Part shown: positions 1 through 64,000 of the stretch, piece by piece | Position numbering within the stretch: position 1 is the first letter of the stretch | Layout of the letters: each line of letters opens with the position of its first letter | Source of the DNA: a virus | Strand: one strand, 5' to 3' | IMG/VR virus record: IMGVR_UViG_3300029825_000007 | Coordinates: 1,374-65,373 of that record | DNA length: 64,000 nucleotides | Notes under the pieces: generated by a model | What the model saw: the letters and a program-made list of their open reading frames with translations, nothing else | The model's database searches: none | What the model was told of the DNA's origin: nothing | Made by a program: the position numbers and the translations under genes

Positions 1-138
1 ATATAATTCATCCTGTTCTTTTGCAGACCGGAAGCATTCGCCGATACCTAACTGTAGATTTTCCTTTGCACACAGAACCTGCAACTGTGCAATTTTCTCT
101 TGCAGTCTCGGGTGCAATTCATTGATGTTTCTTCCCAT
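1..138 (-). CDS. endolysin, N-terminal 46 codons only (peptidase M15/VanY-like); the gene runs off the window start
   Basis: The ATG at 138-136 overlaps the holin stop (TAATG). The translation MGRNINELHPRLQEKIAQLQVLCAKENLQLGIGECFRSAKEQDELY fits the LHP...G.RS..EQ..LY pattern of M15 cell-wall peptidases. The gene lies directly after the holin. Confidence 0.6.
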   Translation of the reverse strand, partial: MGRNINELHPRLQEKIAQLQVLCAKENLQLGIGECFRSAKEQDELY

Positions 139-485
139 TATTTGCCCTCCTTAGTATGCTTGTCCACTACTTTGTCTAACTGCTGTTTTGCATACAATTC
201 AACGCTGTCAAAAGCATTGTCTACGATATTTGCAACCATATCTTTAGTAATGATTACTTTGAGCGGCGCAGGAATGTAATTATACAATGTATCAATTGCA
301 AACTGATGTTTCTGTCCACCAGATTTAGCAATATCCTTGTATGTATACTCTGCTTCATTAATCACTGCCGTAGCTTTATCCTGTAGTTTTTTATTGGTTT
401 TAAAGTACCATGCGATAAACCCAATCACTACATAAAGTGCAATCCTTACAATTTCTAAAACTAATTTTGTATCCATACTTTTCAC
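138..485 (-). CDS. holin (LL-H-like, single N-terminal TM helix)
   Basis: 115 aa with an N-terminal hydrophobic helix (LVLEIVRIALYVVIGFIAWYF) followed by a charged tail. It lies immediately upstream of the lysin and is translationally coupled to it. Confidence 0.55.
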   Translation of the reverse strand: MKSMDTKLVLEIVRIALYVVIGFIAWYFKTNKKLQDKATAVINEAEYTYKDIAKSGGQKHQFAIDTLYNYIPAPLKVIITKDMVANIVDNAFDSVELYAKQQLDKVVDKHTKEGK

Positions 486-778
486 TCTCTTTCTTTTTCG
501 AGATCATTAATTCGATGATTCGCCACTTTTATCTGTTCATCAGTGACCGCAACAGCCTGTTCTAGCTTATATGTTCGTTCCACAACGTTGTTGTGTTTAT
601 CGACACGTTTCGTCAATTCTGATAGCTTATAATCTATCATGTCGACTGTCTCTTTATTGGCATCTCTCATCTGCTGTTGTTGTACATCAATCTTTTTTTG
701 TTGGCTTCTCTGCTGAAAGCAATTATTCAGCATGCAAACAATCAAAGTCACACCACTACTTATTAACGCTTCAATCAC
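482..778 (-). CDS. membrane-anchored coiled-coil protein (XhlA-like lysis accessory?)
   Basis: 98 aa, GTG start, with an N-terminal TM segment followed by a heptad-rich region. It overlaps the holin start by 4 nt. Confidence 0.35.
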   Translation of the reverse strand: MIEALISSGVTLIVCMLNNCFQQRSQQKKIDVQQQQMRDANKETVDMIDYKLSELTKRVDKHNNVVERTYKLEQAVAVTDEQIKVANHRINDLEKERE

Positions 779-859
779 ACATCTGTCCTCACTTTTTCTG
801 TTTTTAAGACATAAAAATAAGACCTTGCGGTCTCGCTCGAATGTGCATGTATGCCCTCC

Positions 860-1042
860 TTAATCTTTTTCTTTTTCCTGTGCTTGAATCTGGACTTGCT
901 GTAGCTGCTGTACTATGGTCTGCAACTGTTGTATTGTGTCCCTTAATGTCTCTTCTGTTGCGATTGGTTTACTTGTTTCTGTGCGTACCTCGTTCGGCTC
1001 TGCTATTTTAGGGCTTTCACCCTGTTCCATAATCAATTTCAT
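860..1042 (-). CDS. small Q-rich hypothetical protein
   Basis: 60-aa ORF co-oriented with, and lying between, the fibre and lysis genes. Confidence 0.3.
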   Translation of the reverse strand: MKLIMEQGESPKIAEPNEVRTETSKPIATEETLRDTIQQLQTIVQQLQQVQIQAQEKEKD

Positions 1043-1063
1043 ACTGATATCTCCAATCTAAAT

Positions 1064-2380
1064 TTATCTTGGTGCGGCAGTAATAATACCATTTGATACA
1101 TCAATGCTACTAGTTGTCCATGCAATACTTCCATTTTCTGCGTCACGGATGCTTGTTACGATTGGTATCTTGCCTGTCCATCCTAGGTAGCCATCCTGCG
1201 CTGAAATATGTGTTAATTGTGCATTCATCAGCTGAAAACCATTGACGTTTATACTGCATCCGGCATATAGCGTGTTCGGTGTCATGTTCGCACCCACATA
1301 TTTATTGGAAAAAGTCCATCTCATTATATAGGTAGAATCCGATGAGTACTGCTTATTCGCCCAAGTCATATATGCACCTTGAGATTCCAAATCAAACACA
1401 AGGCCTTTTTTGCTAGTATCACTCGCATATGAATTAGTTCCGATTGCGCCGACATAGTATCCGTCCCTATAAAAATGATTTCCATTTTCATCGAATACTG
1501 CCCTTTTTTTACTATCTGTAATCCCATAGTCATAGATACCTATTTGCCCTGTGCTGATTTGCAGATATTTACTAGAATTATTAAAACCATAAATAACCTT
1601 GTCATAGTACTGTTGTACGTAAGAGCCAAACTCATTTTTTGTCACTTTGCTTTCAATCATAGTTGCCTGTTGATTGATTTGAGATTTCAGGGTGTTTGTC
1701 TCTGTCTTTGTCGCATACGTTGCAGATACAGTGGATAGTATGGAATCCCCCTTCTGATCTATAATAGTATTCATATGCAGCGTAGTGGAATAGCTTTTAA
1801 ACCTAGCATCTACAGTACTAGTAATTGAATCAGCCTTTTGGTTAATTTCACTATTCATCTGTACTGTTGTTGAGTATCCCTTAAGTTTATTATCTGTTGC
1901 AGTGTTCGCTGAATTAATGGCATCCTGCTTTGCTGTATTCATGGATGTTTTAGTTGCGTAGGTATTTGAAACCTCTGTCTTAAAACCGTTCACACTTGCA
2001 CTAATGGCTGTGTTCATAGCACTGGTGGTACTATAGTTATCTTTCAGGTTTTGTTTTGTAGCACTTATATCAGCAGACAGCCCATCTACACCGAGCTTGT
2101 AATCAGCAACTTTGCTGTCCAAAGAATCATACTTTCCTGTCAGACTATTGTATTTCGTAGTCAGGTCACTAAAATTTAAGGTCAGAGAATCCACTTTCAA
2201 TTCCACATTCGCAAGCTTGCTGTACATAGTGGTTTTAGAGTTCTGCAATTCAAGTATTTCGCTATCTGTCAAGATTGCAGATATCTTGCCTTGTACAACT
2301 TGTAGGGATGTATCAACCGCACGGAAACGCTTAATAATGGCTTCTGACGAATATATGTTTACTTCCTGTGTAAATATCAT
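1064..2380 (-). CDS. tail fibre / minor structural protein with a repetitive coiled region
   Basis: 438 aa. It has repeated Y-S-T-T..MN..I.. style segments followed by a globular C-terminus, and it sits at the distal end of the tail module. Confidence 0.6.
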   Translation of the reverse strand: MIFTQEVNIYSSEAIIKRFRAVDTSLQVVQGKISAILTDSEILELQNSKTTMYSKLANVELKVDSLTLNFSDLTTKYNSLTGKYDSLDSKVADYKLGVDGLSADISATKQNLKDNYSTTSAMNTAISASVNGFKTEVSNTYATKTSMNTAKQDAINSANTATDNKLKGYSTTVQMNSEINQKADSITSTVDARFKSYSTTLHMNTIIDQKGDSILSTVSATYATKTETNTLKSQINQQATMIESKVTKNEFGSYVQQYYDKVIYGFNNSSKYLQISTGQIGIYDYGITDSKKRAVFDENGNHFYRDGYYVGAIGTNSYASDTSKKGLVFDLESQGAYMTWANKQYSSDSTYIMRWTFSNKYVGANMTPNTLYAGCSINVNGFQLMNAQLTHISAQDGYLGWTGKIPIVTSIRDAENGSIAWTTSSIDVSNGIITAAPR

Positions 2381-2395
2381 AGATCATACCTCCTT

Positions 2396-3391
2396 TCAGG
2401 CTATTGCTCTGTTGTAATTATACTTTACGCCATCTTGATCTATCGACACATAAATCTGTGTAGTACGCAAATCTGCGTGTCCTAACAGTGTAGAAACGTA
2501 TTGTATTGGCACACCTTTACGAACTAGGTTTGTGGCAAAAGTCCGTCTAAACCTGTGTGGATGAGCCTTGTTTACATTTGCACGTTTACCAATATTTCTG
2601 ACTGCCGCTTCAATCCCCGGTTTTTCAAGCCTGTTATATGGGGCTTTCCTGCTCACGAATAAAGCGTCATTATCATCTGTTCTGGTTTTAAGATATTGTT
2701 TTAAATATTCGCAACAAACATCTGACATATAAAATGTCCTTTCCTTGTTTCCCTTTCCAACAACGATTGATTCTTTAGTGGTGAAATCTATATCATCTAT
2801 ATTGAGTGATGCCACCTCTGACACTCGTAAACCTGTGGCAGATAAAAACTCAATCAATGCCCGATCTCTCTTGTTTGTACAGGCATTCCGTATTTTAAGC
2901 ATATCAATCGCTGTGAATGGTTTCTTTTGCACATCTGGAACCTTAATATGTTTCACAGCCAGTGCCGGGTTAATACGGATAAATGATTCCTCATACATCC
3001 ATCCAAAGAAAGATGATATAATTCTACGCTTATTATCCAGTGTCTTGTTGCATATCTTCCTCTCTTCCTGATACATGGCAAGATACATACGTATGTCATA
3101 TGTATTTACCTCATTAAAGGGCTTATCTATCGCTTGCACAAACTGCGATAATTCCAGTGAGTATGCGGCGATCGTATTTTCTGACTTGCCCTCTAGCCGC
3201 TTTGTGGCAATAAACTTTTTAATTGTCCGAATATTCCGATCATCATAGGGTACTAGCTCTGTAGTCTTTTCCCTGATCTCGTAATTTTCGAATTGTATAT
3301 ACAGTGTTCGTTCAACCTTTTCAACAACTTCCTTGTCTAATCCTGTCAGTGCCACCAATACGTTTTCTATGATTTCTGTTTTCACATCCAT
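2396..3391 (-). CDS. tyrosine site-specific recombinase (XerC/D- or Rci-like)
   Basis: 331 aa. It has a SAM-like N-domain and catalytic signatures: ATGLRVSE, HPHRFRRTFAT, LLGHADLRTTQIYV. Confidence 0.85.
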   Translation of the reverse strand: MDVKTEIIENVLVALTGLDKEVVEKVERTLYIQFENYEIREKTTELVPYDDRNIRTIKKFIATKRLEGKSENTIAAYSLELSQFVQAIDKPFNEVNTYDIRMYLAMYQEERKICNKTLDNKRRIISSFFGWMYEESFIRINPALAVKHIKVPDVQKKPFTAIDMLKIRNACTNKRDRALIEFLSATGLRVSEVASLNIDDIDFTTKESIVVGKGNKERTFYMSDVCCEYLKQYLKTRTDDNDALFVSRKAPYNRLEKPGIEAAVRNIGKRANVNKAHPHRFRRTFATNLVRKGVPIQYVSTLLGHADLRTTQIYVSIDQDGVKYNYNRAIA

Positions 3392-3420
3392 AGTAATACC
3401 TCCCTAAAGTTTATAGGAAT

Positions 3421-3496
3421 ATGATATCACTATGATATCACCATGTCAATACTTAAAATATATCACCTTGACATCACCTTTTCATCATGCTACACT
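3421..3496 (+). promoter_or_regulatory. promoter for the RHH gene plus direct-repeat operators, divergent from the recombinase
   Basis: TTGACA (3468-3473), a 17-nt spacer, then TACACT (3491-3496). ATGATATCAC occurs twice (3421-3430 and 3432-3441), and there are further TATCACC/CATCACC copies. Confidence 0.45.
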
Positions 3497-3517
3497 GTTT
3501 TTGGGGAGGTGAATATA

Positions 3518-3676
3518 ATGTCAATCGGTAAAAACAACACTAGGATGATTGTTACAATTCCTATCAAACTGAAAGAGCAACTTGACGCTCTCGCAGAAGA
3601 AGAAGGAAGGTCTACAAGTAATCTGGTAGTAAAAATAGTAAAAGAATACATTGAACAGAACCAGAGCCGGGAATGA
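3518..3676 (+). CDS. ribbon-helix-helix (CopG/Arc-type) DNA-binding protein
   Basis: GGGGAGG RBS 8 nt upstream of the ATG. The translation MSIGKNNTRMIVTIPIKLKEQLDALAEEEGRSTSNLVVKIVKEYIEQ has a typical beta-strand-helix-helix layout. Confidence 0.75.
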   Translation: MSIGKNNTRMIVTIPIKLKEQLDALAEEEGRSTSNLVVKIVKEYIEQNQSRE

Positions 3677-3696
3677 ATCCGGCTCTTATTTTTTTG
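3663..3696 (+). terminator. rho-independent terminator after the RHH gene
   Basis: AGAGCCGG-gaatgaat-CCGGCTCT followed by TATTTTTTT. Confidence 0.7.
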
Positions 3697-3716
3697 CATA
3701 AATTCAATCTCCTATC

Positions 3717-3726
3717 CGCCGATTTA
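3717..3726 (+). repeat. recombination core S1 (CGCCGATTTA; extended form CCGCCGATTTAGA)
   Basis: One of four copies of the same 10-nt core within 1.7 kb. It is read as Ala-Asp-Leu in the downstream open frame. Confidence 0.7.
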
Positions 3727-4014
3727 GATGTTAAAAGCAAATGGAATATACTGGATCAATATAATATTCCTGTCACCGAAGAAGAAAAAGTAAAACATAT
3801 AACTCCGTATCCGACAGGGAAAAGTCCAGAAGAATTTTTGGTTTCTTATGGCATTGCAAACGGAGGTCAATCTTATGGTGGATCAACAATCGTTTTACAA
3901 GTCAATGAATCCAAACCATGCCATGTTCCCGTATATGGGTCATATAATGAGAAAATAAGCGGAATCCTAACCGTATACAACGAATTTTTAGACGAATCTA
4001 AAAATATTGTGTGA
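3727..4014 (+). CDS. silent alternative C-terminal cassette B of the receptor-binding protein (no credible own start)
   Basis: The frame is open from S1 onward (..SADL|DVKSKWNILDQY...). The nominal ATG at 3673 lies inside the RHH terminator hairpin and has no RBS. Confidence 0.55.
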   Translation, partial: DVKSKWNILDQYNIPVTEEEKVKHITPYPTGKSPEEFLVSYGIANGGQSYGGSTIVLQVNESKPCHVPVYGSYNEKISGILTVYNEFLDESKNIV

Positions 4015-4120
4015 TCTAAATTTGGACAAGCAATAGAAACATACCGGTTAAAAATATACTATCGTTAAGACTAGATATTAAAATTATTTATTACAAATAA
4101 ATACTATATACAAAGTCACT

Positions 4121-4654
4121 TTATGAGCTTATAGGTTGTATTGTATAATCCATATTCACAGCGTTACCAACTATATAATAAACATAGCCATAGTAATTTG
4201 TGAACGCTATTTCGGCGCCTGTGTCAATACTGGTAATAGTTACATAATCACTAAGAGAAGCATGCGCACTCATGGGTACTTTGCCGGTTGAAACGGAAGG
4301 AATTAGTGACACAAACGCTGCCCCATGTGTTGCAAAAAATAAAAAGCTTATGACATTCCCACTAGAGTGACTATCTATGGGAACTGTTATTCTAAACTTT
4401 TTAGTGTTACCCATTGCAAACCCTTTAATAGATTGCCTGCCTAAATCGGCGTTTAAACCGTTAATTGCCCCCGGTAAGGTCTTATTGCTTGTATTAAGTG
4501 TGCTGTATGTTTTGCTTGTCAGTTTATTTAAGATCGCATCTGCAAGTTTATTATAATCAATCCGCTTTGTATCCTCTGAATCCTCTAGCAACATAATATC
4601 ACTGTCAGATGGATTGTCCTTTTTTGTCAATTCTGATAAATATGTATCTGCCAT
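4121..4654 (-). CDS. tail-fibre/receptor-binding protein, currently expressed form (constant N-terminus 4452-4654 plus cassette A 4121-4441)
   Basis: GAAAGGAAAAA RBS upstream of the ATG. The N-terminus MADTYLSELTKKDNPSDSDIMLLEDSEDTKRIDYNKLADAIL is fibre-like. The core site lies in frame at ..GLNADL|GRQ. Confidence 0.65.
   Translation of the reverse strand: MADTYLSELTKKDNPSDSDIMLLEDSEDTKRIDYNKLADAILNKLTSKTYSTLNTSNKTLPGAINGLNADLGRQSIKGFAMGNTKKFRITVPIDSHSSGNVISFLFFATHGAAFVSLIPSVSTGKVPMSAHASLSDYVTITSIDTGAEIAFTNYYGYVYYIVGNAVNMDYTIQPISS
4442..4451 (-). repeat. recombination core X (CGCCGATTTA on the minus strand) inside the expressed gene
   Basis: The plus strand reads TAAATCGGCG at 4442-4451. 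It is in inverted orientation relative to S1 and S2. Confidence 0.7.
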
Positions 4655-4728
4655 AATGTTATTTTTCCTTTCTAAAATGAATTATTTTTATATATTTTAT
4701 TTCTATATTATTGTCTCCGTTCTTTCAC

Positions 4729-4738
4729 CGCCGATTTA
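4729..4738 (+). repeat. recombination core S2 (CGCCGATTTA; extended form CCGCCGATTTAGA)
   Basis: It shares an identical 13-mer with S1 and is read as T-A-D-L in the open frame that continues into ORF 4769..5083. Confidence 0.7.
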
Positions 4739-5083
4739 GAGACCGTAGATTTTACGCCACAAATACAATTGCTAAAGGGGGTAAAATTAGCGACTTATTC
4801 TGAGGCATCTTGTACAGGTAACATGGTAATCCTACATCTTCACGTACAATTACCGACTGATTTCCCGATTAACGTAATAACAAATATAGCTACTCTACCA
4901 CCTGTTTTTTCTCCGAAATCTGCAAAGTTTCCGACAGTAGTGCAGTACGCGGATGAGTGGAGCATATCATCAGGTGGGTTATGCTACGGATATTTAGGTG
5001 GATTGGTGGGGTTACAAGTTTCAATACCCGAGAAAAATACCAAATGGTTAGATATTTCAACGACATATTTTCGTAAAGTTTAA
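4739..5083 (+). CDS. silent alternative C-terminal cassette C
   Basis: The frame is open from 4676 with no ATG or RBS (..FTADL|ETVDFTPQIQLLKGVKLATY...). It is on the opposite strand to the surrounding operon. Confidence 0.55.
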   Translation, partial: ETVDFTPQIQLLKGVKLATYSEASCTGNMVILHLHVQLPTDFPINVITNIATLPPVFSPKSAKFPTVVQYADEWSISSGGLCYGYLGGLVGLQVSIPEKNTKWLDISTTYFRKV

Positions 5084-5101
5084 AACTTAAGGCCTAGCTC
5101 A

Positions 5102-5425
5102 TTATAATCGTATAATCGTGTAATCAAAAAAGCTTGATGCAACTATGGTAACTTTGCTCCAGTTATTGCCATTAAAAGTAAAAGTGATATCATCATAGTC
5201 CGGATTAGATGTGTCAAACGTTACTATTTTATCACCAAATAATGTGTTAACATACATGTTTCTGGGGCCAGCACGTAAAGAGTAATTTACTACACCTGTG
5301 CTTACGCCAAAGTTACCATTGAAACTAGCCATATATAAGAATACATCAGTCTTGATTACACTTTTTGCAATTCTAATCGTAATAGAACGATATGATTCGG
5401 AACTTATTGAAAAAATCTTTTTCGA
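5102..5425 (-). CDS. alternative C-terminal cassette D (possibly also translated from a TTG overlapping the upstream stop)
   Basis: It begins ..IIADL|SKKIFSISS with the same core in frame, and is about 108 aa like the other cassettes. Confidence 0.5.
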   Translation of the reverse strand, partial: SKKIFSISSESYRSITIRIAKSVIKTDVFLYMASFNGNFGVSTGVVNYSLRAGPRNMYVNTLFGDKIVTFDTSNPDYDDITFTFNGNNWSKVTIVASSFFDYTIIRL

Positions 5426-5435
5426 TAAATCGGCG
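5426..5435 (-). repeat. recombination core S3 (CGCCGATTTA on the minus strand)
   Basis: The plus strand reads TAAATCGGCG at 5426-5435, 5 nt downstream of the stop of the 977-aa tail protein. Confidence 0.65.
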
Positions 5436-5439
5436 ATAA

Positions 5440-8373
5440 TCAATCTGTTTTCCCAATTAGTAAGTATTTTCCCTTCTTTGTCATTAATTTCTTTTTATCC
5501 TTTTTGGTAACAAGATACATAAGTGTTCTTGTGCCAAACTGGCCGATATATGTTGCACCGCCCAATCCGGAATCGTCATTTTTCACGGTTATACTATATC
5601 CTTGCCCTGCATATCCGTTAGATGTTTCTGATTTTCTATACCATGAAAACCATGTAAATGGATAACTCTTTGTAACCTCTTCCCCCGCCTTATATACATG
5701 TGCTGTCAACGTTGTTGTTCCATTTCCATTATCTGCATAGGTGACGTTGTACATCAGTATCTTGTCCGATACGCCGTGCAATTGATTCTGTGTGTCTGTG
5801 ATATCTGTCTTAATGCCGTCTACACTTGTCTGTATTGTAGTTACGTGCTGATTAGTTTCAGCAACAGCATTCTGTACACCTTTGATATCTTCTGCTAAGC
5901 CTTCTGCATCCGTCAAAACTACAAGATTCTGGCTGTCCAGTACATTCTGACCACCACTAGCATAGAGCGTAACTTTAATGGATTTTACATCTTTGCCCTG
6001 TGGTGTATAAACTTTCGTTGCTTCATCTTTAGAGGATAAATAGGTCTGTGTAAAGGTTTCTCCGTTACTGCTTTCTTCTACCTTAAATCTCCCGGAATAT
6101 GCTTGTACCGAATTGCCATCATTATATTGACCTGTGAGCGTTATATTTGCCGGAATAAGCGTTCCATTTTGCTTTCGGACAATCGCTAAAGTGGATGCCT
6201 TTAAACTGTAGGAAACGCCTGTACGCCCATCCAGAGCCTTACTAATACTGAATCGTTTGACAAGCCTTGTTTTCTCATCATCTGGATTAGCACTGTAAGA
6301 TGCTTCAATGTCAACATAGCCGTCATTTACGGTTAAATTAGACACTTGATAAGTATGTGTTGCGTTGCTCCATACACCTGTCAATCCTGTGGATGCAGTA
6401 ACTTTATAAGTTGCATTGTCAGATACATCTAAATCTCCGAGATACACATACATGGTGGTTCTACAATTGGTAAAATCACCACCGCTGCCATCTGCATTTG
6501 TGTGTACAACATGGCTGTCATTACTGAGAACCGCCGATATACTATCCAGTGATGAGATGCCGTTAATTGCTTCAATCGCCTGATCTGCTGTGTTCTGTGC
6601 TGCTTTAACGCTATTTGACATCTGTGAAAACACCATATCAAGTGATTGCTTTTTATCATCAAAGTAGATTAGGTTTGATTTTATGGTAGTATCACCGTTG
6701 TTGATCTCTGTGACAACACTGTTGATATCTAGTTTACTTCCGGCTATGTTTGCGTTGTCTGCAACCATGCTGTCCTTGATAATAGGGTCTTTAATGGCAT
6801 CCGCTGTCAGTCCTAGAGCATTCCACATGATCTTGCCATTAGCATCTGCAACGTAATAATTAAATTCTCCATTTGCATCTTGTCCGGCTTGCATACGGAT
6901 ATTACCGTCTTTATCTTTCCACTGCTGTGTATTACCGGATATTTGTACCCCACCGTCTTGAGAACCAATCATGATTTGGTCTGTGTATATCCGGCCGGAA
7001 AGTAACTCTCTCACATTGGCTATATCTGCAAGTACAGAACGGATAACCGCTGTGTCAATGACCGCATTTTGTGATGTCAAGTGTATATTCTGAATATCTC
7101 CTATTCCGGCATTCCCGGATAACAGAGATTTGATATTTGCTGTGTCTGCATCTAAGATACCAATATCAGCTTTGGCGGCATCCAAATCTGTTACTGTTAA
7201 TTCTTTGAATTTTCCATAATCTACATCCAGATTTTGTATATGTGCGTCTACTGCATTTAAATTCTTAATTGTCGCAAACGTAATATTCGCTGTCTCAACG
7301 TCTAATTTATTTGCAATAGCATGGTCTATCAATGCAAGTTTGATATTCCAACGGTCCTGTGCTTGTACGTTAGGACCCTTAAAACCTGTTTCTTGTTCGG
7401 ATTCAGATTTTCCGACCGCTTGTATTGTTGTTTTGATACCACCGTCATAATCTTGTGTCAGCATCATAACTGGCACTTTAAAACTTTTCCCTTTGCGGTC
7501 TTTCACTGTAATGATATCCCAAGGGTCTATACGTGGGTCACCGAGGAACCCAACTTGTCCCGGCATGTAAGAATAGTTTTTAAGGTTATTCCATACACCA
7601 TTGAGCATTGACTGTGTCATAAATGGATTGGAGAAACTTATCTCCCTGATTCCACTTCCAACACTGATTGAGATATCCTCTCCTTGCTCGTCTTTGCCTG
7701 TATAACACGTTATTTTTTGTAATTGGAACAAGTAATCATTATGCTTAAAAGAATCGTAGTAGCGGTTATCAGCGACTGTGTATTCGCTATCTGTGTAGGT
7801 CTTAATCTCAACTTGTCCTGATCTATTACAAATAGCAAATCCGCCATACATTTGTGATATATATGACAGTACTTCTCTGCACGTATATCCAACTGGTTTT
7901 TTCATGCTGATAGATGTCAAGCCGGATGTTATAACCTGAACATTTGTAATCGTGCTGATTGCATTTAAAATAGCGACCGTATTTGTTGTATCCGGCAAAC
8001 TCAAAAAACATGGTTTTTCCATTCTCATCATACGGTCATAAGCAGTCACCCTTGAAAACTCTTCATCAGCTTGTGGCTTTTCACATGTAAAGAATCCCAT
8101 TGGGATATATTGCATACTGTCATTGACTTCAATACCGATCTTTAATTGTATTTCGTGCCCCTCAAGCAACACATCTGTTGCAATACTCAAGTCTATATAT
8201 TGTGATACCGCTGAACCAATAGAAAAATCAGATTCACTGTTCGAGCCGCCATTAATTGTAATACTCTTGATGCCATCTGTGATATCAGTCTTTCCATCAA
8301 CAGTTATCAGAGCACGGAACATTCTAGTGTCTTGCTGTAGAACCTCTTCAATATCTTTATTTACTTGATACAT
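5440..8373 (-). CDS. tail-tip / tail-associated large structural protein (Tal-like, prophage-tail family)
   Basis: 977 aa, lying downstream of the tape measure and small tail proteins. The N-terminus (MYQVNKDIEEVLQQDTRMFRALITVDG...) is typical of siphovirus minor structural/tail-tip proteins. Confidence 0.7.
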   Translation of the reverse strand: MYQVNKDIEEVLQQDTRMFRALITVDGKTDITDGIKSITINGGSNSESDFSIGSAVSQYIDLSIATDVLLEGHEIQLKIGIEVNDSMQYIPMGFFTCEKPQADEEFSRVTAYDRMMRMEKPCFLSLPDTTNTVAILNAISTITNVQVITSGLTSISMKKPVGYTCREVLSYISQMYGGFAICNRSGQVEIKTYTDSEYTVADNRYYDSFKHNDYLFQLQKITCYTGKDEQGEDISISVGSGIREISFSNPFMTQSMLNGVWNNLKNYSYMPGQVGFLGDPRIDPWDIITVKDRKGKSFKVPVMMLTQDYDGGIKTTIQAVGKSESEQETGFKGPNVQAQDRWNIKLALIDHAIANKLDVETANITFATIKNLNAVDAHIQNLDVDYGKFKELTVTDLDAAKADIGILDADTANIKSLLSGNAGIGDIQNIHLTSQNAVIDTAVIRSVLADIANVRELLSGRIYTDQIMIGSQDGGVQISGNTQQWKDKDGNIRMQAGQDANGEFNYYVADANGKIMWNALGLTADAIKDPIIKDSMVADNANIAGSKLDINSVVTEINNGDTTIKSNLIYFDDKKQSLDMVFSQMSNSVKAAQNTADQAIEAINGISSLDSISAVLSNDSHVVHTNADGSGGDFTNCRTTMYVYLGDLDVSDNATYKVTASTGLTGVWSNATHTYQVSNLTVNDGYVDIEASYSANPDDEKTRLVKRFSISKALDGRTGVSYSLKASTLAIVRKQNGTLIPANITLTGQYNDGNSVQAYSGRFKVEESSNGETFTQTYLSSKDEATKVYTPQGKDVKSIKVTLYASGGQNVLDSQNLVVLTDAEGLAEDIKGVQNAVAETNQHVTTIQTSVDGIKTDITDTQNQLHGVSDKILMYNVTYADNGNGTTTLTAHVYKAGEEVTKSYPFTWFSWYRKSETSNGYAGQGYSITVKNDDSGLGGATYIGQFGTRTLMYLVTKKDKKKLMTKKGKYLLIGKTD

Positions 8374-8397
8374 ACAACAGACACCTCACTTTCTTTC

Positions 8398-8793
8398 TTA
8401 TTCGGTCATTAACTCCAATACTGTCACTTCATGTATGGACAGGGAATCAAATTTATCACTGTCGCAACGCTCTAAATCATCTAATGTGACGGTTTGGATA
8501 TCAATATCATTCTCTATTTCAAGTAATTCGGTTACTTCGCTTGTATAGGATTTCTGGGCTTCCTCATTCGGAAATATGTATCTGTTATCTTCAATAACCG
8601 GATTGTCATTTTCATCTTTTTTTGCATATTGTTCTACAATTTTATTTCTTTCAGCTTCATAGGCAGTCGCAACTGTCTCCATAGCTTTCATGTTTTTAGT
8701 AATCGAAAAACTTACCTTGATAGGCAACTTTTTATTCTGTAATTCTGACAAACCATTTAAAAATGTAATTACCTGAGTATTAGTTAGTTTCAT
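8398..8793 (-). CDS. tail-module hypothetical protein
   Basis: GGGAGGAA RBS 6 nt before the ATG at 8793 (MKLTNTQVITFLNGL...). The longer ORF in the track overlaps the upstream gene. Confidence 0.45.
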   Translation of the reverse strand: MKLTNTQVITFLNGLSELQNKKLPIKVSFSITKNMKAMETVATAYEAERNKIVEQYAKKDENDNPVIEDNRYIFPNEEAQKSYTSEVTELLEIENDIDIQTVTLDDLERCDSDKFDSLSIHEVTVLELMTE

Positions 8794-9055
8794 CTTCAAT
8801 TCCTCCCATATCTGTTTCTGGTCCATCTGTTATCTGTGACATTCTCTGATCTTCTAAGTCATAGATCATATCGTCAAACTGTGCCATATCAGCCCGGCAC
8901 TCTCTCCTGTTGGCATCATATAAATCCATATCAGTGATATTTTTATTAACCGTACTTGAGCCATTTTCCGGAACTTGACCGGTCATGAATACTGCAGGCT
9001 TTCCGTCTATCAAAGACTGATAATTTAATGTTGTACTTTTTGTACCTTTAAGCAT
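8780..9055 (-). CDS. tail-module hypothetical protein
   Basis: 91-aa ORF co-oriented with, and lying between, the tail genes. Confidence 0.4.
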   Translation of the reverse strand: MLKGTKSTTLNYQSLIDGKPAVFMTGQVPENGSSTVNKNITDMDLYDANRRECRADMAQFDDMIYDLEDQRMSQITDGPETDMGGIEDETN

Positions 9056-9067
9056 TACTGCTCCTCC

Positions 9068-9433
9068 CTATTTCTCAATGAGATCAACCTTTACACCTAC
9101 ATATGTTTTAAATCCGTTGTAATAGCTATAGACCGGATATGATGGTGTTCCGGCATAAAACCTACGAGTGATTCTTGAGTTAGTGGCCGGGTCTGTAAAA
9201 GTCGCATTAAAAAAAGCAGGCGAAACAGCTGAATCAACAACTGCTGCCTGACTTCTTGTCAATGGAATAAATTCACAGGTTAACTTATATTTAATTGCCA
9301 CCAAGTCCCCTATCACTTCACCATTGGCTGCTCGGCCTGTATTAGCAGACCAAACTTTTTCTCTTGTTATTGTAAGTCCATTTGCCTTTAGTGGCGGCAT
9401 AGTAACACCGCCAATTACTAATGGGTCTGTCAT
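9068..9433 (-). CDS. small tail component at the post-tape-measure (distal tail) position
   Basis: 121 aa, immediately after the tape measure gene. The call rests on synteny only. Confidence 0.4.
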   Translation of the reverse strand: MTDPLVIGGVTMPPLKANGLTITREKVWSANTGRAANGEVIGDLVAIKYKLTCEFIPLTRSQAAVVDSAVSPAFFNATFTDPATNSRITRRFYAGTPSYPVYSYYNGFKTYVGVKVDLIEK

Positions 9434-9448
9434 ATATACCGCCTTTCT

Positions 9449-12400
9449 TTAAAATTCAAAATTAAAAGGGAATGGCAACTTCCCAGATGATTTTACACGT
9501 TTTGTAACTTCTTCAATAATAAAATCTGTAATCTGCTTATTACCAATCTGTATATTGACTACTGGTGCTTGATTGTTGTTATTATCTGAATGAGCATTGC
9601 TAAATACTTTATCCATTCCGTCAACAACTGCATTTTTAATAGCATCTGCAATAACGGCATTGTTGGCTACTGCATTTTTATTTCCGACTTTACCAACCAT
9701 TTCTGGATTTCCAAACTCATTCATTCCCCATATTTCACCAGTTGGGAAACCACCTTTTTTATACCAGTCAATTCCAAACTTCGGTGTAGAAAACTCAATA
9801 CCACCAATTGAATGTTGTGTTGATGACATATTAATGTGCGGTAATGGAATATGGAAATTTGAGAATCCATCTGCAAAGTTTTTAATTGCATTTCTTCCTA
9901 TTTTCCATAACCCTCCGAGTTTATCACTGATTTTACCCGGCAAACTAGTAAATTCCTTTGCGATATTCGAAACAGCAGTTCCGGCATCGCGTTTCATACC
10001 TGCCCAATCACCGGAAAGGATTTGTCCTATGACACCCCAATCACCACGTGTGTCATTCTCAGTTTTGTTCCATGCTTTTTTGACCGTATCTGCAACTCCG
10101 CCGAACTTTTCATTGGCTTTTGTTTTTAACCCAGACCATGTGTCATTTACTTGTTGACTTACGGAATCCCATGTACTTTTAGTATCTTTTTTTGTTTCTC
10201 CCCACCAGTTTGATGCTGAATCATGGATGTTCTCAAATGTTTCAGAACCCCATTTTTTTAGATTTCCCCATGCGCCACTCATCTGATCGCATACAGAATC
10301 CCAAGTAGCCTTTGAATTTTTTTTGGTTTCATCCCACCAACCAGAAACGGATTCATATACTTTTTTAGCAGCATCTTTGATCTCATCCCAATGAGTGATA
10401 ATCAATCCAACACCAATCGCAACACCGGCTATCAAAGCACCTGTAGGGCTAAAAACAACAGAACCGATAGAATCTAGACTGGAACTAACTTTAGCTACTG
10501 CTTCTGCAATAGCAGGTGACATATCCATTAATGGTCCCATAAATTTTGCAACTTCTGATGCAATGGTAAACCCTTTAAATAATGCTTTAATAGCAAGTAA
10601 TCCAGAACCAAGTGCTAGAATAACCTTTCCGTCTTTAGTGTCAAACAAGCCAGATATAACACCGCTAAATGCTGTCCAAATGATATCCAATAAAGTGCTT
10701 GCAATGCCTTTCCAGTCTATAGAACCAAGAAATTCACCGATATCTCTACCGATTTGTTTCCAGTCGGTATTCTGCACAACTTCATTAATCGTACCAAGCA
10801 AATTCATTGTAAGATCACTTAAAGATTTACCCAATCCAGCCCAGTCTGTGTTGTGAATGAAATAATTGATTCCGTTATAGAGATTTTTAGCAATATCATT
10901 CCAATGAACCGTATCGTTAAAGTTATTTAAAATATCCCTAAGCCCATTAAGCCCACCAGACAATACACGACCAATAGTAGTAAAATTAACTTTTTCAAAG
11001 ATACCATTGATTCCATCACCGAACTTCTTACCCATAAGAGCATAATTAAGTCCGGGGTCTTTTTCACCATTACCGTTGAAAAATCCGTCTAAGATATTCC
11101 AGATAATCATGAATTTGTTTCCAAGAAAGTTTCCGATATTCTCAAAGTTTACTTCGGTAAAAATTCCATTCACACCTGTTGCAAATTTAGCACCAAGATT
11201 CTTCCAGTTAATGCCCTCAATTAATAAATTAAGCGTATTGATTATCGTGTTAATTCCTGCGCCAACAGTTCTACCCATTAAGTCCCAATCAATGTTATCA
11301 ACAAGACTATTAAAGGTACGTGTAAACGCATTGCAGAAATACGTGATCTTTGGCCCGACATTATTCCAATTAATGGCATCATAAACTTTCTGCATTCCTT
11401 TATTGAACCCATCAGCTATGATTTTGCCTAGCCCCTCCCAGTCTTCACGTTTGATTGCATCACGCATTTTTTTAGCAAAAGCACTGATCTCTTTATCTAT
11501 CGGAACTGTAGTAAACATATCAGCAGGCGATACACCAGTGTATTTTGATGTTCCTGGTGTTTCTGTGTATGTAGTAGGGTCTTTTGTATTGTCATTTAAG
11601 ACATTTAATTCATCAAAGCCCATAATTGTGCGCTTTAACTCTTTGACAGCTTTATTCGCTTTTTTAGTGCCTTTAGTAGCTCTTGTACTTTGATCTTCAA
11701 GAACTTTACCGTAATCCTGATATACTTTCTTAGCTTGAACAGCGTATTTCTTTCCTGTAAGTGCTGCAAAGAATTGACCAACTGCATTTAAGGCTTTAGA
11801 GATCATTTCTATGAAGACACTTAAATATGGTGCAACTACATTAACAATAGGTGCGAACGCTACTGCAAATGCGTTTTTGAGCATTAAAAGAGCAGATATG
11901 ATACTTGATATGCTCTTGTTATATTCTCCGCTGTATTGAACTAGGTTTTTACTTCCCTCTGCTATTGCAGTTTTAATACTAGAAATAAGCTGAAACACAC
12001 TAGAATACAATACAGACATTCCGATCATATGGCCGATTGAAGTCTTCTTCCCTGCTTCTTTTTTGAATCCAAGTAATGATTTAAGAGCATTTCCAATTTC
12101 TCTTTGAACAGGCTTAAAAGCATTCCCAACTTTATTTCCAAACTTACCTATGGATGAATCCATTTTGCCGAATAGTTGTTTTCCGGCATTAGCAAATTTT
12201 GAAAATTTAGCCAGCTGTTCTTTTGCTTGTTTCGCTGAATTTCCTTCTGCTTGTAAACCTTTTTGTGATTCCTGTGCAGACTTATTTAACTCTTTATTAT
12301 TTGTACTTACTTTGGCTTTTTCACGTGCTAAATCTTGCATTTCTTTAGCAGTCATACTAGCCGCCTTACCTTCACCAGATAGGGCTTGATTAGATATTTT

Positions 12401-13228
12401 TGCTAACTCTTCGAGATACTTTTTCTGCTCTTTTTGAGCAAGTAACATCTCTTGCATTTGCTCATAAGCATCATCAAAATCATTATCACCGAATGACAGC
12501 CCCTGATCTGATAAGGATTTTAGTTCTGATTTTAGGCTTGACACATTGACTTCAAAGTCCTGTGTGTCTGATATAGTACCTTTAAATTCACCTGATAGAT
12601 CGTTAAGTGATTGTGTCATTGACACAATTCCGCTATCATCTACTTTTGGCTCTATATCCGGAAAATCAAAATTATAATCGTTAGGGTCAGGCTCTTCAAA
12701 CTTTATAGGAATTGGTTCATCTGTGAATCCTTTTTCATTCAAGAGTTTCATTTTACCTGAATCTTCCCAAAAGTTTTTAGGACGATTGGCCGATTGGATA
12801 GCTTGCAATTCAAGTAGTTTTTTCTTGTATGAATCTAATTCGTTTGTAGCCCTTACGATATCATAGGAAAGACTTTTAAACTCTTGTGAATCCTTATTTA
12901 TACCGAATGTCTCTTTTTTATCTTTCCGAGCATTCAAAGTTTTTAAACGATTCTCAAGTTTTCCTATTTCTATCTCAACGTCTTTGATGTTGTTCGTATC
13001 AACATTGATTTTACCTATGTCTTTGATGCTTTTCATAAAGTCTTGATATGCGACTTTGGCTTTCTTAACCTTTCCAGTACCAAAGTCTATATCTTGCTTT
13101 GACGCACTAGTAAGAACGGTACGAACATCTTTTAAAGCATTTTTTAGATCATCTAATTGAGATATAGCTTTTTTTGATTCTGTTTCAACTAAAATCTCAA
13201 GAGAATCTATCTGGCCGTTATCAGCCAT
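9449..13228 (-). CDS. tail tape measure protein
   Basis: About 1259 aa. It has a coiled-coil N-terminal third, a hydrophobic glycine/alanine-rich centre and repeated W..ETKK motifs. AAGGAGGG RBS upstream of the ATG at 13228 (MADNGQIDSLE). Confidence 0.85.
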   Translation of the reverse strand: MADNGQIDSLEILVETESKKAISQLDDLKNALKDVRTVLTSASKQDIDFGTGKVKKAKVAYQDFMKSIKDIGKINVDTNNIKDVEIEIGKLENRLKTLNARKDKKETFGINKDSQEFKSLSYDIVRATNELDSYKKKLLELQAIQSANRPKNFWEDSGKMKLLNEKGFTDEPIPIKFEEPDPNDYNFDFPDIEPKVDDSGIVSMTQSLNDLSGEFKGTISDTQDFEVNVSSLKSELKSLSDQGLSFGDNDFDDAYEQMQEMLLAQKEQKKYLEELAKISNQALSGEGKAASMTAKEMQDLAREKAKVSTNNKELNKSAQESQKGLQAEGNSAKQAKEQLAKFSKFANAGKQLFGKMDSSIGKFGNKVGNAFKPVQREIGNALKSLLGFKKEAGKKTSIGHMIGMSVLYSSVFQLISSIKTAIAEGSKNLVQYSGEYNKSISSIISALLMLKNAFAVAFAPIVNVVAPYLSVFIEMISKALNAVGQFFAALTGKKYAVQAKKVYQDYGKVLEDQSTRATKGTKKANKAVKELKRTIMGFDELNVLNDNTKDPTTYTETPGTSKYTGVSPADMFTTVPIDKEISAFAKKMRDAIKREDWEGLGKIIADGFNKGMQKVYDAINWNNVGPKITYFCNAFTRTFNSLVDNIDWDLMGRTVGAGINTIINTLNLLIEGINWKNLGAKFATGVNGIFTEVNFENIGNFLGNKFMIIWNILDGFFNGNGEKDPGLNYALMGKKFGDGINGIFEKVNFTTIGRVLSGGLNGLRDILNNFNDTVHWNDIAKNLYNGINYFIHNTDWAGLGKSLSDLTMNLLGTINEVVQNTDWKQIGRDIGEFLGSIDWKGIASTLLDIIWTAFSGVISGLFDTKDGKVILALGSGLLAIKALFKGFTIASEVAKFMGPLMDMSPAIAEAVAKVSSSLDSIGSVVFSPTGALIAGVAIGVGLIITHWDEIKDAAKKVYESVSGWWDETKKNSKATWDSVCDQMSGAWGNLKKWGSETFENIHDSASNWWGETKKDTKSTWDSVSQQVNDTWSGLKTKANEKFGGVADTVKKAWNKTENDTRGDWGVIGQILSGDWAGMKRDAGTAVSNIAKEFTSLPGKISDKLGGLWKIGRNAIKNFADGFSNFHIPLPHINMSSTQHSIGGIEFSTPKFGIDWYKKGGFPTGEIWGMNEFGNPEMVGKVGNKNAVANNAVIADAIKNAVVDGMDKVFSNAHSDNNNNQAPVVNIQIGNKQITDFIIEEVTKRVKSSGKLPFPFNFEF

Positions 13229-13244
13229 ATGTGTGTCCCTCCTT

Positions 13245-13571
13245 TTACTTTTCGGTGCGACCAAAGTTTGCTTGCATAACCATTAATTTACTCAAGAACA
13301 ACTGTCTTTCTTTTTCCTTTTGCTCTTCTGGAATATTCTCTGGTTTCGTTTCATTTTTGTTATAAGACACTGGTTGATTCGGATACTTTGTTTTCCTGTC
13401 AAACATAGAGCCAAGAACCAACATCATATATGTGCCGATATTCCATGCCAAAAAATCAAGATCTTTATCTTTTTGTTCTCTTTTCTTTTCACCATATTTA
13501 AAATACCTTGACAGCTTTTTAGGTGTGGATTTCCAAAATATATCCATTGGAATCTCGTACTTCACTGCCAT
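13245..13571 (-). CDS. tail assembly chaperone, downstream (T-like) frame
   Basis: It lies between the G-like ORF and the tape measure. Its frame stays open at -1 through the end of the upstream ORF. Confidence 0.45.
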   Translation of the reverse strand: MAVKYEIPMDIFWKSTPKKLSRYFKYGEKKREQKDKDLDFLAWNIGTYMMLVLGSMFDRKTKYPNQPVSYNKNETKPENIPEEQKEKERQLFLSKLMVMQANFGRTEK

Positions 13572-13591
13572 AGGTATATAGATTTCATAAA

Positions 13592-13939
13592 TTATTTCTG
13601 TGAAACTTTTGTACTCTTTTTGTGATCCTGTGGAATCTGTATTTTTTCTGCCTTTTTCTTTTCTTTCAGGCTTTTGAAAAAACCCGATTCATTCACCGCT
13701 GTCATAATTTCTGTAAAGAGAGTTCCAAGATCTCCCCCACTTAAAAGATGTGCTTGCAATTCTTCTCCCGCTTCATCTTCTGAAACATTCTCAATCCATG
13801 CGATAAATCCACGAATCATAGTAATTGTCCTAGGATTTTTTTCATCTGCACCTATCAGATTGACACCTTTATCTTCAAGATCACACATTGCATTCATGTC
13901 TAATTCTGGAACTGCATATTCTTTACCATTAATTTTCAT
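13592..13939 (-). CDS. tail assembly chaperone (G-like)
   Basis: 115 aa, acidic core, located between the major tail protein and the tape measure. Confidence 0.5.
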   Translation of the reverse strand: MKINGKEYAVPELDMNAMCDLEDKGVNLIGADEKNPRTITMIRGFIAWIENVSEDEAGEELQAHLLSGGDLGTLFTEIMTAVNESGFFKSLKEKKKAEKIQIPQDHKKSTKVSQK

Positions 13940-13995
13940 AAATATATTTCCTCCCTGAAACCTTGTTATAATTTAATTTGTTATCTTTGCCTGAC

Positions 13996-14050
13996 CGATA
14001 AAACCCCGACCGACAACAGCTTGTTCAGCCGGGGGAATTATTCCCCCGAA
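13996..14050 (-). repeat. conserved 3' element, copy 1 (end of the major tail gene plus a downstream hairpin)
   Basis: By eye it is about 80 percent identical to 16874-16931. On the minus strand, CCCCGGC...GTCGGGG is followed by TTTTAT. Confidence 0.6.
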
Positions 14051-14511
14051 TCACCAAAATCAACTTTGTCATCAAGCCCGACATACTCATTGATCGTTAG
14101 AGAAATAGGTACTGTTAAAGCACCATTCTGTTCAATAGACGGTAAGGGAATTTTTTCACCCGGAGTAGCTACAACAAAGAAACCTTTAGAAACACCGGGA
14201 ATAAGTACTTCATACCATGTGCGCTTACCGGAATTCTTCGCTGTCTTAGAATCATCAATCATTTTCATTAATTCTGTGGCACGCTCTTCGCTGAAATTAA
14301 ATACCGGGGACCATGTACCGCCTGTATCCTGTCTTCCCTCTGCATACTGTGTAATCTTGTCTTCCAGTGCTGATACGTCAATCTGTTCGGATTCAAGATT
14401 GATTTCTGGAATTGAATTACATCTCTTTAACTGTGTAAAAGTGTTTGGTTTTGTTCCAGGAGTAGTTTCAATGCCGTACCCAAAAGTAATACCAAGACTT
14501 GTTAAATCCAT
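14038..14511 (-). CDS. major tail protein
   Basis: About 157 aa. AAGGTGG RBS upstream of the ATG at 14511 (MDLTSLGITFGYGIE...). It lies upstream of the chaperone pair. Confidence 0.65.
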   Translation of the reverse strand: MDLTSLGITFGYGIETTPGTKPNTFTQLKRCNSIPEINLESEQIDVSALEDKITQYAEGRQDTGGTWSPVFNFSEERATELMKMIDDSKTAKNSGKRTWYEVLIPGVSKGFFVVATPGEKIPLPSIEQNGALTVPISLTINEYVGLDDKVDFGDSGE

Positions 14512-14550
14512 ACCTTTTTCCACCTTTCTTTACATAAAAAAAGAAGTCCT

Positions 14551-14952
14551 TTAAAGGGCTTCACCATTGCCTAATAGCCTTGTATATCGGCTTGTTACGC
14601 GTTTTATAGATTGTTGTGAGTTATCCATAGGTGTCGGACCATAAGTACGTCTAAACCCCATGTTAAGCATTTCTTGATGCGCTAAATCATCTATGCCATA
14701 CGCTTTAATTAATGCCCCGGCACCATCTGCATAAGAATCTGTCTGTATTGTTACATTAGCATGTGTTTCGTTCCCCTCTGTATCAGTTCTCATTGTTGGA
14801 TATCCAAGTAATTTAACCGAAAAATATGGAAAATCCGAAACCTCTTCTGTGGTGCTCATAGATGAATTGTCACCGACTTTCGGATAGACTGATTTTGCAA
14901 GCCTATCAAAAATATCATAGATTGGATTCTTTATAACATCCAAGGCAATCAC
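14551..14952 (-). CDS. tail terminator / tail completion protein (by position)
   Basis: 133 aa, lying between the gp10-like protein and the major tail protein. Confidence 0.4.
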   Translation of the reverse strand: MIALDVIKNPIYDIFDRLAKSVYPKVGDNSSMSTTEEVSDFPYFSVKLLGYPTMRTDTEGNETHANVTIQTDSYADGAGALIKAYGIDDLAHQEMLNMGFRRTYGPTPMDNSQQSIKRVTSRYTRLLGNGEAL

Positions 14953-15462
14953 CTACTTTCCTTTTTCTGCAAACACTTCACTCGCTATCTTTGCAATTTC
15001 CATAGACAATTCTTGTGCAGTCTCATACATAAAAGGCCTTGATGGCATTCCGCTTGTGTGGTGCCATGCACCATCACGATAATAATTCCAACCACCATTA
15101 CCATGTTCATTGATGTCATATCTCCATCCGACAATTGAAACGTCAGGATGAGGATTGCTCTTGCCTTTAACTCCTGTACCAAACTCGACATATGCCGCCC
15201 ACGGACAGCCAGTATAAATCTTATAAGATGCACCATCTTGTAGTACATCACCTGATCTGACTTGCATGCTGCTTAGCAACTCTGCAGTGTATACGGCATC
15301 CTTTTCTGATATCTTAAATTTTGCAATATGTACACCGTCTGTAGCTAATCTCTTTGCAAGTTTTTTAGTCTTTTCGACTATTTCTTTTTGGTAATCCTCA
15401 ATCTCTTTAATTGCCTTATCTATGCCTTCGGGACTTAGCTTGCAGTGAATTACCTTGCTCAT
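14953..15462 (-). CDS. neck protein, HK97 gp10-like
   Basis: 169 aa. The N-terminus is coiled (IDKAIKEIEDYQKEIVEKTKKLAKRL) and the gene sits in the head-tail joining block. Confidence 0.45.
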   Translation of the reverse strand: MSKVIHCKLSPEGIDKAIKEIEDYQKEIVEKTKKLAKRLATDGVHIAKFKISEKDAVYTAELLSSMQVRSGDVLQDGASYKIYTGCPWAAYVEFGTGVKGKSNPHPDVSIVGWRYDINEHGNGGWNYYRDGAWHHTSGMPSRPFMYETAQELSMEIAKIASEVFAEKGK

Positions 15463-15464
15463 AC

Positions 15465-15869
15465 TTATACCCTCTTAGAAATACCATATCGAGCGACCAA
15501 ACCGACTTGTGTATCTATTACTTTTTTAACAATATAATCTGGCTTTGTCACAGGTTCGCCAAATTCTTCTTTTAGCTTTAATTCACCTGAATCATCAACT
15601 TGTGGAATATTATCTACAAACAATAGTTCATTTTCTGTAAATTGTATTTTATGTTTATTGTATACAGTAACTTCACGGTCATAATCTGGAACAATTCCGG
15701 CACCAATTTCTTGAGGTGTTCCGGCTGTTGCTGATACACTACACTGATACAAAACAGGTTTACTATAAGCGTCATACTTTTCGCCAGTGTTTTTCCCATC
15801 TATCAGAATAGGTTTCTTATCTACTTTGACCGACCATATTTTTTGATTCTGTTTTTTTCTTCCACGCAT
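15465..15869 (-). CDS. head closure / head-tail adaptor protein (by position)
   Basis: 134 aa, downstream of the connector-like gene. Confidence 0.4.
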   Translation of the reverse strand: MRGRKKQNQKIWSVKVDKKPILIDGKNTGEKYDAYSKPVLYQCSVSATAGTPQEIGAGIVPDYDREVTVYNKHKIQFTENELLFVDNIPQVDDSGELKLKEEFGEPVTKPDYIVKKVIDTQVGLVARYGISKRV

Positions 15870-15988
15870 TGATAATCACTTCCCTTTACTATAAAAATAA
15901 AGATTGTTCCACTTCCCTACCTCGCACCATGTGGTGGAACCCCTACGGCAAATGAGGGAGGACGCACTTGCCATGCACCGTCTTTATT

Positions 15989-16336
15989 TCAAATGAATCT
16001 TGCTATCGGTATGATGTTCGCATACAGTTCCGATTCATTAATAAATGATACCGATACATTGTTCTCAGAATGGGATTTCTCACCCTCTGTACCTTGTCTG
16101 TTCCAAGCATTCAAAACCGCATAAATAATTGTACCGTAATAATTTTCCAGATCATCAAGAATCATTGTTTCGGAATATTCAGATGGATAATTACGATACT
16201 TTTTTACGTTGTCTATTGAAAGCTTTACGAACAGGTTTAATTTATTTTCATCATCTGATGTGATATCATCTTTGAGTAGCGTCTTAGCGTCCTCTAATAT
16301 CCTGTCATTTAATGTTTTTGTTTCTGCCATTTTCAT
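15989..16336 (-). CDS. head-tail connector protein (gp6-like)
   Basis: 115 aa. Its size and position after the capsid genes are typical. Confidence 0.45.
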   Translation of the reverse strand: MKMAETKTLNDRILEDAKTLLKDDITSDDENKLNLFVKLSIDNVKKYRNYPSEYSETMILDDLENYYGTIIYAVLNAWNRQGTEGEKSHSENNVSVSFINESELYANIIPIARFI

Positions 16337-16342
16337 ACCTCC

Positions 16343-16498
16343 TTATTTTTTCGGAGGTCTACCACGTCTTTTAGGCTGTTCCGTATTTGTCTCAACATGA
16401 GCAGGCTTTTTATATTCCTCAAATCCGCTCTGTTTGAAAGCAGCAACTTGTACCGGATTATCAACTTCAAAGACTAGGTTTCCTTTTACTAACTTCAC
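16343..16498 (-). CDS. small protein with a C-terminal AT-hook-like tail
   Basis: GTG start 7 nt after a GGGAGGAA RBS. 51 aa, ending ..EQPKRRGRPPKK. It is not in the ORF track because it is under 60 aa. Confidence 0.4.
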   Translation of the reverse strand: MKLVKGNLVFEVDNPVQVAAFKQSGFEEYKKPAHVETNTEQPKRRGRPPKK

Positions 16499-16528
16499 TA
16501 AAATTTTCCTCCCTTGTGTTACGATTAC

Positions 16529-16819
16529 TTATTCTTCAACCGTTACAGTGACAGCAGATGTGGAATTATCAGATAGCGTCATAACTCCGCCTGTGATTTT
16601 ACCGTCTGCGTCTGTTGTAAGCGAAAGGGATTTTAGACTTTTACCATCAGTGCCTTTAGGCCCGGTTGTCCCTGTCTCGCCCTTTTCACCTTTAGCACCG
16701 TCCTTACCGGGTGGGCCTTGTGGCCCTACCTGATTCGTTTCTGCTAATAACTGCAACTGATTCATGAGTTCCGCTGTAATTACATCTCCAATTTTCCATA
16801 CATGTTTGGGGTCTGCCAT
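16529..16819 (-). CDS. collagen-like repeat protein (head fibre/decoration candidate)
   Basis: It contains an uninterrupted Gly-X-Y run, GPQGPPGKDGAKGEKGETGTTGPKGTDGK, and lies directly downstream of the capsid gene. Confidence 0.6.
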   Translation of the reverse strand: MADPKHVWKIGDVITAELMNQLQLLAETNQVGPQGPPGKDGAKGEKGETGTTGPKGTDGKSLKSLSLTTDADGKITGGVMTLSDNSTSAVTVTVEE

Positions 16820-16873
16820 ATAAAAATCAATCTCCTAACTGTGTGCGCGTTTACTGTGTTATAACTGCCTTTT

Positions 16874-16931
16874 CGATAACCCCCGAACCGACAATTGGCT
16901 GTTCGTCAGCCGGGGGTGTTATTCCCCCGAA
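16874..16931 (-). repeat. conserved 3' element, copy 2 (end of the major capsid gene plus a downstream hairpin)
   Basis: It is homologous to 13996-14050. Both genes end ..SGE-stop within the repeat. Confidence 0.6.
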
Positions 16932-17752
16932 CCGACCTTATTTACAGCGATTGCATTCTTTTTCTGGTTCAGAACGAAAGCGTCAAATCTTACACGTCCC
17001 TCAACAAGGAAGCCAGAGATACCAGGTGCATCAGAATGAATCTTATATTCAGTCAACTTAACAGGAGCGGGCATAACGATAGGATTCGTAATAATAACAT
17101 CAACACCGGCCGGGAAATAAGACGTAGGTGCTTTAATTACCGGAATATCATCAATAGTACCGATCTGACCGTTCAGAGCAATTCTAGTAGCAAGATCACC
17201 CATTTTAGTGAACGCAGAATCAAGTTTAATCTTGTTGTAAAATGCCGGGGTCACAATTGCAACTCGTCCACCCTGTGGGGCTTTCGCATCATCCAATTTC
17301 TCTTGCAAACCAAGGAAAGTTTCATATGCATTATCTTTCGTAGTTGTCACGTTTGTCAGATGAGAAGGATTCACACCCGCAACGATTTTGGAAATTCTGT
17401 ATGTATCAATCCCCGGAATTACTACCTGAGAAATTTCTCTTGCCAGTGCAGTTCCAGCTACCATGGTTCCCAGAGTATCCTGTACGGATTTCTGGTCGAT
17501 TGTAAATGTAAAGGACTTGTCTTGAGTGAGCATCATGCTCTGTACTTCATTCTCAAGCTCATCCGGTGTGCCATAGCGGTTAGAACCAGACAGTTTATAG
17601 TCAACCCAATCTTTTACCGGAATAGAAAATACTTTAATTGCTTCTACTCCAATCCAGTCATAAGAGTTATTGATAACACCCTGTGTAAGAGCACTCTGTG
17701 TAAATGCTTCATCAACAAGTGGAGAATATTTATCTGCATAATTAATAGCCAT
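16919..17752 (-). CDS. major capsid protein
   Basis: 277 aa, directly after the scaffold gene. The N-terminus MAINYADKYSPLVDEAF is typical of Firmicutes siphovirus capsid proteins. Confidence 0.7.
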   Translation of the reverse strand: MAINYADKYSPLVDEAFTQSALTQGVINNSYDWIGVEAIKVFSIPVKDWVDYKLSGSNRYGTPDELENEVQSMMLTQDKSFTFTIDQKSVQDTLGTMVAGTALAREISQVVIPGIDTYRISKIVAGVNPSHLTNVTTTKDNAYETFLGLQEKLDDAKAPQGGRVAIVTPAFYNKIKLDSAFTKMGDLATRIALNGQIGTIDDIPVIKAPTSYFPAGVDVIITNPIVMPAPVKLTEYKIHSDAPGISGFLVEGRVRFDAFVLNQKKNAIAVNKVGSGE

Positions 17753-17779
17753 AATTTATACCTCTTTCTTTTATAAAAA

Positions 17780-18346
17780 TTAATATCCCTTTAATCCCTT
17801 TTCGAATCCGGAAACAAAAGGGTCTTTTTCATTGTCATCATCTTCATTTCCACCTTGCGGTTCAGGTCGATTTCTTAACCATTCCTGTTCGGCTTCTTTG
17901 ATCTTTAGTTCCTGATTTCTTTGAATATTGGAATTGACAGTTTCTTCGTCACCCTCCAAATCCGCTTTTGCCGTAGCAGCCGCTAATTCTTCGGTCATTC
18001 CCAATCGCATGTAGTTTTTTGTTTTGGTGCTAAGAGCGATCTTATCTTCCAGACTTTTCACATAGGCTTTGTGATTCTCTTCCGCAATCTTCTTTTCTTC
18101 GGCTTCTTCTTCCTCAGCGGTCATTTTTGCTTTTAATTTCTTTCTTAACTCAGCAGTTTCAGAAGCGGCTTTGTCAAAAGAATTTTTTAGTTTTAACTTC
18201 TCGGCTCTTTCCTGTGCAAGCTGTGTTGACAAGTCTTCAATAGATGGTTCATTTGTCTCTTCATTGTTTTGGGATGTGGTATCAGGATTGGTATTTGTTT
18301 CTTTTTCAATTTCCTGATTTCCATTTTTGTTTAATTCATCTGCCAT
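17780..18346 (-). CDS. capsid scaffolding protein
   Basis: AAAGGAAA RBS upstream of the ATG at 18346 (MADELNKNG...). The protein is highly charged and helical, and lies between the head-morphogenesis and capsid genes. Confidence 0.6.
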   Translation of the reverse strand: MADELNKNGNQEIEKETNTNPDTTSQNNEETNEPSIEDLSTQLAQERAEKLKLKNSFDKAASETAELRKKLKAKMTAEEEEAEEKKIAEENHKAYVKSLEDKIALSTKTKNYMRLGMTEELAAATAKADLEGDEETVNSNIQRNQELKIKEAEQEWLRNRPEPQGGNEDDDNEKDPFVSGFEKGLKGY

Positions 18347-18490
18347 AACTGTCATTTCCTTTCTGCGTTTTTTAGACTTCTCTGTCTGATAATTGTTTTT
18401 GCGTTTTAGACACTTCTCTGTGCTTGTTGCGTTTTTTGATAAGGGAGATTTCTCTATCTCCCGCTTAAATTTAAGCAATAAAAAACAGAT

Positions 18491-19108
18491 CTATCGAAAT
18501 GTCTCGATGCATCTGCAATTCACTATCATTTCTGGTGGTGCGCCTAAGGAATCATCCATAGGGAACATCATTTTGTAACCACCGATATTGAATGGTTCGT
18601 TAATTGGCCTGATTTGTCCATCGGCAACATAATGCGCTTTTCTGGTTTTTTCATCTCTATGTGAGTGCCACACATGATATCGGTATCCGTGCTTATTGGC
18701 ATTGTCGCTGTTTTTATGGTTATACATCAATTCTGATTCATTGAGCGAAATGTCCTTTGCTCTAGTGGGCTTAAAAGCATTATTAAGGCTGCCACGTTTC
18801 CAATTAACTGTAGTATCAATAATGTCTTTTGCGAAATTCTTAGAACGCTGTGTGCCCCAAATATCAAAGTCACCAATCAATGTAGCTTGTTTATAAATCT
18901 CTTCTAATTGGTTAATATAGACATCTGCCATAACTGCGAACATTTCCGGGTCAACATCATATGATACTTTCAGCTTGTTAAAAAAGGGAACTAACAAAGT
19001 GTAAAATCGCTTTGCCGTTCTCTCTCTTCTCTGTTTTTCGTCTTCTGGTATATCTATTGTGCTAAAATATAATTTATTGATTTCATCAAATCCGAATATT
19101 GTAGGCAT
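18491..19108 (-). CDS. minor head / head morphogenesis protein (SPP1 gp7 family)
   Basis: The C-terminal motif ..HSHRDEKTRKAHYVADGQ...PPEMIVNCRCIE is characteristic of this family. The gene follows the portal gene. Confidence 0.7.
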   Translation of the reverse strand: MPTIFGFDEINKLYFSTIDIPEDEKQRRERTAKRFYTLLVPFFNKLKVSYDVDPEMFAVMADVYINQLEEIYKQATLIGDFDIWGTQRSKNFAKDIIDTTVNWKRGSLNNAFKPTRAKDISLNESELMYNHKNSDNANKHGYRYHVWHSHRDEKTRKAHYVADGQIRPINEPFNIGGYKMMFPMDDSLGAPPEMIVNCRCIETFR

Positions 19109-19117
19109 TTATATCAC

Positions 19118-20701
19118 CTACTTCCCTATGACCGGGCTATTGCTTGCCTGATCTGACAAATCCTGATCATCAAGATTCTTCTTTATGTCCTCTGTAAACT
19201 TGTCTGTACCCTCTTCTTGCGGCTCCAATGTGTTAGGGGCATCATTCTTTATCTTGCTATCCTGATAGTCCTCTATACGCTTTTTAGAATCATTCCAAAC
19301 TTGCTGTGGGTCGCTGAACAGATCAATAACCTTAAGAGCGTCTCTGCCGTCAACCATATTATTTATAAGAGTTGCATAAGCATTGACTTTTGTTATCATA
19401 TCGTAGGTTTTATTGCGTTTGAACTGTGGTTCAATGTCAGATATTTTTAAGTCTCTCAACGGATTGTTAGCATCCAAATCGCCAGACTTATTTATTATTC
19501 TAAGAATCAGCCTTAATTCTCGCATTCTTGCTTGCCTGATAATCTGCGATTCCTTACATGCCGCAACTTCCGCAGCACTCCATCCAGAACTCATACTCAT
19601 CGCTGAACCTGTTGAGCCACCACCCGGCTCACTTCTCAATGGAACATCACACTTCTGCAATATCGTATCTCTACGTCTCTTAATATCATTTGTAATACCA
19701 GAATAGTCAAACTGAACTGACATTGGCTTGATATTGGGTTTCTTGCCATTTGCATCACCATGTGGAGGTGTCTCGGTACTTATCCAATCACCAGATTCTG
19801 GCTGTTGAACATTTCCTTCATCATCTTTGGGAAATTGAATATCATTCGCCCACCATAGCGTCTGAGTCGTCTGCGTTACTTGATTAGAGAAGTCAGAAAC
19901 AAGAACATTCAAAGCATTCATATCACTTAATTGACGCTCAAAACATCCCATTCTGTCATAGGACCGGATATATTCTATTATTGGAATCATGCCCCAAGGG
20001 TTCATCTCTCCTGACCGAGATCTTTCAGTAAAATATAATTTTTCTGTTGGATTTCCGTTTATCATTCTCGGCGATAGTTTTACCTCATATCGTAATTCAT
20101 CTGTAAAACACGTATATAGCGTTTGTCCGTCTTTAGTGGTTCGATACATAACACCAAGAACCGGACGTTGCGTAACGTCATTTGCGTAAACGACAAAGGT
20201 ATGCAGTGGATTAAGTGTATACAGATCAAATACGGAACCGCCATCATAATCATGCTTCATATCAACGTATCTGTATCCGATACCTACAATTTCAATATAT
20301 CTTGCCAAATCCTGATCTTTGGAAAAACATCCCTCATCATCCAACATTTCATTGAGCATCCCAACAGCATTATCATCCTTGTCACTGTTGGAATTGTTAA
20401 GGTCCTTACTTCCGCGCTGAGATAATGTAATCGGATTTCCCCAATTATATCCGAGCTTAAATTCTGTAATCTGATTAGCAACATTATCCACGATCTTGTT
20501 GTTGACATCTTTCCGAATGTTCTTCTCGCGATTTAGAATCGGCTGATTGCCTTTCTCGTAACTCAAAAGTAATTTCATATCAGCGACATTGGCATAGTGG
20601 TATGGCAGTGAATCTTCAAGGACCTTGAATACTTGATTTGCACTCATTATCTCTGTTATGTCTGTGTATATCTTTTTTCTTCCCATCTGTTCCATTGTCA
20701 T
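19118..20701 (-). CDS. portal protein
   Basis: 527 aa, between the terminase and the gp7-like protein. AAAGGTGGTGA RBS. The gene ends with TAG. Confidence 0.75.
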   Translation of the reverse strand: MTMEQMGRKKIYTDITEIMSANQVFKVLEDSLPYHYANVADMKLLLSYEKGNQPILNREKNIRKDVNNKIVDNVANQITEFKLGYNWGNPITLSQRGSKDLNNSNSDKDDNAVGMLNEMLDDEGCFSKDQDLARYIEIVGIGYRYVDMKHDYDGGSVFDLYTLNPLHTFVVYANDVTQRPVLGVMYRTTKDGQTLYTCFTDELRYEVKLSPRMINGNPTEKLYFTERSRSGEMNPWGMIPIIEYIRSYDRMGCFERQLSDMNALNVLVSDFSNQVTQTTQTLWWANDIQFPKDDEGNVQQPESGDWISTETPPHGDANGKKPNIKPMSVQFDYSGITNDIKRRRDTILQKCDVPLRSEPGGGSTGSAMSMSSGWSAAEVAACKESQIIRQARMRELRLILRIINKSGDLDANNPLRDLKISDIEPQFKRNKTYDMITKVNAYATLINNMVDGRDALKVIDLFSDPQQVWNDSKKRIEDYQDSKIKNDAPNTLEPQEEGTDKFTEDIKKNLDDQDLSDQASNSPVIGK

Positions 20702-20931
20702 TCACCACCTTTCTGTTGTCATTGTTGAACGTACATCCGCTTGAGGTATTATGATTATGTGTTATCCACTTTTTATCTCTGAAATAAATTTTCATATTTT
20801 CACACTCAAAAAAAGCATCACTCGGACTTCCATTTCCGGGCAACGCTCTTTTATGTCAAATTTTTATATACTTTTTTACAATACCATTATATCACATCTA
20901 TTCTGGTAATTGTGGTACACGTGTCCTATTA

Positions 20932-21372
20932 TCAATCTTTGTGTAATTTACTCATGAATCTATCAATCTTTTTTCCAATCGCTTCTCTTGAATAGCACAA
21001 TTCATCTGCTATCTCCCGGTCTTTCATTCCGTCTATGTATTTCATTTCAAATATCTGTCTCATTTCCAGATCGTCTATGTTTTCTATAAACTTTTCAATT
21101 TCGATCTGCATAGTTTCGGCAATTTCTTCATTCGCTTTGATATCAATTAATAGTTGTGCCCTCTGTGACTGTTTCTCTTTATCACATTTCATCCCAATAC
21201 CAGAAACAACGAAATGTGCTTCTGCATAGGGAAACTGATTCATGGAACCTTTTACAACGCCATGCTCTGTGACTTTCAGAAATTCAGAGACACGTTTCTT
21301 TTTTTTACGTAGTCTTTCAATTTCTTTTTGCAAGTAAATATATTTTGAAAGGTATTCTCTTGTTATTTCCAT
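20932..21372 (-). CDS. sigma-70 region-4-like / ArpU-RinA-type transcriptional regulator
   Basis: 146 aa. The C-terminal HTH (LEMRQIFEMKYIDGMKDREIADELCYSREAIGKKIDRFMSKL) resembles sigma region 4. Confidence 0.5.
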   Translation of the reverse strand: MEITREYLSKYIYLQKEIERLRKKKKRVSEFLKVTEHGVVKGSMNQFPYAEAHFVVSGIGMKCDKEKQSQRAQLLIDIKANEEIAETMQIEIEKFIENIDDLEMRQIFEMKYIDGMKDREIADELCYSREAIGKKIDRFMSKLHKD

Positions 21373-21383
21373 TTTAAGCCCTC

Positions 21384-23093
21384 CTAGAATGGTGAATGCA
21401 TAATTGTAGTCTTGACTGTGAAACCGCCCTCTATGAACCGCTCAAGCTGTACCAGACCATCAGGAGAATCATCATGTTCATTCTTGCCAATCTGAACAAA
21501 CATGCACAACTCATCTACAGCCTTGTTGTATTCGTCAGTACGCATATAACGTTTTGTTTCTTGATCATCTTTTCTCTTTAATCTCTGTAATTCATAATTC
21601 GCTTTCAAGAAAATAAATCTCCGTTTGATATCACCAGAATACTGAATGATTTTTGCCATCTTAGCCATAGTGTTTGGGGCTTTTGTACTTGTCACACTGC
21701 ACTTGTATCCATCTTGTTCCAAAAGCTCATCTATCTTATCAGCGTACATATTACCGCCGTTATTAGCTTCAAAATTGATCTGCTGAATTTCATATTCTTT
21801 TATTTTACCTGCGACTAATGGTAGAGTAGTTTCTTTCGGTCCTGCATTGAATATCCAATCAACGATGTAAACGTCACCGTTCTCGTATTCAAACCCAATA
21901 GGCATGGACAATGAATCACCACCACCCCACGCCACATCACACGCACTTACAGCCCTCACAAATCCACTTTCTGGTAATACACCATTAAAGAATCGTAAAT
22001 CATCTTCTGGGAATAACAATCCTTCTCTTACGAATGGTCTCTGCTGGTATTTTGCCATCCATTCATTTTTATCAAGTCGGTCTCTCATATCCAGATAATA
22101 TTTTGTTGAGAATCCGCAGCCATACATATAATCAAAATTTGATTCATCATTTTCATTTAATGCAGGGATTTTTCTAAACCGGTAATTTTTATCATTCTTA
22201 TGCTCTTTTTCAACACGGCCTAATGGGTCTATGACATTCCATCTTGTACCGACCATTAATTCCCTGGCTCCATCTTTTTTACGGTCTACAAGGATATTTA
22301 AATAGTCCTGATACCTATTCTCTAATCGCCTAGGGTTTAAAGATTCTTCACGGTCACGGACTAAATCATCCACATACAAATATCCATCAGGTGATATATC
22401 TACAGCACCTGTCCATGTTCCTTCAATTCCTCGACAAGTCAGAGTTGCAAATCTATCAGGGTCACCCAATGTGATTTCTTTCTTTTCTGCTGATTTATTT
22501 GTAATGTTTCCGACTTCTGGAAATATTTCATGAAACGTGTATTCCTCTGTATTAATCAAATTAAGCATTTCACCGTAAAATCCATCCGCTAATATTCCGG
22601 AGTGTCCGGACATAGCATTGTGGCTGTTAGGACGCTTGCCCAGTATCCATGATAAGAAAAATATACACAGAGTGCTCTTGCCCACGCGGCTTGCAAGAGA
22701 CAATCCATAGAACTCAATTGCCCTATCTTCCAAGTCCTGCAAATCATTTACAACTGTCTTTAATGTTTTCTGTCTCGGCAAGTAAAATCTCTTTCTGGGA
22801 TCTCTGTTCTTCTCCATGTAAATCAAGTATGATTCAAATTTATCCCTTGATTCGAACAGCAAACACTGATAATACAGATCAAGAAACTTTTGGTCTTTTG
22901 TATCACTTGTCAATCTAACAGCCCATTGTTTTACAAAACCAGATACCTTATAGCAATATTCTTTTTCGTTCGGATAATCTTGTTTCATGTACTGTGCAGA
23001 TGATAATAATGCAAGCAGCACTTTATATTCTGGTCTCGTTCCTAATCGCTGTTTTAACGCATTTATCCTTTTTTGATGCTCAATTAACTGCAT
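21384..23093 (-). CDS. terL: terminase large subunit
   Basis: 569 aa. It has a Walker A-like motif (SRVGKST), an acidic Walker B-type motif (LYVDDLV), and the size and position of a terminase with a nuclease C-domain. Confidence 0.8.
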   Translation of the reverse strand: MQLIEHQKRINALKQRLGTRPEYKVLLALLSSAQYMKQDYPNEKEYCYKVSGFVKQWAVRLTSDTKDQKFLDLYYQCLLFESRDKFESYLIYMEKNRDPRKRFYLPRQKTLKTVVNDLQDLEDRAIEFYGLSLASRVGKSTLCIFFLSWILGKRPNSHNAMSGHSGILADGFYGEMLNLINTEEYTFHEIFPEVGNITNKSAEKKEITLGDPDRFATLTCRGIEGTWTGAVDISPDGYLYVDDLVRDREESLNPRRLENRYQDYLNILVDRKKDGARELMVGTRWNVIDPLGRVEKEHKNDKNYRFRKIPALNENDESNFDYMYGCGFSTKYYLDMRDRLDKNEWMAKYQQRPFVREGLLFPEDDLRFFNGVLPESGFVRAVSACDVAWGGGDSLSMPIGFEYENGDVYIVDWIFNAGPKETTLPLVAGKIKEYEIQQINFEANNGGNMYADKIDELLEQDGYKCSVTSTKAPNTMAKMAKIIQYSGDIKRRFIFLKANYELQRLKRKDDQETKRYMRTDEYNKAVDELCMFVQIGKNEHDDSPDGLVQLERFIEGGFTVKTTIMHSPF

Positions 23094-23152
23094 AAAAATA
23101 GAGAACCTCCCTACAGTGTAGTTATGGCTCTCTCATGGCTCTATTTAAATAT

Positions 23153-23335
23153 TTACTTATATGAATTGCATAACGCTTCATATGCGTATGAAAGATTAGA
23201 CACGCTTTCTGAAATTATGTTGTCAGATGTGTTTATAGAGGAATCAGTAATATCACTTAGGCACAAGTCTATTGCATCTATAATTGACTCTTTTACTTCT
23301 TCTACACGTTGCTGTGCATTATCTTTTTCAGTCAT
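23153..23335 (-). CDS. small acidic hypothetical protein
   Basis: 60-aa ORF upstream of terL on the same strand. Confidence 0.3.
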   Translation of the reverse strand: MTEKDNAQQRVEEVKESIIDAIDLCLSDITDSSINTSDNIISESVSNLSYAYEALCNSYK

Positions 23336-23347
23336 TTAATTATCTCC

Positions 23348-23515
23348 CTATCCTTTTATCATACTATCAATTGAATCAAGCATTATTGACCATGCCAGAC
23401 AAGCTGTAGAACTACGATATATTCCTTTGAAATAATAATAACATCCTAATATTAGCGCAATTGTGCTTGATACAGTAAGTATTATTTTTATAGTATATTT
23501 TATAACATCTTTCAT
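23348..23515 (-). CDS. small membrane protein
   Basis: AGAGGAG RBS upstream of the ATG at 23515 (MKDVIKYTIKIILTVSSTIALILGCYYYF...). Two hydrophobic segments. Confidence 0.4.
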   Translation of the reverse strand: MKDVIKYTIKIILTVSSTIALILGCYYYFKGIYRSSTACLAWSIMLDSIDSMIKG

Positions 23516-23516
23516 C

Positions 23517-23711
23517 TCACATCTCCTCTGCATTACTCCATGATCGTTCTGGAATACATACATTAAACTCTTTCTTGCAATTACTTCCTTTACATTTTAG
23601 AGATAAATTATGTATAACAGTTTTACTATTAATTTTTAGATTCTTTTTTCCACAATATGGACATGTAACCCATTCTTCTTCATTTTCATCAAACTGAATT
23701 CTGCCTAACAT
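23517..23711 (-). CDS. zinc-ribbon protein
   Basis: It has CPYCGKK...C..SNC cysteine pairs. 64 aa. Confidence 0.4.
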   Translation of the reverse strand: MLGRIQFDENEEEWVTCPYCGKKNLKINSKTVIHNLSLKCKGSNCKKEFNVCIPERSWSNAEEM

Positions 23712-23769
23712 CAGATTATCTCCAATCTATAATTGCATTTTGTATACATTAAATATTAAAAAATAAAAA

Positions 23770-23862
23770 TCAGACTGGCAAGATTCGAACTTGCATCTTA
23801 GAGAATATAAGGAGTGGAAGATTGAAAATTCTCTACGCTTTTCCTAATTAAGCTACATTCTG
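23770..23862 (-). tRNA. tRNA-like module 1 with an expanded anticodon arm
   Basis: The minus strand reads CAGAATG-TA-GCTT-AATTAGGA-AAGC-G-TAGAG(AAT)...(ATT)CTCTA-AGAT-GCAAG-TTCGAAT-CTTGC-CAGTCTG-A. The acceptor, D and T arms are canonical, but the anticodon position holds an 8-bp stem with a 21-nt loop. Confidence 0.55.
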
Positions 23863-23951
23863 TTAGTGACGGGAACGTTTCTCAGGGTTGTTCTTTAACC
23901 GCCACTGTTGCAGTTCATTTGTATTTCCCACCAACCACAACAAAGGGATAA

Positions 23952-24023
23952 CTGAGATAGTTGGACTCGAACCAACAACTTCCTGATTAACGGCCAGGCG
24001 TTCTACCATTGGACTATATCTCA
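23952..24023 (-). tRNA. tRNA-Asn(GUU)-like
   Basis: TGAGATA-TA-GTCC-AATGGTA-GAAC-G-CCTGG-CCGTTAA-TCAGG-AAGTT-GTTGG-TTCGAGT-CCAAC-TATCTCA-G. 72 nt, no encoded CCA, position 33 is C instead of U, and there is one D-stem mismatch. Confidence 0.65.
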
Positions 24024-24026
24024 TTA

Positions 24027-24565
24027 TTACAAACATGATTAACGTTTCCGCTTATTCCCTATAGATTCAATCATATTCGATCACAGTGATGACAAGTCTG
24101 AACTTTCGGGAGCTACCCTAGGCTTCTTGCCACGGTCGAGCACTGGGAGGATTGACTACCTCCAAATTTCACGCATCATTCAGATTATATGTTTTCCATC
24201 ATATGGTATTTGCTGATTGCGCTACTTTAACATTCCGACTTGTGTTATACTCGCATTTCTGCGATTCACAGCAAAAATAATGGCTTATTGGAAATTCCTG
24301 TCTAGTCCGTAGTCTTCCGCACCACTCACATCAACAGGTTATTCTTCCACAGGAAGCGTCTATTGTGCCACCCACAAGGGAACTATCTTTGATTACTCTA
24401 TAATGATACACTGCATGATTTTGTTGTCGGATTCCCGGCTTCTGTCTGACATTCGCATATCAGTCAAAGAATCATCAAGCAAGTATCCCAACTTGACTTT
24501 TCTCAATTCCATACATCTCGGAGTGGATGTTACCCATTTATGCACCGAGGTAATCATGTTTGTAA
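24027..24565 (-). ncRNA. large structured RNA domain (ROOL/GOLLD-class candidate)
   Basis: There is no credible ORF, and the region is visibly more G+C-rich than its flanks. 24027-24041 (TTACAAACATGATTA) is perfectly complementary to 24551-24565 and closes a domain of about 540 nt. Local hairpins lie at 24146-24163, 24251-24264, 24344-24356 and 24517-24549. The domain is flanked on both sides by tRNA(-like) genes. Confidence 0.5.
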
Positions 24566-24660
24566 AAAGAACAGTAGGGTTTGAACCTACAACTCACTGC
24601 GACTTACATTTATCAACCGATATGCACAGTGTGTCTAACTCCTCTATGAGTTATGTTCCT
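24566..24660 (-). tRNA. tRNA-like module 2 (non-canonical core)
   Basis: It has a 7-bp acceptor stem (AGGAACA/TGTTCTT, one G-U) and a canonical T arm (GTAGG-TTCAAAC-CCTAC). The D position holds a 6-bp stem (TAACTC/GAGTTA). The anticodon position holds a CACTG/CAGTG stem enclosing 27 nt, which includes a TATC-GGTT-GATA hairpin. Confidence 0.45.
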
Positions 24661-24929
24661 TTGATTCCGGGCTATGTGGATTTTATATCGCTGCTTGCGG
24701 GATGAATAGTTACGCTGATGCAACGCCCGGATATTGTATCAGAAATTCCTACCGGACCTTGTGACGGTCCTTTAATCAGCATTCCGCTAGTAGGGAAAGG
24801 AGGTCTTCTAAATGAACACCGCATAATCTATCACTGCAATTCACGGTATGTAGAAACTAGAAGATGTGAATGTGATAGAAAGTAGTGAGTAGTGGAATTG
24901 CACCACCTTTAACTACGTCTCACTAAAAT
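24661..24929 (-). ncRNA. further structured non-coding segment contiguous with the RNA locus
   Basis: No ORF is present. Helices include CCGGGC (24668-24673)/GCCCGG (24725-24730), the GGACC-TTGTGAC-GGTCC hairpin (24764-24780), and GTGAG..TAG..TGG-AATTGCA-CCA..CTA..CTCAC (24886-24923). Confidence 0.35.
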
Positions 24930-25091
24930 TTAAATCCAGATTAGAATTGAGTTTATAAAAAACATTGTCATTATTCCTGACATAACTCTTTGTGTATCAC
25001 CTGCGGCACCACGATTTCCTGATGATATTAGAGCCATAAGGAATATATTTAACGCTGTTATTATTGCTTTTATTGGAATTAGAATCATCAT
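24930..25091 (-). CDS. small hydrophobic peptide (53 aa) coupled to the serine recombinase
   Basis: Its ATG overlaps the recombinase stop (TAATG). Translation: MMILIPIKAIITALNIFLMALISSGNRGAAGDTQRVMSGIMTMFFINSILIWI. It is not in the ORF track. Confidence 0.4.
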   Translation of the reverse strand: MMILIPIKAIITALNIFLMALISSGNRGAAGDTQRVMSGIMTMFFINSILIWI

Positions 25092-25651
25092 TATATTAAA
25101 CTCTCTTCTCTTAATTTCCTGTCTAATGTTGACCTTGTTATGCCTAATTTTTTGGCAAGCAATGTCTTTGTCATATGCCCATTTTTATAAGCTTCATATC
25201 CTGACTTTAAATCATCAATGCTTATATCTTTAAATCTTCCATTATACTTTCCACTGGATTTTGCAATCTCAATTCCTTCGCGCTGTCGTTCCAACATGTT
25301 TACACGTTCAAATTCATTAATCGCACCAATCATTGTAAGCATTAATTTTCCAGTAGCCGTTGATGTATCAATGTTTTCCTTGTTGCTTACCAGATGAATG
25401 CCACGATTATTCAATGTTTCAACAATATCAAGTAAATCTTTTGTGCTTCTCGCAAGTCTTGAAAAATCATGAATATAAATCACATCACCAGGTTCTGATT
25501 CTTCCATCATTTTCTTAAACTCTGGTCTATCTGTGTTCTTACCTGATATTTTTTCTTGATACCAAACATCAATATTATGTTGCTCTAATTCTTTAATCTG
25601 TCTCGCTTCATTCTGCTCTATCGTTGATACTCTTACGTATGCTCTGTTCAT
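25091..25651 (-). CDS. small serine recombinase (resolvase/invertase family)
   Basis: 186 aa. The N-terminus AYVRVSTIEQN carries the catalytic Ser. It also has the ..DRPEF.. and ..SRLARS.. motifs and a C-terminal HTH (KTLLAKKLGITRSTLDRKL). Confidence 0.85.
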   Translation of the reverse strand: MNRAYVRVSTIEQNEARQIKELEQHNIDVWYQEKISGKNTDRPEFKKMMEESEPGDVIYIHDFSRLARSTKDLLDIVETLNNRGIHLVSNKENIDTSTATGKLMLTMIGAINEFERVNMLERQREGIEIAKSSGKYNGRFKDISIDDLKSGYEAYKNGHMTKTLLAKKLGITRSTLDRKLREESLI

Positions 25652-25781
25652 AGCTGTTCCCCTCTTTTTTGTGATCTATAGGTATTATATCTTATAGGTC
25701 GTAATATGTCAAGATGTTATTGCTTATAAATAGTAATTATGTTAAAATAACAATCAGCACCATAGGAGGTGGCTATATTAC

Positions 25782-25982
25782 ATGAGAATACGATTAAAAC
25801 AAATTCTTGATCAACAGGGGAAAACACGGAACTGGTTATCTGTTCAAACTGGCATCAGCTACAATGCTATCCATCAATTATACGAGGAACGGACAACCAA
25901 AGTTGAGTTTGATACTATTGAGAAAATATGCAAGGCACTTCAATGTACACCAAACGATATTTTTGAATTAGAGGACAATTAA
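25782..25982 (+). CDS. XRE-family HTH protein
   Basis: MRIRLKQILDQQGKTRNWLSVQTGISYNAIHQLYE.. is a Cro/C1-type HTH. The gene is divergent from the serine recombinase. Confidence 0.7.
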   Translation: MRIRLKQILDQQGKTRNWLSVQTGISYNAIHQLYEERTTKVEFDTIEKICKALQCTPNDIFELEDN

Positions 25983-25999
25983 GTCCTCTTTTTGTTTTT

Positions 26000-26413
26000 T
26001 TAAAATTTTTCGAAATAGCTATATGGCAAATCGTACTTTGTCGCAAGCAACATATTGACAACACTACCTATGTCAGCACGTGTAGTAACTACATTCCGCT
26101 GACAGCACATATATGACAGAATAGCATGAAGCATATCGTATTCATTGAATTCATCCATATCAAATGTATACATCATGGAAAGATCTATCCCTAGTTTTTC
26201 ACTCCAGTATTTTGTGCATCTATCTAACTGTTTCTGAGAATGGAATACTTTTATTGGCTCTTCACTGACCTTATCAAAATCCAGTTCACATGTCCCAACA
26301 TCATATTTGAAATAATCATGTCTATCATTCTCACTCATACATTGTCTACATGGATAATTAATTTCTGAAACATCTGCATTTATACATGTTGCACATAAAT
26401 CAGGTTTACACAT
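26000..26413 (-). CDS. cysteine-rich hypothetical protein
   Basis: 137-aa ORF with N-terminal C..C....C..C pairs. Confidence 0.4.
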   Translation of the reverse strand: MCKPDLCATCINADVSEINYPCRQCMSENDRHDYFKYDVGTCELDFDKVSEEPIKVFHSQKQLDRCTKYWSEKLGIDLSMMYTFDMDEFNEYDMLHAILSYMCCQRNVVTTRADIGSVVNMLLATKYDLPYSYFEKF

Positions 26414-26415
26414 AT

Positions 26416-26685
26416 TTACTCCTTATCCGGGACATGCTTATTCTCCCACTTTTTATATGCATCAATATAAGTTTCATGTTTATCGCCATTATATGTAACC
26501 TCATAGTACATACCGTCGCTTATTGTAGTGCTTAATAATGCTTTCCAGTTCTGTAGAGTTTTACAGAACCAAACAACAAATACATCATCAGTATCTAATT
26601 CAAAATTGTCTGTCCGGTCACAACGGCCATTAAAATAGTCAATAACCAGACCTTTTGCTTTGTCTAACATGTCATCACTATGCAT
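26416..26685 (-). CDS. hypothetical protein
   Basis: 89-aa ORF tightly packed with its neighbours. Confidence 0.4.
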   Translation of the reverse strand: MHSDDMLDKAKGLVIDYFNGRCDRTDNFELDTDDVFVVWFCKTLQNWKALLSTTISDGMYYEVTYNGDKHETYIDAYKKWENKHVPDKE

Positions 26686-26981
26686 TACTTATCTCCTTTT
26701 ATACTTCTCCATCTTCTATTACCTTTGCTTTTATCAATTGAGTAATCCTTTGATAGCACATAGCCTTTTAACTTATCAGCTGAAATACGATACACTGGAA
26801 CCTCATGTCGCGTAACTTCAATGGTGACATTTGTGGCTAACACAGAACCATCCGGCAATACTGAAATGACTTTATAATCTCCATCTTTTTCATGCAGGCG
26901 GCGCAAGAGATCATCCCTGTAATATTCATTTCTCTTGATAATATCGTTTACTTTGAATTTGCTTTTATTAAATAGTTTCAT
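26685..26981 (-). CDS. hypothetical protein
   Basis: 98-aa ORF with a start/stop overlap with the downstream gene. GGAGATAAGCA RBS. Confidence 0.4.
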   Translation of the reverse strand: MKLFNKSKFKVNDIIKRNEYYRDDLLRRLHEKDGDYKVISVLPDGSVLATNVTIEVTRHEVPVYRISADKLKGYVLSKDYSIDKSKGNRRWRSIKGDK

Positions 26982-27000
26982 TGCTTATCTCCTTTTTTAT

Positions 27001-27045
27001 AAAAAATTTCCTCGGTGGGGCGAGATGGTCACAAGACCATGCCCC
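27001..27045 (-). terminator. rho-independent terminator downstream of terS
   Basis: The minus strand reads GGGGC-ATGGTC-TTGT-GACCAT-CTC-GCCCC followed by a T-run (AAATTTTTT). Confidence 0.55.
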
Positions 27046-27206
27046 CTACAGACCCCCTAACCGGGTTAATTGCGACACAAGATAAATATTGATTTTTTTC
27101 GTTGTGATTATGCACAAAAAATATGCAAATTGCTGATTGTCTGATAGGCTATGCTCTACGTTACAATTACAATTGCATACAATAACGGCATATTATCAGA
27201 CTATTG

Positions 27207-27809
27207 TTAAAAATCCGGCTCAATATCGCTGTCCTTGCTCTTATCCTGTGCAATTTCTGCGATCTCTTGATCGGACAACTGCGGTTGCTGTGCATTGCTA
27301 ACCTCTATGCGCTGTGGTGTCTCTACCCATCCGTAGTTAGCTTTTAGGGCAAATATACATCCGATACTGTTTTTTTCGGTCGCTCCATCTGCTAGGCTGG
27401 ACTCGCATTCGCGTTGCCATTTTCTGACCGTTCGAGAGTGTTCTGACTGGGTTCCTTGCCCGTTTGACCGATATTCTCCGGTTGCCCATGTGGTAAAAGT
27501 ATCGTTGCTAATCCCCACTAAAAGACTAAAGTTAAGTAGTGTAGGTCTTTTACCAAATGAATAACACATATCTGTATATATATCCCATATATTATCTAAC
27601 AATTTAATATTACTAGTATCTATTTTGTTATATTTAAACACATGTCTATATATATACTTACACATACCAGTAAATAAAGAACCATTATTATATATATCAT
27701 CTCTATCTCTTAAAGTATCTCTATACTCATCACTGTACTGTATTATTTTATTATTATATATCTCTATTGTATTACCATTATTATCTTTAGACTTTATTGT
27801 ATTAGACAT
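27207..27809 (-). CDS. terS: terminase small subunit
   Basis: 200 aa. The central region (PTLLNFSLLVGISNDTFTTW....SRTVRKWQRECESSLADGA..NSIGCIFALKANYGW) matches the HTH/oligomerisation pattern of Firmicutes phage small terminases. The 5' third is extremely AT-rich. Confidence 0.6.
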   Translation of the reverse strand: MSNTIKSKDNNGNTIEIYNNKIIQYSDEYRDTLRDRDDIYNNGSLFTGMCKYIYRHVFKYNKIDTSNIKLLDNIWDIYTDMCYSFGKRPTLLNFSLLVGISNDTFTTWATGEYRSNGQGTQSEHSRTVRKWQRECESSLADGATEKNSIGCIFALKANYGWVETPQRIEVSNAQQPQLSDQEIAEIAQDKSKDSDIEPDF

Positions 27810-28149
27810 TTATATACCTCATTTATATATTTACTGTATTTATATATTATTACTTTATTTATCTTGTTTATATATACAATACATAAATATAAAAAAATTA
27901 CCTGTAAACTGTATATATATTAACTATATACTGGTCTCAGGTATTATTGTACTGCTCTGTTTATTGGATTAATTATTATTATACCACAATATCTAGTACT
28001 AGTCTAGTCTTAAACACAAGATATTGTAAATTGTTTTGTGATTGATAAATATAAAAGTGATGTATATTTATAACGCTCTTAAATACGTCTAAAATCCATT
28101 TTAAACATTCAGGCAAACAAGTATCCACTATGCATATTATAATTGCAAA

Positions 28150-28470
28150 TAGATATCAAATAGACGCATACAGGCATGAATGATCTGATTGCGATAGATG
28201 TACATGTAAAAATAACCTGCCTGCCAGATCATGTGCGCTTTTGCACTTTAGTGTAGTGACGTGTCGCCGCGTACATCCAGCTACAGCGGGCAAAGCCCGG
28301 TCAACATGGTAGGCGGAAGCCGGTAGGAGGTGCGGTTTTAGCATCTGCTAAGATGCGTTGCACCGTAACCCGATAACCTACAGCAGCCATGGTCTTAATC
28401 TTTTAATCCCTTTGGGTTTGATGTCTTTAGGTTTTGTGTTTTACGTCTTTTATCTTCTACCCCCCCCTAT
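28150..28470. ncRNA. G+C-rich structured non-coding element, copy A (orientation unknown)
   Basis: There are only implausible ORFs. Hairpins include GCATCT-GCTA-AGATGC nested in GGTGC..GCACC (28328-28365), CGGGC-AAA-GCCCG (28287-28299) and GATGTAC (28196-28202)/GTACATC (28271-28277). It is homologous to the reverse complement of 63610-64000. Confidence 0.4.
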
Positions 28471-28703
28471 TTGCAGAAAAAGAAAAGAACCAAAAGAAAA
28501 AGATTTTATTTATAAAACCTTTATTATTATATATTATATATATTCTTTTATAATCTTTTATTTTACTCTTTATATCTCTTCTCTTTATGTTACTTTCTCT
28601 TCTCTCTTTTTCTCTTTTGTTTTTCTATGTCCTTTTCTTAACTTTTTACTTTGTGCAAATATGCCAAATTTAATGCTATAAATTTGTGTAAAATTAATCT
28701 AGA

Positions 28704-28749
28704 ATATTTGTAAATAACCCTTGAAACATATTTGCAAATATGCTATGCT
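28704..28749 (+). promoter_or_regulatory. promoter P1 with two operator copies
   Basis: TTGAAA (28721-28726), 17 nt, then TATGCT. ATATTTGTAAATA lies upstream, and the perfect palindrome ATATTTGCAAATAT (28728-28741) lies in the spacer. Confidence 0.6.
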
Positions 28750-28799
28750 ATATACATAGCAAGGGAACAACAAAACCAAAAAAACGGAGGACAAACAAA

Positions 28800-29204
28800 A
28801 TGAAAAAAAATATAAGCATTGAAGAAATCAAGAATGTAGTTGAAAATACAATCTTCGACTCTTATGGAATCAGGATTGACGAATGTAAGTATGAAGTGGG
28901 AGATATTGCTAATAACTCCCACGAACTTTATCAAGACCCAGATTTTGACGAGGACGGCAACCTTCTTTTTCCAGAAGGTGAAGGCATCTATGAAGGTTTT
29001 TATGATGCCGGAGAAATTGACGGAACCTGTACCATCGGTTTCGACCCCGAGGATGACGAAAGCATCCAAACGGCAATAGATCGTGTCCGCATCTACTGGG
29101 GGAAACATGTAACTGTTGTCGGCGGTGATGGTTATGGATGGGGAAATGACCCCGGTGAGTTAATTATCTCCAATGCGGAGGTATTAGCAGTAATTGAAAA
29201 ATAA
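28800..29204 (+). CDS. small acidic protein, paralogue of 30044..30460
   Basis: ACGGAGGA RBS. 134 aa, rich in Asp/Glu. The C-terminal ..ISNAEVLAVIEK matches ..MEDAKVLDIIF in the paralogue. Confidence 0.55.
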   Translation: MKKNISIEEIKNVVENTIFDSYGIRIDECKYEVGDIANNSHELYQDPDFDEDGNLLFPEGEGIYEGFYDAGEIDGTCTIGFDPEDDESIQTAIDRVRIYWGKHVTVVGGDGYGWGNDPGELIISNAEVLAVIEK

Positions 29205-29231
29205 AAAAGTCAAAAAAGTTGTAACATATGC

Positions 29232-29260
29232 TTGACGAATATTTGTAAATATGCTATGAT
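29232..29260 (+). promoter_or_regulatory. promoter P2 with operator
   Basis: TTGACG, 17 nt, then TATGAT. ATATTTGTAAATAT (29239-29252) lies in the spacer. Confidence 0.6.
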
Positions 29261-29299
29261 AATATCAGATAAAGAACAGAAAGCAAGGAGGAAACAAAA

Positions 29300-29581
29300 A
29301 TGAAAAAAATCAACGATGAAAACATTGAGGAATTGCATACGATTATAGATAGCCTTGAAAAAAACGAACTCGTAGAAATTGACACCATGTATATAGGAGG
29401 GAAAGAAAAAAATAAAGTCAGTGAATTAATTTCATCCCGAGTTATTGTTCCAGTTGATGATGATCTTAAATTTGTAAAACCAGAGCTTTTGTACAGGTAT
29501 TTTACAGGAGATATAATTATGACTGGTAAACACTTATATAAAAAGCTAAGACCGTGGGAATATAGATTCGTAGAAAAGTAA
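29300..29581 (+). CDS. hypothetical protein
   Basis: AAGGAGGAAA RBS. 93 aa. Confidence 0.5.
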   Translation: MKKINDENIEELHTIIDSLEKNELVEIDTMYIGGKEKNKVSELISSRVIVPVDDDLKFVKPELLYRYFTGDIIMTGKHLYKKLRPWEYRFVEK

Positions 29582-29627
29582 TCCGCCCGGAGGTTACGAG
29601 GGCAAGAAACATAGATATGAAAATTAT

Positions 29628-29654
29628 AGCCGGGATAATCTCCCGGCTCTTTTT
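29628..29654. terminator. bidirectional terminator between convergent genes
   Basis: AGCCGGGA-taatc-TCCCGGCT with T-runs on both strands. Confidence 0.65.
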
Positions 29655-29865
29655 ACTGCTCTTCTGCTCCGTTCATGCGTGCAATTTCTTTGTCTACGCA
29701 CATTTCCACAAACTTTGATCTACTCATCCCTCTTAGCTTCGCAGCAGTGTTCCACTGCTCCGCTTTACCGGATAGTTTATCTACTGTAACCACTACCCGA
29801 TCGTATTTTTCCCTTTGAAATTTATTTTGATATTTGTATTGCGTTTCCGCATCTTTGTAAGCCAC
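29653..29865 (-). CDS. ribbon-helix-helix protein, candidate repressor of the P1-P3 regulon
   Basis: GTG start after GGAAGTG. ..YDRVVVTVDKLSGKAEQWNTAAKLRGMSRSKFVEMCVDKEI has an RHH layout. Its own promoter (TTGACA, 17 nt, TAGAAT) is followed by the same 14-mer, found at 29895-29908. Confidence 0.55.
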   Translation of the reverse strand: MAYKDAETQYKYQNKFQREKYDRVVVTVDKLSGKAEQWNTAAKLRGMSRSKFVEMCVDKEIARMNGAEEQ

Positions 29866-29956
29866 GCTGTCACTTCCTTTTTTATCTATCTAATATATTT
29901 ACAAATATTCTATCATATAAATTCATCCCTGTCAAATTTAAAGATAAAAAGTCAAT

Positions 29957-30002
29957 ATATTTGTAAATAACCCTTGACGAATATTTACAAATATGCTATA
30001 AT
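29957..30002 (+). promoter_or_regulatory. promoter P3 with two operator copies
   Basis: TTGACG (29974-29979), 17 nt, then TATAAT (29997-30002). ATATTTGTAAATA lies upstream (29957-29969) and ATATTTACAAATAT lies in the spacer (29981-29994). Confidence 0.65.
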
Positions 30003-30043
30003 AAAGATAGTTAAAGAAGAGATAAAAAACAGGAGGTCACAAA

Positions 30044-30460
30044 ATGACAAGAACAGGAATGATTAAAAAAATTGAGAAGGCAATTGAAAAATACGAATTT
30101 GAATATTCAAATCTCGGTATCAGATTTGAAAATAAAGAAAGGACCATAGGCGAAGAAATTGAGGACTACTCAAAATCTAACGCTGATAGAGATGATGAAA
30201 GAGAATTTCCAGAATATGGGTCCGAAGAATATGAAGAAATGGATGAACTCGATGGAGTATGTGCCTACTATATTGACACATACAGAGATGATGTGGATTT
30301 AGGATTTAACGATCCCAAAAGAGAAAATGACATAGAAAGATTTTATGAAGCTAATCACTGCTACATTTTAGGATGTGATCGCGTATCTAGTAACATGTAT
30401 GCAGAGGATGAGGGAGAAATAATTATGGAGGATGCAAAGGTCCTTGACATAATTTTTTAA
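30044..30460 (+). CDS. small acidic protein, paralogue of 28800..29204
   Basis: AGGAGG RBS. 138 aa with a long Asp/Glu-rich stretch (DRDDEREFPEYGSEEYEEMDELD). Confidence 0.55.
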   Translation: MTRTGMIKKIEKAIEKYEFEYSNLGIRFENKERTIGEEIEDYSKSNADRDDEREFPEYGSEEYEEMDELDGVCAYYIDTYRDDVDLGFNDPKRENDIERFYEANHCYILGCDRVSSNMYAEDEGEIIMEDAKVLDIIF

Positions 30461-30481
30461 AAAACAAATAGTAAATAAGTG

Positions 30482-30510
30482 TTGACGGTTCACACTATGT
30501 GTGATATAAT
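30482..30510 (+). promoter_or_regulatory. promoter P4 (consensus, no operator)
   Basis: TTGACG, 17 nt, then TATAAT, with a TG-containing spacer end. Confidence 0.6.
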
Positions 30511-30543
30511 GTATTTAGATCAAGAGATGAGGAGAAAGGTGTT

Positions 30544-30849
30544 ATGAAGATTATTAGCAGTCAGAAATTCATCAACTACGACATCGTTGATGAGAAAATT
30601 GAAAAATATAATAATCGGAAAAGCATTACCCTCCCGATTATTGATGCCGGGATAACTGACCTCGATGGGAATGATTTATTTATCCTCATTGACGGACACC
30701 ATTCAAAAATTGCAGCGGAAGAATTGGGGATTGAAATCTCATACGAAGAAGTCCCCAATGAGTACGGATTAGTAGGTGACGATTTGTTGATAGCCGCCCA
30801 CGTGGACAGCGATTGGTACTACGTTGACAGTGGGCAACCCGTCTGGTAG
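30544..30849 (+). CDS. ParB N-terminal (ParB/Srx)-like domain protein
   Basis: LFILIDGHHSKIAAEELG resembles the DGHHR box of ParB-like nuclease/NTPase domains. 101 aa. Confidence 0.45.
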   Translation: MKIISSQKFINYDIVDEKIEKYNNRKSITLPIIDAGITDLDGNDLFILIDGHHSKIAAEELGIEISYEEVPNEYGLVGDDLLIAAHVDSDWYYVDSGQPVW

Positions 30850-30933
30850 TTATTTGCTCCCGGCGGTAAAGCGTAGCATCAAAGCGACCGGGTACCTGGC
30901 GAAAGCCAAAATAAAAAACAGGAGGAATTTAAG

Positions 30934-31203
30934 ATGAAAGCAAAAATTTTAGAAACAGGGGAAATCGTAGAACTGCCAAAAATCGCTATTGAAAACGATG
31001 ATTTGGTACAGGGGAATGTAACCAAGGTCGATAACTCTGATTACAACATCGAAATGCCACAAGCCGATTATAACTGGTGGCAGAAAGTCCAGAAAGGTGT
31101 TGATATCGCCGAATCTAACCCAGCTGTGTACGATACCACAGACTATACGTATGAGGATTACCTTATGATCGTAGATGATTTCTCCTCGGATGATGACATC
31201 TAA
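30934..31203 (+). CDS. small acidic protein
   Basis: AGGAGGAA RBS. 89 aa, ending ..DDFSSDDDI. Confidence 0.5.
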   Translation: MKAKILETGEIVELPKIAIENDDLVQGNVTKVDNSDYNIEMPQADYNWWQKVQKGVDIAESNPAVYDTTDYTYEDYLMIVDDFSSDDDI

Positions 31204-31310
31204 AATCAAAGGGGCAGTACCAACTAAAGCACCTGCCCCCAATAGCAACCCAATAACAGGTCACTGTTACAGTATAGCAGTGATCTCCATCAAAAACAAG
31301 GAGAACAAAA

Positions 31311-31865
31311 ATGAAATTAAACAATTTAGTAGAAGATAACAAGGTAACTGTTTATGGATTCCCGGCATTCAAAGGACTTGAAGATTTCTGCAAGGGGACA
31401 TCTGATTCAAGTTTTGTAATATCAACTCTGTCCCCGGCAATCATGCATGATATGGGTATCAATTCGTATTATGCCCCTGTAATCCCTAGAAATAGTCGAT
31501 TCAATACGACTGAAGAAGTTTTAGACGCTAATCTTGATGTCAACCAGGTTTTCGTAATGGAGTTTCCGTCATGGGACTTGATTAATGAGGATAAAATTGT
31601 TATTGTCTCAAGGCACAAGGCGACAATCGACATCCTGCAAGACATGTATCCCGATGCGCCGGTCCTGTCCGGGAACGTGTCCGCATCCGACTTGAAAAAT
31701 TGTCACGTAATCGGTACGTTGCCACCAGCGTTGATTGCAGAGTGCAAGTCGTACAGAGCGGTAACCATCAAGGATTATAACGCCGCTGTGGATGGCGATT
31801 TATCCGCAACGGAAATTAAAGATAGACTAGTTATCAGCGAGCCTATCTCAGTAACCATAAAATAA
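31311..31865 (+). CDS. protein with a C-terminal Csx16 (VVA1548)-like domain
   Basis: IVIVSRHKATIDILQDMYP....HVIGTLPPALIAECKSYRAVTI recalls, from memory, the ..SRH.GA.EW....VIG.LP..LAA.. pattern of that CRISPR-associated family. Confidence 0.35.
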   Translation: MKLNNLVEDNKVTVYGFPAFKGLEDFCKGTSDSSFVISTLSPAIMHDMGINSYYAPVIPRNSRFNTTEEVLDANLDVNQVFVMEFPSWDLINEDKIVIVSRHKATIDILQDMYPDAPVLSGNVSASDLKNCHVIGTLPPALIAECKSYRAVTIKDYNAAVDGDLSATEIKDRLVISEPISVTIK

Positions 31866-31913
31866 TAGCACTCACCTGTCCTATCGGGTATACGGGGAAA
31901 GGAGAATAATAGA

Positions 31914-32438
31914 ATGAATCAATATGACATGTACGCAGATAATGTCTGCTACTTCCCTAGCGATGCAGAAATTTGTAAGTCGTGTCATGGATACGCTTAC
32001 TTGAACCCAGACTTTAACAACATCTGTCCTTATGCAATAAAATGTAGGGAGGATGTTAAAAGAAAGGAAGAAAAAATGAAAGAGCAAAAAAGAAACACAT
32101 TAGAACAATCAGCAAAAGTACTTAGAGAAATTCTAATTAATCGTAAATCTATATTGATGTACGATGTCAACATGAAATTTTCTGGAGGTGTGTCTTTAAC
32201 AATAACTCCACATCAGAATAACGAAATTATTAAAATGGTGCATTGTGACACCATAAAAGATTTGGGTATAATAGTTAACAAAAATGGAAGCTATAGCATA
32301 CTTGTCGATACTATAACCCCAGCGAGGATAACTCTTTTAAAGGTTACAGGGGCTTTCAATGTTTGTGTAACTACACCACAGGGCACCCGCACATTGGAAA
32401 TCGGTACTGATATTACAGTGCCTGGTAAACAAAAATAG
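31914..32438 (+). CDS. hypothetical protein with an N-terminal Cys cluster
   Basis: 174-aa ORF with a GGAGAATAA RBS. Confidence 0.45.
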   Translation: MNQYDMYADNVCYFPSDAEICKSCHGYAYLNPDFNNICPYAIKCREDVKRKEEKMKEQKRNTLEQSAKVLREILINRKSILMYDVNMKFSGGVSLTITPHQNNEIIKMVHCDTIKDLGIIVNKNGSYSILVDTITPARITLLKVTGAFNVCVTTPQGTRTLEIGTDITVPGKQK

Positions 32439-32503
32439 GGTACTCACAAATTTAAATTTTGTATTTGATTTGACCCATGTTAAATGGGAGAAGGAGGAAC
32501 ATT

Positions 32504-33028
32504 ATGACGGGGGTAATTAAGTGTATTAAAGACCATTCTGTAAATTTTCAAGATTCTCTTTACGTGATGGATATCGAGGAAGGGTCTATCTGGTGGGCTA
32601 GTGATACCGCCGATGATGATTTTGGGTTTGTTACAAACGTAAAAGATGGTAGAGAGTTTGATGTCTGGTGTTTCGAAGCCGGTGTACTAGACCCAAGGTT
32701 CTGGGTGTGTGCCCCTCATGCTATGGACAATGACCACAGATGGATTAATGAGCCCATGAATGCACGGTTCGACAGTTTATGCGGCCGTACATATTATGTT
32801 AAGACTGTTGCAGGAGAGGTTCATCGGGTGTTTAATCAAGAAGAAAGAATCTTGATTGATGGTGATGCTTTTAAACACATTTCAATCCCATGGACAGATA
32901 TTGTCTCTTTTATACCGGCACCGATAGAGCCTAAAAACTATGCTTACAAGCTTCGTTTCAAGGAGGAGTTGAACTGTTATGTTAAAGACTATGGCAATGG
33001 AATTGTGAGCTTTAGTCACATTAGGTAA
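32504..33028 (+). CDS. hypothetical protein
   Basis: GAAGGAGGAA RBS upstream of the ATG at 32504 (MTGVIKCIKDH...). Confidence 0.45.
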   Translation: MTGVIKCIKDHSVNFQDSLYVMDIEEGSIWWASDTADDDFGFVTNVKDGREFDVWCFEAGVLDPRFWVCAPHAMDNDHRWINEPMNARFDSLCGRTYYVKTVAGEVHRVFNQEERILIDGDAFKHISIPWTDIVSFIPAPIEPKNYAYKLRFKEELNCYVKDYGNGIVSFSHIR

Positions 33029-33078
33029 TATGAAATATCTAAAGCATAAAAAGGAGCGCAAGAAGATGGGGTGTAGAA

Positions 33079-33360
33079 ATGGAAGATGGCCCCGATATTG
33101 TTGATGAATTTGTCATTGGAAAAGAAACAAGAGCCTTCATTGAAGGCTGTATAAACGATTCTTGTTTTAAAGGCTGTTGGTTTACCAATGACAGTAACAA
33201 TATCATTAGCATAGAAAAAGATTACGAAAATCATCCGTCTGGTGGATATGATTACTCCATTGAAATCGACATGTGCAGGGGGATGTACAGGACGCTAAAA
33301 AACGAAAGTGATGCAACATTTTCAAGTTGGGTGCCTGTACCACATTTGAAAGAAGACTAA
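33079..33360 (+). CDS. hypothetical protein
   Basis: 93-aa ORF on the same strand as the island. Confidence 0.4.
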   Translation: MEDGPDIVDEFVIGKETRAFIEGCINDSCFKGCWFTNDSNNIISIEKDYENHPSGGYDYSIEIDMCRGMYRTLKNESDATFSSWVPVPHLKED

Positions 33361-33452
33361 AAGAAGTAGCACCGCACCCATGCTAAAAATGGAAGAAACA
33401 TGGGATGCCCTTTCGCTAAATAAAAAAGAAATCCTCAATACCGAGGGTGAAC

Positions 33453-33800
33453 CTAGTCGTTAAGCTGCTTCTTCCTGTGCTTCCTTATCCTTTTGGCATT
33501 CCCCGAAGGATCCTCTAATTTATAAAGTCCTTTTTTGTATGGTGTGTAATTATTCATTGCTTTCTTCCCAAGTCCAACTTTAATGGCAATTTCGTTGTCA
33601 CACATGCCGTGTTCTCTAAGGAACTTAATTTCATCGTAAGTTTCGGATGTGTACACTCCTGCTGTGACCAGGATCTTTTTAATTTTACTTGCACTATATC
33701 CGGTTATTTTTGATATCGTATTTAGAGATATGTTAGCGTTATAAGAAGCAACAACCTCTGAAACAATATCTTGTTGTTCCGAATTTCCTTCTTGTTCCAT
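33453..33800 (-). CDS. HTH-containing small regulator
   Basis: It has two HTH-like segments (LNTISKITGYSASKIKKIL and MCDNEIAIKVGLGKKAMNNY). It is the only minus-strand gene in this part of the island. Confidence 0.45.
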   Translation of the reverse strand: MEQEGNSEQQDIVSEVVASYNANISLNTISKITGYSASKIKKILVTAGVYTSETYDEIKFLREHGMCDNEIAIKVGLGKKAMNNYTPYKKGLYKLEDPSGNAKRIRKHRKKQLND

Positions 33801-33945
33801 AATGCCTCCTACAGATATTAAATTTATTTTTTATTCGTAAGATAATTATAGCATAATTTACAGGAAAGGGAAATGGGAGGACAAAATAGAAGGTTGATGT
33901 ATTGCTCAACAAATGGTACGATTGAAAGTAAGGAGGTTAGATGAA

Positions 33946-35211
33946 ATGCCAAAAAAACCAGATATGTCACTTATCGGCAAGAAATATAACATGCTGACAG
34001 TGCTAGAGTTGTCTGATAGACTAAACACTAGCGGAAATCGTATGTACAAGTGCCGTTGCGATTGTGGAAATATCCAGTATGCCACAAAGTGGCAGTTGAT
34101 AAATGGTTATCTGCAAAGTTGCGGATGTATAAAAAAACGACCAAAAAAAGATATTACCAATCAAAAATTCGGAAAACTTACAGCCTTATATCCTGTTGGA
34201 CCGAGCGTTTCAAGTGGCACCCTGTGGCACTGCCGCTGTGACTGTGGTAATGAAGTTGATAAGCCCACAAGCGTATTGGTTTCTGGTGGCGTGAAATCCT
34301 GCGGATGCCTAAGAAAAACACACAACCGCTCAAATTCGTCTGGAACTATAGGCGTAACATTTTATAGTAACAAATGGCGCGCCCATATAACGGTCGATAG
34401 AAAACAATATAATCTGGGAGCATTTTCGGAAAAAGAAGATGCCATAGCGATAAGAAAAGAGGCGGAAAAAATTGATCCTTCTGATTTTGAGGATTGGTAT
34501 AAAAAAATAGATAAAATTTCAAAAAAACAAACTGAAAAGGAAGCCCATATTTCTTGCACGCCCAAAGGTAAAACCATTCGAGAAGGAAACACCTACGGAA
34601 ATATAAAGGTTATAAGCTTATACAGTTATAACCCCAAAACGCACTATTATAAATATAATTGTAAATGTAAAAACTGCGGTTATACTTTTATAGATAGCGC
34701 TCAACGAATTTCTATGCATGCAAGGAATAATAGTTGCCCCGAATGCTTCAAAAGGCAAAAGGTGGCAGAAAGGAATGAAGATGCAAAAAAGTATATTGGC
34801 ATGCGTTACGGTGAATTAGAAGTTGTTGGTTATGCTGGTTTAAAATGTGCATCAAAAAATTTGAGATATGCAATCCCATACATGATATGTAAATGTCATG
34901 AGTGCGGAGACACCTCGGAAATACCGCTTGCAAAGCTAAAAAGCGGACAAACAAGCAAATGTGTGCACTGTGTAAAAAGAGACACATCTGATCACAAAGG
35001 TGTGAGCCTTGATAAAAAATCACATAAATGGAGGGCATATGTAACTTTTCAGAGAAAGCAATATAATTTAGGATTCTACGATAATATAGACGATGCTCTT
35101 TCATCCAGAAGAAAAGGGGATGAAGAAATGTTTGAAAGTTTCGTTGGGTGGTATAAGGAAAACTATCCCACACAATGGGAACAACTGCAAAAGGGGAGGA
35201 AAAATCAATGA
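33946..35211 (+). CDS. zinc-ribbon repeat protein with two AP2-type DNA-binding domains
   Basis: AAGGAGG RBS. It has four C.C.CG....C/SCGC modules and two AP2-like segments (GVTFYSNKWRAHITVDRKQYNLGAFSEKEDAIAIRKEAE and GVSLDKKSHKWRAYVTFQRKQYNLGFYDNIDDALSSRRKGD). Confidence 0.6.
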   Translation: MPKKPDMSLIGKKYNMLTVLELSDRLNTSGNRMYKCRCDCGNIQYATKWQLINGYLQSCGCIKKRPKKDITNQKFGKLTALYPVGPSVSSGTLWHCRCDCGNEVDKPTSVLVSGGVKSCGCLRKTHNRSNSSGTIGVTFYSNKWRAHITVDRKQYNLGAFSEKEDAIAIRKEAEKIDPSDFEDWYKKIDKISKKQTEKEAHISCTPKGKTIREGNTYGNIKVISLYSYNPKTHYYKYNCKCKNCGYTFIDSAQRISMHARNNSCPECFKRQKVAERNEDAKKYIGMRYGELEVVGYAGLKCASKNLRYAIPYMICKCHECGDTSEIPLAKLKSGQTSKCVHCVKRDTSDHKGVSLDKKSHKWRAYVTFQRKQYNLGFYDNIDDALSSRRKGDEEMFESFVGWYKENYPTQWEQLQKGRKNQ

Positions 35212-35600
35212 ATACAGATCAAGCACTGAATGCAGTATTCAGTATATTCAATAAGTATAACGGTGTAGTTAATCCTACCGTCAATGCAAAAATAGATCCA
35301 TTTCGCATTGACGATCTGGAGTATATGTTCCGGGGGAAGGGAAGACAGAAAGTGGCTTTTGGACTCCATTATATTGAGAAGCCTAACGTACTCTGCTTTC
35401 AGTTTGATTGGGATTTTTTAACACAAGATAAAATAGAAGCAGCAATTGTAAGTGGCCTTTATTTTATCGAATTAGTCGACTGGGGCAGGGTATTTGTCCA
35501 AGGAAGTTTTTGTAGCAACGATCAATATGTCGATACGCTTCGTAGAGCGTGCGATCTTTTGTCCATAGGGACAATTTATAAAAAATTAGAGGAGGAGTAA
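35208..35600 (+). CDS. hypothetical protein
   Basis: Its ATG overlaps the upstream TGA (ATGA). GGGGAGGAAAA RBS. Confidence 0.45.
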   Translation: MNTDQALNAVFSIFNKYNGVVNPTVNAKIDPFRIDDLEYMFRGKGRQKVAFGLHYIEKPNVLCFQFDWDFLTQDKIEAAIVSGLYFIELVDWGRVFVQGSFCSNDQYVDTLRRACDLLSIGTIYKKLEEE

Positions 35601-35605
35601 AAAAA

Positions 35606-35983
35606 ATGAAATATGAATTATTTTCAAGATTATATAGAGACTGTAAACTGTACAGCAAGCCGACAGGGAAAAATAAAGAGCTGTATATCCATGAAAGGGG
35701 ATATCAAGACTGGATGGATGGGTATAGTCCAGAAAGCATCATAAACACTCTAGAATCAATTTGGTCGCTTTACTGGATAGATATGAGCGATATTAGAAAA
35801 GGTCTGGGATTGACACAATATGAAATGTCTCAGAGGTACTATACATCTAAAAGAACCGTAGAAAGTTGGGAAGCATCCGGGAAAGGTAAAAGAAACATAA
35901 CAGATTCACAAAAAATGCTGATTGCCTATTCAATTTTTGAATCTGAAAGGGATGGAAAGAATGGAAACACTGAAAACACCTAA
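35606..35983 (+). CDS. XRE-like HTH protein
   Basis: It contains GLTQYEMSQRYYTSKRTVESWEAS, an HTH segment. Confidence 0.5.
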   Translation: MKYELFSRLYRDCKLYSKPTGKNKELYIHERGYQDWMDGYSPESIINTLESIWSLYWIDMSDIRKGLGLTQYEMSQRYYTSKRTVESWEASGKGKRNITDSQKMLIAYSIFESERDGKNGNTENT

Positions 35984-36725
35984 GGGAAGACATATAAGAG
36001 AAGGAAACATATATAACAATGTCAGGGTCGTAAGCTTATATAGTTATGACCCAAAAAACAGATACTACAAATATAAATGCGAATGTCTAAATTGTGGTAC
36101 TACTTTTATATCCGGATCCCAAACAATTACAAATTATTCAAAAAACAATATTTGCCCTGAATGTCTTAAAAAGGAAAATGAAATAAAAAGAAAAAAAGAA
36201 TCAGAAAAACATATTGGTGAAAGATACGGATATCTTGAAATTATCGGATATGCAGGATTAAAAAAACTCGATCAAAAACGTTCGGTCATTACTCCATATA
36301 TGATATGCAAGTGTCATAAGTGTGGAAGTACTACAGATATACCTCTTACTAAGCTTGTAAATGGATATGCAAATGAATGTGCAAACTGTAGAAAAAATTA
36401 CCTAGAAAAGGGATGGAAGGCAAATGAAGATTATCACAAAGGTGGTTCTTATATCGGAAGTATTGAAAGCAGAAAGCTAAATAAAAATAACGCATCCGGA
36501 CATAACGGCGTTTCATGGAATAAGAAGCAAAAAAATTGGCGAGCATATATCGTATTTAAAAGAAAGCAATATCATTTAGGGACCTATGAAAAACTAGAAG
36601 ATGCTGTAAAAGCAAGAAAGGAAGGTGAAAAAGAGATATACGGGAGTTTTTTAGCATGGTATAAAGAAACATATCCTGAGTATTGGAAAAGGTTTGAAAG
36701 GAATAAAAAGAAGAAAAATGAATGA
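35961..36725 (+). CDS. zinc-ribbon/AP2-domain protein, paralogue of the C-terminal half of 33946..35211
   Basis: By eye it is about half identical over KGRHIREGNIYNNVRVVSLYSYDPKNRYYKYKCECLNCG.... AP2 segment: GVSWNKKQKNWRAYIVFKRKQYHLGTYEKLEDAVKARKEGE. Confidence 0.6.
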   Translation: METLKTPKGRHIREGNIYNNVRVVSLYSYDPKNRYYKYKCECLNCGTTFISGSQTITNYSKNNICPECLKKENEIKRKKESEKHIGERYGYLEIIGYAGLKKLDQKRSVITPYMICKCHKCGSTTDIPLTKLVNGYANECANCRKNYLEKGWKANEDYHKGGSYIGSIESRKLNKNNASGHNGVSWNKKQKNWRAYIVFKRKQYHLGTYEKLEDAVKARKEGEKEIYGSFLAWYKETYPEYWKRFERNKKKKNE

Positions 36726-36989
36726 TTATTGTAAAGGAATTATATATGCATCTAGTTCTATTGTTCATGATCAGGGGAAAGCCGGTCCTACATAGAAATG
36801 CATGGAGTATTGGATAAGTCAAAAAGAAATGGGAATAAATTTGTAAAAAAGCTGAGGTTACGAATATATGGAAATGAAAATGTATGGAATAAATGGAATG
36901 AAATATTATCAGAAAAGTAAAGGGCTTGTGAAAGGCTCTTTATATTTTGTCATACGTGCAAAAGCTCCTTTCTTACGTGTAAAATATAG

Positions 36990-37170
36990 TAACCATTCCT
37001 ATTTGATACCCCACGTGATACCCTGACGATACCACATGTCTGCAAACCCTTGATATATAAGGTTTTTTGAAAGCTGATGACGAGAATTGAACTCGTACAT
37101 ACAACTCTATTTTTCCAGTAAATTCAAGGCTTTCAAGCTCTTTTGTTTGATACCCTTTGATACCCCAGGT
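36990..37170. promoter_or_regulatory. attP-like region: arm-type repeats plus a tRNA 3'-end fragment
   Basis: There are five copies of (T)GATACC(C) at 37003-37036 and 37148-37170. On the minus strand, 37073-37096 reads ACGAG-TTCAATT-CTCGT-CATCAGC, which is a T arm plus acceptor 3' strand with no 5' half. Confidence 0.55.
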
Positions 37171-37171
37171 A

Positions 37172-38386
37172 TCATTTTATCATAAAATCAGGTATGTTAC
37201 TTACGATATCTGCTCTTTCTAACTCAGATCTTCGATTCCTATGATAATGTTCTTCACTGGTTCCGATATCAGTATGACCTAGCAATCCGATCACCATACG
37301 GTTATCAATGTGATTATCCATTAAGATAGTCCCATATGTTTTTCTGATTTTATGAGGGGATTTAGGGACAATGTTAAGTTTTTTACAGAGCCTTGAAAGC
37401 CTTCTCCTAACAGAATATGATTTAATTCTATCTCCATCACGGTTTGTAAAAATAAACTCTCCAAAAGGATTAATATGCTGCACCATTTTAGAAATCCATC
37501 TATAGTCTTTAGGTATAGCAATGTCCCTGATTCCGGCTTCTGTTTTCGGAAAGTCTTTAACCTCAAAGTGTGTGTTGCCAGAACCATCATTATATCTGGT
37601 CTCTGTTCTCTGCACCTTTACAGATATACCGTTGAAATCTTCATGTTTCAATGCCACTGCTTCCCCTATTCTCATCCCGGTAACAAACATTAATAAAAGG
37701 CATAGATTCTTTTCATCAATGTTATTTTCGAGATATTCAAGCATCAATGGCATTTCTTTTTCGTCAAACACTTCTTCTCTATCATCCTTTATAGTTTTAT
37801 GGAAGTCAGTTTCTGAAAGGTCAAGTTCATCAAAAATATCCTCGATTCTGAAATCTATCAGTTTCCGCTTTTTTGCTCTTTTGAATATTCCTTTTGTAAT
37901 TGTCTTAAGATTAGAAAAGGCTTTTGCGGAAAGCTGATGTTTTGGTATCTGCTCCTCAAGAAAATCTGTTATTTCTTCCGGATGTATAGCCTTTATACGG
38001 GATTTACCCAGTTCACTATAGAAACGGTCAAACATCTGTATATAACGGCTGTGTGAGGACTGAGAGATCTTCTCGAGGGAAAGTCTTCGATCATTCCATT
38101 CACTGAAAACTTCCTGAATGGTTGGATTCTCTTCTTGCTGTTTCCAATAATCCACAAGAACATCTTCTAATGCTTGTTTTGACTTCCGCTTCCGTGGAGT
38201 TCTGCCCGTTTCTGTTGGTATATAAGTGTGCCAATTATTGTCTTTACCATGCCATATCTTATAAGGATGCTTTTCTAGTAATTCCTGTCTATTTTTCATT
38301 TTTATTTTTTTTTGCACGTATGACAGATCTATCATACCATTGTCAACGGCATATTTCAATAATTCACTATTATTCATTTTTGACAT
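37172..38386 (-). CDS. int: tyrosine integrase
   Basis: 404 aa. It has a SAM-like domain and catalytic motifs: GMRIGEAVAL, HKIRKTYGTIL, LLGHTDIGTSEEHYHR. Confidence 0.85.
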   Translation of the reverse strand: MSKMNNSELLKYAVDNGMIDLSYVQKKIKMKNRQELLEKHPYKIWHGKDNNWHTYIPTETGRTPRKRKSKQALEDVLVDYWKQQEENPTIQEVFSEWNDRRLSLEKISQSSHSRYIQMFDRFYSELGKSRIKAIHPEEITDFLEEQIPKHQLSAKAFSNLKTITKGIFKRAKKRKLIDFRIEDIFDELDLSETDFHKTIKDDREEVFDEKEMPLMLEYLENNIDEKNLCLLLMFVTGMRIGEAVALKHEDFNGISVKVQRTETRYNDGSGNTHFEVKDFPKTEAGIRDIAIPKDYRWISKMVQHINPFGEFIFTNRDGDRIKSYSVRRRLSRLCKKLNIVPKSPHKIRKTYGTILMDNHIDNRMVIGLLGHTDIGTSEEHYHRNRRSELERADIVSNIPDFMIK

Positions 38387-38438
38387 TCTCCTTTTATAAA
38401 AGGCTTAAGAAATCAATCTCAAGCCCTATAGAAATGTC

Positions 38439-38735
38439 TTATGTAATATTATTTTTTTCTATCAAGTCACTTAATGCTTGTACAGTACGTTTATTAGTAT
38501 TGTCTATCATCCCAATATAGGCACGTAGTGAAATCTCTTTGCCCTCTGTTATACTGCACTGTTCAAGCTTTAAAAGTTTCTCAATGCAATGTGGGATACT
38601 GGAATAATTTCCAATTTTCCGGCTTGCATCTCTGCGTTTACCATCCTGTGTATGGCCTATATATCTTTGCTTTAAAGTATAATTAGGCTCTTTAATCTCA
38701 ACAAAATAATCATCTATTAAATTAACTATTGTCAT
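38439..38735 (-). CDS. hypothetical protein
   Basis: 98-aa ORF in the early operon. Confidence 0.4.
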   Translation of the reverse strand: MTIVNLIDDYFVEIKEPNYTLKQRYIGHTQDGKRRDASRKIGNYSSIPHCIEKLLKLEQCSITEGKEISLRAYIGMIDNTNKRTVQALSDLIEKNNIT

Positions 38736-38752
38736 TGTTTAAAAATCCTTTC

Positions 38753-38968
38753 CTATTTTAAATGCGTTTTATAGACGCTATGCGGATTTTTGCTGTTACT
38801 GGCTCTGTCGAATGCTCGTTGACGATCAAGAAAATTATAATGATTGTAGTTGTAGGCATTACGTTTTGTTAATTCAACACATCTTTCATGTGCAAAATTT
38901 ATATATGCAGGACAATCAGAATGGCATCCCACATAACGTGATTCACAATTTCGGCAAGGTGAAATCAT
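38753..38968 (-). CDS. cysteine-rich small protein
   Basis: C..C....C...C pattern. 71 aa. Confidence 0.4.
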   Translation of the reverse strand: MISPCRNCESRYVGCHSDCPAYINFAHERCVELTKRNAYNYNHYNFLDRQRAFDRASNSKNPHSVYKTHLK

Positions 38969-39417
38969 CTTGTTTCCTCCTCAATTTCTTGATGCAGTTG
39001 CTTTCTGGCTCTATTCTCAAAATCTGACATAAATACTTTTATATAATCTTTGCAAAAGTTTCCATCATGTGAAAGCCTGAAATTGCTGAATTCCTGTACA
39101 ACATTACTCCAATAGTTATCATCTACTGATGAATGTATAGGAAGAAGCTTTTTATACATAATAAATCCATCATTCAAGGTCTTTATAACCTTTTCTTCTG
39201 GTTCTCTTTCCTTATTTTTAAAATAATTCAGATACATGTTAGAGTAATTTGTGCAAAAGTCATTATGATATTTTTGCTTCAGGCTTCTAAATTCGTTATT
39301 AATATCATCCATCATATTTAAATTTTCATCATCGTTCATAGGAAGAAAGCTTTTGAAAAGTTTAAATCCCTCTTTAAAAATGTTAAATTCTTTTTTAATA
39401 TCTGCATTTCTCACCAT
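38965..39417 (-). CDS. hypothetical protein with an internal duplication
   Basis: 150 aa. Two similar halves: ..FKEGFKLFKSFLPMNDD..NFCTNY.. and ..LNDGFIMYKKLLPIHSS..NFCKDY... Confidence 0.4.
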   Translation of the reverse strand: MVRNADIKKEFNIFKEGFKLFKSFLPMNDDENLNMMDDINNEFRSLKQKYHNDFCTNYSNMYLNYFKNKEREPEEKVIKTLNDGFIMYKKLLPIHSSVDDNYWSNVVQEFSNFRLSHDGNFCKDYIKVFMSDFENRARKQLHQEIEEETR

Positions 39418-39431
39418 TTCATAGCCTCCTA

Positions 39432-41450
39432 TCAGTCTTCAAATGGGGAAATTTCATCCAATGGAGAAAAACCATCTTCGTCTTTATCCCACCCATAGAT
39501 TTTATTTTCAGCTTCATAATTTTTGAGACGTTTTGTCTCTTTTTCGTAGAAAAGTGGTACAAATACATCTTGTGTGCCACCATCTCTATCTTTTGCTATC
39601 TCTATAACATTTGTAGCGTCATAGATAGGGTTATCGTCTTTCCATGCGAACATCTGATGCGTTAAACGCTTGAAATCATCATTAACTCTATGAACAATAA
39701 AACCATTGTCAGCCGCATTTGTAAGATCACCAGTTCCGGATATATCATCAAGCCTTAGGAATCCCATTGCTTTACGAGGATGCGCTACAAAAAGGATATG
39801 TACATTCTTCTCTTCTGCCAACTTTTTTAGCGACCATGTGAATTTGGATTGTGCATCATACTTATTCATATCAAGGCCAGATATATCGAAAGCCATTAAA
39901 TTATCCAAAACAAGGAAGTCTAGTTTGTATTCATCTATAGCCTTTTCAAACTCTTTATATATTTGCGTGTAATTATTTCCATATGAATTGTTGAAAAGTA
40001 CAAACTTTCTACCCATCCATTGTGCAATTTTCTTCTGAATATCTTTCGGTGTATTGTAGTATCCTTCGAATTGCGTAGGTGCTACATGTGCTTTCCCGGC
40101 CGCTTGCTGATTCATCCACCGCATAAAGTTTTTAGGTGCTAATTCTCCTGAAAAGCATCCAACATTAAATCCATTATCAATGGCTGATAAAATCATTTGT
40201 GATAATATTGTTGACTTAGATGCCCCTCTCAGGCCTGATAAAACAGATATTTTACCTTTGCATAGACCTCTTAATCTATGGTCTAATTCATCAATTCCGG
40301 TCTTGATAAATGTTTCATCTACATGTGGCATATTAAAAATGCTTTCTGCTGTATAAAATAGCGGTTTTCCTTCTACAGGCTCTAGCTTTTTAGGTGGATG
40401 ATTTGTATATATTCTTTTTTCATAGTTCATTTGTTTCTTCTCATATGCATCTGGTTCGTAAAGCATCCTGACATCACGCCATGTCTTTGTTGAACACGAA
40501 TTGTGAAAACAGTGAAAACCGATAGAACCATTGCTTAAACGAAAAATACAAGCATCTTTACCGGTGTGATTACTGTCAAAAGGGCATTCATTAAGGACAT
40601 ATTTGTACCCATTCGAAAAACTTTCTCTTGTGTATCCTACATTATATTTATTGAGCCATTCTTCAAGATCAAACTCTCTCGGATTGTAGTTGTTGTATGG
40701 CTGCGCAGGCTGTGGCTGTGGATAAATATCTGCTAATTTCTCAAGATATTTTGGGTCTGTAACCTTCAAACAGTCAGGGCAACCCACTATTCGGCTCATT
40801 CGGTGTGGTCTTAGCTTGCTGTCAGTACCTTTTTGTGCCAATGTACCATATAATTTACATACTCTGGATGGGTTGAAATTTGTCATATCAACATCAATTT
40901 CATTATCCGTGAACAGCATGCTCAGAGTTTTTAAGCATTTCTCAAGCAGTTCCCTTTTATCAGGCTCATTTTTAAAATGAATTTTGTAAAGCAGATGAAC
41001 TCCATTCCCACTAAATCCCAACAAGGGCTGTTCAAAACCGATACTTGCCATAAATTTATAAACAGCATTTCCTTTATCTTTAGCTTTCTGCAATTGTTCG
41101 GCTGTGGCAGATGTTCCGGTCGGTCTTTTTGGGTCTAAATCCACCATTAACCAATCATAGCCCACAACGTCATTATCGCTTGTTGTAGCCTTACTATGAT
41201 ATTGAAGTATATTCTTCTGCGAACGGTCGAAACATGCAGGATGTAAGGCGTTTAGGGTCATGTAGATGTTGTACTCACTTCCATCATGGAATATCTGTAA
41301 AGCATCAATTAAATGGTCTGCATCACAAAAGTATCCGCTATAAACTTTTTTATTTTCACAAATCACACGAATTTCAAAAAGTTGATTATCAGGTTTCATG
41401 ATATTGATCGTTTTTCTTATCTCTTTTTCGTTAAATTGCGCTATTGCCAT
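39432..41450 (-). CDS. bifunctional primase-polymerase / DnaB-like helicase
   Basis: GGGAGGAGCAAGG RBS. It has prim-pol motifs (LMVDLDPKR and NGVHLLYKI), a zinc motif (CPFDSNHTGKDAC...FHCFHNSC), Walker A (GLRGASKST) and Walker B (FLVLDNLM). Confidence 0.75.
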   Translation of the reverse strand: MAIAQFNEKEIRKTINIMKPDNQLFEIRVICENKKVYSGYFCDADHLIDALQIFHDGSEYNIYMTLNALHPACFDRSQKNILQYHSKATTSDNDVVGYDWLMVDLDPKRPTGTSATAEQLQKAKDKGNAVYKFMASIGFEQPLLGFSGNGVHLLYKIHFKNEPDKRELLEKCLKTLSMLFTDNEIDVDMTNFNPSRVCKLYGTLAQKGTDSKLRPHRMSRIVGCPDCLKVTDPKYLEKLADIYPQPQPAQPYNNYNPREFDLEEWLNKYNVGYTRESFSNGYKYVLNECPFDSNHTGKDACIFRLSNGSIGFHCFHNSCSTKTWRDVRMLYEPDAYEKKQMNYEKRIYTNHPPKKLEPVEGKPLFYTAESIFNMPHVDETFIKTGIDELDHRLRGLCKGKISVLSGLRGASKSTILSQMILSAIDNGFNVGCFSGELAPKNFMRWMNQQAAGKAHVAPTQFEGYYNTPKDIQKKIAQWMGRKFVLFNNSYGNNYTQIYKEFEKAIDEYKLDFLVLDNLMAFDISGLDMNKYDAQSKFTWSLKKLAEEKNVHILFVAHPRKAMGFLRLDDISGTGDLTNAADNGFIVHRVNDDFKRLTHQMFAWKDDNPIYDATNVIEIAKDRDGGTQDVFVPLFYEKETKRLKNYEAENKIYGWDKDEDGFSPLDEISPFED

Positions 41451-42103
41451 CCTTGCTCCTCCCACAAATCTTCCATTGACATCTGTTCCGGTTCTTTTTT
41501 CTCTTTTGGAATTTCATTTTCATCTGGTAAATAATCTTGATATCCAGAATTAAGCCATGTGGAGCCATGCTTATATTGGAGATCAAAACCTCTTTTGCGT
41601 TGTTTCTCGACATCTTCCTTATATTTTTGTAGCGCATATTCCAAAGTGGGAAGACCGACTTTCTCAAGTTCTTTTTTCTTCTTTTTAGACACACTGGCTT
41701 TCCCTTTTTTGTTTGGATATTGTTTCCAAATTTCTTCAAAAACTGGAAATTCTTCTTCTTTTTTGTCTGGCTGCTTTTCTGGTTCTAGTTCTTCCATTGG
41801 ATGCATTTTTTCGGATTCTCGCACAGTTACCATACGCATAGAACGCTTTTCAACCTCTTTTGAGCCGCTTTTATATATAATGTTGACAACTATATACCCT
41901 TTAGCCTTAAGGCTTCTTATGATGGCACACACACGGTTCTTTGACAGGTCAAAAAAGTCTGCAAAATAAGCGTTTTGTGCAAAGCATCCGTCCCCACAAT
42001 CTAAACTGTCTATCTCAACCAACATCACTTTTTCTTCTAAAGTCAAGGTTTTATCTAGCCATATTTCTTTTGGTATCCATATACCTTTGAATCCTCTTTC
42101 CAT
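41441..42103 (-). CDS. replisome organiser / DnaD-like winged-helix replication protein
   Basis: N-terminal wHTH (GIWIPKEIWLDKTLTLEEKVMLVEIDSL...RVCAIIRSLKAKGYI). It sits immediately upstream of the primase-helicase. Confidence 0.5.
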   Translation of the reverse strand: MERGFKGIWIPKEIWLDKTLTLEEKVMLVEIDSLDCGDGCFAQNAYFADFFDLSKNRVCAIIRSLKAKGYIVVNIIYKSGSKEVEKRSMRMVTVRESEKMHPMEELEPEKQPDKKEEEFPVFEEIWKQYPNKKGKASVSKKKKKELEKVGLPTLEYALQKYKEDVEKQRKRGFDLQYKHGSTWLNSGYQDYLPDENEIPKEKKEPEQMSMEDLWEEQGWQ

Positions 42104-42238
42104 TTTGAAAACTCCTTAGATGCAGGGGAACAAGTTAAAAAAGAGTATAAAAAACACAGATAGGCTTATTCCCCTATAAAATTCTTAATTTTATTCTTTT
42201 TTGTATTGGTCTCAAGTGATATTTGCTGATTGAAATTA

Positions 42239-42913
42239 TCAGCAGTCTGATGTGTGTAATAAATCTATAATTTTTTTACCTGTTTCGTTCGGACTGCAAA
42301 ATTGAAATTCGCATCCATATTTTAACTGGCATGTTAACATTGATTTTGCTAGTGTCTCACCTTTTGTAGGCGGTTTCTTCGGTAATGGTATATTTTGCCA
42401 CTTTCCTATATTGTGCATATATTTAATCTTGTTGTATCTATGCATCCTCGGATTCTGCCATTTAAAGACATCATCAATTGTATGTATACTCGGTTCTTCC
42501 ACAAGGATAATCATTTTAGCGTTCATCTTCTGTGCTAGAATTAATTCATCCCTGAATCTTGCATGACTTCCAGAACAGATATTACCAGCGACTTCCAGAA
42601 GATCTTTTTTAGTATCTACAGATATCAAGATATCTGCTATCAAATCGGCTTTTTTAAGCTTGTCCGCTCTGCGGTCGATAGTTTCTTGCATCTGGCCTGT
42701 AACAAGGCAATAATCACCAAATGGCAAAGGTATAGGTACTACCGTGTACCCCAATCTTTCAAGTTGTCTGTGCTTACTAGCATTATTCTTCCCATGAGAA
42801 CCAGCAAACTGATTTTTGTCTGCGGCTATTTTAAATGTCTGACTGATTGGCAATTTCTTCCAACTCCTTTCTGATTGTAACATTTGTGTCTTCCTCAATT
42901 GCACCCCATACAT
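42239..42913 (-). CDS. ERCC4/Mus81-like nuclease (candidate junction resolvase); start uncertain
   Basis: It has ..PLPFGDYCLV.. and ..SVDTKKDLLEVAGNI..SHARFRDEL.. motifs. Confidence 0.35.
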   Translation of the reverse strand: MYGVQLRKTQMLQSERSWKKLPISQTFKIAADKNQFAGSHGKNNASKHRQLERLGYTVVPIPLPFGDYCLVTGQMQETIDRRADKLKKADLIADILISVDTKKDLLEVAGNICSGSHARFRDELILAQKMNAKMIILVEEPSIHTIDDVFKWQNPRMHRYNKIKYMHNIGKWQNIPLPKKPPTKGETLAKSMLTCQLKYGCEFQFCSPNETGKKIIDLLHTSDC

Positions 42914-43175
42914 CTTCTACAGATATATAACCATCTTGAAATGCTTCGTACTGATGCAACATTTCGTCTTTAAACCTTGTTAAACGCTTTTCTCCCCATC
43001 CAAATTTATCATGCAATGCAATAATGGGTAATCCCATCAAAAGGTCAAAAGACGTATTCATAGCTTTCATAGTGATCTCTTGTTTCATAGCTTCAAGCTG
43101 TGATTCTGTAAGATTGTATGTACGTTCTTTCTTCTTTTGTTCTCTCTGCTGTCTGCGTAATTCTGCTCGTGTCAT
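42831..43175 (-). CDS. hypothetical protein
   Basis: ATG at 43175 after an AAGGAGAAGAG RBS (MTRAELRRQQREQKKK...). Confidence 0.4.
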   Translation of the reverse strand: MTRAELRRQQREQKKKERTYNLTESQLEAMKQEITMKAMNTSFDLLMGLPIIALHDKFGWGEKRLTRFKDEMLHQYEAFQDGYISVEDVWGAIEEDTNVTIRKELEEIANQSDI

Positions 43176-43402
43176 ACCTCGCTCTTCTCCTTCTCTGGAA
43201 TGTAATAGCATCTTAAATCGTTTGCATAAAATTCGACAATACTGTTAAATACTCTTTTTGCTCTGATCGGCGATTTGTATATCCCTAATATTCCTGTTTC
43301 GCCTGACAAAGTTTTATAACAAATTCTTTCGTCAACGATGCTCAATATTTCGATATTGTCAAAGTTAATTATTATATTTTTATCCTGACTTATGATTAAC
43401 AT
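43172..43402 (-). CDS. hypothetical protein, intact paralogue of 47131..47406
   Basis: MLIISQDKNIIINFDNIEIL... aligns with MLIRSQDKARLINLNNVEKV.... Confidence 0.45.
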   Translation of the reverse strand: MLIISQDKNIIINFDNIEILSIVDERICYKTLSGETGILGIYKSPIRAKRVFNSIVEFYANDLRCYYIPEKEKSEV

Positions 43403-43486
43403 TTTTTATGCCATCCAATCTCTAAATTTTTTTTATATACTCGAACCCAATCTCCATTAATTCTCATATAATTATCCTCTTTTTAT

Positions 43487-43753
43487 TTAATTACAGTTCC
43501 GCGTCTTGCCAGTTCCCACAGCGGATTGAAGTAGTCTGGAATATCCGCATCTGTGAGTACATTTTTCTGTGCACCGCTGACAGCATTTTTCATATCCGCA
43601 GTAGCAATCGCATTTTTTTAAAGTGGCTGCACAGGCTTTTTCTGTGAATCTTGCCATTGGCTCCGGCTTTAAGAAGTCAAATATATCCATCTGTCCATTC
43701 ATGTCTTCACCGCCTTTTCTAAAAGGAGCCGGGATTCCTATTACAGTGGTCAC
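43487..43753 (-). CDS. cysteine-rich hypothetical protein
   Basis: 88 aa with a C-terminal CDCYCGYEKCCQRCTEKCTHRC cluster. Confidence 0.35.
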   Translation of the reverse strand: MTTVIGIPAPFRKGGEDMNGQMDIFDFLKPEPMARFTEKACAATLKKCDCYCGYEKCCQRCTEKCTHRCGYSRLLQSAVGTGKTRNCN

Positions 43754-43779
43754 TGCTCCAACTCTTTTCTATAATTTAA

Positions 43780-44499
43780 TTATTTAATCCCTGTACTGCC
43801 AATTCCACCTCTATTTGTATCAGATAGTTTGTCCACGGTTTCAAACACTATTTTCGGTTGATTCCTGACTATCCTGAACTGGCAGATACGATCATTCTTA
43901 TGTATCTCCGTATCTCGTAACGCATACGCCGGAAAATGCCATATATCTTCATTACCCGAATAACTATTATCTATTACTCCCATGTGGTTCGTTTGAATAA
44001 TACCAAAATTCTTAAACGTAGAACTTCTAGGCACAACATGTGCTTCATATCCATCAGGAAGTTTCATGGCAAATCCTAATGATATGAGTTTAAATTCTCC
44101 TTTTTTTAAAGAAACGTTTTCTGCTGATCTTAAGTCTATCCAATCACCGCCTATTTTTTGCTCCATTGGAATCATATCTGGTTCTGCATATCTCACAAAA
44201 ACAGGATATTTAAATCGTTCCATCCTTTCATCTTTATCTGAAAGATATACTCTACTTAACTTTTCTCCATGATTGCTTGTTTTCATTGCTTGTATCACTT
44301 TCATTGCTTTCAATTCACTATTCGTTTTAAGCTCATGTTCATTTACCCACCGAAATGGAAACTTTTCACTGTTTACTTCTATAAAATAATCATTTTGATC
44401 TGTTATTTTATCGTGTATCATACTCTTTACGATTGCTGTCTTCCACTCATTATCTGTAAATAAATTCACCTGCTGTTCTATTTCAAATTTATATTTCAT
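43780..44499 (-). CDS. dut: dUTP diphosphatase with an N-terminal extension
   Basis: The C-terminal half has dUTPase motifs: [23 protein letters not shown]. Confidence 0.75.
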
Positions 44500-44510
44500 C
44501 TTCTTCCTCC

Positions 44511-44822
44511 CTACTTTTCATCTATAATCACCGTTCCGGTTGTATAGTAAATCACATGGCGTTTGCCATTCTCATCATCAAACTTAATCCTATTACTATC
44601 ATAATCAACATCAAATTTCCCTTTATATTTTTTTATCACATCACCTTCAAAGTCATATACAGTAACTTCTCTCTCAATGCCACCAGATACATTACTTTTA
44701 AGATCTTTAACTGTTCGCTTTCCTGATTCTGTTCTTGTAAATCCTATAACTGCTCCACATAACACTGCTAAAATTCCTATAACAATAACTGTATTTTTAA
44801 TATAATCTTTATTTATCTTCAT
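44511..44822 (-). CDS. membrane-anchored hypothetical protein
   Basis: N-terminal TM segment ([17 protein letters not shown]). 103 aa. Confidence 0.4.
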
Positions 44823-45022
44823 TCCGCATCCTCCTCTGGTGGATTCATAAACTTACTCATATAAAACGGTTCAAACTCATCTGTACAACACTGCCATTCT
44901 TTCCCATTCCCTACATCTACACCATACTTAGGTTCCTTTGGCCCCGGATGTACATATGTAATCACTCCCGGTACCTTATATAAATTTGTTTTGATCGCAA
45001 CCCATTGCCCGTATTTAAACAT
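44819..45022 (-). CDS. hypothetical protein
   Basis: AGGAGGATACAA RBS upstream of the ATG at 45022 (MFKYGQWVAIK...). Confidence 0.4.
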   Translation of the reverse strand: MFKYGQWVAIKTNLYKVPGVITYVHPGPKEPKYGVDVGNGKEWQCCTDEFEPFYMSKFMNPPEEDAE

Positions 45023-45032
45023 TTGTATCCTC

Positions 45033-45440
45033 CTAGTCTTCAGTATTTTCTTCATACTCAAATCTGGATATTATTTTCACATGATCATCGGTAACTTTAA
45101 GCATTTCCGCAACTCCACATTTGAGATCAGCAATTGTATCACTTGTTACTTTCCTTAGCTTATCAAGGTTATCATAATCCAAATTTACTTGAGAATAGCC
45201 AATGCTCCCTTCTCCTCCATACATTTCAGAATCTGATATTTCAAAATAAATTGCTACTGTAACGTCCATCTCTATCCTTTCCGGCAGAGGACTACTCCCC
45301 TGCCTAACAATGATATCATTCTGTTTCTTGCCTTCTCTCACTGGTTTCATCCACTTTATCGGCTCTACGTCTTTCATGGATTCTGCATATGTAATAGGGC
45401 TTTCTACGTAGTTTAGATGATCGAATAGTTTATTTTTCAT
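45033..45440 (-). CDS. hypothetical protein
   Basis: 135-aa ORF in the early operon. Confidence 0.4.
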   Translation of the reverse strand: MKNKLFDHLNYVESPITYAESMKDVEPIKWMKPVREGKKQNDIIVRQGSSPLPERIEMDVTVAIYFEISDSEMYGGEGSIGYSQVNLDYDNLDKLRKVTSDTIADLKCGVAEMLKVTDDHVKIISRFEYEENTED

Positions 45441-45467
45441 TCTTCTTTTCCCCTGTCTTATATGGAG

Positions 45468-46619
45468 TTATCTGTTGTGCAACTTAATTCCTTCTTTGCC
45501 CATGATGTACACTTTTTCGCCAATTAAGACTGCGTAAAGCATTTCACCAGATCTGTAGTGCTTTGCTTTCGCCATCACAATTCCAATATCTCCATTTTTA
45601 GGGTCGTGAAATTCGTTCCACTGATTTGCAAATTTAGGCAAATATTTGTCTATCCATTCCTCATAAAGGGAGTAGCAGGCTTTGCTATTCACAATTTCAA
45701 CCGTATCACAAACTTTAATTTCTTTATTGGAGGGTTTTAGCTTTTCAATCTCCGCTTCAAGCTTTTCACATTCATCAGCAAACCTTTTGACTTTTCTCTC
45801 TAAATACTGGGCTTCGCTTGTAAGGTCGGCATTCATGCTTTCTAATTCCTTGACTTTATCTTTGGATTTCTCGTTTTCGTCCACCAGTTCCTTGTTAATC
45901 TCTTTCTGCTTGGATAACTGTTCTTCCAGATCATCAATCCGATTTGTGGCATGTGCATAATCTCTAATCAATTCTGCGTGCTCATCAACCAGTTCCTTAT
46001 TGATCTCTTTCTGTTTCGACAACTGTTCTTTCAAATTCGCTTTTTCTTCGCCCAGATTATGCACAGCAGTATCTTTATTCCTTTTCAACTGTGCAAAATT
46101 TTCAGCCCAACTCGTATTCGAAATTTCCAGATCACGGATTCTTTCTTTCAGCTGTTCGTTCTCTTTTTTCGCATCCTTGGACACCTCTGGAAATCCCATC
46201 AGTCGGCTATACGCAATGTCCGAGCCTATCTCAAAATCATACTCATCATCTGGATGGCACCTCGCAACTGCGGTTTTTGTTATATCTGTCATACCTCCAC
46301 GAGATGTGTATATAGCAAGTGTTTTATTTCCGTCTCTGATTATGGTTATCGCTTGAGTGTTGTCTTCCATATCTTTTTCCTCCAATTTTTTAAGATTCTG
46401 TCCATAAGTCATTACGCTTGTGTCTCCGACATCAACAACATATCTTCCCAAAGGTGTGACTCTGATTATCTTTGCATTTTTTCCATTCCAGATCACTCTA
46501 TCCCCAACTTCCAATTTAAATAACTTTCCCGCCGTGTTTATACGGACGTTTCTTGTTATATTCCATTTTTTCTCTAATAGCTGATTCCAAATCAATGCCA
46601 TAATGGCCGCACATATCAA
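45468..46619 (-). CDS. coiled-coil protein with a tandem internal repeat; true start probably downstream of 46516
   Basis: EQLSKQKEINKELVDE is duplicated. The annotated 5' end overlaps the MazG gene by about 100 nt. Confidence 0.45.
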   Translation of the reverse strand: MICAAIMALIWNQLLEKKWNITRNVRINTAGKLFKLEVGDRVIWNGKNAKIIRVTPLGRYVVDVGDTSVMTYGQNLKKLEEKDMEDNTQAITIIRDGNKTLAIYTSRGGMTDITKTAVARCHPDDEYDFEIGSDIAYSRLMGFPEVSKDAKKENEQLKERIRDLEISNTSWAENFAQLKRNKDTAVHNLGEEKANLKEQLSKQKEINKELVDEHAELIRDYAHATNRIDDLEEQLSKQKEINKELVDENEKSKDKVKELESMNADLTSEAQYLERKVKRFADECEKLEAEIEKLKPSNKEIKVCDTVEIVNSKACYSLYEEWIDKYLPKFANQWNEFHDPKNGDIGIVMAKAKHYRSGEMLYAVLIGEKVYIMGKEGIKLHNR

Positions 46620-46836
46620 ACACGCGAATCACAACATCAGCCAATTCAAACGGAATGCCACCGGCTGGGGAATAAAATTCTTTCGGATCAAGTCCTCTCC
46701 GGTATTCTTCCAATGCCTCTGACAATTCGCTGTGGCATAAAGCTATCAAGGTTCCAAAATCCGGTTCCTTCTCCCACCAACCATGTTCTACCGCTGTTTT
46801 ATGTGCTTCTTTTACCAATTCATTTATTTGTCCCAT
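46516..46836 (-). CDS. MazG-like nucleotide pyrophosphohydrolase
   Basis: EAHKTAVEHGWWE....ALCHSELSEALEEYR....ELADVVIRVFDMCGHYGIDLE has an all-alpha NTP-PPase pattern. Confidence 0.7.
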   Translation of the reverse strand: MGQINELVKEAHKTAVEHGWWEKEPDFGTLIALCHSELSEALEEYRRGLDPKEFYSPAGGIPFELADVVIRVFDMCGHYGIDLESAIREKMEYNKKRPYKHGGKVI

Positions 46837-47128
46837 CTTCACTTTCGTCCATTGCTTCCAGACGTTCAAACGTCTTTTCGTATTTGGCTTTCAGATCCGC
46901 TACCTCCCGGCATTTATCTGCGTATAGCTTATCTATTTCTAGTAGCTGTTCCGGTGTCAGGCCGATATCTTCATAGGCTGCAAGCTTGTTAATCGCTTCT
47001 CCATCATACGCTCTTATTTCTTCACAACGACGGTAATATAATCCATCCACGGATGTCAAACCTCTATCATAGACTGTCTTGTCTGTGTACCAATGTCCGT
47101 ATGTATCACGCTTAGTTAATCTATTCAT
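46820..47128 (-). CDS. hypothetical protein (shares a LAAYED.GLTP.E motif with 49701..50036)
   Basis: 102-aa ORF. Confidence 0.4.
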   Translation of the reverse strand: MNRLTKRDTYGHWYTDKTVYDRGLTSVDGLYYRRCEEIRAYDGEAINKLAAYEDIGLTPEQLLEIDKLYADKCREVADLKAKYEKTFERLEAMDESEDGTNK

Positions 47129-47130
47129 CC

Positions 47131-47406
47131 TTAATCCTCCACTTCACTATCCTGCGGCATCTGAAAACTATATCTAAATCTTTCCGATTGATTCTCCCAT
47201 GCATCCTGTATCATATCCAGCGCCTTGATTGCCGCTTCTTTTGTGCGATACTAGCCAAGCCTAGCTGAAGGTATATCAATTACAAAACGTTTGCTTTTAT
47301 CATCGTCCAAATTAGTGTAACTGTTGCCTACCATTCCATAAGCGCATACTTTTTCTACGTTGTTTAGATTTATTAGTCTTGCCTTGTCCTGACTTCTAAT
47401 TAACAT
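47131..47406 (-). pseudogene. paralogue of 43172..43402 interrupted by an in-frame TAG (or requiring readthrough)
   Basis: Strong RBS (GAAGGAGGAA). 91 codons with TAG at 47253-47251 (..IPSARLG*YRTKEAAIKAL..). The paralogue has Ile at this position (..GILGIYKSP..). Confidence 0.6.
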
Positions 47407-47428
47407 TCCCTATTCCTCCTTCATAAAT

Positions 47429-48262
47429 CTATACCCCGGTACCCGTATAGCCCGTTGGGTTTACCGGCATCACACCTGGCATATCTGTAAATGAAATCTG
47501 ATCATCTCTATAATTCAGCATTTCTTCCTTTGCCCTGCGGTAAAAATCTTTCGATATCTCAAACCCATACCCATTTCTTTTAGTTTCTTGACACGCTCTA
47601 AGCGTTGAACCGCTACCTGCGCATGGGTCTATCACAACGTCTCCCTCATCTGTAAATATTTCTATAAGCCTTTTCAATACATTTACTGGTTTTTGTGCTG
47701 GATGAATTTTGGGATATTCTTTTGTGCTGTCTCTCTTCCACTCAAACCAATTGAATACCATTTTCCCATTATTCCTAAACTTTGGAAGTTTGTTCCTGTA
47801 AAGAAGCAATGCGTATTCAGTAGCACCGCATACCCTCATGTTCGCTTTCAGCACCTGAGGACTATAATTTTTACAGAAGATCAGTGGAATGTTATGTTTA
47901 AATCCATATTTTTCGGCGTATTTAATAACCGTCTGTATCTGCTCGAAACTACAAAATACTATCATGCACGGAGCATCAGAAGACTTTCCTCTCCCGTTGC
48001 TCTTCTCCGGTTCCTTTTTCAGCAGCCGATTGCAAAAATGGAAGTATTCCGCAATGTTAAAATTAAAATCTGTGTTAAATGCCGCCTTTTTAGCAAGCTT
48101 GCTTTCCCCGTTTTTATTGTCCCCGCCTATGTACCACATGGGATTGGAACCATAAAAGTTATTGCCTATGTTGTACGGGATATCTGCGATTACAAGCTGT
48201 GCTTTTGGTATCCCATACCTTTTATAATTCTGGAAATTGTCATTAATTAATTCTGTTTTCAT
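47429..48262 (-). CDS. DNA methyltransferase (N6-adenine/N4-cytosine, beta-class order)
   Basis: Motif IV-like (IADIPYN) lies near the N-terminus and motif I (VIDPCAGSGST) near the C-terminus. Confidence 0.7.
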   Translation of the reverse strand: MKTELINDNFQNYKRYGIPKAQLVIADIPYNIGNNFYGSNPMWYIGGDNKNGESKLAKKAAFNTDFNFNIAEYFHFCNRLLKKEPEKSNGRGKSSDAPCMIVFCSFEQIQTVIKYAEKYGFKHNIPLIFCKNYSPQVLKANMRVCGATEYALLLYRNKLPKFRNNGKMVFNWFEWKRDSTKEYPKIHPAQKPVNVLKRLIEIFTDEGDVVIDPCAGSGSTLRACQETKRNGYGFEISKDFYRRAKEEMLNYRDDQISFTDMPGVMPVNPTGYTGTGV

Positions 48263-48322
48263 ATTTTTTTAGAAGCCCGGTATACCCTTACCTCTGCAGA
48301 AGGCTGGCTCCTTTCTATTTTG

Positions 48323-49009
48323 CTATTCTGTGTATGCAAACATTTCTTCCTGTGTGTATCCGCTTCCTGCATCATCCACGAAATCAAATAAATTCATTTG
48401 TGATGAATATTCAGAAAGTCTTTTGCTTGCCAATTCGTAATATTGTTTATCAAATTCAAACCCGACATAATCAAGTCCGTTTTTTCTGCACGCTATGAGG
48501 CTGCTTGCACTGCCTACATGTGTATCCAGTATCTTGTCTCCCTTTCTTGCGTATTTATTTAGAATCCAGTCGTATAGGTCTACTGGTTTCTGTGTCGCAT
48601 GGATTCTGTCTCTTTCATTGCTCATGCCGACCCATTCTTTTGAGGTCCCGTCAAGATTAGTCCACGCATATTCACACATCGAAAAACTCATGGATTCCGA
48701 TATTTGAGGCTTCCTCCATATTAAAAAACATTTTGTTGGTGGAAGGTCAAAGTAATTTCCACCCCATATGATTGATTTTCTACTTACTCTGAATAATTCA
48801 TGGAAATACTTTTTATCTGGTGCTGAATTATCCCAATATGCTTTTGGGTAATCACTCTTTTTATCTCCACTTCTGCGCCCCATATTGTTGTTTATGTTAA
48901 TTCCATATGGAGGGTCTACAATGGCCAAATCAAAATATTTATCCGGGAATTGCTTCATCCCCTCCATGCAATCCATGTTGTAAAACCCAAAGTCTAACAT
49001 ATTTTCCAA
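48323..49009 (-). CDS. DNA methyltransferase (N6-adenine/N4-cytosine, beta-class order)
   Basis: Motif IV (IVDPPYG) lies at the N-terminus and motif I-like (ILDTHVGSASS) at the C-terminus. Confidence 0.7.
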   Translation of the reverse strand: MENMLDFGFYNMDCMEGMKQFPDKYFDLAIVDPPYGININNNMGRRSGDKKSDYPKAYWDNSAPDKKYFHELFRVSRKSIIWGGNYFDLPPTKCFLIWRKPQISESMSFSMCEYAWTNLDGTSKEWVGMSNERDRIHATQKPVDLYDWILNKYARKGDKILDTHVGSASSLIACRKNGLDYVGFEFDKQYYELASKRLSEYSSQMNLFDFVDDAGSGYTQEEMFAYTE

Positions 49010-49065
49010 AAAGGAACCGATGCATCTTTACCCGGCCGGGGTTCCGACTCCTTTCTTAGATTTTT

Positions 49066-49239
49066 CTATTTTGCTGCAATCGCTTCTGTGCTCAAAATAT
49101 CAAGCCTCATGATTGACTCCAACAACACCTTGCTGTTATAAACAAAGGCTCCACAGTTCTTACACTTTCTTTGCAATTCTTTGTCTTTAGTTTCATATCG
49201 TCTTACAAACCCACAATTAGGGCATATGTATTTCTTCAT
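49066..49239 (-). CDS. small zinc-ribbon protein
   Basis: AGAGGAGAAAA RBS. MKKYICPNCGF....CKNCGAF... It is not in the ORF track. Confidence 0.45.
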   Translation of the reverse strand: MKKYICPNCGFVRRYETKDKELQRKCKNCGAFVYNSKVLLESIMRLDILSTEAIAAK

Positions 49240-49264
49240 GTTGTTTTCTCCTCTAAATGGCGGT

Positions 49265-49507
49265 TTAGTGATTCAATTTTTCACACCAATCACCATTAAT
49301 CTTCCTCATGGTGTAATCTCCTGTTATAATCCTGTCACTACAGTCAATTGTCATCTCTTCACAATTAACAGAAATAGTCACACAAGTCATATCTGGATAT
49401 AATTCTCTTATAATTTCCAATATCTCTTTATGCTTCTTGTCTTTATTCGTCATACCTACTTCTTTCCCCGGCTCAGCAGCCGGACGCTCTAATACATACT
49501 TTTCCAA
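49265..49507 (-). CDS. hypothetical protein
   Basis: 80-aa ORF. Confidence 0.4.
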   Translation of the reverse strand: MEKYVLERPAAEPGKEVGMTNKDKKHKEILEIIRELYPDMTCVTISVNCEEMTIDCSDRIITGDYTMRKINGDWCEKLNH

Positions 49508-49692
49508 GCTACAACTTCACCATCTTTATACTCTTTACTTTCAGGATTTCTCCAACAATAACTTCGATAGTCATAATATCCAATACCAGTAGTGCCATCA
49601 GTGAACTTTACATATACATCTTCGGTCAGATTCTTGTAAGGTGGCACGATCTACGGTGTATCTTCTTCTACGGGTACCCATTCATCTTTCAT
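49489..49692 (-). pseudogene. DUF551-like protein interrupted by an in-frame TAG at codon 14 (or requiring readthrough)
   Basis: MKDEWVPVEEDTP*IVPPYKNLTEDVYVKFTDGTTGIGYYD...GEVVAWK. The TAG is at 49653-49651. The neighbouring gene has the same W(I/V)PV(D/E)E..P and ..GEVVAW.. pattern without a stop. Confidence 0.55.
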
Positions 49693-49700
49693 ACACCCTC

Positions 49701-50036
49701 CTATTCTGCCTTGCACGGTTCCGGCAGTGGCATCCAGGCAACAACCTCTCCGCTGTCTGCCCATAAGCAAAAACCCTCACCCCTGGTGTAATCCGTAGTA
49801 GCCACAAACTCATCATCCATGCAAACCAATACATATGCATATCCATCTTCGTCAAGTTTAGGCAACTGTTCATCTACCGGAATCCAACCGGTAAGCATCT
49901 TGCCGTCCGTGATTTCATCTGGGGTAAGTCCGGTATCTTCGTAGGCTGCCAGTCTATCGATTGCTTGCCACTCATGCACCCCGGTATTTAATTTATATCC
50001 AGCCTCATATCTGGCTTTATGTGTTAATCTCTCCAT
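49701..50036 (-). CDS. DUF551-like protein
   Basis: ..GWIPVDEQLPKLDEDGYAYVLV......GEVVAWMPLPEP. Confidence 0.5.
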   Translation of the reverse strand: MERLTHKARYEAGYKLNTGVHEWQAIDRLAAYEDTGLTPDEITDGKMLTGWIPVDEQLPKLDEDGYAYVLVCMDDEFVATTDYTRGEGFCLWADSGEVVAWMPLPEPCKAE

Positions 50037-50513
50037 CTATTTTCCCTCCTTTTCTTCCCATGCTTTATAAAACTCACTGCCTTTAATTTCTTCAAACATT
50101 TTAGGATTGTTAAAATCATATTGACTTTGAAAACTGGCATATAAAACATTATTTGACATAAATAATCGTGAGCTTGTTCTTCCAAATAGATTAAATTCAA
50201 AATCAATATGTGGCCTTTTTGGAGTTGTTATTCCCCTTTCCTTGCACCATAAAACCCATTTCTTTGACGTTTTAGAATTAAGCTTAAAATTTCCTTTATC
50301 GTTCTTTTTAAACTCATTTCCAAACTTTTTGCAATCATTATCTGTAGGAACGATAGTCAAACTGTCGCTTGCTAAATATATTTCTGTAGCTTCTATCCCT
50401 TCCTCTTTCGCAAATTCCTTAAACGAATCGCACATTTTGTGTATCATATCTTGATAAACTAAATAATCTTTATAATATCGGCATTCATTTGGTATGATAT
50501 AAAACTTTTCCAT
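50037..50513 (-). CDS. hypothetical protein
   Basis: 158-aa ORF. Confidence 0.4.
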   Translation of the reverse strand: MEKFYIIPNECRYYKDYLVYQDMIHKMCDSFKEFAKEEGIEATEIYLASDSLTIVPTDNDCKKFGNEFKKNDKGNFKLNSKTSKKWVLWCKERGITTPKRPHIDFEFNLFGRTSSRLFMSNNVLYASFQSQYDFNNPKMFEEIKGSEFYKAWEEKEGK

Positions 50514-50532
50514 TTATTTCTCCTCCTCTTGT

Positions 50533-51171
50533 TTAAAATTCCGGTAACTTTCCGTAATCATCAAGTTCTTTGTATTTCTTTATGTACCAGTCAGATTTCT
50601 TCTGGTCTTCTTCCGCACTTCCTTTACTTCCGGCTCTGTACCTGTACTTCCATGCGCACAGTTTACAAAAGGCTTTTGTTTCATCCACACCGAATAGGGC
50701 AATCATTTCATCTATGCATTCCATTTCGTGGCACATATAGTGGTTTGGATGATTAACCGCATCTTCAGTATTTCTCTCTGAATTAGAACAGTTTTCGCAT
50801 GGTTGGAGTAAGGATTCTTCAACTTCTTTTCGTAATCCAGAAATATTTATTGTATAAGTTGCTATACACTTATCAGGATGTTCAAAAGTTTGCAGAGCTA
50901 TAGTATTTACCTTTTCAACGAACCCATAAGACACGGTTCCATCTGGAAAATTAACTCTAACTGCATCATTTTCCTTGAACTTTGGTTCAAATTCTTCATT
51001 TTCTTCATTCCATGGTTCTATCGCACTTTCCGAGTAGTATTCACACCTACCACCTTTAGCACTATTAAATATCACCTTATATGGGAATACATCATCAAAA
51101 TCTATGTTTGTTATGATTCCCATTTGGCCAGAATCATAAGTTTTTACTTTATCTCCAAAATTATAAATCAT
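50533..51171 (-). CDS. DUF3310-domain protein with an N-terminal extension
   Basis: The C-terminal VNHPNHYMCHEMECIDEM...AFCKLCAWKYRYRAGSKG matches the DUF3310 pattern. Confidence 0.5.
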   Translation of the reverse strand: MIYNFGDKVKTYDSGQMGIITNIDFDDVFPYKVIFNSAKGGRCEYYSESAIEPWNEENEEFEPKFKENDAVRVNFPDGTVSYGFVEKVNTIALQTFEHPDKCIATYTINISGLRKEVEESLLQPCENCSNSERNTEDAVNHPNHYMCHEMECIDEMIALFGVDETKAFCKLCAWKYRYRAGSKGSAEEDQKKSDWYIKKYKELDDYGKLPEF

Positions 51172-51555
51172 TTATCCCTCTTTCTGCCCCCTGCGGGGTC
51201 TTATATCATGTATATAGTTTAAACGTCTCACACTGTTTACACGTAGGCCTGTTTGATCTGCTATTTCCCGGTAACTTAGTTTACTGTTTCCCAACAGTTT
51301 GATTGTTTTATTTGTCTGATCTTTGTCGTAATTAACCTTATAGCGGCTCAAATACTCTGCTTTGCTATCAAGTTCTTTTAGCTTTTCAATAAAAAGTTCC
51401 GGGTCTATATCTTCTGATATGAGAAGTCCAAACCATTTTGACCGGATGAACTTCTCTATCTCTTCTTTGTCTTTATTTTTACAGGCAGCCTTATAATCCT
51501 TGACAGTCTGAATAATAATTGCTATGCGTAATTCGTTAATACCATCAGGATTCAT
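51172..51555 (-). CDS. HTH-containing hypothetical protein
   Basis: C-terminal ..LSYREIADQTGLRVNSVRRL.. HTH. Confidence 0.45.
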   Translation of the reverse strand: MNPDGINELRIAIIIQTVKDYKAACKNKDKEEIEKFIRSKWFGLLISEDIDPELFIEKLKELDSKAEYLSRYKVNYDKDQTNKTIKLLGNSKLSYREIADQTGLRVNSVRRLNYIHDIRPRRGQKEG

Positions 51556-51569
51556 TGAAAATCACCGCC

Positions 51570-51977
51570 TTAATTAAATGGGAGTTCCTCATCAATAGAA
51601 TCTGGAATATTCGCAAAATCTTCTTTGTTGCTGTTATTCGCTGCTTCTGACTGGCTTTTCTTACTCTCAACAAATTCATGGTGATCTACAACAACATCTG
51701 TTGTGTACACCTTTACACCGTCTTTGTTGGTATAAGAACCAGTTTGGATGTGCCCGGTGACTGCGATCTTCATTCCTTGATGCAAATATTTTTCGGCAAA
51801 CTCTCCATTCTTTCCAAAAGTAATGCAATTTATAAAATCAGCATTCTGTCCGTCTTTGGTCTTAAAGGACCTGTCAACTGCCAATGCGTACTTTGCAATT
51901 GCTGTCGGATTTTCTCCCTGTGAGTAATAGACGCTAGGGTCTCTCGAAAGTCTACCTATTAAAACCACATTATTCAT
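51570..51977 (-). CDS. ssb: single-stranded DNA-binding protein
   Basis: AAGGAGAAAAA RBS. MNNVVLIGRLSRDP... is an OB fold, and the acidic tail ends ..DEELPFN. Confidence 0.85.
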   Translation of the reverse strand: MNNVVLIGRLSRDPSVYYSQGENPTAIAKYALAVDRSFKTKDGQNADFINCITFGKNGEFAEKYLHQGMKIAVTGHIQTGSYTNKDGVKVYTTDVVVDHHEFVESKKSQSEAANNSNKEDFANIPDSIDEELPFN

Positions 51978-51990
51978 AATGTTTTTCTCC

Positions 51991-52722
51991 TTATCCAAAT
52001 ACTGGCTTATCCAGTTTAATTTCAAGTCCCGGTTCTGCAATTCTTGCTTGAAAATTACCAGGTAACTTGTTTAATGTCTCTATATAACTTTCCGGGTCGC
52101 TGTAACTCCCCAGATGCACTAAAATCACGTTTTGCAGATCTGATGATACATTATCCTTAATTACATCAAGTGTTGTCTCAAAAGCGCAATGGCCTTGTAT
52201 CTTATGCTTGTAATTTGCCATACTATCATCTATCAATGACTTGCTGTAATTTGATTCAATCAAAATATGATTAAGATCAAATCCTGTCAGATCATATCCT
52301 ATGTATTCCATGTCTGTTGAAAATAGAAGATTCCCCATTTCCCGGTGATGGATGATATATCCACAATTAGGAACGCTATGTGGTACTTTAAACGGTATCA
52401 CCTGAAAACTGCCTATATGCTTAGGCTTTAAATCATCCAATCCTATCACATGCACACCATTGATCTGCTTAATATTCTTAGCCTGTTCATGACCGGAATA
52501 GCACTTGATACCTCGTTTACGATACTGTTTGATATATTTGCAATGGTCACTTTAACCATGCTCATGAGATATCAGGCATCCTATTACCTTTGATGGTTCA
52601 AAGTCTATAGCCTTATTGACTGCTGTAAAAGGTACTCCTGCTTCCAATAACAATGTTTCATTCTCTGCTATCAACGCATATCCGTTACCCTTACTACTTG
52701 AACCAATACATCTTAAGAACAT
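51991..52722 (-). pseudogene. metallo-beta-lactamase-fold hydrolase interrupted by an in-frame TAA inside the HxHxDH motif
   Basis: AGAGGGTGA RBS. MFLRCIGSSSKGNGYALIAENETLLLEAG....LISHEHG*SDHCKY... The TAA is at 52554-52552. Removing the 6 nt TAAAGT restores HEHGDH. Confidence 0.65.
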
Positions 52723-52726
52723 ATAA

Positions 52727-53149
52727 TCACCCTCTTTCTTCTAACAATTCTTGTTTTTTCATGCGCCTATATTCATTCTGCTTTTTCCTAATTTCTTCTC
52801 TGTGTCTATAATAATATCGTTTATTAGCTTCTCTCGTTGCTTCTGTAGTATTTGCTCTCCTATTCCTTTCCTTATATTTATCTGTTCCTTTAAATCTTTC
52901 TTGAGTTGCTATACCTTTCTCAGATTTCCTATATCTAAGTAATACTTTTTTGCCTTTTTCTGAACGTTCATATTCTCTTTGCTTTATTTTTCGATGCATA
53001 GTTCTATTATCAAGTCCATCTATAGTTGCAAAATCTTCAATTTTTCTTGTTTGTTCCCGTTCTCCGGGGAATGTACCCCCGGCATAGCAATCGCCAAGAG
53101 GGCAATTAAAACAGTCTGGATAGCAGCACCCCTCTGGAACATAACTCAC
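52727..53149 (-). CDS. basic protein with an N-terminal Cys cluster
   Basis: 140 aa. A CCYPDCFNCPLGDC cluster is followed by a Lys/Arg-rich helical region. Confidence 0.4.
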   Translation of the reverse strand: MSYVPEGCCYPDCFNCPLGDCYAGGTFPGEREQTRKIEDFATIDGLDNRTMHRKIKQREYERSEKGKKVLLRYRKSEKGIATQERFKGTDKYKERNRRANTTEATREANKRYYYRHREEIRKKQNEYRRMKKQELLEERG

Positions 53150-54090
53150 TTTCCATCATCCTCACTTTCCGTCTTATCAAAATCAAATACATTATCTGGC
53201 TCTTCAACCTCAACATCTTCATCTGATACTTTCTCTGGTGCGTTATCTTCGGGTTCATCAAACACGCTGTTATCAATAGGCATCTTCTCTTTATTTGCTT
53301 TATCCTCAATTTCGACTTGCTGATCTGCCAGTATAATGTCCTCTGGCTCTTTCATATCCTCTTTTTCATCCATATAGGCGATCATGCTGTCACCGTATGT
53401 GTTATTAATAAATTTCAGCAAACGATTCTTTACGGTCTTTTCTGCCATCTGGTCTGCAAATTTTTGGTGAGCACCGTCACCTTTTTCTTTGTATCCATAT
53501 CCTTGTTTCCATGCCTGTTTAATCTGGCTGATATTCATAACTTCGGCGATTTTCTCACCATCACTCATAATAGCCACTGCATAAGCCCCAATAATGCGGT
53601 TATTATCAATGTTTTGAAAATCCTGTGTATGTTCATCAATAACGGTCATTCCATCCTCTTTATGGTATTTAAACGTATCCCCGTCATAGATCACACTGGC
53701 ATTTATTTTCTTCATTCCGTATCTTCTGGAAATTGCAGTGTTCCCAAAATAAGATTTCTGGAATTCACACCGGGTACCGTATGCGATAAAATATCCTTGT
53801 TTCTTCTGGACAGATAAGCCATATGTAGCCATATCCATGATGGAGTTCGCAATACTCGATTGTGAGCACTTTTGCAAGATGGATTTTCCGTCTTTCCCCG
53901 GTTCCTTGAGTGCAAGATAAGCACCTGTCAGAGCGTTTGTTACATTGTAATCTGGTGGAAATGTAAGTCCGATCTGTTCTTTCTGCTTTAACTGATTGGC
54001 AAGGCCATCAATAAAAGCATTATTTACAATTAATTGTGCATCCTGATTTCCTTTATCCTGTGTAGCCTGTGTTTTCTTTGCTGTTGCCAT
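53146..54090 (-). CDS. recT: RecT-family single-strand annealing protein
   Basis: ..YFGNTAISRRYGMKKINASVIYDGDTFKY...AYAVAIMSDGE...QKFADQMAEKTVKNRLLK. It has an acidic C-terminus. Confidence 0.75.
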   Translation of the reverse strand: MATAKKTQATQDKGNQDAQLIVNNAFIDGLANQLKQKEQIGLTFPPDYNVTNALTGAYLALKEPGKDGKSILQKCSQSSIANSIMDMATYGLSVQKKQGYFIAYGTRCEFQKSYFGNTAISRRYGMKKINASVIYDGDTFKYHKEDGMTVIDEHTQDFQNIDNNRIIGAYAVAIMSDGEKIAEVMNISQIKQAWKQGYGYKEKGDGAHQKFADQMAEKTVKNRLLKFINNTYGDSMIAYMDEKEDMKEPEDIILADQQVEIEDKANKEKMPIDNSVFDEPEDNAPEKVSDEDVEVEEPDNVFDFDKTESEDDGK

Positions 54091-54092
54091 AA

Positions 54093-56030
54093 TTATTTAA
54101 CCTCCAATTTATGTTCATCACTTCTTGACATAGTTATCAATTGTTGTTCCATATCCGGTATGCGGTCCGCATCAACCTCTGATGCTTCATCTAAGAATAT
54201 AGGAAGATTCAGTTCGTTTACTTTCTGGAATCCTCTTGCAATGTCAATTTCAGCCAATTTCTTATCTCCGACATTCAAAGTCTGATAGTAATTTACACCA
54301 TCAACTTCAATCTGACAGCAATCTTCAACACCTCCATTGATAAGCGGCCTGCTGAATCTGAACTTCACGATATCAAAGTTTGTATTTACAAGTTCGGATA
54401 ATTTCCGGTTCTTCTCTACTCCAAACTTCTCCACCAGATTGATCTGCTTTTCAATATCGGCTTCTTTCTGAGATACATCTGTAAGCTCTGTTTCGAGTTC
54501 TGCAATCCTTGCAGCTCTCTGTGTTTCATCAGCTTTTATTTTATTTTTCTTTGCTCTCCAGTCAGATAATTCATCCAACAATTCAGCTTTCTTTTTGTTT
54601 AATTCATCCCGGTTATCATCAGGCGTAGTTTCTGATTCAAGTGCTTTATTTTTAGCATCAAGTTCATTACAGATTCTTTCATAGTCCTGATTATGGGATA
54701 AATCAGGCTCTTCTTTCAGCTCTGCAATCCGTTTTTCTAGCTCTTCAATTTTCTGTTTGGCAGTATCAATTTTTAGATTATGCTCTTTGGTCTCTTCTAC
54801 TAGATTGTCTAAATCGGATGTAATCTGCTTCATGGACTTCTTAAGGTCAATACCTTTTGATTCCAGATCAGAAGTATGTCTTAATTGCTCCCTTTCAAAG
54901 TTGCTTTTCAGTTCTGCAACCTTTTCTTCTTGCTTTTCTTCTGGCAACTGACTTCCACATAGCGGGCATTTAAAATCTTTGTCCGGTTCTTCGAAAGACT
55001 TTGCTTTCTCCGCTTTCCATTCTTCTTGCATACTATTGAAATCAGCTTTGTACTTTTTATGTAAATTCTGTTTCTGAACTATAATATTTTCATTCAGTTT
55101 TATCTGAGATTCAGCGTCTTTTATAGTATCTTTTGATCTGTTTAACTCTCTTTCTAAATTTCTCCTTTTATATAGAAGGGAATCTGTAGCATCCTGTTCA
55201 ATGCCTGATTTTTGCGTTTTAAGAGACATTAACTCTCTTCTGGTTCTGTCTACCACTTCCATAGATTTTTCAGTTGTAGACAGCTTAGAATCAGTCTCAT
55301 CAATGCTTTTTTGTAGTTCTTCAATAGCATTGTCAATTTCTTCTATGCCTGTAGTTTCGCCTGATGTTTTGCTAACTTCATCAATTCTTACTGGAATCTC
55401 TTTTAATTTTTTATCAAGAGACAGTCTGTCTCTTTTTAATTTTTTCAAAGTTTCTTCAACTGTATGTCCCATCATGATATCCGAAACACCGTTAAATTCT
55501 TCACTGGCAAACTCTTCTGCATCAAATCCGAACAACTCTTCAAGCGTGTTTCTCTGGTCCGCAGGTGCAAGTGTTAAAAACTTCTGTGGATTGCTACAAA
55601 ATAGAAACGTATCTGTCGGACAAAAATTACTTAAAAACTCTTCATATGCATTTGGTTTATAAGGAAAACCGTCAATCTCAAATTCATTGATATTCCCTTC
55701 GAATTTCTTATCTGTACCACCTCTATGTTTCACCCACTTCTGTTTCTGTGTCTTTTTAATAACATGCTGCTTACCATCCATAAGGACAGTAAAAGTAGCT
55801 ATAATATCCACAAAATCAACTGTTTTTCCGCTTTTCAGCGGTCTTACATTGTCTGCCTGTCTGCCATCCGGCGTAGTGTTGAAAAACACCCAATAAAACG
55901 CATTCATAATCGTAGACTTGCCAACTCGGTTCCTACCTCTTAAGTCTGTTTTATGTGTAAAATCAACATGCTGTTTCTCAAATTTCATAAAATTCTCTAA
56001 ATCTAATTCTTTCAATTCTAATGTCTTCAT
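54093..56030 (-). CDS. Rad50/SbcC-like AAA ATPase with coiled coil and a zinc hook
   Basis: AGGAGAA RBS upstream of the ATG at 56030. It has a P-loop (GRNRVGKST), a long coiled coil with a central CPLCG motif, and C-terminal DEASEVD. Confidence 0.7.
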   Translation of the reverse strand: MKTLELKELDLENFMKFEKQHVDFTHKTDLRGRNRVGKSTIMNAFYWVFFNTTPDGRQADNVRPLKSGKTVDFVDIIATFTVLMDGKQHVIKKTQKQKWVKHRGGTDKKFEGNINEFEIDGFPYKPNAYEEFLSNFCPTDTFLFCSNPQKFLTLAPADQRNTLEELFGFDAEEFASEEFNGVSDIMMGHTVEETLKKLKRDRLSLDKKLKEIPVRIDEVSKTSGETTGIEEIDNAIEELQKSIDETDSKLSTTEKSMEVVDRTRRELMSLKTQKSGIEQDATDSLLYKRRNLERELNRSKDTIKDAESQIKLNENIIVQKQNLHKKYKADFNSMQEEWKAEKAKSFEEPDKDFKCPLCGSQLPEEKQEEKVAELKSNFEREQLRHTSDLESKGIDLKKSMKQITSDLDNLVEETKEHNLKIDTAKQKIEELEKRIAELKEEPDLSHNQDYERICNELDAKNKALESETTPDDNRDELNKKKAELLDELSDWRAKKNKIKADETQRAARIAELETELTDVSQKEADIEKQINLVEKFGVEKNRKLSELVNTNFDIVKFRFSRPLINGGVEDCCQIEVDGVNYYQTLNVGDKKLAEIDIARGFQKVNELNLPIFLDEASEVDADRIPDMEQQLITMSRSDEHKLEVK

Positions 56031-56040
56031 ATCAGTTCTC

Positions 56041-56589
56041 CTATTCTTCAATGTTATATACTGCAAGTTCCTTTGTTGTGTGACATTTTCCGTCTTTGAA
56101 AAAATCACGGCTCTGTAGCCGTCCATGTACGGTAACCTCATCACCTTTTTTATATTTCTTTGAATAACTTGCTGTTGTTCCAAAGAAGATTATCGGAACA
56201 TATGCAAAACGTTCATTCACCTTGTACTTAAGAGTGGCAGAGGAAACTTTCTTTCCGGTCTTTGTAACCTTGTAATATACAGGATTGCAAAATGTGCCAG
56301 TAATACCGATATTGTTTATATCAACAGAATTGCTGTCGATCTTTGTGATCTTTTCTGCTACAATATAACTTTCCAGAATATCTGATATACGGGAATTTAA
56401 TGTGCCTGTTATGTATAGCTTTTCAGAACTCGAAATAACATCTTTTGCTTTTGCAATTACGGTTACGAGATCTTCTGTGCCGCTCTTCCTTTTTGTAGCA
56501 ACTACAAGTTCGTAGTAATGTTCTCCTTTTAAATTTATTTGTTCACCACAGATGTCTAGCACACTGCAGACTATTGTTGCTTTATTCAT
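56041..56589 (-). CDS. OB-fold (SSB-like) protein
   Basis: 182 aa. The C-terminal half (..VPIIFFGTTA...GDEVTVHGRLQSRDF..) resembles an SSB OB fold. Confidence 0.35.
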   Translation of the reverse strand: MNKATIVCSVLDICGEQINLKGEHYYELVVATKRKSGTEDLVTVIAKAKDVISSSEKLYITGTLNSRISDILESYIVAEKITKIDSNSVDINNIGITGTFCNPVYYKVTKTGKKVSSATLKYKVNERFAYVPIIFFGTTASYSKKYKKGDEVTVHGRLQSRDFFKDGKCHTTKELAVYNIEE

Positions 56590-56861
56590 TTTCTATCCCC
56601 CCCTAGTTTGATATATTTGATAAAATTTTCTGTCAATTTCTGACTTTCTTTTGACGAATTTTTATCCATTTCATTCGCAACTATTAACATAATTGCAATT
56701 ACTAATGGATAATCTACAGCTGGCATACGTAAAATCTCTTTTGAAAACTCAGCCATATAGTGAGCCATTGCATCTGATATAACTTCCCCGGCTTTATCAT
56801 GATTGCCCTCCATTATGTGGGCGGTTGCTTTATTCAAATATCCTATGGGTATAAAATCCAT
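56586..56861 (-). CDS. hypothetical protein
   Basis: 91-aa ORF. Confidence 0.35.
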   Translation of the reverse strand: MDFIPIGYLNKATAHIMEGNHDKAGEVISDAMAHYMAEFSKEILRMPAVDYPLVIAIMLIVANEMDKNSSKESQKLTENFIKYIKLGGDRK

Positions 56862-56880
56862 TTGAATTCATCTCCTTTTC

Positions 56881-57039
56881 TTACTTTTCTGTTGAGCCTT
56901 TGGGCTTGTCTGTAAATCCTATTTCCTTAAGTGCATTTCCAATGGCGATATGCCATTCTTTTTCACGATACTTAGGTATCTGATATACCTGATCGCTGAT
57001 TGTCTGTAATATTACTGCAATCATTTCATCACGGTTCAT
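56881..57039 (-). CDS. small hypothetical protein
   Basis: ATG at 57039 (MNRDEMIAVILQ...). Confidence 0.35.
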   Translation of the reverse strand: MNRDEMIAVILQTISDQVYQIPKYREKEWHIAIGNALKEIGFTDKPKGSTEK

Positions 57040-57040
57040 A

Positions 57041-57217
57041 TCACATCTCCCTTTTTCGCATCTCTTCAATAACTGCTAAGATACAGAAATAAAGAAAAAC
57101 ATAAAACATGACTACTATAAAAAACGCGTTCAGTATTTCGCATTGTCCGTACATAAGTCCGCAAAACAGAACTAATGCCAACATGCTACTTAATACTGCC
57201 GATTTTATATACATCAT
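57041..57217 (-). CDS. small two-TM membrane protein
   Basis: GAGAGGGGGA RBS. MMYIKSAVLSSMLALVLFCGLMYGQCEILNAFFIVVMFYVFLYFCILAVIEEMRKREM. It is not in the ORF track. Confidence 0.4.
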   Translation of the reverse strand: MMYIKSAVLSSMLALVLFCGLMYGQCEILNAFFIVVMFYVFLYFCILAVIEEMRKREM

Positions 57218-57239
57218 GACCGTATCCCCCTCTCATTAA

Positions 57240-57878
57240 TCAGCCTTTATATTCAATGAATTGTGCGTACATATTTTTATTAACCTCTTCTATAGTTTTG
57301 TAGCGATAACCCCAGCCATACGGTTTGCAATTATCGTCAACGAACATTCCATACCTTACTGTATATTTTTTCCCGACTGTAAAGCGTCCTAGGGTATCAC
57401 TGACGCAGATCATATCTGTATTTAATAAAGAAGCTTTTTCTTTAGACTTCTTGTCCACATAAGCAGATACCTTATCTGTGATTTCATCAAAGTCGAAATC
57501 CGATAATAAATCAAATAAGTCTATACACGTGCCAAACGTTTCTTTCATAGATTTATCATTTCCATAATTAACACGTATCCATTTCCATACTTCATTAGGT
57601 GTAAGAACTGGATATACATCTTCTAACATATTATCAGTCAGATAATATCCCATTTCTTCTATCTGATATAACCCATCATCAGGCAGAACTTTGTATATTC
57701 TAAATGTCTTTCCACAATAACTTTTCATAGAGTTGATAAAATATGTTTTGCAATTTTTATTTACATCATTAGGAACAAGAATTTGTGATATACCTTCACA
57801 AATTTCCCTTGCTTCATATTGATCTGCCATATCATTCCATTTTCTAACCTTTACTAGATCGCCTACTTTATATCTCAT
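57240..57878 (-). CDS. hypothetical protein
   Basis: GGGAGGAAG RBS upstream of the ATG at 57878 (MRYKVGDLVKV...). Confidence 0.4.
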   Translation of the reverse strand: MRYKVGDLVKVRKWNDMADQYEAREICEGISQILVPNDVNKNCKTYFINSMKSYCGKTFRIYKVLPDDGLYQIEEMGYYLTDNMLEDVYPVLTPNEVWKWIRVNYGNDKSMKETFGTCIDLFDLLSDFDFDEITDKVSAYVDKKSKEKASLLNTDMICVSDTLGRFTVGKKYTVRYGMFVDDNCKPYGWGYRYKTIEEVNKNMYAQFIEYKG

Positions 57879-58660
57879 AGTTTTACTTCCTCCCAACTTA
57901 ACTGGCTATTTGTATTAAGAATCAAATCTTTTAAATAGGTAGATGGTTCATATTTTTCTATGAACTCATGTGCTAATTCTAAGTACTTTCTCTGAATTGC
58001 CTTATAGCTGTTCAACCCATCTCCAAACTCTCTTTTAAGCTGAATATAGGCATCTATAAATGCTTTCTGTCTAACAGACTTATCATTGTAGGCATTTGAT
58101 TTCTTACCACCCAGCAGATTTACTACTTTCTTTTTTAAATGTTTCTGTAGTTCATCTGATTCACACGCATAAAGAGGAACATCAAACTCCAATCTATCCA
58201 TACGCTTGTCCATTTCAACGGTGCGCTTATCCAATACAAATATTGCTTGCAGTTCCTTTGACATATCCGGAACTGTATATGTACCTGTCTTTCGGATCGT
58301 TGGTAGTACTTCTGATGTTACCCAGTGTTTGAATCGCTTTGCTGAATCAAGCTTGCTTCCGAATATTAAAGCGTATAAGCCGGATTCATTAATTACGGTA
58401 AACCCTCTATTTGGGATATCTGCGCTTATAAAATTCACAGGGAAAACATCTTTAGGCATGTGATTTTCTATGGTCGCAATTTCCGACCTTTGAAGAATTC
58501 TCCTATCCTCTTCGGAAACATGGGTGATTATCGCATCTTTCGTGTTTTTGTATCCCAGTGCTTCTGCAACGTCTTTCCCCACGAAAAAGACTTCATTATC
58601 AATAGTTACTGTTCTTACTTGTCCAAATTCTGGACTATCAAAAATTTTCAAGCTGTTCAT
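57875..58660 (-). CDS. antirepressor (Bro-N domain plus C-terminal domain)
   Basis: MNSLKIFDSPEFGQVRTVTIDNEVFFVGKDVAEALGYKNTKDAI is a Bro-N signature. Confidence 0.7.
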   Translation of the reverse strand: MNSLKIFDSPEFGQVRTVTIDNEVFFVGKDVAEALGYKNTKDAIITHVSEEDRRILQRSEIATIENHMPKDVFPVNFISADIPNRGFTVINESGLYALIFGSKLDSAKRFKHWVTSEVLPTIRKTGTYTVPDMSKELQAIFVLDKRTVEMDKRMDRLEFDVPLYACESDELQKHLKKKVVNLLGGKKSNAYNDKSVRQKAFIDAYIQLKREFGDGLNSYKAIQRKYLELAHEFIEKYEPSTYLKDLILNTNSQLSWEEVKL

Positions 58661-58701
58661 ATGTCCTCTCTTTCTATTCAATCAGTTCATCAAACGCAGC
58701 T

Positions 58702-58992
58702 TTATGAGGCATTAAATTCCTTTACCCATACATCAGCAAATAATTTGAAAATCTCAAAACACCTTTCGGCATCTTGATATGTTAATATTAGGTTTGTTAC
58801 GGTCATTTTACGGCTCACAATGTGTGAATATAGTTCTCGTGTAGCTGTATCGCAAGCATGTTGCAAGCCCCAAAAGCTTTTATTATGCACCTTACAAACT
58901 TGGTTGTAATATTCTTCTGCCAACCTCTTATATACAATGTTTGGTGATAATCCACATTTTTCGCATTCACTTAATTCTATGGTTATTTTCAT
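58702..58992 (-). CDS. hypothetical protein
   Basis: 96-aa ORF, the second gene of the early operon. Confidence 0.4.
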   Translation of the reverse strand: MKITIELSECEKCGLSPNIVYKRLAEEYYNQVCKVHNKSFWGLQHACDTATRELYSHIVSRKMTVTNLILTYQDAERCFEIFKLFADVWVKEFNAS

Positions 58993-59000
58993 GCGCCCTC

Positions 59001-59198
59001 CTACATTAGCAATTCATCAACCGTGCACTTTAAAATATCAGCAACTTTTTTTAAGCTCCTTGCAGACGGACTAACTGTGTTCCACTTACACATACTTCCT
59101 ATTGCAATCTCCGCTTCTTTCTCTATGGAATTAATTGAAAGTCCCATTTTTTTAGCTTTGTGACAGATATTGTCATAGACTTTTACTTTGCCCACCAA
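59001..59198 (-). CDS. Cro-like XRE HTH protein
   Basis: ..KKMGLSINSIEKEAEIAIGSMCKW.. is an HTH. It is the first gene of the leftward early operon and is divergent from the CI-like gene. Confidence 0.6.
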   Translation of the reverse strand: MVGKVKVYDNICHKAKKMGLSINSIEKEAEIAIGSMCKWNTVSPSARSLKKVADILKCTVDELLM

Positions 59199-59218
59199 TA
59201 GACACCTCCTTTACTATT

Positions 59219-59416
59219 TATTAACTCTGAATAAATCGCTAAAAGTTGTTGACTATATGTAGAAAATATTATATAATTTAGCTGTCGAACGAAATTACAT
59301 AACTGTCAACTGGCATTTTTCTAATCGCTGTCCTTTGCGATTTATTCAGAGGACTTATCTTTATTATACGCGATTAATTCAGAATGTCAATAGTTTTCTT
59401 TGCGATTTTTTCAGAA
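59219..59416. promoter_or_regulatory. immunity switch region: four 15-bp operators and a consensus rightward promoter
   Basis: GCGATT(T/A)(A/T)TTCAGA(G/A) occurs at 59337-59351, 59370-59384 and 59402-59416, and inverted at 59225-59239. TTGACT (59249-59254), 17 nt, then TATAAT (59272-59277). Confidence 0.6.
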
Positions 59417-59432
59417 TTATTTAGGAGCGTAT

Positions 59433-59789
59433 ATGAGCATAAAAGAACGGATACAAGAACTATGTAGAAAGAACAATATATCTATGAATAAGCTAGAAGG
59501 TCAATTAGGGTTTGGAAAGGGATATATAAGCAAATTAGGGGACGCAACCCCTAGTTCAGCTAAGTTACAGAAAATTGCAGACCACTTTAATGTTTCACTG
59601 GATTATATTATAAATGGAGAAGATTCAGATAAATATTCCGTAGAGGACGCCAAATTCAATGCCGCTGTAGCGAAAGACAAGCAGCTCCAAAGGATGCTAC
59701 AGTATTTCGTGAAATTAGAACCTGCTAAAAAAGACATGGTCGAACAAATGTTGAAAGGCCTTTCTGAAAACGAGGAATCTCCTAAGTAA
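59433..59789 (+). CDS. CI-like repressor (XRE HTH, no peptidase domain)
   Basis: TAGGAG RBS. MSIKERIQELCRKNNISMNKLEGQLGFGKGYISKL... 118 aa. Confidence 0.65.
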   Translation: MSIKERIQELCRKNNISMNKLEGQLGFGKGYISKLGDATPSSAKLQKIADHFNVSLDYIINGEDSDKYSVEDAKFNAAVAKDKQLQRMLQYFVKLEPAKKDMVEQMLKGLSENEESPK

Positions 59790-59863
59790 TTTCTGGAATA
59801 CATCTTGCCATTTCTTCCATAAAAAGGTAAAATAGTATTAATATTACGAGGGAGGAAATAGGC

Positions 59864-60484
59864 ATGAGAAAAAAACTATTTATTATTCTTATGGCTGGAG
59901 CAATTAGTTTATCATTTAATGCTTGTGGAAACGAATCAAGAAATACGAGCACCAGTCAAGCAAGCACATCATCATCTACTGAAGAAACCGGGTTAAAAGC
60001 AGATAAGAACCTTCTGAGTGTGGAGGTTACTATCCCTGCAAATCTTATTGGGGACAATGAAACCGCACTAACCGAGGAATCTAAAGAAGCCGGAATTAAA
60101 GAGATTACTAAAAATGATGACGGTTCTATCACTATGAAGATGACAAAAGATGCGCACAGAAAACTATTAGATGATTTGAAATCCAGTGTGGATGACACTA
60201 TTAATGAAATGGTTACAGACAAGGAAAACTATCCATCCTACGATAGTATCACCTACAATGATGATTTAACAGAATTTGATGTTAATGTAGATTCTTCTAT
60301 ATATGGGGGATTCGATTCTCTTGCTGCGGCTTTCACGTTTTATTTACAGGGGAACATATATCAGTCACTCAACGCTGTTTCTAGTGACAAAATAAAAACC
60401 ATTGTGAACTTTATAGATAAGGATACTGGAGATATAATTGAAAGTGGGGATTCCTCTGCTTTAAATTCTGATGCGTCTGAATAA
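59864..60484 (+). CDS. lipoprotein
   Basis: Signal peptide with a lipobox-like SFNAC. Ser/Thr-rich linker. Confidence 0.6.
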   Translation: MRKKLFIILMAGAISLSFNACGNESRNTSTSQASTSSSTEETGLKADKNLLSVEVTIPANLIGDNETALTEESKEAGIKEITKNDDGSITMKMTKDAHRKLLDDLKSSVDDTINEMVTDKENYPSYDSITYNDDLTEFDVNVDSSIYGGFDSLAAAFTFYLQGNIYQSLNAVSSDKIKTIVNFIDKDTGDIIESGDSSALNSDASE

Positions 60485-60517
60485 TATTTTTCAACAAATA
60501 GAAAGTGAGATGAATTC

Positions 60518-61075
60518 ATGTACAAGAAACTCTTAACACTTATTTTAACGGCAACAATGATTATGCCGTTATCCTCTTGTGGAGAGGCTTCTAGTGTCGA
60601 TATGGATACTACAAAGACAACTTCCGAAAATGTCACAGCAGAAGAAGAATCAAAAGCAACTACTAAAACCGAATTTTCCACAGGCGAAACATGGGAAGTT
60701 GAAGGACAATGGAGGGTAACTGTGAACTCGGTTACTCCTACAGATGAAAGAAATGAGTTTTTCGATAAGGAGCCGGCTGCCGTATATGTGATTGAGTACA
60801 CATATGAAAATCTGGGATATGAGGATGAATATGGACTTACTGATGGGCTGCTTGTTGATTTCGGTTCTGGTCAAATTGTTGATGCGGGGAAAACAATGGG
60901 ATATGAATATCCAGGAGGCTTTACCAACTACGCAGAACCAGTGCCTATCGGCGCGTCACATACCGCACAATCATACATTGGAGTAAACACGGCGGGTAAT
61001 TTTACCGTTAAAATAACTGAATACGGCTCTGATAGCAAAAAACAATCTGCAACATTTATTTGTAATGTAGAATGA
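60518..61075 (+). CDS. lipoprotein (DUF4352-like beta domain)
   Basis: Signal peptide with LSSC. ..WEVEGQWRVTVNSVTPTDE...YVIEYTYENLG... Confidence 0.55.
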   Translation: MYKKLLTLILTATMIMPLSSCGEASSVDMDTTKTTSENVTAEEESKATTKTEFSTGETWEVEGQWRVTVNSVTPTDERNEFFDKEPAAVYVIEYTYENLGYEDEYGLTDGLLVDFGSGQIVDAGKTMGYEYPGGFTNYAEPVPIGASHTAQSYIGVNTAGNFTVKITEYGSDSKKQSATFICNVE

Positions 61076-61104
61076 TGTAAATTGGATAAAATGAGGGAAT
61101 AATT

Positions 61105-61563
61105 ATGGCTAAAATAATTAAAATAAATAACACATATGGCGTTGTTTCAATAGGCACGAATGACGGTGGCATTGATGAAGTGAGGATTAGCGATTTTCAG
61201 TTTGTGCCACAAATTGGAGACGAAGTAGAAATTTTTAAATCAGAAAATGAAGTCATTATCAATAAAATTGAGAAGAAAGCCAACGCTTCAGATGGTGGAA
61301 TTAATATTAATGTCCAAAACACAAACGGAAACGCAAACCCAAGCCAATATACTCATGGGAAAGCCGTAAATAAAGTGGTTTATTGTGTTTTAACGTTCTT
61401 CTTGGGTGGCATCGGCGTTCACAAGTTTTACGCTGGGAAAATTGGGATGGGAATTTTATACCTCTTACTATGTTGGACTTGGGTTCCTGCATTCATTGCA
61501 CTTATAGAGTTTATTATTGCCTTGACAAAGAAATCTGATGATAACGGAATGATAATTATTTAG
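61105..61563 (+). CDS. TM2-domain membrane protein
   Basis: ..NKVVYCVLTFFLGGIGVHKFYAGKIGMGILYLLL.. is a TM2 signature. Confidence 0.65.
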   Translation: MAKIIKINNTYGVVSIGTNDGGIDEVRISDFQFVPQIGDEVEIFKSENEVIINKIEKKANASDGGININVQNTNGNANPSQYTHGKAVNKVVYCVLTFFLGGIGVHKFYAGKIGMGILYLLLCWTWVPAFIALIEFIIALTKKSDDNGMIII

Positions 61564-61684
61564 GAATATGCGTTATAAAAAGGGTGACATATAGTCACTC
61601 TTTTCTTGTTTTACTCTATATAATCACTTCTCTTTTTCCCAATTCTGTATTATAATAATAGCAATAGTTGAGGGAGGTAAGCAC

Positions 61685-62212
61685 ATGAACAACCATGGTG
61701 ATAACATAACTGAAAGAGATTTATTCGAGAGGGAAGAAAAGGGCAAGGAAATACTCGACAACGGTCAAAGAGTGGTAATGAAATTTAAAACCAAATGGAA
61801 ATATAGTATAGAGGTTACAAAAAATTCTATCAAATTAACATGTAAAGGTCTTTCCAGTCCGCTTAATGGAACAAGAACATTTAACATAAATCAAATCCTC
61901 ACTGCGGAATACAAAGAGCCAAAAACTCTTTCAGACGGATGCATAAAGTTTGTGCTTGTGGGAAACGGCGAAAACCTCCGTAACCTCTGGGCATCCTCAT
62001 ATGACCCGAACGCAATTATATTTACAAAAAAAGAAGACAGATTAATGAGAGAATTAAAGGCGTTTGTTGATTACCAAATTGAAAAATCACCCCAGCAAGA
62101 AAGCAGCAATTCTAATCTTAATGACCTAGAAATGTTAAAACAGCTTACAGATAGGGGCATACTTACACAAGATGAATTCACAGCTAAGAAAAAACAAATT
62201 CTGGGATTATAA
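61685..62212 (+). CDS. PH-like/SHOCT-domain protein
   Basis: The C-terminal LEMLKQLTDRGILTQDEFTAKKKQILGL is a SHOCT motif. Confidence 0.55.
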   Translation: MNNHGDNITERDLFEREEKGKEILDNGQRVVMKFKTKWKYSIEVTKNSIKLTCKGLSSPLNGTRTFNINQILTAEYKEPKTLSDGCIKFVLVGNGENLRNLWASSYDPNAIIFTKKEDRLMRELKAFVDYQIEKSPQQESSNSNLNDLEMLKQLTDRGILTQDEFTAKKKQILGL

Positions 62213-62257
62213 AAATAAATGTTTAAAGAGGGAACGATATATTCGCTCCCTTTTTAT

Positions 62258-62485
62258 TTACGGTTTTTCATATTCTACTATGTATATATAGTAGAATCTT
62301 AATTTTTGTAAAGGCATTCTGTCGATTAGTGCCTTTATCATTGCTCTGTAGTCCTCTTCTGTCAACTCCTGTTTTTCTTCTACCATTGTTCTTTGCACCC
62401 TCCATTTTCTCCGCACTCTGAAATTCCTTGCTCTTATTATAGAACATATGTTCGTATAATGCAAGAACATTTTAAGCGCACCCAT
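62258..62485 (-). CDS. small hypothetical protein (start uncertain)
   Basis: The ORF lies downstream of the HTH gene on the same strand. Confidence 0.3.
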   Translation of the reverse strand: MGALKMFLHYTNICSIIRARNFRVRRKWRVQRTMVEEKQELTEEDYRAMIKALIDRMPLQKLRFYYIYIVEYEKP

Positions 62486-62569
62486 TATTTATCTTTTTGC
62501 ATAATGTTATAGTATCTTATAATCTTTACAAATTTGTTAAATCTTTCCAAATGTCCCTAGTTTGGGACG

Positions 62570-62767
62570 CTATTTATAATCTGATTCATAGAGATCACTG
62601 ATTGATACTTTTAACCCCTTTGCCAGACGTTCCATAGTGTCCATTCTAGGCGAACTAATCCCCAATAGGATGTTCTCTATAGATGAGCGTGGAATACCTG
62701 TCAAAATGGAAACCTGACGGATTGTCAGATCTCTTTCAACCATGATCTCATACAATTTAATTTTCAT
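62570..62767 (-). CDS. XRE-family HTH protein
   Basis: ..LTIRQVSILTGIPRSSIENIL.. HTH. Confidence 0.65.
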   Translation of the reverse strand: MKIKLYEIMVERDLTIRQVSILTGIPRSSIENILLGISSPRMDTMERLAKGLKVSISDLYESDYK

Positions 62768-62898
62768 AGTATTAGTATCTCAATTTTACATTTACTATTC
62801 CACATGTAAATAATGGCAAAATGATTGATTTTTCCCAGTATGAATAGTAATATAATAATAACTTATTAAATATTTTACTTTAGGGAGGAAATACACAT

Positions 62899-63408
62899 AT
62901 GGGTTGTCTAACTATTATTTTAATCATCATTGCAATATTCGCAGCTATGGCGTATGCTCTGAGCATCATATTTGTTGCAGACGTAATTGCTTTTATTGCG
63001 ACATGTGCAGCTGTAGGAAAATACGATCAAATTAAAAAACTGGAACCGGGTAAAATGATCTGTCCGAACTGTGGCAGTGATAATGTACATATCGAACATA
63101 TTGAGTCAGGATATCAAGGTTATTCTGGCAGTTTACGCAAGGACAGCAGAATGACAAGTTTCAACGCAAAAGTTCAACGGACCAGAGTAGGACATTGTAA
63201 TGATTGCGGTTTTGAATATGATTATCACACCCAGTCAGAAATTGATGATGCCAAAAAAAGTGCAAAAGGCATGATATACTTGACCGGAACAGTACTTTTA
63301 CTGCTCGTCATTTTAAGTGGGTTCATTGCTAAAAACTGGAACAATGGAGATAAAGAAAATAACACTTCATCATCACAGCTAGTCAATGAATCTGTTTTAT
63401 ACATGTAA
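62899..63408 (+). CDS. membrane protein with a cytoplasmic zinc ribbon
   Basis: N-terminal TM hairpin, CPNCG....CNDCG, and a C-terminal TM segment. Confidence 0.5.
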   Translation: MGCLTIILIIIAIFAAMAYALSIIFVADVIAFIATCAAVGKYDQIKKLEPGKMICPNCGSDNVHIEHIESGYQGYSGSLRKDSRMTSFNAKVQRTRVGHCNDCGFEYDYHTQSEIDDAKKSAKGMIYLTGTVLLLLVILSGFIAKNWNNGDKENNTSSSQLVNESVLYM

Positions 63409-63441
63409 CATTGAATAATATACATTTTATTCACATAAACT

Positions 63442-63466
63442 GGAGCCTTAAAATGGCTCTTTTTTA
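63442..63466 (+). terminator. rho-independent terminator
   Basis: GGAGCC-ttaaaat-GGCTCT followed by TTTTT. Confidence 0.65.
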
Positions 63467-63479
63467 TTGCAAAAATATC

Positions 63480-64000
63480 TTATAGCACCCCTATTCAGTT
63501 CCAAACATACCCCCTATTCGTTTTCAGAGGGAGGGGGTCGCGGATATATATTATATATATAATAAAGGTTTTAGGTTTTATAAAAGCATAAAATAAAAAA
63601 GAAAAAGAAAAAAGCATTCGCTCCGCTCACTACTTCCGGCTACGGAAATCCTCTCGGATTCCCTAAGATCTACTGTCTTAACCCCAGAGGGGATTACGGT
63701 TTTAAGATATCGGCTATGTAAAGCATCTGTGTGTCTGTATGATTCAAGTCTGTGAAAGAGAAGAACAAGGCCATGAAGACGATAGCTTGTTTATCTATCC
63801 GCTAGGATGTTGCAATATGACGCTATGCGCTGGCTATGTGGCTTAATAAACCTTGTTGGCATAGATTTATATATCTCGTAGCATAAAGGCTGTTAAAACC
63901 CTAAAGACAGAGCCTGTAAGACAGACGGATGTCGCCTGTATACCGCAAGGGATGTCAACTCTCTGTATCTACTTTCATTGTACGGATTGTATACAATATA
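63480..64000. ncRNA. structured/AT-rich non-coding element, copy B (truncated by the window end)
   Basis: There is no credible ORF. It is collinear with the reverse complement of 28150-28620: a shared AT-rich block containing ATAATAAAGGTTTTA, homopurine/homopyrimidine and G/C runs, then a G+C-richer structured part. Confidence 0.35.

Follow-up and report, generated by a model that had tools for sequence, protein, structure and literature searches.

A probable multiple-inversion shufflon acting on the C-terminal head of a small phage tail protein

The 64,000-nucleotide stretch of viral DNA analysed here (hereafter the window; IMG/VR record IMGVR_UViG_3300029825_000007, positions 1,374 to 65,373) carries a locus that is probably a multiple-inversion shufflon exchanging the C-terminal head carried by a small receptor-binding protein of the tail. 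On the minus strand the order is the 977-aa tail gene, core c4, cassettes D (forward) and C (reversed), core c3, the ribosome-binding site and constant N-terminal exon, core c2, cassettes A (forward) and B (reversed), core c1, a reversed ribbon-helix-helix (RHH) gene and the recombinase gene (Table 1). The initial annotation had called this locus shufflon-like and its observation of cores, frames and start codon is confirmed with corrections to details. Its interpretation is supported by the anatomy, the combinatorics, the class of recombinase and a fused product in a sibling phage, but not in the likeness to Rci and sfx sites, nor by alternative configurations in the window's own lineage.

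The four cores reported at 3717, 4442, 4729 and 5426 were all recovered by exact search. Four perfect copies of CGCCGATTTA are present in the 64 kb against 0.05 expected by chance, none of 100 shuffled sequences reached four, and a one-mismatch search added a single, unrelated match at 6532. The strand of successive cores alternates strictly (+/-/+/-) along the locus and, as had been claimed, each contains GCC-GAT-TTA read as Ala-Asp-Leu (ADL) at the head of an open frame, here of 98-117 codons. Ten base pairs are common to all four cores of the window, the 13-bp CCGCCGATTTAGA being restricted to the two plus-strand copies; since four sister contigs or strains have T in place of C at the leading position of the 4442 core, the invariant part is only GCCGATTTA. 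What was found is a core of 9-10 bp with no conserved arm, and not the one-sided conservation proposed by analogy with the sfx sites of R64.

Table 1. Features of the locus and of its genomic surroundings (window positions).
Feature	Position	Strand	Description
Xer-like tyrosine recombinase, putative invertase	2396..3391	-	331 aa; PF00589 at 1e-41 and SAM-like domain
Divergent control region	3392..3517	.	promoter-like sites for recombinase and RHH gene
RHH (CopG/Arc-like) gene	3518..3676	+	52 aa; Pfam RHH_5 2e-12; PHROG Arc-like repressor
Intrinsic-terminator-like hairpin and T-run	3663..3686	+	ends RHH gene; holds nominal ATG 3673
Core c1	3717..3726	+	outer limit of invertible region, adjoins RHH terminator
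Cassette B	3727..4065	+	open until TGA 4012-4014
Cassette A	4121..4441	-	head now expressed, within 177-aa protein from 4654
Core c2	4442..4451	-	expression joint: N-terminus / ADL / head
Constant N-terminal exon	4452..4654	-	68 aa, GLN just before ADL
Leader of N-terminal exon	4655..4728	-	AAAGGA-type ribosome-binding site
Core c3	4729..4738	+	upstream of N-terminal exon leader; inverted relative to c2 and c4
Cassette C	4739..5083	+	head domain, 114 codons after ADL; lacks in-frame start codon
Cassette D	5102..5425	-	head domain, 107 codons after ADL; apart from N-terminus in window
Core c4	5426..5435	-	straight after TGA of 977-aa tail gene; opens cassette D
Distal tail / host-range protein	5440..8373	-	977 aa; PHROG tail protein, host range and adsorption protein; upstream of shufflon
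Tape-measure gene	9449-13264		
Separate integrase	37172-38386		404 aa

An ATG and a purine-rich ribosome-binding site precede only the 4442-4451 core, and the ORF at 4121-4654 (177 aa) consists of the N-terminal exon and cassette A. The assertion that a single segment possesses both signals therefore holds for this exon; however, an in-frame TTG is available to cassette D at 5443, where it overlaps the TGA stop of the 977-aa gene, and gene callers accordingly give a 113-aa ORF. The nominal ATG at 3673 does lie within the loop of the terminator hairpin, as first described. The constant N-terminus has 413 representative relatives, for the most part proteins of 150-280 aa that match at residues 1-70, and about 35 different heads were found behind one near-identical N-terminus. 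The exon is identical in the sister protein P0020 and in the L138 protein, both bearing other heads, and the same leader directly follows the 977-aa gene in L001.

The silent cassettes evolve as coding sequence under purifying selection, with dN/dS of 0.24-0.58 (0.25-0.58 for C-type cassettes and 0.24 for D against its homologue D'). C-type cassettes show a synonymous excess (p = 0.026 to 1.6e-7) and all keep full open frames (chance probability 3e-4); the homologues C', C'' (L138) and F (L001) are full length and silent in every case, and no C-type head fused to the N-terminus was seen among the homologues found. Cassette A, a 91% identical copy of which occupies a silent position in L043, is the sole cassette with several strain differences, its four variable sites all changing the amino acid. 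The heads, which may bind receptors, gave zero matches in Pfam, PHROGs and PDB and no link to a known receptor-binding fold; AlphaFold models of heads reached pLDDT of 45 and 34.

We propose that the N-terminal exon (4654-4452), the sole piece with an ATG and a good ribosome-binding site, is transcribed probably by read-through of the late tail operon and that, the exon ending in the 10-bp core, the head would be whichever cassette stands beyond c2. The recombinase would act on inverted pairs of cores, with the 9-10 bp of identity as crossover region. A c2-c1 flip would give N-B, a c3-c2 flip would turn the exon to C, and additional flips with c4 would bring in D. These outcomes had been correctly anticipated, and computation of the inversion combinatorics gives 16 reachable configurations, each of the four heads being joinable to the N-terminus; the four-way switch initially claimed stands in this respect, but B seems prematurely stopped (see below). 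No consensus promoter was detected in the flippable N-terminal segment and its leader, so that the eight backward-pointing configurations may be silent.

The recombinase gene had been placed inside the locus and lies in fact beside the invertible region, and a tyrosine recombinase adjoins the locus in every lineage. The protein exceeds the cut-off of NCBIfam NF040815 (232 bits against 220), XerA and XerD are the closest to it among PDB sequences, and the motifs GLRVSE, GKGNKER, HRFRRT, LGH and QIY are seen in its sequence. Of the XerC/D- or Rci-like assignment first given, the tyrosine type and the Xer (XerA-like) affinity are retained, whereas BLASTP against R64 Rci (E = 0.4) detects no pairwise similarity. 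The closest annotated relatives (37-44% identity) reside within Type I restriction loci with inverted hsdS genes, one of them being 44% identical over 275 aa. The RHH gene is divergent from the recombinase gene and conserved beside it in L001, L037 and L138; it is absent from the more distant L051/L053 loci. In the control region, where the promoter-like site of the recombinase is TTGACA-17-TATCAT (11/12), the repeats (T)GATATCAC / ATATCACC overlap the promoter-like sites and are candidate operators. The RHH protein may regulate the recombinase and, by repressing its promoter, would make switching rare.

Sister phages, in which homology to the window breaks exactly at the cores, give the strongest evidence. 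The sister phage L001-L006 is colinear with the window but its homology stops exactly at 5431, 4735-4442 and 3726; two other cassettes, E (forward) and F (reversed), lie between c2 and c1, and the encoded protein P0020 is identical through ADL before continuing into a different head. The L138/L139 contigs of a sibling are 100% identical to the window for 2559 nt up to c4, then enter an unrelated cassette H; a break after so long a stretch of full identity indicates a very recent event. Their c2-c1 bank holds a D' (forward) and C'' (reversed) module colinear with the c4-c3 module of the window at 85% identity. Moreover, the counterpart of cassette D is there joined to the same N-terminus: the 178-aa protein consists of the window N-terminus and D', agrees with the predicted N-D chimera at 170 of 178 residues (95.5%), and has its fusion point exactly at the ADL core. 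Similarly, in the related MENTN family the head fused in L056 corresponds to an inverted silent cassette in L053 (94.8% identity). Two contigs assembled by MEGAHIT (42-46 kb) terminate precisely at c1 and one metaSPAdes contig (L007) changes partner precisely there, into bacterial-type DNA, which points to heterogeneity of the population at this site. The bacterial-type DNA comprises a promoter and a gene for a membrane-anchored protein of metallo-beta-lactamase fold; the best matches to this gene are chromosomal and come from Lachnospiraceae and other Clostridia (at most 68% identity). The phage probably infects a member of the Clostridia.

Inversion may still be happening in the window lineage. 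It is unlikely, in our judgement, that the locus is instead a fossil or nearly frozen shufflon, the sister differences having arisen by rare exchange between co-infecting genomes at conserved cores and flanks. Such a reading agrees with the single configuration found in all contigs of the window lineage: eight contigs run across N-A and L140/L141 across B-c1-RHH, with at least eight samples represented, and none of the assembled contigs carries the lineage's own cassettes in another orientation. In addition, none of 12 predicted inversion-product ORFs from three lineages is present in a collection of 15 billion proteins, in which the L138 protein, used as positive control, was found. Because consensus assemblies show the majority state only and the contigs are few, these data limit the rate of switching rather than exclude it. 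Cassette B is also probably truncated by a premature TGA, since its homology to the expressed head P0047 runs about 15-17 codons past this TGA, to a TAA at ~4063-4065; its sequence is unchanged in all strains. The variant c2 core of four strains, the recombinase ORF of only 272 aa in L041 (one low-coverage strain, 2.6x) and the fact that sister loci differ in whole cassettes and not by plain inversions of one set are in line with a frozen state as well. Against it, the four cores are perfect and do not vary between strains in their GCCGATTTA part, nearly all contigs encode an intact recombinase that has every catalytic motif, and the silent cassettes are under purifying selection. The recent c4 break in L138 and the contig ends at c1 also favor an active shufflon.

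It is considerably less probable that the recombinase works as an integrase or as a resolution/deletion enzyme with c1 as attachment site, the other cores being secondary sites or coincidental linker-coding repeats. The position of c1 next to the RHH and recombinase genes recalls attP-xis-int modules, in L007 bacterial-type DNA begins precisely at c1, and 35%-identical recombinases are found between tail and lysis genes, with no obvious cassettes, in Terrisporobacter phage TPELB_ph1 and C. perfringens phage phiCp-D. However, a separate integrase is encoded elsewhere, similarity between the two proteins not extending beyond 69 residues, and the extent of L007 places its other end at that integrase. 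A stretch like a tRNA 3' fragment was noticed by eye beside the integrase gene, which further checks did not confirm. The recombinase has a complete catalytic domain and lacks an arm-binding domain, and its gene is followed after 15 nt by a tail gene of the late operon. A single host junction was found, which would equally well fit a deletion made by the recombinase in a lysogen, from c1 to a similar site on the chromosome, and an integrase leaves the four in-frame cores at head joints and the N-D chimera unexplained.

Ordinary modular paralogy, in which the repeats are a conserved domain-boundary linker and the segments on the other strand are either non-coding or small genes in their own right, with no site-specific recombination, deserves very little credence: the TTG of cassette D, which is called as a gene, the ATG four codons ahead of ADL in the A-type copy of L043 (P0019) and the head swapping by homologous recombination common in phage receptor-binding proteins accord with it, but a three-residue linker needs no 10 identical nucleotides, wobble positions included, amid unrelated flanks, and strict alternation of the cores, a cassette C devoid of start codon, sister homology breaking to the base at the cores and the adjacent recombinase, with its relatives in inverted-hsdS loci, in every lineage all oppose it.

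A tail switch driven by a tyrosine recombinase had been considered unusual by the initial annotation, but the Rin shufflon has been published for prophages of Bifidobacterium breve/longum (Mavrich et al. 2018, PMC6109161) and has been reported from Eggerthella lenta prophages too (PMC8778435); shufflons in which a tyrosine recombinase diversifies a phage receptor-binding protein are thus already known and the present locus is not a new principle. Both systems have a phage-encoded tyrosine recombinase without arm-binding domain adjoining the locus, one constant N-terminal segment of the receptor-binding protein, several dissimilar C-terminal cassettes each after a short (~10-11 bp) asymmetric repeat, and a second, canonical integrase encoded at a distance from it. 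They differ in the core (TTCCCTAACCC in Rin, GCCGATTTA here) and in the hosts, Actinobacteria for Rin and probably Clostridia here. For Rin, sequence from prophages and virions showed variant orientations, and none was seen here. The constant segment and the recombinase of Rin stand at opposite ends, whereas the present exon stands between two cassette banks, flanked by inverted cores; this arrangement, the RHH gene and the hsdS-type recombinase set the present locus apart as a variant.

The R64 / IncI shufflon (Rci, sfx, pilV) likewise uses a tyrosine-type recombinase and multi-site inversions to place alternative C-termini on one constant N-terminal part, the similarity between sites being limited to a short stretch. 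The sfx sites comprise a 7-bp core and a conserved 12-bp arm, whereas only 9-10 bp are common here; the recombinases show no detectable similarity, as mentioned, and the target of Rci is the pilus adhesin of a conjugative plasmid and not a phage tail protein. DNA inversion also selects alternative C-terminal tail-fibre parts, leading to host-range variation, in Mu (Gin), P1 (Cin), p15B (Min) and the Enterobacter gin shufflon, but these are systems of serine recombinases. Gin-type invertases depend on an enhancer and Fis. The Enterobacter phage locus is a tail-fibre shufflon with gin (PMC13418256). A tail-fibre shufflon is also described in BV01-like Phocaeicola phages, with a host in the Bacteroidota; according to this 2026 preprint (PMC13596623), three cassettes give six isoforms there through different stop positions, the motif TGGGAGAACT differs from the core described here, and reads show all configurations, unlike the present case in which alternatives were not detected. 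Finally, the Type I restriction-modification loci holding the closest annotated recombinase relatives (for example on L. salivarius pR1 and L. cremoris pJM2A) presumably invert, judging from annotation and the literature on hsdS inversion (PMC9881135). There a cellular or plasmid locus is concerned and the target is a restriction-enzyme specificity subunit, in contrast to a phage receptor-binding protein, but these loci too have a XerA-like recombinase amid oppositely oriented partial coding cassettes with a common junction.

The four copies of the 10-mer CGCCGATTTA noticed in the initial annotation are the only perfect ones in the 64-kb window, for a chance expectation of 0.05, and no shuffled sequence contained four. 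They are confined to 1.7 kb with alternating strands, i.e. in the mixed orientation (at least three sites in a few kb) that characterizes shufflons, and a search allowing one mismatch added a single site, 6532, which is unrelated. At all four cores GCC-GAT-TTA is in the Ala-Asp-Leu (ADL) frame and opens segments of 98-117 codons, which confirms the alternating in-frame cores described before. The first base of the 4442 core is T in four sister contigs, leaving GCCGATTTA as the invariant part. The 13-bp form quoted before for the conservation on one side of the core is found at the two plus-strand copies only. An sfx-type site consists of a 7-bp core and one conserved 12-bp arm; here 9-10 bp are all that the cores have in common, the flanks being dissimilar among the four copies on left and right alike, and the proposed likeness to sfx is not retained.

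Features of the recombination locus and of other regions of the window (window coordinates; the genes of the locus are on the minus strand and are listed in that direction)
Feature	Position	Strand	Remark
Distal tail / host-range protein, 977 aa	8373-5440	minus	heads the locus
Core c4	5426-5435	minus	bank 1, after the 977-aa gene
Cassette D	5102-5425	minus	bank 1
Cassette C	4739-5083	plus	bank 1
Core c3	4729-4738	plus	bank 1
Leader, 74 nt, with RBS			precedes the N-terminal exon
N-terminal exon, 68 aa	4654-4452	minus	between the two banks
Core c2	4442-4451	minus	bank 2, after the N-terminal exon
Cassette A	4121-4441	minus	bank 2
Cassette B	3727-4065	plus	bank 2
Core c1	3717-3726	plus	bank 2
Terminator and RHH (ribbon-helix-helix) gene	3518-3676 (RHH gene)	plus	beyond c1
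Divergent promoters			beyond the RHH gene
Repeats (candidate operators)	3413-3484		over the divergent promoter-like sites
Tyrosine recombinase, 331 aa	3391-2396	minus	follows the divergent promoters
438-aa tail-associated protein, holin-like genes			past the recombinase
AP2-domain protein	33913-35211	plus	between terminase and integrase
AP2-domain protein	35922-36725	plus	between terminase and integrase
tRNA-like fragment	~37060-37110		3' of the 404-aa gene; candidate attP
Tyrosine recombinase, 404 aa	37172-38386	minus	probable true integrase
Two adjacent N6/N4 DNA methylase genes	47429-49009	minus	replication region

The surrounding module encodes a portal of the SPP1 type and a tape measure of 1271 aa but nothing of sheath size, which makes a siphovirus-like tail reasonable for this phage. 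As proposed initially, the N-terminal exon is the only segment with an ATG behind a clear RBS, and the locus shows the constant 5' part with alternative 3' cassettes typical of a shufflon. Cassette C is without in-frame start codon, the sole ATG of cassette B lies in the loop of the RHH terminator, and cassette D has an in-frame TTG inside the GAT-TGA end of the 977-aa gene, for which reason gene callers give a 113-aa ORF there. The recombinase would pair two inverted cores and exchange strands within 9-10 bp of identity, which would flip a bank of cassettes, the exon or the region as a whole, and the head brought beyond c2 would be translated as an in-frame continuation of ...GLN-ADL. When the inversions possible between inverted cores were enumerated breadth-first, 16 configurations were reached, with each of A, B, C and D joined to the exon in four of them. 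Neither a consensus promoter within the leader nor a terminator on the way from the 977-aa gene to the exon was detected, so expression of the exon probably depends on read-through; in eight configurations the exon faces the other way, and these may be silent. As to the four usable heads announced before, all four cassettes are in frame at the cores, but cassette B is unproven as a head because of an apparent premature TGA. It ends at this codon (4012-4014), and its similarity to the expressed head of the protein P0047 (41-44% identical) runs on for ~15-17 codons to a TAA near 4063-4065. The TGA is present in every strain examined and cassette B, judged from these alignments, is probably truncated. 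Read-through or recoding of the codon was ruled out, as the 977-aa gene uses TGA as stop.

The main evidence is the comparison with sister phages. The loci L001-L006 have the same 977-aa gene, leader, N-terminal exon, RHH gene and recombinase as the window, and their homology to it halts and resumes exactly at the cores (window 5431; 4735-4442; 3726). Their c2-c1 bank holds two different cassettes, E (29% identical to the head of P0039) and, facing it, F, and their 158-aa protein P0020 is the same as the window protein to ADL and unrelated beyond. They are without the D-C bank and carry instead TTATCGGCGGTGAAAG (L001 5915-5935), in which CGGCG connects the two outer flanks, the picture that a precise loss or gain of this bank between inverted cores would leave. 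The siblings L138/L139 have the four-site layout and are 100% identical to the window over the 2559 nt up to c4, past which they carry an unrelated 156-aa cassette H. Their c2-c1 bank, D' facing C'', is colinear with the window c4-c3 bank at 85%, and their 178-aa protein consists of the window N-terminus (68/68) joined at ADL to D'. This protein is identical at 170 of 178 positions to the chimera predicted for the exon fused to D, which bears out that prediction.

Further relatives extend this picture. An A-type cassette (91%) occupies a silent position in L043, beside another cassette, G. In the MENTN family, which is more distant (N-terminus ~55-60% identical, core CTAAATAGTAAG, 38% identity of the recombinase), one near-identical N-terminus is combined with about 35 different heads, and the fused head of L056 is an inverted silent cassette in L053 (94.8%). 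The N-terminus alone has 413 relatives (50%-identity cluster representatives), mostly of 150-280 aa and matching at residues 1-70. The cores could serve as exchange points between co-infecting relatives too, which would give the to-the-base breakpoints observed among sister phages. In a related phage (L051 / L052 3275-4576), an IS110-family transposase gene is inserted between the large tail gene and the N-terminal exon of the homologous shufflon; its recombinase gene lies between cassettes and may for this reason itself be invertible.

The C-type cassettes (window C; C' and C'' of L138; F of L001) are silent in every genome seen, and a search with cassette C alone matched silent ORFs only. 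Their frames are nonetheless open from end to end; with the base composition found here, 117 codons free of stops have a chance of 3e-4. The dN/dS values were 0.58 for C and C' (p 0.026), 0.25 for C and C'' (p 1.6e-7), 0.54 for C' and C'' (p 0.019) and 0.24 for D and D' (p 0.002; one-sided Fisher tests of synonymous excess). Never-translated sequence should not show such values, which implies that cassettes now silent are expressed on occasion. Head A, the expressed one, has four sites that vary among near-identical strains (L007, L037-L042), all of them amino-acid changing (G>R, H>Y, S>Y, P>L), with no variable site in B, D or the N-terminal exon and one in C, which hints at diversifying selection on the exposed head A.

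The 331-aa tyrosine recombinase comprises two domains only, a SAM-like one for core binding and a complete catalytic one (PF00589, 1e-41, covering 15-169 of the 172 profile positions), and the motifs GLRVSE, GKGNKER, HRFRRT, LGH and QIY of its translation provide the catalytic residues of the family (R, K, HxxR, H/W, Y). It matched tyrosine-recombinase families only, with no serine resolvase-type domain. Its gene lies 326 nt from c1 and is kept at the locus in all related lineages, as expected of a dedicated recombinase. The Rci-like nature initially proposed is contradicted by BLASTP, which detects no similarity to R64 Rci (NC_005014, 102002-103156; E = 0.4). The protein instead scores 232.3 bits against the NCBIfam XerA-type model NF040815, above the curated cut-off of 220, which places it with the XerA-type recombinases, including those in inverted-hsdS loci, and its nearest solved structures are archaeal XerA, then XerD. 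Its closest annotated plasmid relatives are 37-44% identical, the recombinase of the L. salivarius pR1 hsdS locus reaching 44% over 275 aa. Both of the plasmid relatives whose surroundings were inspected are XerA-like genes and have hsdS genes in opposite orientations around them, as part of Type I restriction loci. Such an association of a recombinase with inverted hsdS genes is the classical layout of hsdS phase variation, so that the nearest known company of the enzyme, judged from sequence, is the inversion of coding cassettes and not integration. Recombinases of 35% identity are encoded by the Terrisporobacter phage TPELB_ph1 (L054; PP197244.1, 17645-18640) and the C. perfringens phage phiCp-D (L055; MW478291.1, 21639-22616), in both cases with the last tail gene on one side and holin/endolysin genes on the other, and an inverted-repeat search for cassettes or inverted cores near them gave nothing convincing. 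phiCp-D also encodes ParM.

With the 404-aa recombinase of the window (PF00589, 4e-20), which is probably the true integrase, the 331-aa protein shares 26% identity over 69 residues only. In the candidate attP of the former, a tRNA-like T-arm and acceptor 3' end (rc GTACGAGTTCAATTCTCGTCATCAGCT) are seen by eye, and ARAGORN and Rfam called no tRNA on this fragment near 37.1 kb. The 331-aa recombinase gene has a promoter-like site matching at 11/12 positions (TTGACA-17-TATCAT). The repeats over this site and that of the RHH gene are (T)GATATCAC (twice), ATATCACC and GACATCACC; their recombinase-proximal half is conserved in L001 and L138, and they are candidate RHH operators. The RHH protein, encoded divergently, would probably repress the recombinase via the (T)GATATCAC / ATATCACC repeats, in which case switching would be rare.

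Contigs of the window lineage, retrieved via the D ORF or via the recombinase (the latter route being unbiased for the c2/c1 state), have one configuration throughout, that of the window. None of 12 predicted inversion-product proteins (N-B, N-C, N-D, MII-C, MII-A, MII-B, flank-A in two variants, N-F, N-C', N-C'' and N-H, where N is the exon fused to the head named) was present in the protein collection by exact look-up. As assemblies represent majority states and about a dozen contigs only are concerned, these data bound the switching rate and do not exclude switching. Alternative arrangements are found only among diverged siblings (the D-C module of L138 in the other bank, 85% DNA identity; the L053/L056 head). 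A megablast comparison of the locus with 50,697 phage records gave no match, the exact 18-mer of the N-terminus/core junction occurred 0 times in IMG/VR and 28 times in JGI metagenome contigs, all unrelated chance matches, and a protein search with B, C and D concatenated as one query, where the word index was probably limiting, found nothing.

Signs of heterogeneity are restricted to c1. Two MEGAHIT contigs (46 and 42 kb) stop exactly at its final base. The metaSPAdes contig L007 (ERZ724023 NODE_1181) is 99.98% identical to the window as far as c1 and continues past it (6929-8214; junction at window 3717) with a promoter and a gene for a membrane-anchored protein with a Pro/Thr linker and a metallo-beta-lactamase fold. 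This gene is absent from the window and its best relatives are chromosomal, in Lachnospiraceae and other Clostridia (up to 68% identity). The foreign flank is TTAAA + core, resembling the c2 flank, and the other end of L007 is placed, from its extent, at ~37.1 kb, beside the 404-aa integrase. We favour the reading that L007 would come from a lysogen that lost, by deletion, all DNA from c1 to a look-alike site (TTAAA + core) on the chromosome. Integration at c1 is a possible explanation, to which the single c1-bacterial-type junction of L007 corresponds; no reciprocal junction was found, the recombinase lacks a domain of the arm type, and the phage encodes a second integrase. Recombination with another element is possible as well. 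The core is not enriched upstream of 80 homologues of the beta-lactamase-fold gene (4 vs about 9 expected). Signs of decay at the locus are the TGA of cassette B and a shortened recombinase ORF in one low-coverage strain.

The locus operates like the R64 Rci/sfx shufflon, from which it differs in both recombinase and site, and its tyrosine recombinase distinguishes it from the Gin/Cin/Min/Hin switches, which use serine invertases. In function it is of one kind with the Rin shufflon, described from prophages of Bifidobacterium and Eggerthella, which combines an armless tyrosine invertase, separate from the integrase, with an 11-bp site and a constant receptor-binding protein (RBP) N-terminus that receives dissimilar C-terminal cassettes (PMC6109161, PMC8778435). 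As in Rin, the invertase is armless and XerD-like, with a SAM-like and a catalytic domain only, and is distinct from the phage integrase; unlike in Rin, the core is (C)GCCGATTTA, the rix crossover site being TTCCCTAACCC (PMC6109161). It also resembles the shufflon of BV01-like Phocaeicola phages (PMC13596623). Such a switch is thus less unusual than first thought, and the original shufflon interpretation stands largely for its mechanism, not for its Rci/sfx affinity or its rarity, with current activity unproven. The literature searched contained no description of this particular arrangement, and the probable host phylum, the exon between two banks, the associated RHH gene and the affinity of the recombinase to enzymes of inverted-hsdS loci are new. 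The L007 flank, the recombinase relatives in Clostridium and Terrisporobacter phages and a VanY/SH3 endolysin make a member of Clostridia the probable host.

Taken together, these data can be assembled into a single reading, which we put forward tentatively and consider rather unlikely to hold in all its parts. The RBS-bearing exon would itself be invertible between two cassette banks and would draw heads from either side, two-cassette modules being moved between banks to give the 16 states; an hsdS-type, Xer-like invertase would be held low by a ribbon-helix-helix repressor; heads would be traded at the cores within a large family of Clostridia phages (413 or more relatives of the N-terminus, dozens of heads); and occasional core recombination with chromosomal look-alike sites would occur, as the L007 junction suggests.

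If active, the locus would provide programmed host-range variation to a temperate phage whose host is probably a member of Clostridia from gut or fermenter. The comparative data reveal a large pool of interchangeable heads on one small adaptor, which matters wherever the host range of Bacillota phages is to be predicted or engineered. They extend tyrosine-recombinase RBP shufflons to a third phylum, after the Actinobacteria phages and a Bacteroidota phage system (whose recombinase type was not stated), and link phage RBP shufflons to the recombinases that accompany inverted hsdS genes in Type I restriction loci. The compact 9-10 bp site and its 331-aa recombinase would be a candidate tool alongside Rci, and the locus draws attention to one reason why metagenome assemblies have broken contigs and wrongly called small ORFs. 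Concerning the heads themselves, and their possible resemblance to receptor-binding heads of lactococcal phages (TP901-1), a feature of the Rin shufflon, profile searches of the receptor-binding protein and eight heads against Pfam, PHROGs, NCBIfam and PDB gave no match, and the AlphaFold models of N-A (43-sequence alignment; pLDDT 45) and cassette C (pLDDT 34) were poor and unusable for fold search. Residues 6-30 of the N-terminal exon (LSELTKKDNPSDSDIMLLEDSEDTK-like) are repeated up to 21 times in some giant proteins, among them P0068 (2581 aa), P0080 (2828 aa), P0093 and P0110, which suggests a repeat motif in use elsewhere.

Follow-up and report, generated by a model that had tools for sequence, protein, structure and literature searches.

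A phage tRNA array carries a full-length ROOL RNA gene flanked by abutting tRNA and tRNA-like units

Introduction

ROOL RNAs (Rfam RF03087) form a class described by Weinberg et al. 2017, with an average length of 581 nt (PMC5737381). They belong to the very small number of natural RNAs that are known to form a closed cage unaided: homo-oligomeric, RNA-only cages are documented for the env-120, E. faecalis and L. salivarius ROOL RNAs (PMC12286853, PMC12990946). GOLLD RNAs (RF01998; PMC12286853) are likewise large, ornate, cage-forming RNAs of phages and prophages that lie in tRNA arrays, and the GOLLD linker can itself hold tRNAs. The promoter of L. salivarius ROOL has been mapped to 225-450 nt before the mature 5' end, indicating that this RNA is processed from a longer precursor (PMC5643018).

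Two further systems offer points of comparison. In mitochondrial polycistronic transcripts tRNAs act as punctuation, and MALAT1/mascRNA provides a tRNA-like processing handle. OLE RNA, a non-coding RNA of Bacillota, contains a copy of the 16S rRNA 3' tail (CCUCCU), and this anti-Shine-Dalgarno (anti-SD) mimic in its P6 element binds ribosomal protein bS21 (PMC12054373).

Here we analyze a 64,000-nt stretch of viral DNA (IMG/VR record IMGVR_UViG_3300029825_000007; hereafter the window) that contains a phage tRNA array carrying a ROOL RNA gene. The predicted boundaries of this ROOL copy are unusually clean, and its ends coincide with predicted tRNA-processing sites, which makes the point testable.

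Results

A non-coding tRNA array between the terminase genes

The array lies between a weakly supported TerS-like gene and the large terminase gene; TerL, the TerS-like gene and an SPP1-type portal gene are its neighbours, and the nearest relatives of the phage are found in Lachnospiraceae genomes. An initial annotation described the gap of about 1.2 kb as free of credible ORFs and richer in G+C than its flanks, and both statements stand: 23712-24929 holds no ORF longer than 100 aa, and G+C content is 0.37-0.44 inside against 0.27-0.34 in the flanks. We rejected a protein-coding reading of the gap, as none of six internal ORFs tested matched Pfam at E<=0.1. At least eight independent assemblies carry the locus at >=99.7% identity, so it is no assembly artefact. 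Exact-protein look-ups returned only copies of this kind (>=99.7% identical), whose 1-3 SNPs do not suffice for a covariation test. When the terminase was used to look for a close relative, the best genome was L113 at 75%, which is without ROOL and carries the three-way-junction motif and leader hairpin described below; the best metagenomic relative stood at 78%, on a contig from which the upstream region is missing. In a distant blastn search of the INPHARED GenBank phages with the whole locus, tRNA-Asn was the sole match.

Read 5' to 3' on the minus strand, the array comprises a probable tRNA remnant, a long hairpin, an anti-SD-like tract with a three-way junction, a tentative hairpin domain, a pseudo-tRNA (pseudo-tRNA 2), the ROOL RNA, tRNA-Asn, a conserved leader hairpin and a second pseudo-tRNA (pseudo-tRNA 1). 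An invertase gene (Resolvase/HTH_8; 25091-25651) lies immediately upstream. Beyond it, a candidate minus-strand promoter (25684-25712; TTGACA-17-TATAAT, 12/12 positions, a consensus match only) could serve a unit of invertase gene, small ORF and RNA array.

The large RNA is a full-length member of the ROOL class

The gap had been proposed to encode, on its minus strand and beside tRNAs, a giant RNA of the ROOL or GOLLD class, or a new large-RNA class should neither fit. A covariance-model search settled this for ROOL: RF03087 matches 24022-24573 on the minus strand (552 nt) at 345.5 bits against a gathering score of 99.1, over model positions 1-574 of 574, untruncated and with E ~1e-80. The GOLLD model (RF01998) gave no match on 23500-25200 at its gathering score or at E<=10, and the full-length RF03087 match leaves no place for a new class. 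The large RNA is a new, full-length member of ROOL, and four other phage ROOL loci score similarly (347-363 bits). With 3.5 times the gathering score, a length near 550 nt, the closing helix P1 and conserved core, and a place in a phage tRNA array on the strand of tRNA-Asn and both tRNA-like units, it has the hallmarks of the class. It differs from other ROOL RNAs in its short variable linker (16 model positions deleted) and in being flanked on one side by a pseudo-tRNA rather than a tRNA.

The segment first estimated at about 540 nt and as roughly ROOL-sized measures 552 nt by Rfam limits and 542 nt as the predicted mature RNA (about 24024-24565, minus strand), close to the class average and inside the class range of about 500-660 nt. 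The 15-bp helix noticed at its ends is exact, and it is the ROOL closing stem P1, in which the 5' strand (24551-24565) is the perfect complement of the 3' strand (24027-24041). P1 extends to 18 bp with one mismatch (24024-24041 / 24551-24568; 94% complementarity). This complementarity is kept with unrelated sequences in 50 other ROOL loci, and in close relatives the pairs are kept through G-C/G-U exchanges and two double changes. We aligned the window with 15 homologues, the 16 loci all lying upstream of related terminase genes; RNAalifold predicts 145 pairs, 44 of them with compensatory double changes, and the closing helix is retained. Four local hairpins picked out in the initial annotation (24146-24163, 24251-24264, 24344-24356 and 24517-24549) fold as named, and all fall within ROOL consensus stems. 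The conserved core is present (ACAAUAGACG..., UCUGAAUGAUG.GUGAAA). The window copy has no close sequence relative: the best nhmmer match to the 15 syntenic relatives reaches 187 bits, and no GenBank phage matched. By analogy with the solved family members, we infer that it should assemble into a hexameric or octameric RNA-only cage.

One tRNA and two damaged tRNA derivatives flank the ROOL RNA

Three tRNA or tRNA-like modules had been described as interleaved with the large RNA. They instead flank it and abut its ends. The tRNA-Asn(GUU) gene (23952-24023, minus strand) is canonical, as expected, and found by both ARAGORN and the Rfam tRNA model (RF00005; 62.4 bits); it begins immediately after the extended, 18-bp P1.

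The cloverleaf at 23770-23862 (minus strand; pseudo-tRNA 1) is also found by ARAGORN and Rfam (47.3 bits), but 27 nt stand in place of the 7-nt anticodon loop. It is of tRNA-Ile(UAU) type and aligns with the tRNA-Ile(UAU) of relatives except for an 18-nt insertion (23812-23829) on the 5' side of the anticodon loop, which leaves a loop remnant, CUUAUAU (23805-23811), and extends the stem over the anticodon. All near-identical assemblies share the insertion. ARAGORN calls the unit a Glu(UUC) tRNA with an intron, which we do not find credible because bacteria are not known to splice short tRNA introns.

The second proposed cloverleaf (24566-24660, minus strand; pseudo-tRNA 2), at the ROOL 5' end, does fold into a cloverleaf-like shape, but drew no ARAGORN call and no Rfam tRNA match at E<=10. 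Only its 7-bp acceptor stem (24654-24660 / 24567-24573) and its T arm (24574-24590; GUAGG UUCAAAC CCUAC) are canonical. The D-like hairpin (24637-24652) has the loop AUAGAG where a D loop with GG is expected, and a 45-nt arm (24591-24635), with a 5-bp stem and, as in pseudo-tRNA 1, a 27-nt loop, replaces the 17-nt anticodon arm; the discriminator is at 24566. No alignable homologue was found, and the assignment as a cloverleaf is drawn from folding (z = -2.0) and position. By position, its counterpart in the 15 syntenic relatives is a tRNA-Trp(CCA), a tRNA-Gly(CCC) or a tRNA with a 15-nt anticodon loop, the last with an acceptor 3' strand that varies mostly by wobble-compatible changes. Neither pseudo-tRNA 2 nor tRNA-Asn has an encoded CCA. 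A likeness of the junction between pseudo-tRNA 2 and P1 (UGUUCUUUUUACAA) to the boxA of rrn operons was dropped, as it is not conserved in relatives.

tRNA units abut ROOL ends in the window and in many other loci

At its 5' end, the window ROOL begins with P1 at 24565-24568, and the acceptor 3' strand of pseudo-tRNA 2 extends as far as 24567; on the 3' side, P1 ends at 24027 (15 bp) or 24024 (18 bp) and tRNA-Asn begins at 24023. Flush abutment of this kind recurs in a census of 51 ROOL loci, whose counts are approximate because the P1-finding heuristic misplaced some boundaries (e.g., L011 and L015). An ARAGORN tRNA ends 0-2 nt before the P1 start in 14 of the 51, a same-strand tRNA or tRNA-like unit of T arm plus acceptor strand stands at the 5' end in 23, and a same-strand tRNA starts within 12 nt past the P1 end in 30. 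By the criteria used, 28/51 have no 5' tRNA or tRNA-like unit and 21/51 no 3' tRNA, so tRNA punctuation is not obligatory for ROOL; some loci without an abutting tRNA have long P1 helices of 27-33 bp instead. Each of the 15 terminase-syntenic relatives has a tRNA, or the T arm and acceptor strand of a tRNA-like unit, ending 2-4 nt before P1; on their 3' side, these closest relatives have about 150 nt of other structured sequence after ROOL, with no tRNA directly following. Adjacency could also simply reflect insertion of ROOL into tRNA arrays, a possibility that counts against punctuation.

A proposed model for ROOL maturation by tRNA punctuation

We consider it likely that a tRNA-array transcript carries the ROOL RNA, that its ends are cut by the enzymes of tRNA maturation and that a cage-forming RNA results. 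A single precursor would span the whole array, its transcription starting possibly at the consensus promoter (25684-25712) that precedes the invertase gene. tRNAs without an encoded CCA are the substrate class that Pellegrini et al. reportedly established for Bacillus subtilis RNase Z in 2003. RNase Z would cut after the discriminator of pseudo-tRNA 2, giving a ROOL 5' end near 24565, and RNase P would cut at the 5' end of tRNA-Asn, giving a 3' end near 24024. This would leave a 542-nt RNA (approximate length), both ends locked in P1, which on release would form the hexameric or octameric cage. The broken tRNA-like pieces probably act as cutting marks, and damaged tRNAs would persist because only the acceptor/T-arm half recognized by these nucleases is still needed; phages appear to keep otherwise broken tRNAs just where processing sites are required. 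Selection on this half is suggested by the 15-nt anticodon loop of the tRNA that relatives carry in the place of pseudo-tRNA 2, by the 27-nt loops of both window pseudo-tRNAs, and by one ROOL locus (L024) with a three-way-junction unit flush against P1 where a tRNA would stand.

The arrangement resembles tRNA punctuation in its manner of working only: tRNA or tRNA-like structures sit flush on either side of an RNA that is not itself a tRNA, and RNase P and RNase Z would define its ends there. As with handles of the MALAT1/mascRNA type, the mimics are non-decoding and keep the acceptor/T domain. Unlike the mitochondrial and MALAT1 cases, the setting is a bacterial phage, the cleavages are predicted, and many ROOL loci are without one or both handles. 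If confirmed, the model would explain the long-noted link of ROOL and GOLLD to tRNA arrays as a maturation mechanism, and would offer a straightforward way to express ROOL with correct ends in cells.

The ROOL RNA might be genuine and its tRNA neighbours irrelevant to its ends, with ROOL present in such arrays only because they tolerate insertions and are strongly transcribed; the ends would then be set by a promoter and terminator of its own, or by other nucleases that trim the RNA as far as the stable P1 helix. The many loci without an abutting tRNA at one or both ends, and the 27-33-bp P1 helices where no tRNA is near, fit this reading, and the original authors proposed co-transcription only (PMC5737381). 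Against it, gaps of 0-2 nt on the 5' side and 3-10 nt on the 3' side recur with different tRNA species (Thr, Phe, Trp, Ile, Leu, Gly; Arg, Met, Pro, Gln, Asn), a precision that mere clustering hardly explains. Moreover, the minus strand shows no promoter-like site just upstream of P1, where the T arm of pseudo-tRNA 2 accounts for the sole terminator-like call. We regard ends set independently of the neighbours as unlikely. Somewhat less easily dismissed, though still doubtful, is that the pseudo-tRNAs and tRNA remnant are neutral wreckage of a decaying array in which only ROOL and tRNA-Asn matter. The flanks are indeed a partly decayed array, two of the three modules being damaged tRNA derivatives: an insertion buries the anticodon of pseudo-tRNA 1, both tRNA detectors miss pseudo-tRNA 2, the folding z-scores are weak (-0.3 and -2.0), and the remnant at 24883-24925 has no homologue. 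Yet the damage is uneven: each pseudo-tRNA has a ruined anticodon region but an intact acceptor stem and canonical T arm, relatives show this imbalance too (acceptor and T arm preserved beside a 15-nt anticodon loop), and the units stay exactly flush with ROOL and the leader hairpin.

Two further readings would do without a ROOL RNA. The adjoining small serine recombinase gene, and the position between a TerS-like gene and TerL, would suit a DNA-level element, either a recombination or inversion site or a packaging site. We hold this to be highly improbable: full-length ROOL and tRNA covariance-model matches explain the sequence, pairs are maintained through G-U, which is meaningless in duplex DNA, and the flanking inverted repeats are short and imperfect (79-92% over 12-19 nt). 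A search of the region for recombination sites of the invertase yielded only such repeats. As for GOLLD or a new large-RNA class, the shared genomic context (prophage or phage, with tRNAs nearby) is all that speaks for it; ROOL was the sole match, no GOLLD or other large-RNA family appearing at E<=10 with permissive filters, and there is no likeness to GOLLD in sequence or structure, the window tRNAs lying outside the closing helix and not in a linker. The covariance-model searches refute this identity, to which we assign next to no probability.

A covarying three-way junction with an anti-SD-like tract

The stretch of about 270 nt upstream of pseudo-tRNA 2 had been noted as structured. It does hold structured elements, but as a string of separate small units that are not part of ROOL. 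The most conspicuous is a three-way-junction RNA motif (24748-24803, minus strand) with an anti-SD-like tract, CCUCCUUUC (24795-24803), 5' of the junction, which comprises P1 (24789-24794 / 24748-24753), P2 (24778-24788), J2/3 (24771-24777) and P3 (24754-24770). Its exact core pattern occurs in more than 120 IMG/VR contigs of uncultivated phages. When motif copies are aligned, 94% of cells are paired, against 25-41% in slid controls; eight pairs show double changes, and none of 500 shuffles reaches the observed score. A model of the motif (R1) matches the window at 75 bits.

The motif is apparently uncatalogued in Rfam 15, of which no family overlaps it in the window at E<=10, or at 14 other motif loci at the gathering score. 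It may be among the 10,006 candidate RNAs, still unnamed, that Fremin et al. described in 2023; their DNAVirus_* covariance models include DNAVirus_6258, an 86-nt, highly expressed RNA of Lachnospiraceae phages. Distant blastn against the INPHARED GenBank phages gave only chance 23-nt matches in Pseudomonas jumbo phages. The motif is small and strongly covarying, with a 16S-tail-like sequence, and is absent from Rfam and from deposited phage genomes, and common in uncultivated gut and fermentation phages. Its units are sometimes tandem, and all 419 tRNAs within 1.5 kb of a motif lie on the motif strand, with none opposite. In one ROOL locus (L024), a three-way-junction unit in the tRNA's place ends 0 nt before P1. 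Hammerhead, twister, pistol and hatchet ribozymes were considered and set aside: their cores misfit by eye, and no Rfam ribozyme matched.

On the opposite strand, the CCUCCUUUC tract could be read as the Shine-Dalgarno site (GAAAGGAGG) of a small ORF. We rejected this reading because the starts are inconsistent (four codons in the window, "ATG TAG" or none elsewhere), because the 419 tRNAs are co-oriented with the motif, and because about 33 G-U cells would turn into A-C mismatches.

With rather more reserve than for the maturation model, and leaning slightly against it, we put forward that the element at 24748-24803 may define a new small phage RNA class, in which an anti-SD-like tract, (C)CUCCUUUC, leads into a three-way junction (about 48 nt) with a tRNA-like shape minus the anticodon arm. 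The element could serve RNase P and RNase Z as a non-decoding processing handle, or it could, by analogy with OLE RNA, mimic the 16S rRNA 3' tail and titrate a factor associated with the ribosome, for example bS21. In a wider view, tRNA punctuation may be how ROOL cages mature, with degenerate tRNAs kept purely as handles. The likeness to OLE concerns this motif alone: several phage variants have a tract able to pair with a GGAG upstream of it, recalling the SD/anti-SD duplex mimic of OLE, but the motif is unrelated to OLE in fold and size, and its tract is degenerate in about a quarter of instances. Pairing of the pyrimidine tract with AAAGG in J2/3 or with the upstream GGAG is possible in some variants and not consistent in others.

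Smaller flanking elements

Thermodynamic z-scores of the flanking pieces are modest (-0.3 to -2.6), and structure in these pieces is argued from comparative data and not from folding energy. At 24883-24925 (minus strand), an outer stem of 6-7 bp and a T-arm-like hairpin (loop UGCAAUU), with the middle of a tRNA missing, suggest a probable tRNA remnant, tentatively read from sequence and fold; a search for homologues found none. Between the three-way junction and pseudo-tRNA 2, 24666-24731 (minus strand) is tentatively a hairpin domain, closed by UCCGGGC / GCCCGGA with a z-score of -2.6; a hairpin follows the three-way-junction motif in most other loci, and CCGGGCG is common to the window and L113. 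The conserved tRNA leader (23863-23951, minus strand) comprises GAACUGCAACAG (23905-23916), a hairpin (23899-23906 / 23865-23872) and then CUAA, which directly precedes pseudo-tRNA 1. In the 15 ROOL relatives, in L113 and L056 and in the L126 group, the same leader motif, with compensatory changes in its stem, immediately precedes a tRNA.

The locus is a ROOL RNA within a phage tRNA array

An Rfam scan of the entire window at gathering thresholds returned three matches, all on the minus strand, where the features below also lie unless stated otherwise. One, at 24022-24573, covers the full ROOL model (RF03087; positions 1-574 of 574) and scores 345.5 bits (threshold 99.1), confirming the main interpretation of the initial annotation, a ROOL-type giant RNA. 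Searching 23500-25200 again at a relaxed cut-off (E ≤ 10) brought up nothing else credible and no match to GOLLD, the class that the annotation had offered as an alternative. The perfect 15-bp helix described between 24027-24041 and 24551-24565 is exact and corresponds to P1, the closing helix of the ROOL model, and the four reported hairpins fold as described, all within ROOL consensus stems.

A terminase-based scan identified 15 syntenic phage loci (TerL identity 57-58%) whose ROOL RNAs match that of the window with 155-187 nhmmer bits. RNAalifold analysis of these with the window (n = 16) predicted 145 pairs, and compensatory double changes occur in 44. P1 shows G-C/G-U exchanges and two double changes, all of which preserve pairing. 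Two exact-pattern searches of IMG/VR with conserved ROOL core sequences yielded 53 loci, and ROOL scored 347-363 bits in all four of those tested. In 50 further ROOL loci, the RNA is closed by a complementary P1 of 8-33 bp and unrelated sequence. Because of the covariation in 16 sequences and the complementary P1 in these 50 further loci, assignment to the ROOL family, three members of which are known to form cages (PMC12286853; PMC12990946), is secure. The locus is a new member of this known class, set within a partly decayed phage tRNA array.

As initially described, the region is poor in ORFs and raised in G+C: across 23712-24929 the longest ORF on either strand is at most 100 aa, none of six ORFs tested matched Pfam, and G+C is 0.37-0.44 in the RNA region versus 0.27-0.34 in the flanks.

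tRNA-like modules and a conserved leader

The tRNA-Asn-like gene at 23952-24023 is a canonical tRNA-Asn(GUU) (Rfam tRNA, 62.4 bits). The two tRNA-like cloverleaves proposed on either side were only partly upheld. The first, tRNA-like 1 (23770-23862), matches the tRNA model (47.3 bits) and can be aligned to a tRNA-Ile(UAU) in the same position of relatives, but has 18 additional nucleotides (23812-23829) inserted in the 5' half of its anticodon region, beside the loop. A loop remnant, CUUAUAU, is discernible, and the stem now reaches over the anticodon; judged from this arrangement, tRNA-like 1 in its present form cannot decode. ARAGORN's call of Glu(UUC) was rejected, as it presupposes an intron of a type that bacteria have no known pathway to remove. 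The second, tRNA-like 2 (24566-24660), is detected by neither ARAGORN nor the Rfam tRNA model, but folds with a 7-bp acceptor stem (AGGAACA/UGUUCUU), a canonical T arm (GUAGG-UUCAAAC-CCUAC) and a D-like hairpin, its anticodon arm being replaced by a 45-nt arm with a 5-bp stem and 27-nt loop. Its counterpart is tRNA-Trp(CCA) in three relatives (L080, L086, L090), tRNA-Gly(CCC) in another (L081), a different tRNA-like element in two (L059, L063), and in most others an ARAGORN-negative tRNA whose anticodon loop has 15 nt.

Both pseudo-tRNAs (24591-24635 and 23805-23831) carry a 5-bp stem and a loop of exactly 27 nt (7 + 20) at the anticodon position, where the relatives' ROOL-proximal unit has 15 nt instead. 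The two loops share no sequence similarity, and their matching length may reflect coincidence or a common process.

Judging by its conservation, the spacer at 23863-23951 is a tRNA leader element: GAAC(C/U)G(U/C)AACAG, a covarying hairpin and CUAAC, with the tRNA following immediately. Stem variants include GUGGCGG/CCGUCAC, GUGGUUGG/CCAACCAC, GUGAGCAG/CUGCUCAC, AGGUGG/CCACCU and UGAGUGGAC/GUCCGCUCA. The leader occurs with and without ROOL nearby: the arrangement is found in the 15 ROOL relatives, in the retrieved loci L113 (2517-2600) and L056, and in the ROOL-free L126 group (about 24 contigs); carriers by name include L059/L063, L080/L086/L090 and the L103 group.

tRNA units abut the ends of ROOL

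In the window, both junctions are flush. On the 5' side, the acceptor 3' strand of tRNA-like 2 (24573-24567) and the discriminator (24566) are followed by P1 at 24565 (24568 if extended); on the 3' side, 24027 is the last position of the 15-bp P1 (24024 if extended) and 24023 the first of tRNA-Asn. Both abutting units lack an encoded CCA. In all 15 syntenic relatives, a T arm and acceptor 3' strand stop 2-4 nt short of ROOL P1.

We then surveyed 51 ROOL loci, locating P1 by complementarity near nhmmer-extrapolated ends and then running ARAGORN; all counts are approximate, since P1 was not correctly located in a few of them. A same-strand tRNA ends 0-2 nt from the P1 start in 14 of the 51, rising to 23 when the count admits units that ARAGORN misses but that have a T arm and six or more of the seven acceptor pairs, among them the window's unit and a tRNA-Trp group with a bulged acceptor stem and encoded GCCA. 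Past the P1 end, a same-strand tRNA (species include Arg(CCU), Met, Pro, Gln, Ala and Asn) starts within 12 nt, typically 3-10 nt, in 30/51 loci. The tRNA-Trp(CCA) with a one-nucleotide acceptor bulge and encoded GCCA, located about 95 nt upstream of P1, abuts ROOL in L008, L014, L016, L023, L032, L033, L038 and L039; because ARAGORN misses it, ROOL-flanking tRNAs are undercounted in standard annotation.

Published work places ROOL and GOLLD RNAs inside or close to tRNA arrays, with co-transcription as a possibility (PMC5737381; PMC12286853; PMC12990946). In L. salivarius, the mature 5' end of ROOL lies 225-450 nt downstream of its promoter, which means that this RNA is cut from a longer precursor (PMC5643018). 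From the flush geometry, we infer that tRNA punctuation sets the ROOL ends: cleavage by RNase Z past the discriminator of the preceding tRNA or tRNA-like unit, and by RNase P ahead of the following tRNA, would release an RNA of about 542 nt whose termini both lie inside P1. A recurrent pattern, in which acceptor and T arms are intact and anticodon regions are wrecked or expanded (15 nt in relatives, 27 nt in the window's pseudo-tRNAs), is the outcome expected if selection acted on nuclease recognition alone. Against this, a tRNA is missing at one or both ends of many ROOL loci, and in the closest relatives about 150 nt of other sequence separates ROOL from the next tRNA. Our literature search turned up no report linking RNase P or RNase Z to the ends of ROOL; the junctions described here add evidence that tRNA and tRNA-like units may define them.

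A covarying three-way-junction motif upstream of ROOL

The further structured stretch assigned to 24661-24929 does contain structured elements, but these lie outside ROOL as separate elements in series. At 24883-24925, a 6-7-bp outer stem (UAGUGAG/CUCACUA), a T-arm-like hairpin (loop UGCAAUU) and 12 unpaired nucleotides resembling a D-arm start weakly suggest a tRNA remnant; a homologue search found none. A long hairpin without homologue follows (24828-24878).

At 24748-24803 lies a widespread, covarying small RNA motif within the initially annotated coordinates that matched no Rfam 15 family. An anti-SD-like (C)CUCCUUUC tract, here CCUCCUUUC, precedes a three-way junction with its own P1 (CCUACU/GGUAGG), P2 (AGC-GGAAU-GCU), J2/3 (GAUUAAA) and P3 (GGACC-GUCACAA-GGUCC), with strong covariation in P1 and P3. 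Beyond it is a hairpin domain (24666-24731; z = -2.6); a hairpin after the junction is also present in most other loci with the motif. nhmmer found the motif in L113 (2311-2380), the closest terminase relative, which lacks ROOL, and in others; copies are also present in L024 (5899-5972), L055 (3817-3886 and 3903-3972) and L123-L242. Among the matches listed, the exact core TAGCGGAATGCTG(N)TTAA occurs in more than 120 IMG/VR contigs, with 44 distinct 62-nt versions. In 26 distinct representatives, 94% of cells are paired versus 25-41% with partners slid, double changes occur in eight pairs, and none of 500 shuffles matches the observed score; since P1 and P3 lay outside the search pattern, the search did not select for their pairing. 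A covariance model, R1, revealed divergent subfamilies in which P2 differs and P3 is longer and ends in a GCGA loop, as well as the tandem copies in L055 and the copy in L024. No GenBank phage genome was found with the motif; it may correspond to one of the candidates that Fremin et al. (2023) left unnamed.

The motif is typically found 30-80 nt past tRNA-Gln(UUG) or tRNA-Met, and ARAGORN tRNAs within 1.5 kb of listed copies number 419 on the same strand and 0 on the opposite strand. In L024, its P1 ends 0 nt ahead of ROOL P1. CTCC occurs within 24 nt upstream of the motif P1 in 57 of 74 distinct instances versus 2.8% of background windows, the remainder having degenerate forms (e.g., CCCCCUUUU, AUCCUUUC). 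The best tract versions (ACACCUCCUUUC, GGAUCCUCCUUUC) resemble the 3' tail of Bacillota 16S rRNA. The tract recalls the anti-SD mimic with which OLE RNA binds bS21 (PMC12054373). Because of its tRNA-like topology, array-unit behavior and the L024 arrangement, we favor a role for the motif as a putative processing handle.

Other retrieved phage loci contain Rfam matches that do not adjoin the studied motifs: a type II hammerhead ribozyme (L131 5638-5703, plus strand; 59.8 bits), int-alpA RNA (L125 921-987, minus strand; 38.6 bits) and S. pyogenes sRNA Spy779816 (L001 300-389, minus strand; 67.4 bits).

Gene neighborhood and locus integrity

The neighboring genes share the minus strand. On one side of the RNA locus, these are a terminase small-subunit-like gene with weak support (27207-27809; PHROG E = 6e-5, no Pfam match), a DUF6275 gene (26416-26685), a small serine recombinase/invertase (25091-25651; Resolvase + HTH_8) and, nearest the RNAs, a 53-aa ORF; on the other side lie a Cys-rich 64-aa ORF (23517-23711), TerL (21384-23093), a sigma-like/DUF1492 gene and an SPP1-type portal. 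A perfect sigma-70 consensus (TTGACA-17-TATAAT, 25712-25684) precedes the invertase gene and is the one strong promoter-like candidate for driving that gene, the 53-aa ORF and the entire RNA array. A divergent plus-strand HTH_26 (Xre-type) gene (25782-25982; 66 aa), called in all near-identical contigs, may regulate this promoter region.

Among reference genomes, terminase relatives come from Lachnospiraceae (Faecalicatena, Lacrimispora, Acetatifactor). Copies of the locus at least 99.7% identical occur in at least eight independent assemblies, several from fermentation metagenomes, so the locus, including the odd insertion in tRNA-like 1, is not an assembly artefact. Only two SNPs recur among near-identical assemblies, each in three loci from two assemblies: U>G at 24798, within the anti-SD-like tract (CCUCCGUUC), and U>G at 24490, within ROOL.

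Follow-up and report, generated by a model that had tools for sequence, protein, structure and literature searches.

The window analyzed here is a 64-kb stretch of DNA (64,000 nt) that covers nearly the whole of a 65.4-kb phage record, which is complete and has terminal repeats. Relatives of its TerL occur in prophages of Faecalicatena, Lacrimispora, Acetatifactor and other Lachnospiraceae, and the same DNA was seen again in fermentation metagenomes from three studies; the hosts of the phage appear to be gut or fermenter Clostridia. A cluster of structured RNA elements lies on the minus strand, with genes for a resolvase-type recombinase and TerS upstream. Read along that strand, the cluster consists of a structured motif, a tRNA-like element (mod2), a ROOL RNA, a tRNA-Asn gene, an 89-nt spacer, a second tRNA-like element (mod1) and a T-rich tract, after which come small ORFs, terL (21384-23093), the portal gene and the major head genes. 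Besides the resolvase and terS/terL, the neighbors of the cluster include DUF6275 and a Cys_rich_KTR zinc ribbon (below threshold), and no gene for RNA processing or tRNA repair was recognized beside it. The elements, from the lowest coordinate to the highest, are:

23752..23769, minus strand: T-rich tract TTTTTATTTTTT, read from the sequence, directly after the mod1 discriminator
23770..23862, minus strand: mod1, a tRNA-Ile(UAU)-type scaffold (Rfam tRNA, 47.3 bits; fold; covariance model R1, 49.7 bits)
23863..23951, minus strand: spacer of 89 nt with two hairpins (fold), conserved with the related locus L188
23952..24023, minus strand: tRNA-Asn(GUU) (ARAGORN; Rfam tRNA, 62.4 bits), its 5' end abutting the ROOL 3' end
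24022..24573, minus strand: ROOL RNA (Rfam RF03087), 345.5 bits against a cut-off of 99.1, model positions 1-574 (full length)
24566..24660, minus strand: mod2, a tRNA-derived non-decoding element (fold; R1, 30.8 bits; register shared with the tRNAs of 14 relatives)
24724..24802, minus strand: structured motif upstream of mod2, conserved with L188

Mod1, mod2 and the tRNA-Asn gene are not assembly artefacts, since contigs of three other studies carry them. In one variant contig mod1 is identical, mod2 has a single T-loop change, ROOL has 12 substitutions, and the segment comprising tRNA-Asn and the spacer is swapped for 161 other nucleotides, with the breaks at element borders. When the whole locus was compared with cultured phages by blastn, a match was obtained for its tRNA-Asn part only, and no cultured relative of the modules came up. 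The idea that the module stems are inversion sites of the serine recombinase was rejected, as no matching pair of inverted repeats was found.

Mod1 aligns with all 71 positions of the Rfam tRNA model (RF00005), well beyond the 29-bit cut-off, and is called by ARAGORN as well. In the Rfam alignment 27 nt take the place of the 7-nt anticodon loop, and in the minimum-energy fold an 8-bp helix (TAGAGAAT/ATTCTCTA) closes a C/U-rich loop of 21 nt, so that mod1 does not have the usual 5-bp stem and 7-nt loop. An anticodon arm expanded around a 21-nt loop is what a sequence-only reading of this DNA had described, and the fold bears it out. The same reading had called the other arms perfect, which is accurate for the D and T arms but not for the acceptor stem, where Rfam marks an A5-G68 mismatch and six of the seven pairs form. 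The sequence CTTATAT, which is that of an Ile(UAU) anticodon loop, adjoins the 3' strand of the mod1 stem, and this relic suggests that about 18 nt were inserted on the 5' side of the loop. An anti-Shine-Dalgarno role for the mod1 loop (CACUCCUUA) can be put forward as speculation. The T-rich tract that follows mod1 could, judging from its composition, be a trailer that favors RNase Z or the end of the RNA operon.

Mod2 folds as a four-arm cloverleaf (z = -2.7; 3 of 200 shuffled sequences folded equally well), with a 7-bp acceptor stem (AGGAACA/TGTTCTT), a D arm (ACTC/GAGT) whose loop has no GG, a T arm (GTAGG-TTCAAAC-CCTAC) and a long central arm in which CACTG/CAGTG encloses 27 nt. The center of the element measures 47 nt, compared with the approximately 23 nt expected of a tRNA, and contains no 5-bp/7-nt anticodon stem-loop. 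The acceptor stem, the canonical T arm and the CACTG/CAGTG helix had all been proposed before the folding was done by program, and all were recovered; the 6-bp D-like stem proposed with them is ACTC/GAGT, and it reaches 6 bp only when U8-A9 is counted. Mod2 was not called by ARAGORN and gave no match to the Rfam tRNA model even at E values up to 10. Because both methods miss mod2, we built a covariance model (R1) from relatives, using 26 related elements of other loci, no sequence from the window, and the pairs of the acceptor, D and T arms only. Searching the 64 kb with R1 gave exactly three matches, which were mod1 (49.7 bits), tRNA-Asn (47.7 bits) and mod2 (30.8 bits; E about 2e-5). The three share a 7-bp acceptor stem (with the one mismatch in mod1), a T arm with a TTCRA loop and a D arm, and the sequence confirms the earlier statement that none of them is followed by an encoded CCA. 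The top half of mod2 most resembles that of an element with a 6-nt loop in a relative (L188:1854-1921), relative to which mod2 has about 24 extra nucleotides in the loop.

The tRNA-Asn gene has an ordinary anticodon arm, with a 5-bp stem and a 7-nt loop. The sequence-only reading had remarked on a C where U33 is expected, and the loop, CCGUUAA, indeed has C at position 33. The same loop is common to five Asn genes of relatives in the ROOL-bearing clade, on a stem whose sequence differs from that in the window. Among the wider set of TerL-related loci, seven Asn genes have C33 and nine have U33, one of the latter sharing its stem with the C33 genes, and C33 recurs in tRNAs for Arg (nine genes) and Val (two), for a total of 18 among 219 tRNAs. 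Since C33 is repeated and polymorphic among relatives, it is a trait of the phage group and not a one-off error. The tRNA-Asn is probably still a working tRNA despite its C33, and a link between C33 and the evasion of anticodon nucleases (PMC10264068) is speculation.

ROOL lies without linkers between two tRNA-shaped elements. Its closing helix P1, an inverted repeat in which 24551-24568 pairs with 24024-24041 (17 of 18 bp), is flush with both mod2 and tRNA-Asn, with 0 nt on either side. The 3' strand of the mod2 acceptor stem overlaps ROOL model positions 1-7, and the mod2 discriminator is the U at 24566. A tRNA-shaped element that directly abuts a longer RNA, as expected of a processing signal, is thus present here.

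The same geometry recurs in relatives. Searches with TerL yielded 56 viral, 56 metagenome and 10 genome loci, and ROOL was present in 14 of the viral records. All 15 loci of this clade (14 relatives plus the window) have a tRNA or a tRNA-like gene whose end falls at ROOL model positions 6-8, with a discriminator and then a U-rich run after it. Their T arm and acceptor stem are always intact, and their middle varies widely: a canonical 7-nt loop in three (two Trp(CCA) and one Gly(CCC)), a C-rich loop of 12-15 nt in nine loci, a structured 76-nt insert with a compensatory change of C-G to U-A in two (L081/L082), in L072 a single hairpin between the acceptor and T arms, and in the window the 47-nt center of mod2. 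A pattern scan added 24 ROOL loci from unrelated phages. Among these unrelated lineages a tRNA is flush with the ROOL 5' end in L116-118, L119 and L124 and with the 3' end in L116-118, L121, L123 and L124, and the 3' end in L125 is flush with an expanded tRNA-like element of 118 nt. The flush arrangement is not universal: in roughly half of the ROOL loci from these unrelated phages the nearest tRNA, if any, is more than 45 nt away. The genes that flank ROOL include fully canonical tRNAs for Trp, Met, Thr and Asn. The ROOL core pattern GTGGNNGNCACAATAGACG, run against IMG/VR, returned 12 loci, none of them with ROOL or a tRNA, and these are therefore chance matches.

The two modules belong to one family. 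Their acceptor stems each differ by at most two changes from CGGAACG, and the family that includes them comprises 30 distinct sequences at 61 loci in related Lachnospiraceae phages. The scaffold that the family shares has an acceptor of the CGGAAyG type and is related to tRNA-Ile(UAU), and a group of Lachnospiraceae phages carries it in the RNA cluster at terS-terL. The central region of its members is 19-58 nt long, with the canonical 23 nt in 6 of 30, 19-22 nt in eight (mostly 6-nt loops) and 32-58 nt in 16. Changes on both sides that preserve pairing affect six of the seven acceptor pairs and four of the five T-stem pairs; the percentages of paired positions in the family are inflated because the scan demanded paired stems, and only the compensatory changes carry weight. 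Some of the unusual arms are themselves conserved. The 6-nt loop GCAAGA is constant while the stem that bears it co-varies (CCAGC/GCTGG or CCAAC/GTTGG), and one expanded subfamily has the palindrome GUG-(UA/-/CG)-CAC followed by AAAAC and then GAGAG on three different acceptor sequences.

Comparison with homologous loci had been set as a check on the modules, and it indicates that the particular expansions in the window are lineage-specific and not conserved, since relatives have ordinary 7-nt loops or 6-nt loops at the corresponding positions. At the position of mod1, which follows a leader of the form AAAGAAC ... CTAAC, relatives have an ordinary tRNA-Ile(UAU) or tRNA-Ile(AAU) or the 6-nt GCAAGA form, and the closest relative, L188 (TerL 75%), has another 6-nt-loop form. 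L132, for which the TerL match is 78%, comes without the upstream region. The inserts in the window have no homologue beyond near-identical contigs. L188 has no ROOL, although the upstream motif, the spacer and the 6-nt-loop element are all present there together with a canonical tRNA-Phe; the lineage of mod1 is thus independent of ROOL. Related prophages with scaffolds of this family were also seen in Faecalicatena contorta isolates (loci L191 and L196, the latter with an expanded-loop scaffold) and in Lacrimispora xylanisolvens DSM 3808 (L197); these too appear to lack ROOL, the direct searches for which covered L188, L189 and L197. The spacer matches that of L188 by Blast at 69% over 81 nt, and its motifs AAAGAAC and CTAAC are those of the leader of the Ile-type element in relatives. 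The upstream motif is 78% identical to L188:1556-1633, with two compensatory pairs in its closing helix and a fold z of -2.6 for the region, and the cluster of RNA elements may begin with it.

The explanation that we favor, with somewhat better than even confidence, is that mod1 and mod2 are non-decoding tRNA relics that have been kept as RNase Z and RNase P processing marks and as stable ends. This reading is suggested by the way in which tRNA-shaped genes adjoin ROOL, flush and in a fixed register, by the U-rich stretches that trail them, and by top halves that are preserved while the anticodon arm varies freely. RNase P and RNase Z recognize only the half of a tRNA made up of the acceptor and T arms, together with the elbow, which leaves the anticodon arm free to shrink, grow or vanish. 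The tRNA-like domain of YrlA, with its 7-bp acceptor, is cleaved by RNase P and receives CCA without having an anticodon arm (PMC4201824), and in Firmicutes RNase Z cuts CCA-less precursors just past the discriminator, according to a passage in PMC8549757 that cites Pellegrini 2003. Short insertions of roughly 18-27 nt would have enlarged the anticodon arm in this phage while the acceptor, T and D arms stayed intact. We infer a single precursor transcript that would run from the upstream motif through mod2, ROOL, tRNA-Asn and the spacer to mod1. A cut by host RNase Z after the discriminator of the CCA-less mod2 would create the ROOL 5' end, a cut by RNase P at the 5' end of tRNA-Asn would create the ROOL 3' end, and mod1 may do the same job at the border with the message for the downstream small ORFs and terL. 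Since a homologue of mod1 exists without ROOL in L188, mod1 would not serve ROOL specifically. Processing signals for RNase P and RNase Z that release the large RNA were among the four options offered by the sequence-only reading, and with P1 flush against its neighbors and the register kept in 15 of 15 loci, this option appears to fit best. One feature sits poorly with the processing model, namely that the insertions form tidy helices, such as the perfect 8-bp stem in mod1, and do not look like random damage. The conserved expanded or 6-nt loops in other phages hint that some inserts may have a function of their own outside that model.

Transfer RNA shapes that mark where RNase P and RNase Z cut beside long RNAs are familiar from the MALAT1 mascRNA, the t-elements of plant mitochondria and mitochondrial tRNA punctuation. 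In each case, as we propose here, a tRNA shape with no translational part in this role sets the end of a neighboring long RNA, but those systems are eukaryotic or organellar, whereas the present case is a cluster of bacteriophage RNAs for which such cleavage is predicted. Phages T4 (rnaC and rnaD) and T5 have small, structured and partly tRNA-like stable RNAs in their tRNA clusters, presumably processed together with the tRNAs, and these resemble the modules in being partly tRNA-like RNAs sited among phage tRNAs. T4 and T5 are phages of E. coli and, to our knowledge, have no ROOL. YrlA and other bacterial Y RNAs (RF02553), which also occur in phages, have the top half of a tRNA with another helix in place of the anticodon arm, and are substrates of RNase P and the CCA-adding enzyme (PMC4201824). 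The modules are alike in having kept the acceptor, D and T arms while another helix replaces the anticodon arm, although no Ro-binding motif was identified in the replacing helix. A direct link to YrlA and Ro60 was set aside, as there was no match to RF02553 at E values up to 10 and no Rsr/TROVE protein (PF05731) in the complete phage record. ROOL loci are often near tRNA islands (Weinberg 2017, PMC5737381; bioRxiv 10.1101/2024.12.08.627333; PMC12990946), and the full-length phage ROOL described here likewise lies beside tRNA genes. The literature that we searched on those loci gives proximity and possible co-transcription, whereas the locus in the window and its relatives display zero linkers, a fixed register and lost anticodon loops.

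An alternative explanation is that the modules are natural tRNA scaffolds that display functional inserts, with the top half providing processing and stability and the enlarged anticodon arm being the working part. The insert might divert anticodon nucleases or other tRNA-binding defense proteins as a decoy or sponge, provide a loop for dimerization or pairing, or be a cargo or tether for the ROOL cage; decoys for tRNA-targeting defense nucleases were another of the four options of the sequence-only reading. We regard this explanation as unlikely and keep it as the main rival because simple decay would not be expected to yield non-canonical arms so often or in so orderly a form. Loops that depart from the canonical form are found in 24 of the 30 distinct members, the expanded subfamily retains its palindrome, AAAAC and GAGAG across three acceptor sequences, GCAAGA stays constant while its stem compensates, the 76-nt insert of L081/L082 has its compensatory change, and the insertion in mod1 makes a perfect 8-bp helix. 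Changes in the anticodon loops of phage tRNAs have been proposed to evade host anticodon nucleases (PMC10264068), and under that hypothesis an arms race with such nucleases would be expected to make the anticodon arm change rapidly while the body is conserved. The tRNAs of that proposal resemble those of the present phage group in having anticodon loops unlike those of the host, and C33 in Asn, Arg and Val fits, but they differ from the modules in that they have point changes in working 7-nt loops, whereas here insertions of 18-76 nt or 6-nt loops abolish decoding. Against a functional insert, the inserts in the window are shared only with near-identical contigs, and a search of the phage genome and of ROOL for sequences complementary to the two loops gave nothing beyond the level of shuffled controls. 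Perfect complements of the mod1 and mod2 inserts reach at most 10-11 nt in the phage genome, a length that shuffled loops also attain, and 8 nt of the mod1 loop match ROOL at position 224, as could occur by chance. In addition, no nuclease or partner protein was identified adjoining the cluster. The broader form of this proposal is that phages of gut Clostridia maintain natural tRNA scaffolds in which the anticodon arm is a swappable slot, that mod1 and mod2 are loaded examples, and that their flush placement with ROOL reflects a functional partnership beyond shared processing; this too we hold to be unlikely.

It is also conceivable, and in our judgment quite unlikely, that the modules are plain pseudogenes, that is, dead tRNA genes in neutral decay with no role left. 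Decayed tRNAs were another of the options first offered for these elements, and as a statement of origin the term is apt, as relatives have ordinary tRNAs or 6-nt-loop forms at homologous positions. The lineage-specific insertions agree with decay, as does the fact that mod2 is no longer scored as a tRNA by Rfam or ARAGORN. Decay would, however, strike the top half of the molecule too, and the top half is intact. Across the family the acceptor and T stems have been kept paired by compensatory changes, and the register beside ROOL is kept in 15 of 15 loci. The TTCRA motif of the T loop is kept in the window and in all 15 ROOL-adjacent elements, an observation that is only partly independent because the scans required the motif.

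That the tRNA-like modules are domains covalently attached to ROOL and decorate its cage, in the manner of the tRNAs embedded in GOLLD, is an improbable reading. It has in its favor the lack of any linker between P1 and the flanking acceptor stems, the presence of a tRNA inside the variable linker of some ROOLs (L121 and L122), and the precedent of GOLLD with its embedded tRNAs (bioRxiv 10.1101/2024.12.08.627333; PMC12990946). Yet the ROOL cages seen by cryo-EM (bioRxiv 10.1101/2024.12.08.627333) are formed by ROOL constructs alone (10.1101/2024.12.08.627333), and the canonical tRNAs that flank ROOL (Trp, Met, Thr and Asn) must be released to work. Mod1 is separated from the other elements by 89 nt and has a homologue in L188, which lacks ROOL, and for this module the earlier suggestion of a structural mimic belonging to the large RNA does not fit.

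The proposal that the modules are working tRNAs whose short introns are spliced out is very hard to credit: ARAGORN can model mod1 as an intron-bearing tRNA and the CTTATAT relic resembles an Ile(UAU) loop, but the anticodon that ARAGORN assigns to mod1 is unstable (Glu(UUC) in one run, Ile(UAU) in another), the perfect 8-bp helix has, as judged from the fold, no bulge-helix-bulge motif, and mod2 has no recognizable anticodon loop at all. We know of no machinery in bacteria for such short tRNA introns. A group I intron, which measures about 200 nt or more, was rejected, as the inserts are only 18-27 nt and the window has no match to Intron_gpI (RF00028), in agreement with the sequence-only reading, which had deemed the insertions too short.

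Although the occurrence of ROOL beside tRNAs is already known (PMC5737381; 10.1101/2024.12.08.627333; PMC12990946), we found no description of the fixed flush register, of non-decoding tRNA-derived neighbors or of the scaffold family in the ROOL literature that we searched. The arrangement described here, in which a tRNA shape holds a fixed register at the 5' end, linkers are absent, and the neighbors keep the half that RNase P and RNase Z read, offers a concrete model for ROOL maturation. Such a model bears on how the ends of this RNA-only former of nanocages arise and on why it lies among tRNAs. The survey of relatives also indicates that an appreciable fraction of the "tRNA genes" of these phages is unable to decode, with non-canonical ARAGORN calls making up 40 of 254 in one set of examined loci and 19 of 93 in the other, and this fraction matters for censuses of phage tRNAs and for arguments based on codon usage. 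If the inserts prove to be functional, the scaffold family would parallel, in nature, the tRNA scaffolds that have been engineered for expressing RNAs in bacteria.

Two features lie upstream of mod2 and past mod1, both tRNA-derived elements of the RNA cluster (window coordinates).

24724-24802, minus strand: structured motif of 80 nt upstream of mod2; counterpart at 1556-1633 of L188, 78% identity
23517-23711, minus strand: first ORF past mod1, a 64-aa zinc-ribbon protein

The upstream motif reads CCUAC-UAGCGGAAUGCUG..AAGGACC-GUCACAA-GGUCC-GUAGG, and in L188, the closest relative, its closing helix is CCUCA/UGAGG, which differs from that of the window by two compensatory pairs. Nothing in Rfam matches the motif, which may be an additional structured RNA of small size or may act as the cluster's regulatory leader. 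The zinc-ribbon protein scored 24.4 bits against Pfam Cys_rich_KTR, slightly under the cut-off of 25.5 bits.

A contig of run X7 retains ROOL, mod2, and mod1, and carries 161 other nucleotides in place of the tRNA-Asn and spacer (window 23871-24021). The break points of the swap fall on element borders, suggesting that the replacement is a cassette exchange. The TerL-related loci L014-L069 and L132-L197 gave 219 phage tRNAs that are canonical apart from position 33; 18 of them have C33, as the window tRNA-Asn does (Arg, 9; Asn, 7; Val, 2).

Among more distant ROOL loci, tRNAs and other RNAs were located within or beside ROOL.

L121, 1856-1927: tRNA inside ROOL (1501-2096), Rfam 53 bits
L122, 1668-1740: tRNA inside ROOL (1501-2094), Rfam 51 bits
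L119, 2173-2253, and L120, 56-136: tmRNA-model matches beside ROOL, 81 nt, whole model spanned, tRNA-like domain only
L108-L111 and L113/L115: full phage tmRNAs beside ROOL
L116-L118 (L116, 800-964): skipping-rope RNA beside ROOL

The embedded tRNAs of L121 and L122 lie in the variable linker, which occupies the cage interior in cryo-EM structures of ROOL; the literature found on embedded tRNAs concerns GOLLD and mentions none for ROOL. The loci with adjacent tmRNA-type or skipping-rope RNAs belong to unrelated phages.

Relatives of the window also carry tRNA-like genes with altered anticodon loops.

L028, 2098-2168; L031, 2396-2466; L041, 2751-2821; L016, 1802-1872; L139, 1882-1954; L188, 1854-1921; also L014 and L197: 6-nt anticodon loop
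L015, 3970-4053; L038, 3525-3611; L152, 102-188; L137, 2436-2519; L196, 1342-1425 (Faecalicatena contorta isolate): expanded loop

The 6-nt loops are GCAAGA, UUACAA, UUAUGA, and UUUGAU; several resemble ordinary anticodon loops minus position 32, and GCAAGA is invariant above a stem with a compensatory change. The expanded-loop genes are a subfamily that shares the scaffold of the mod1/mod2 family. Each has a self-complementary segment, which is GUGUACAC, GUGCAC or GGUGCGCACC; AAAAC and GAGAG come after it. This palindrome, kept with varying centres, could be a site of loop-loop dimerisation.
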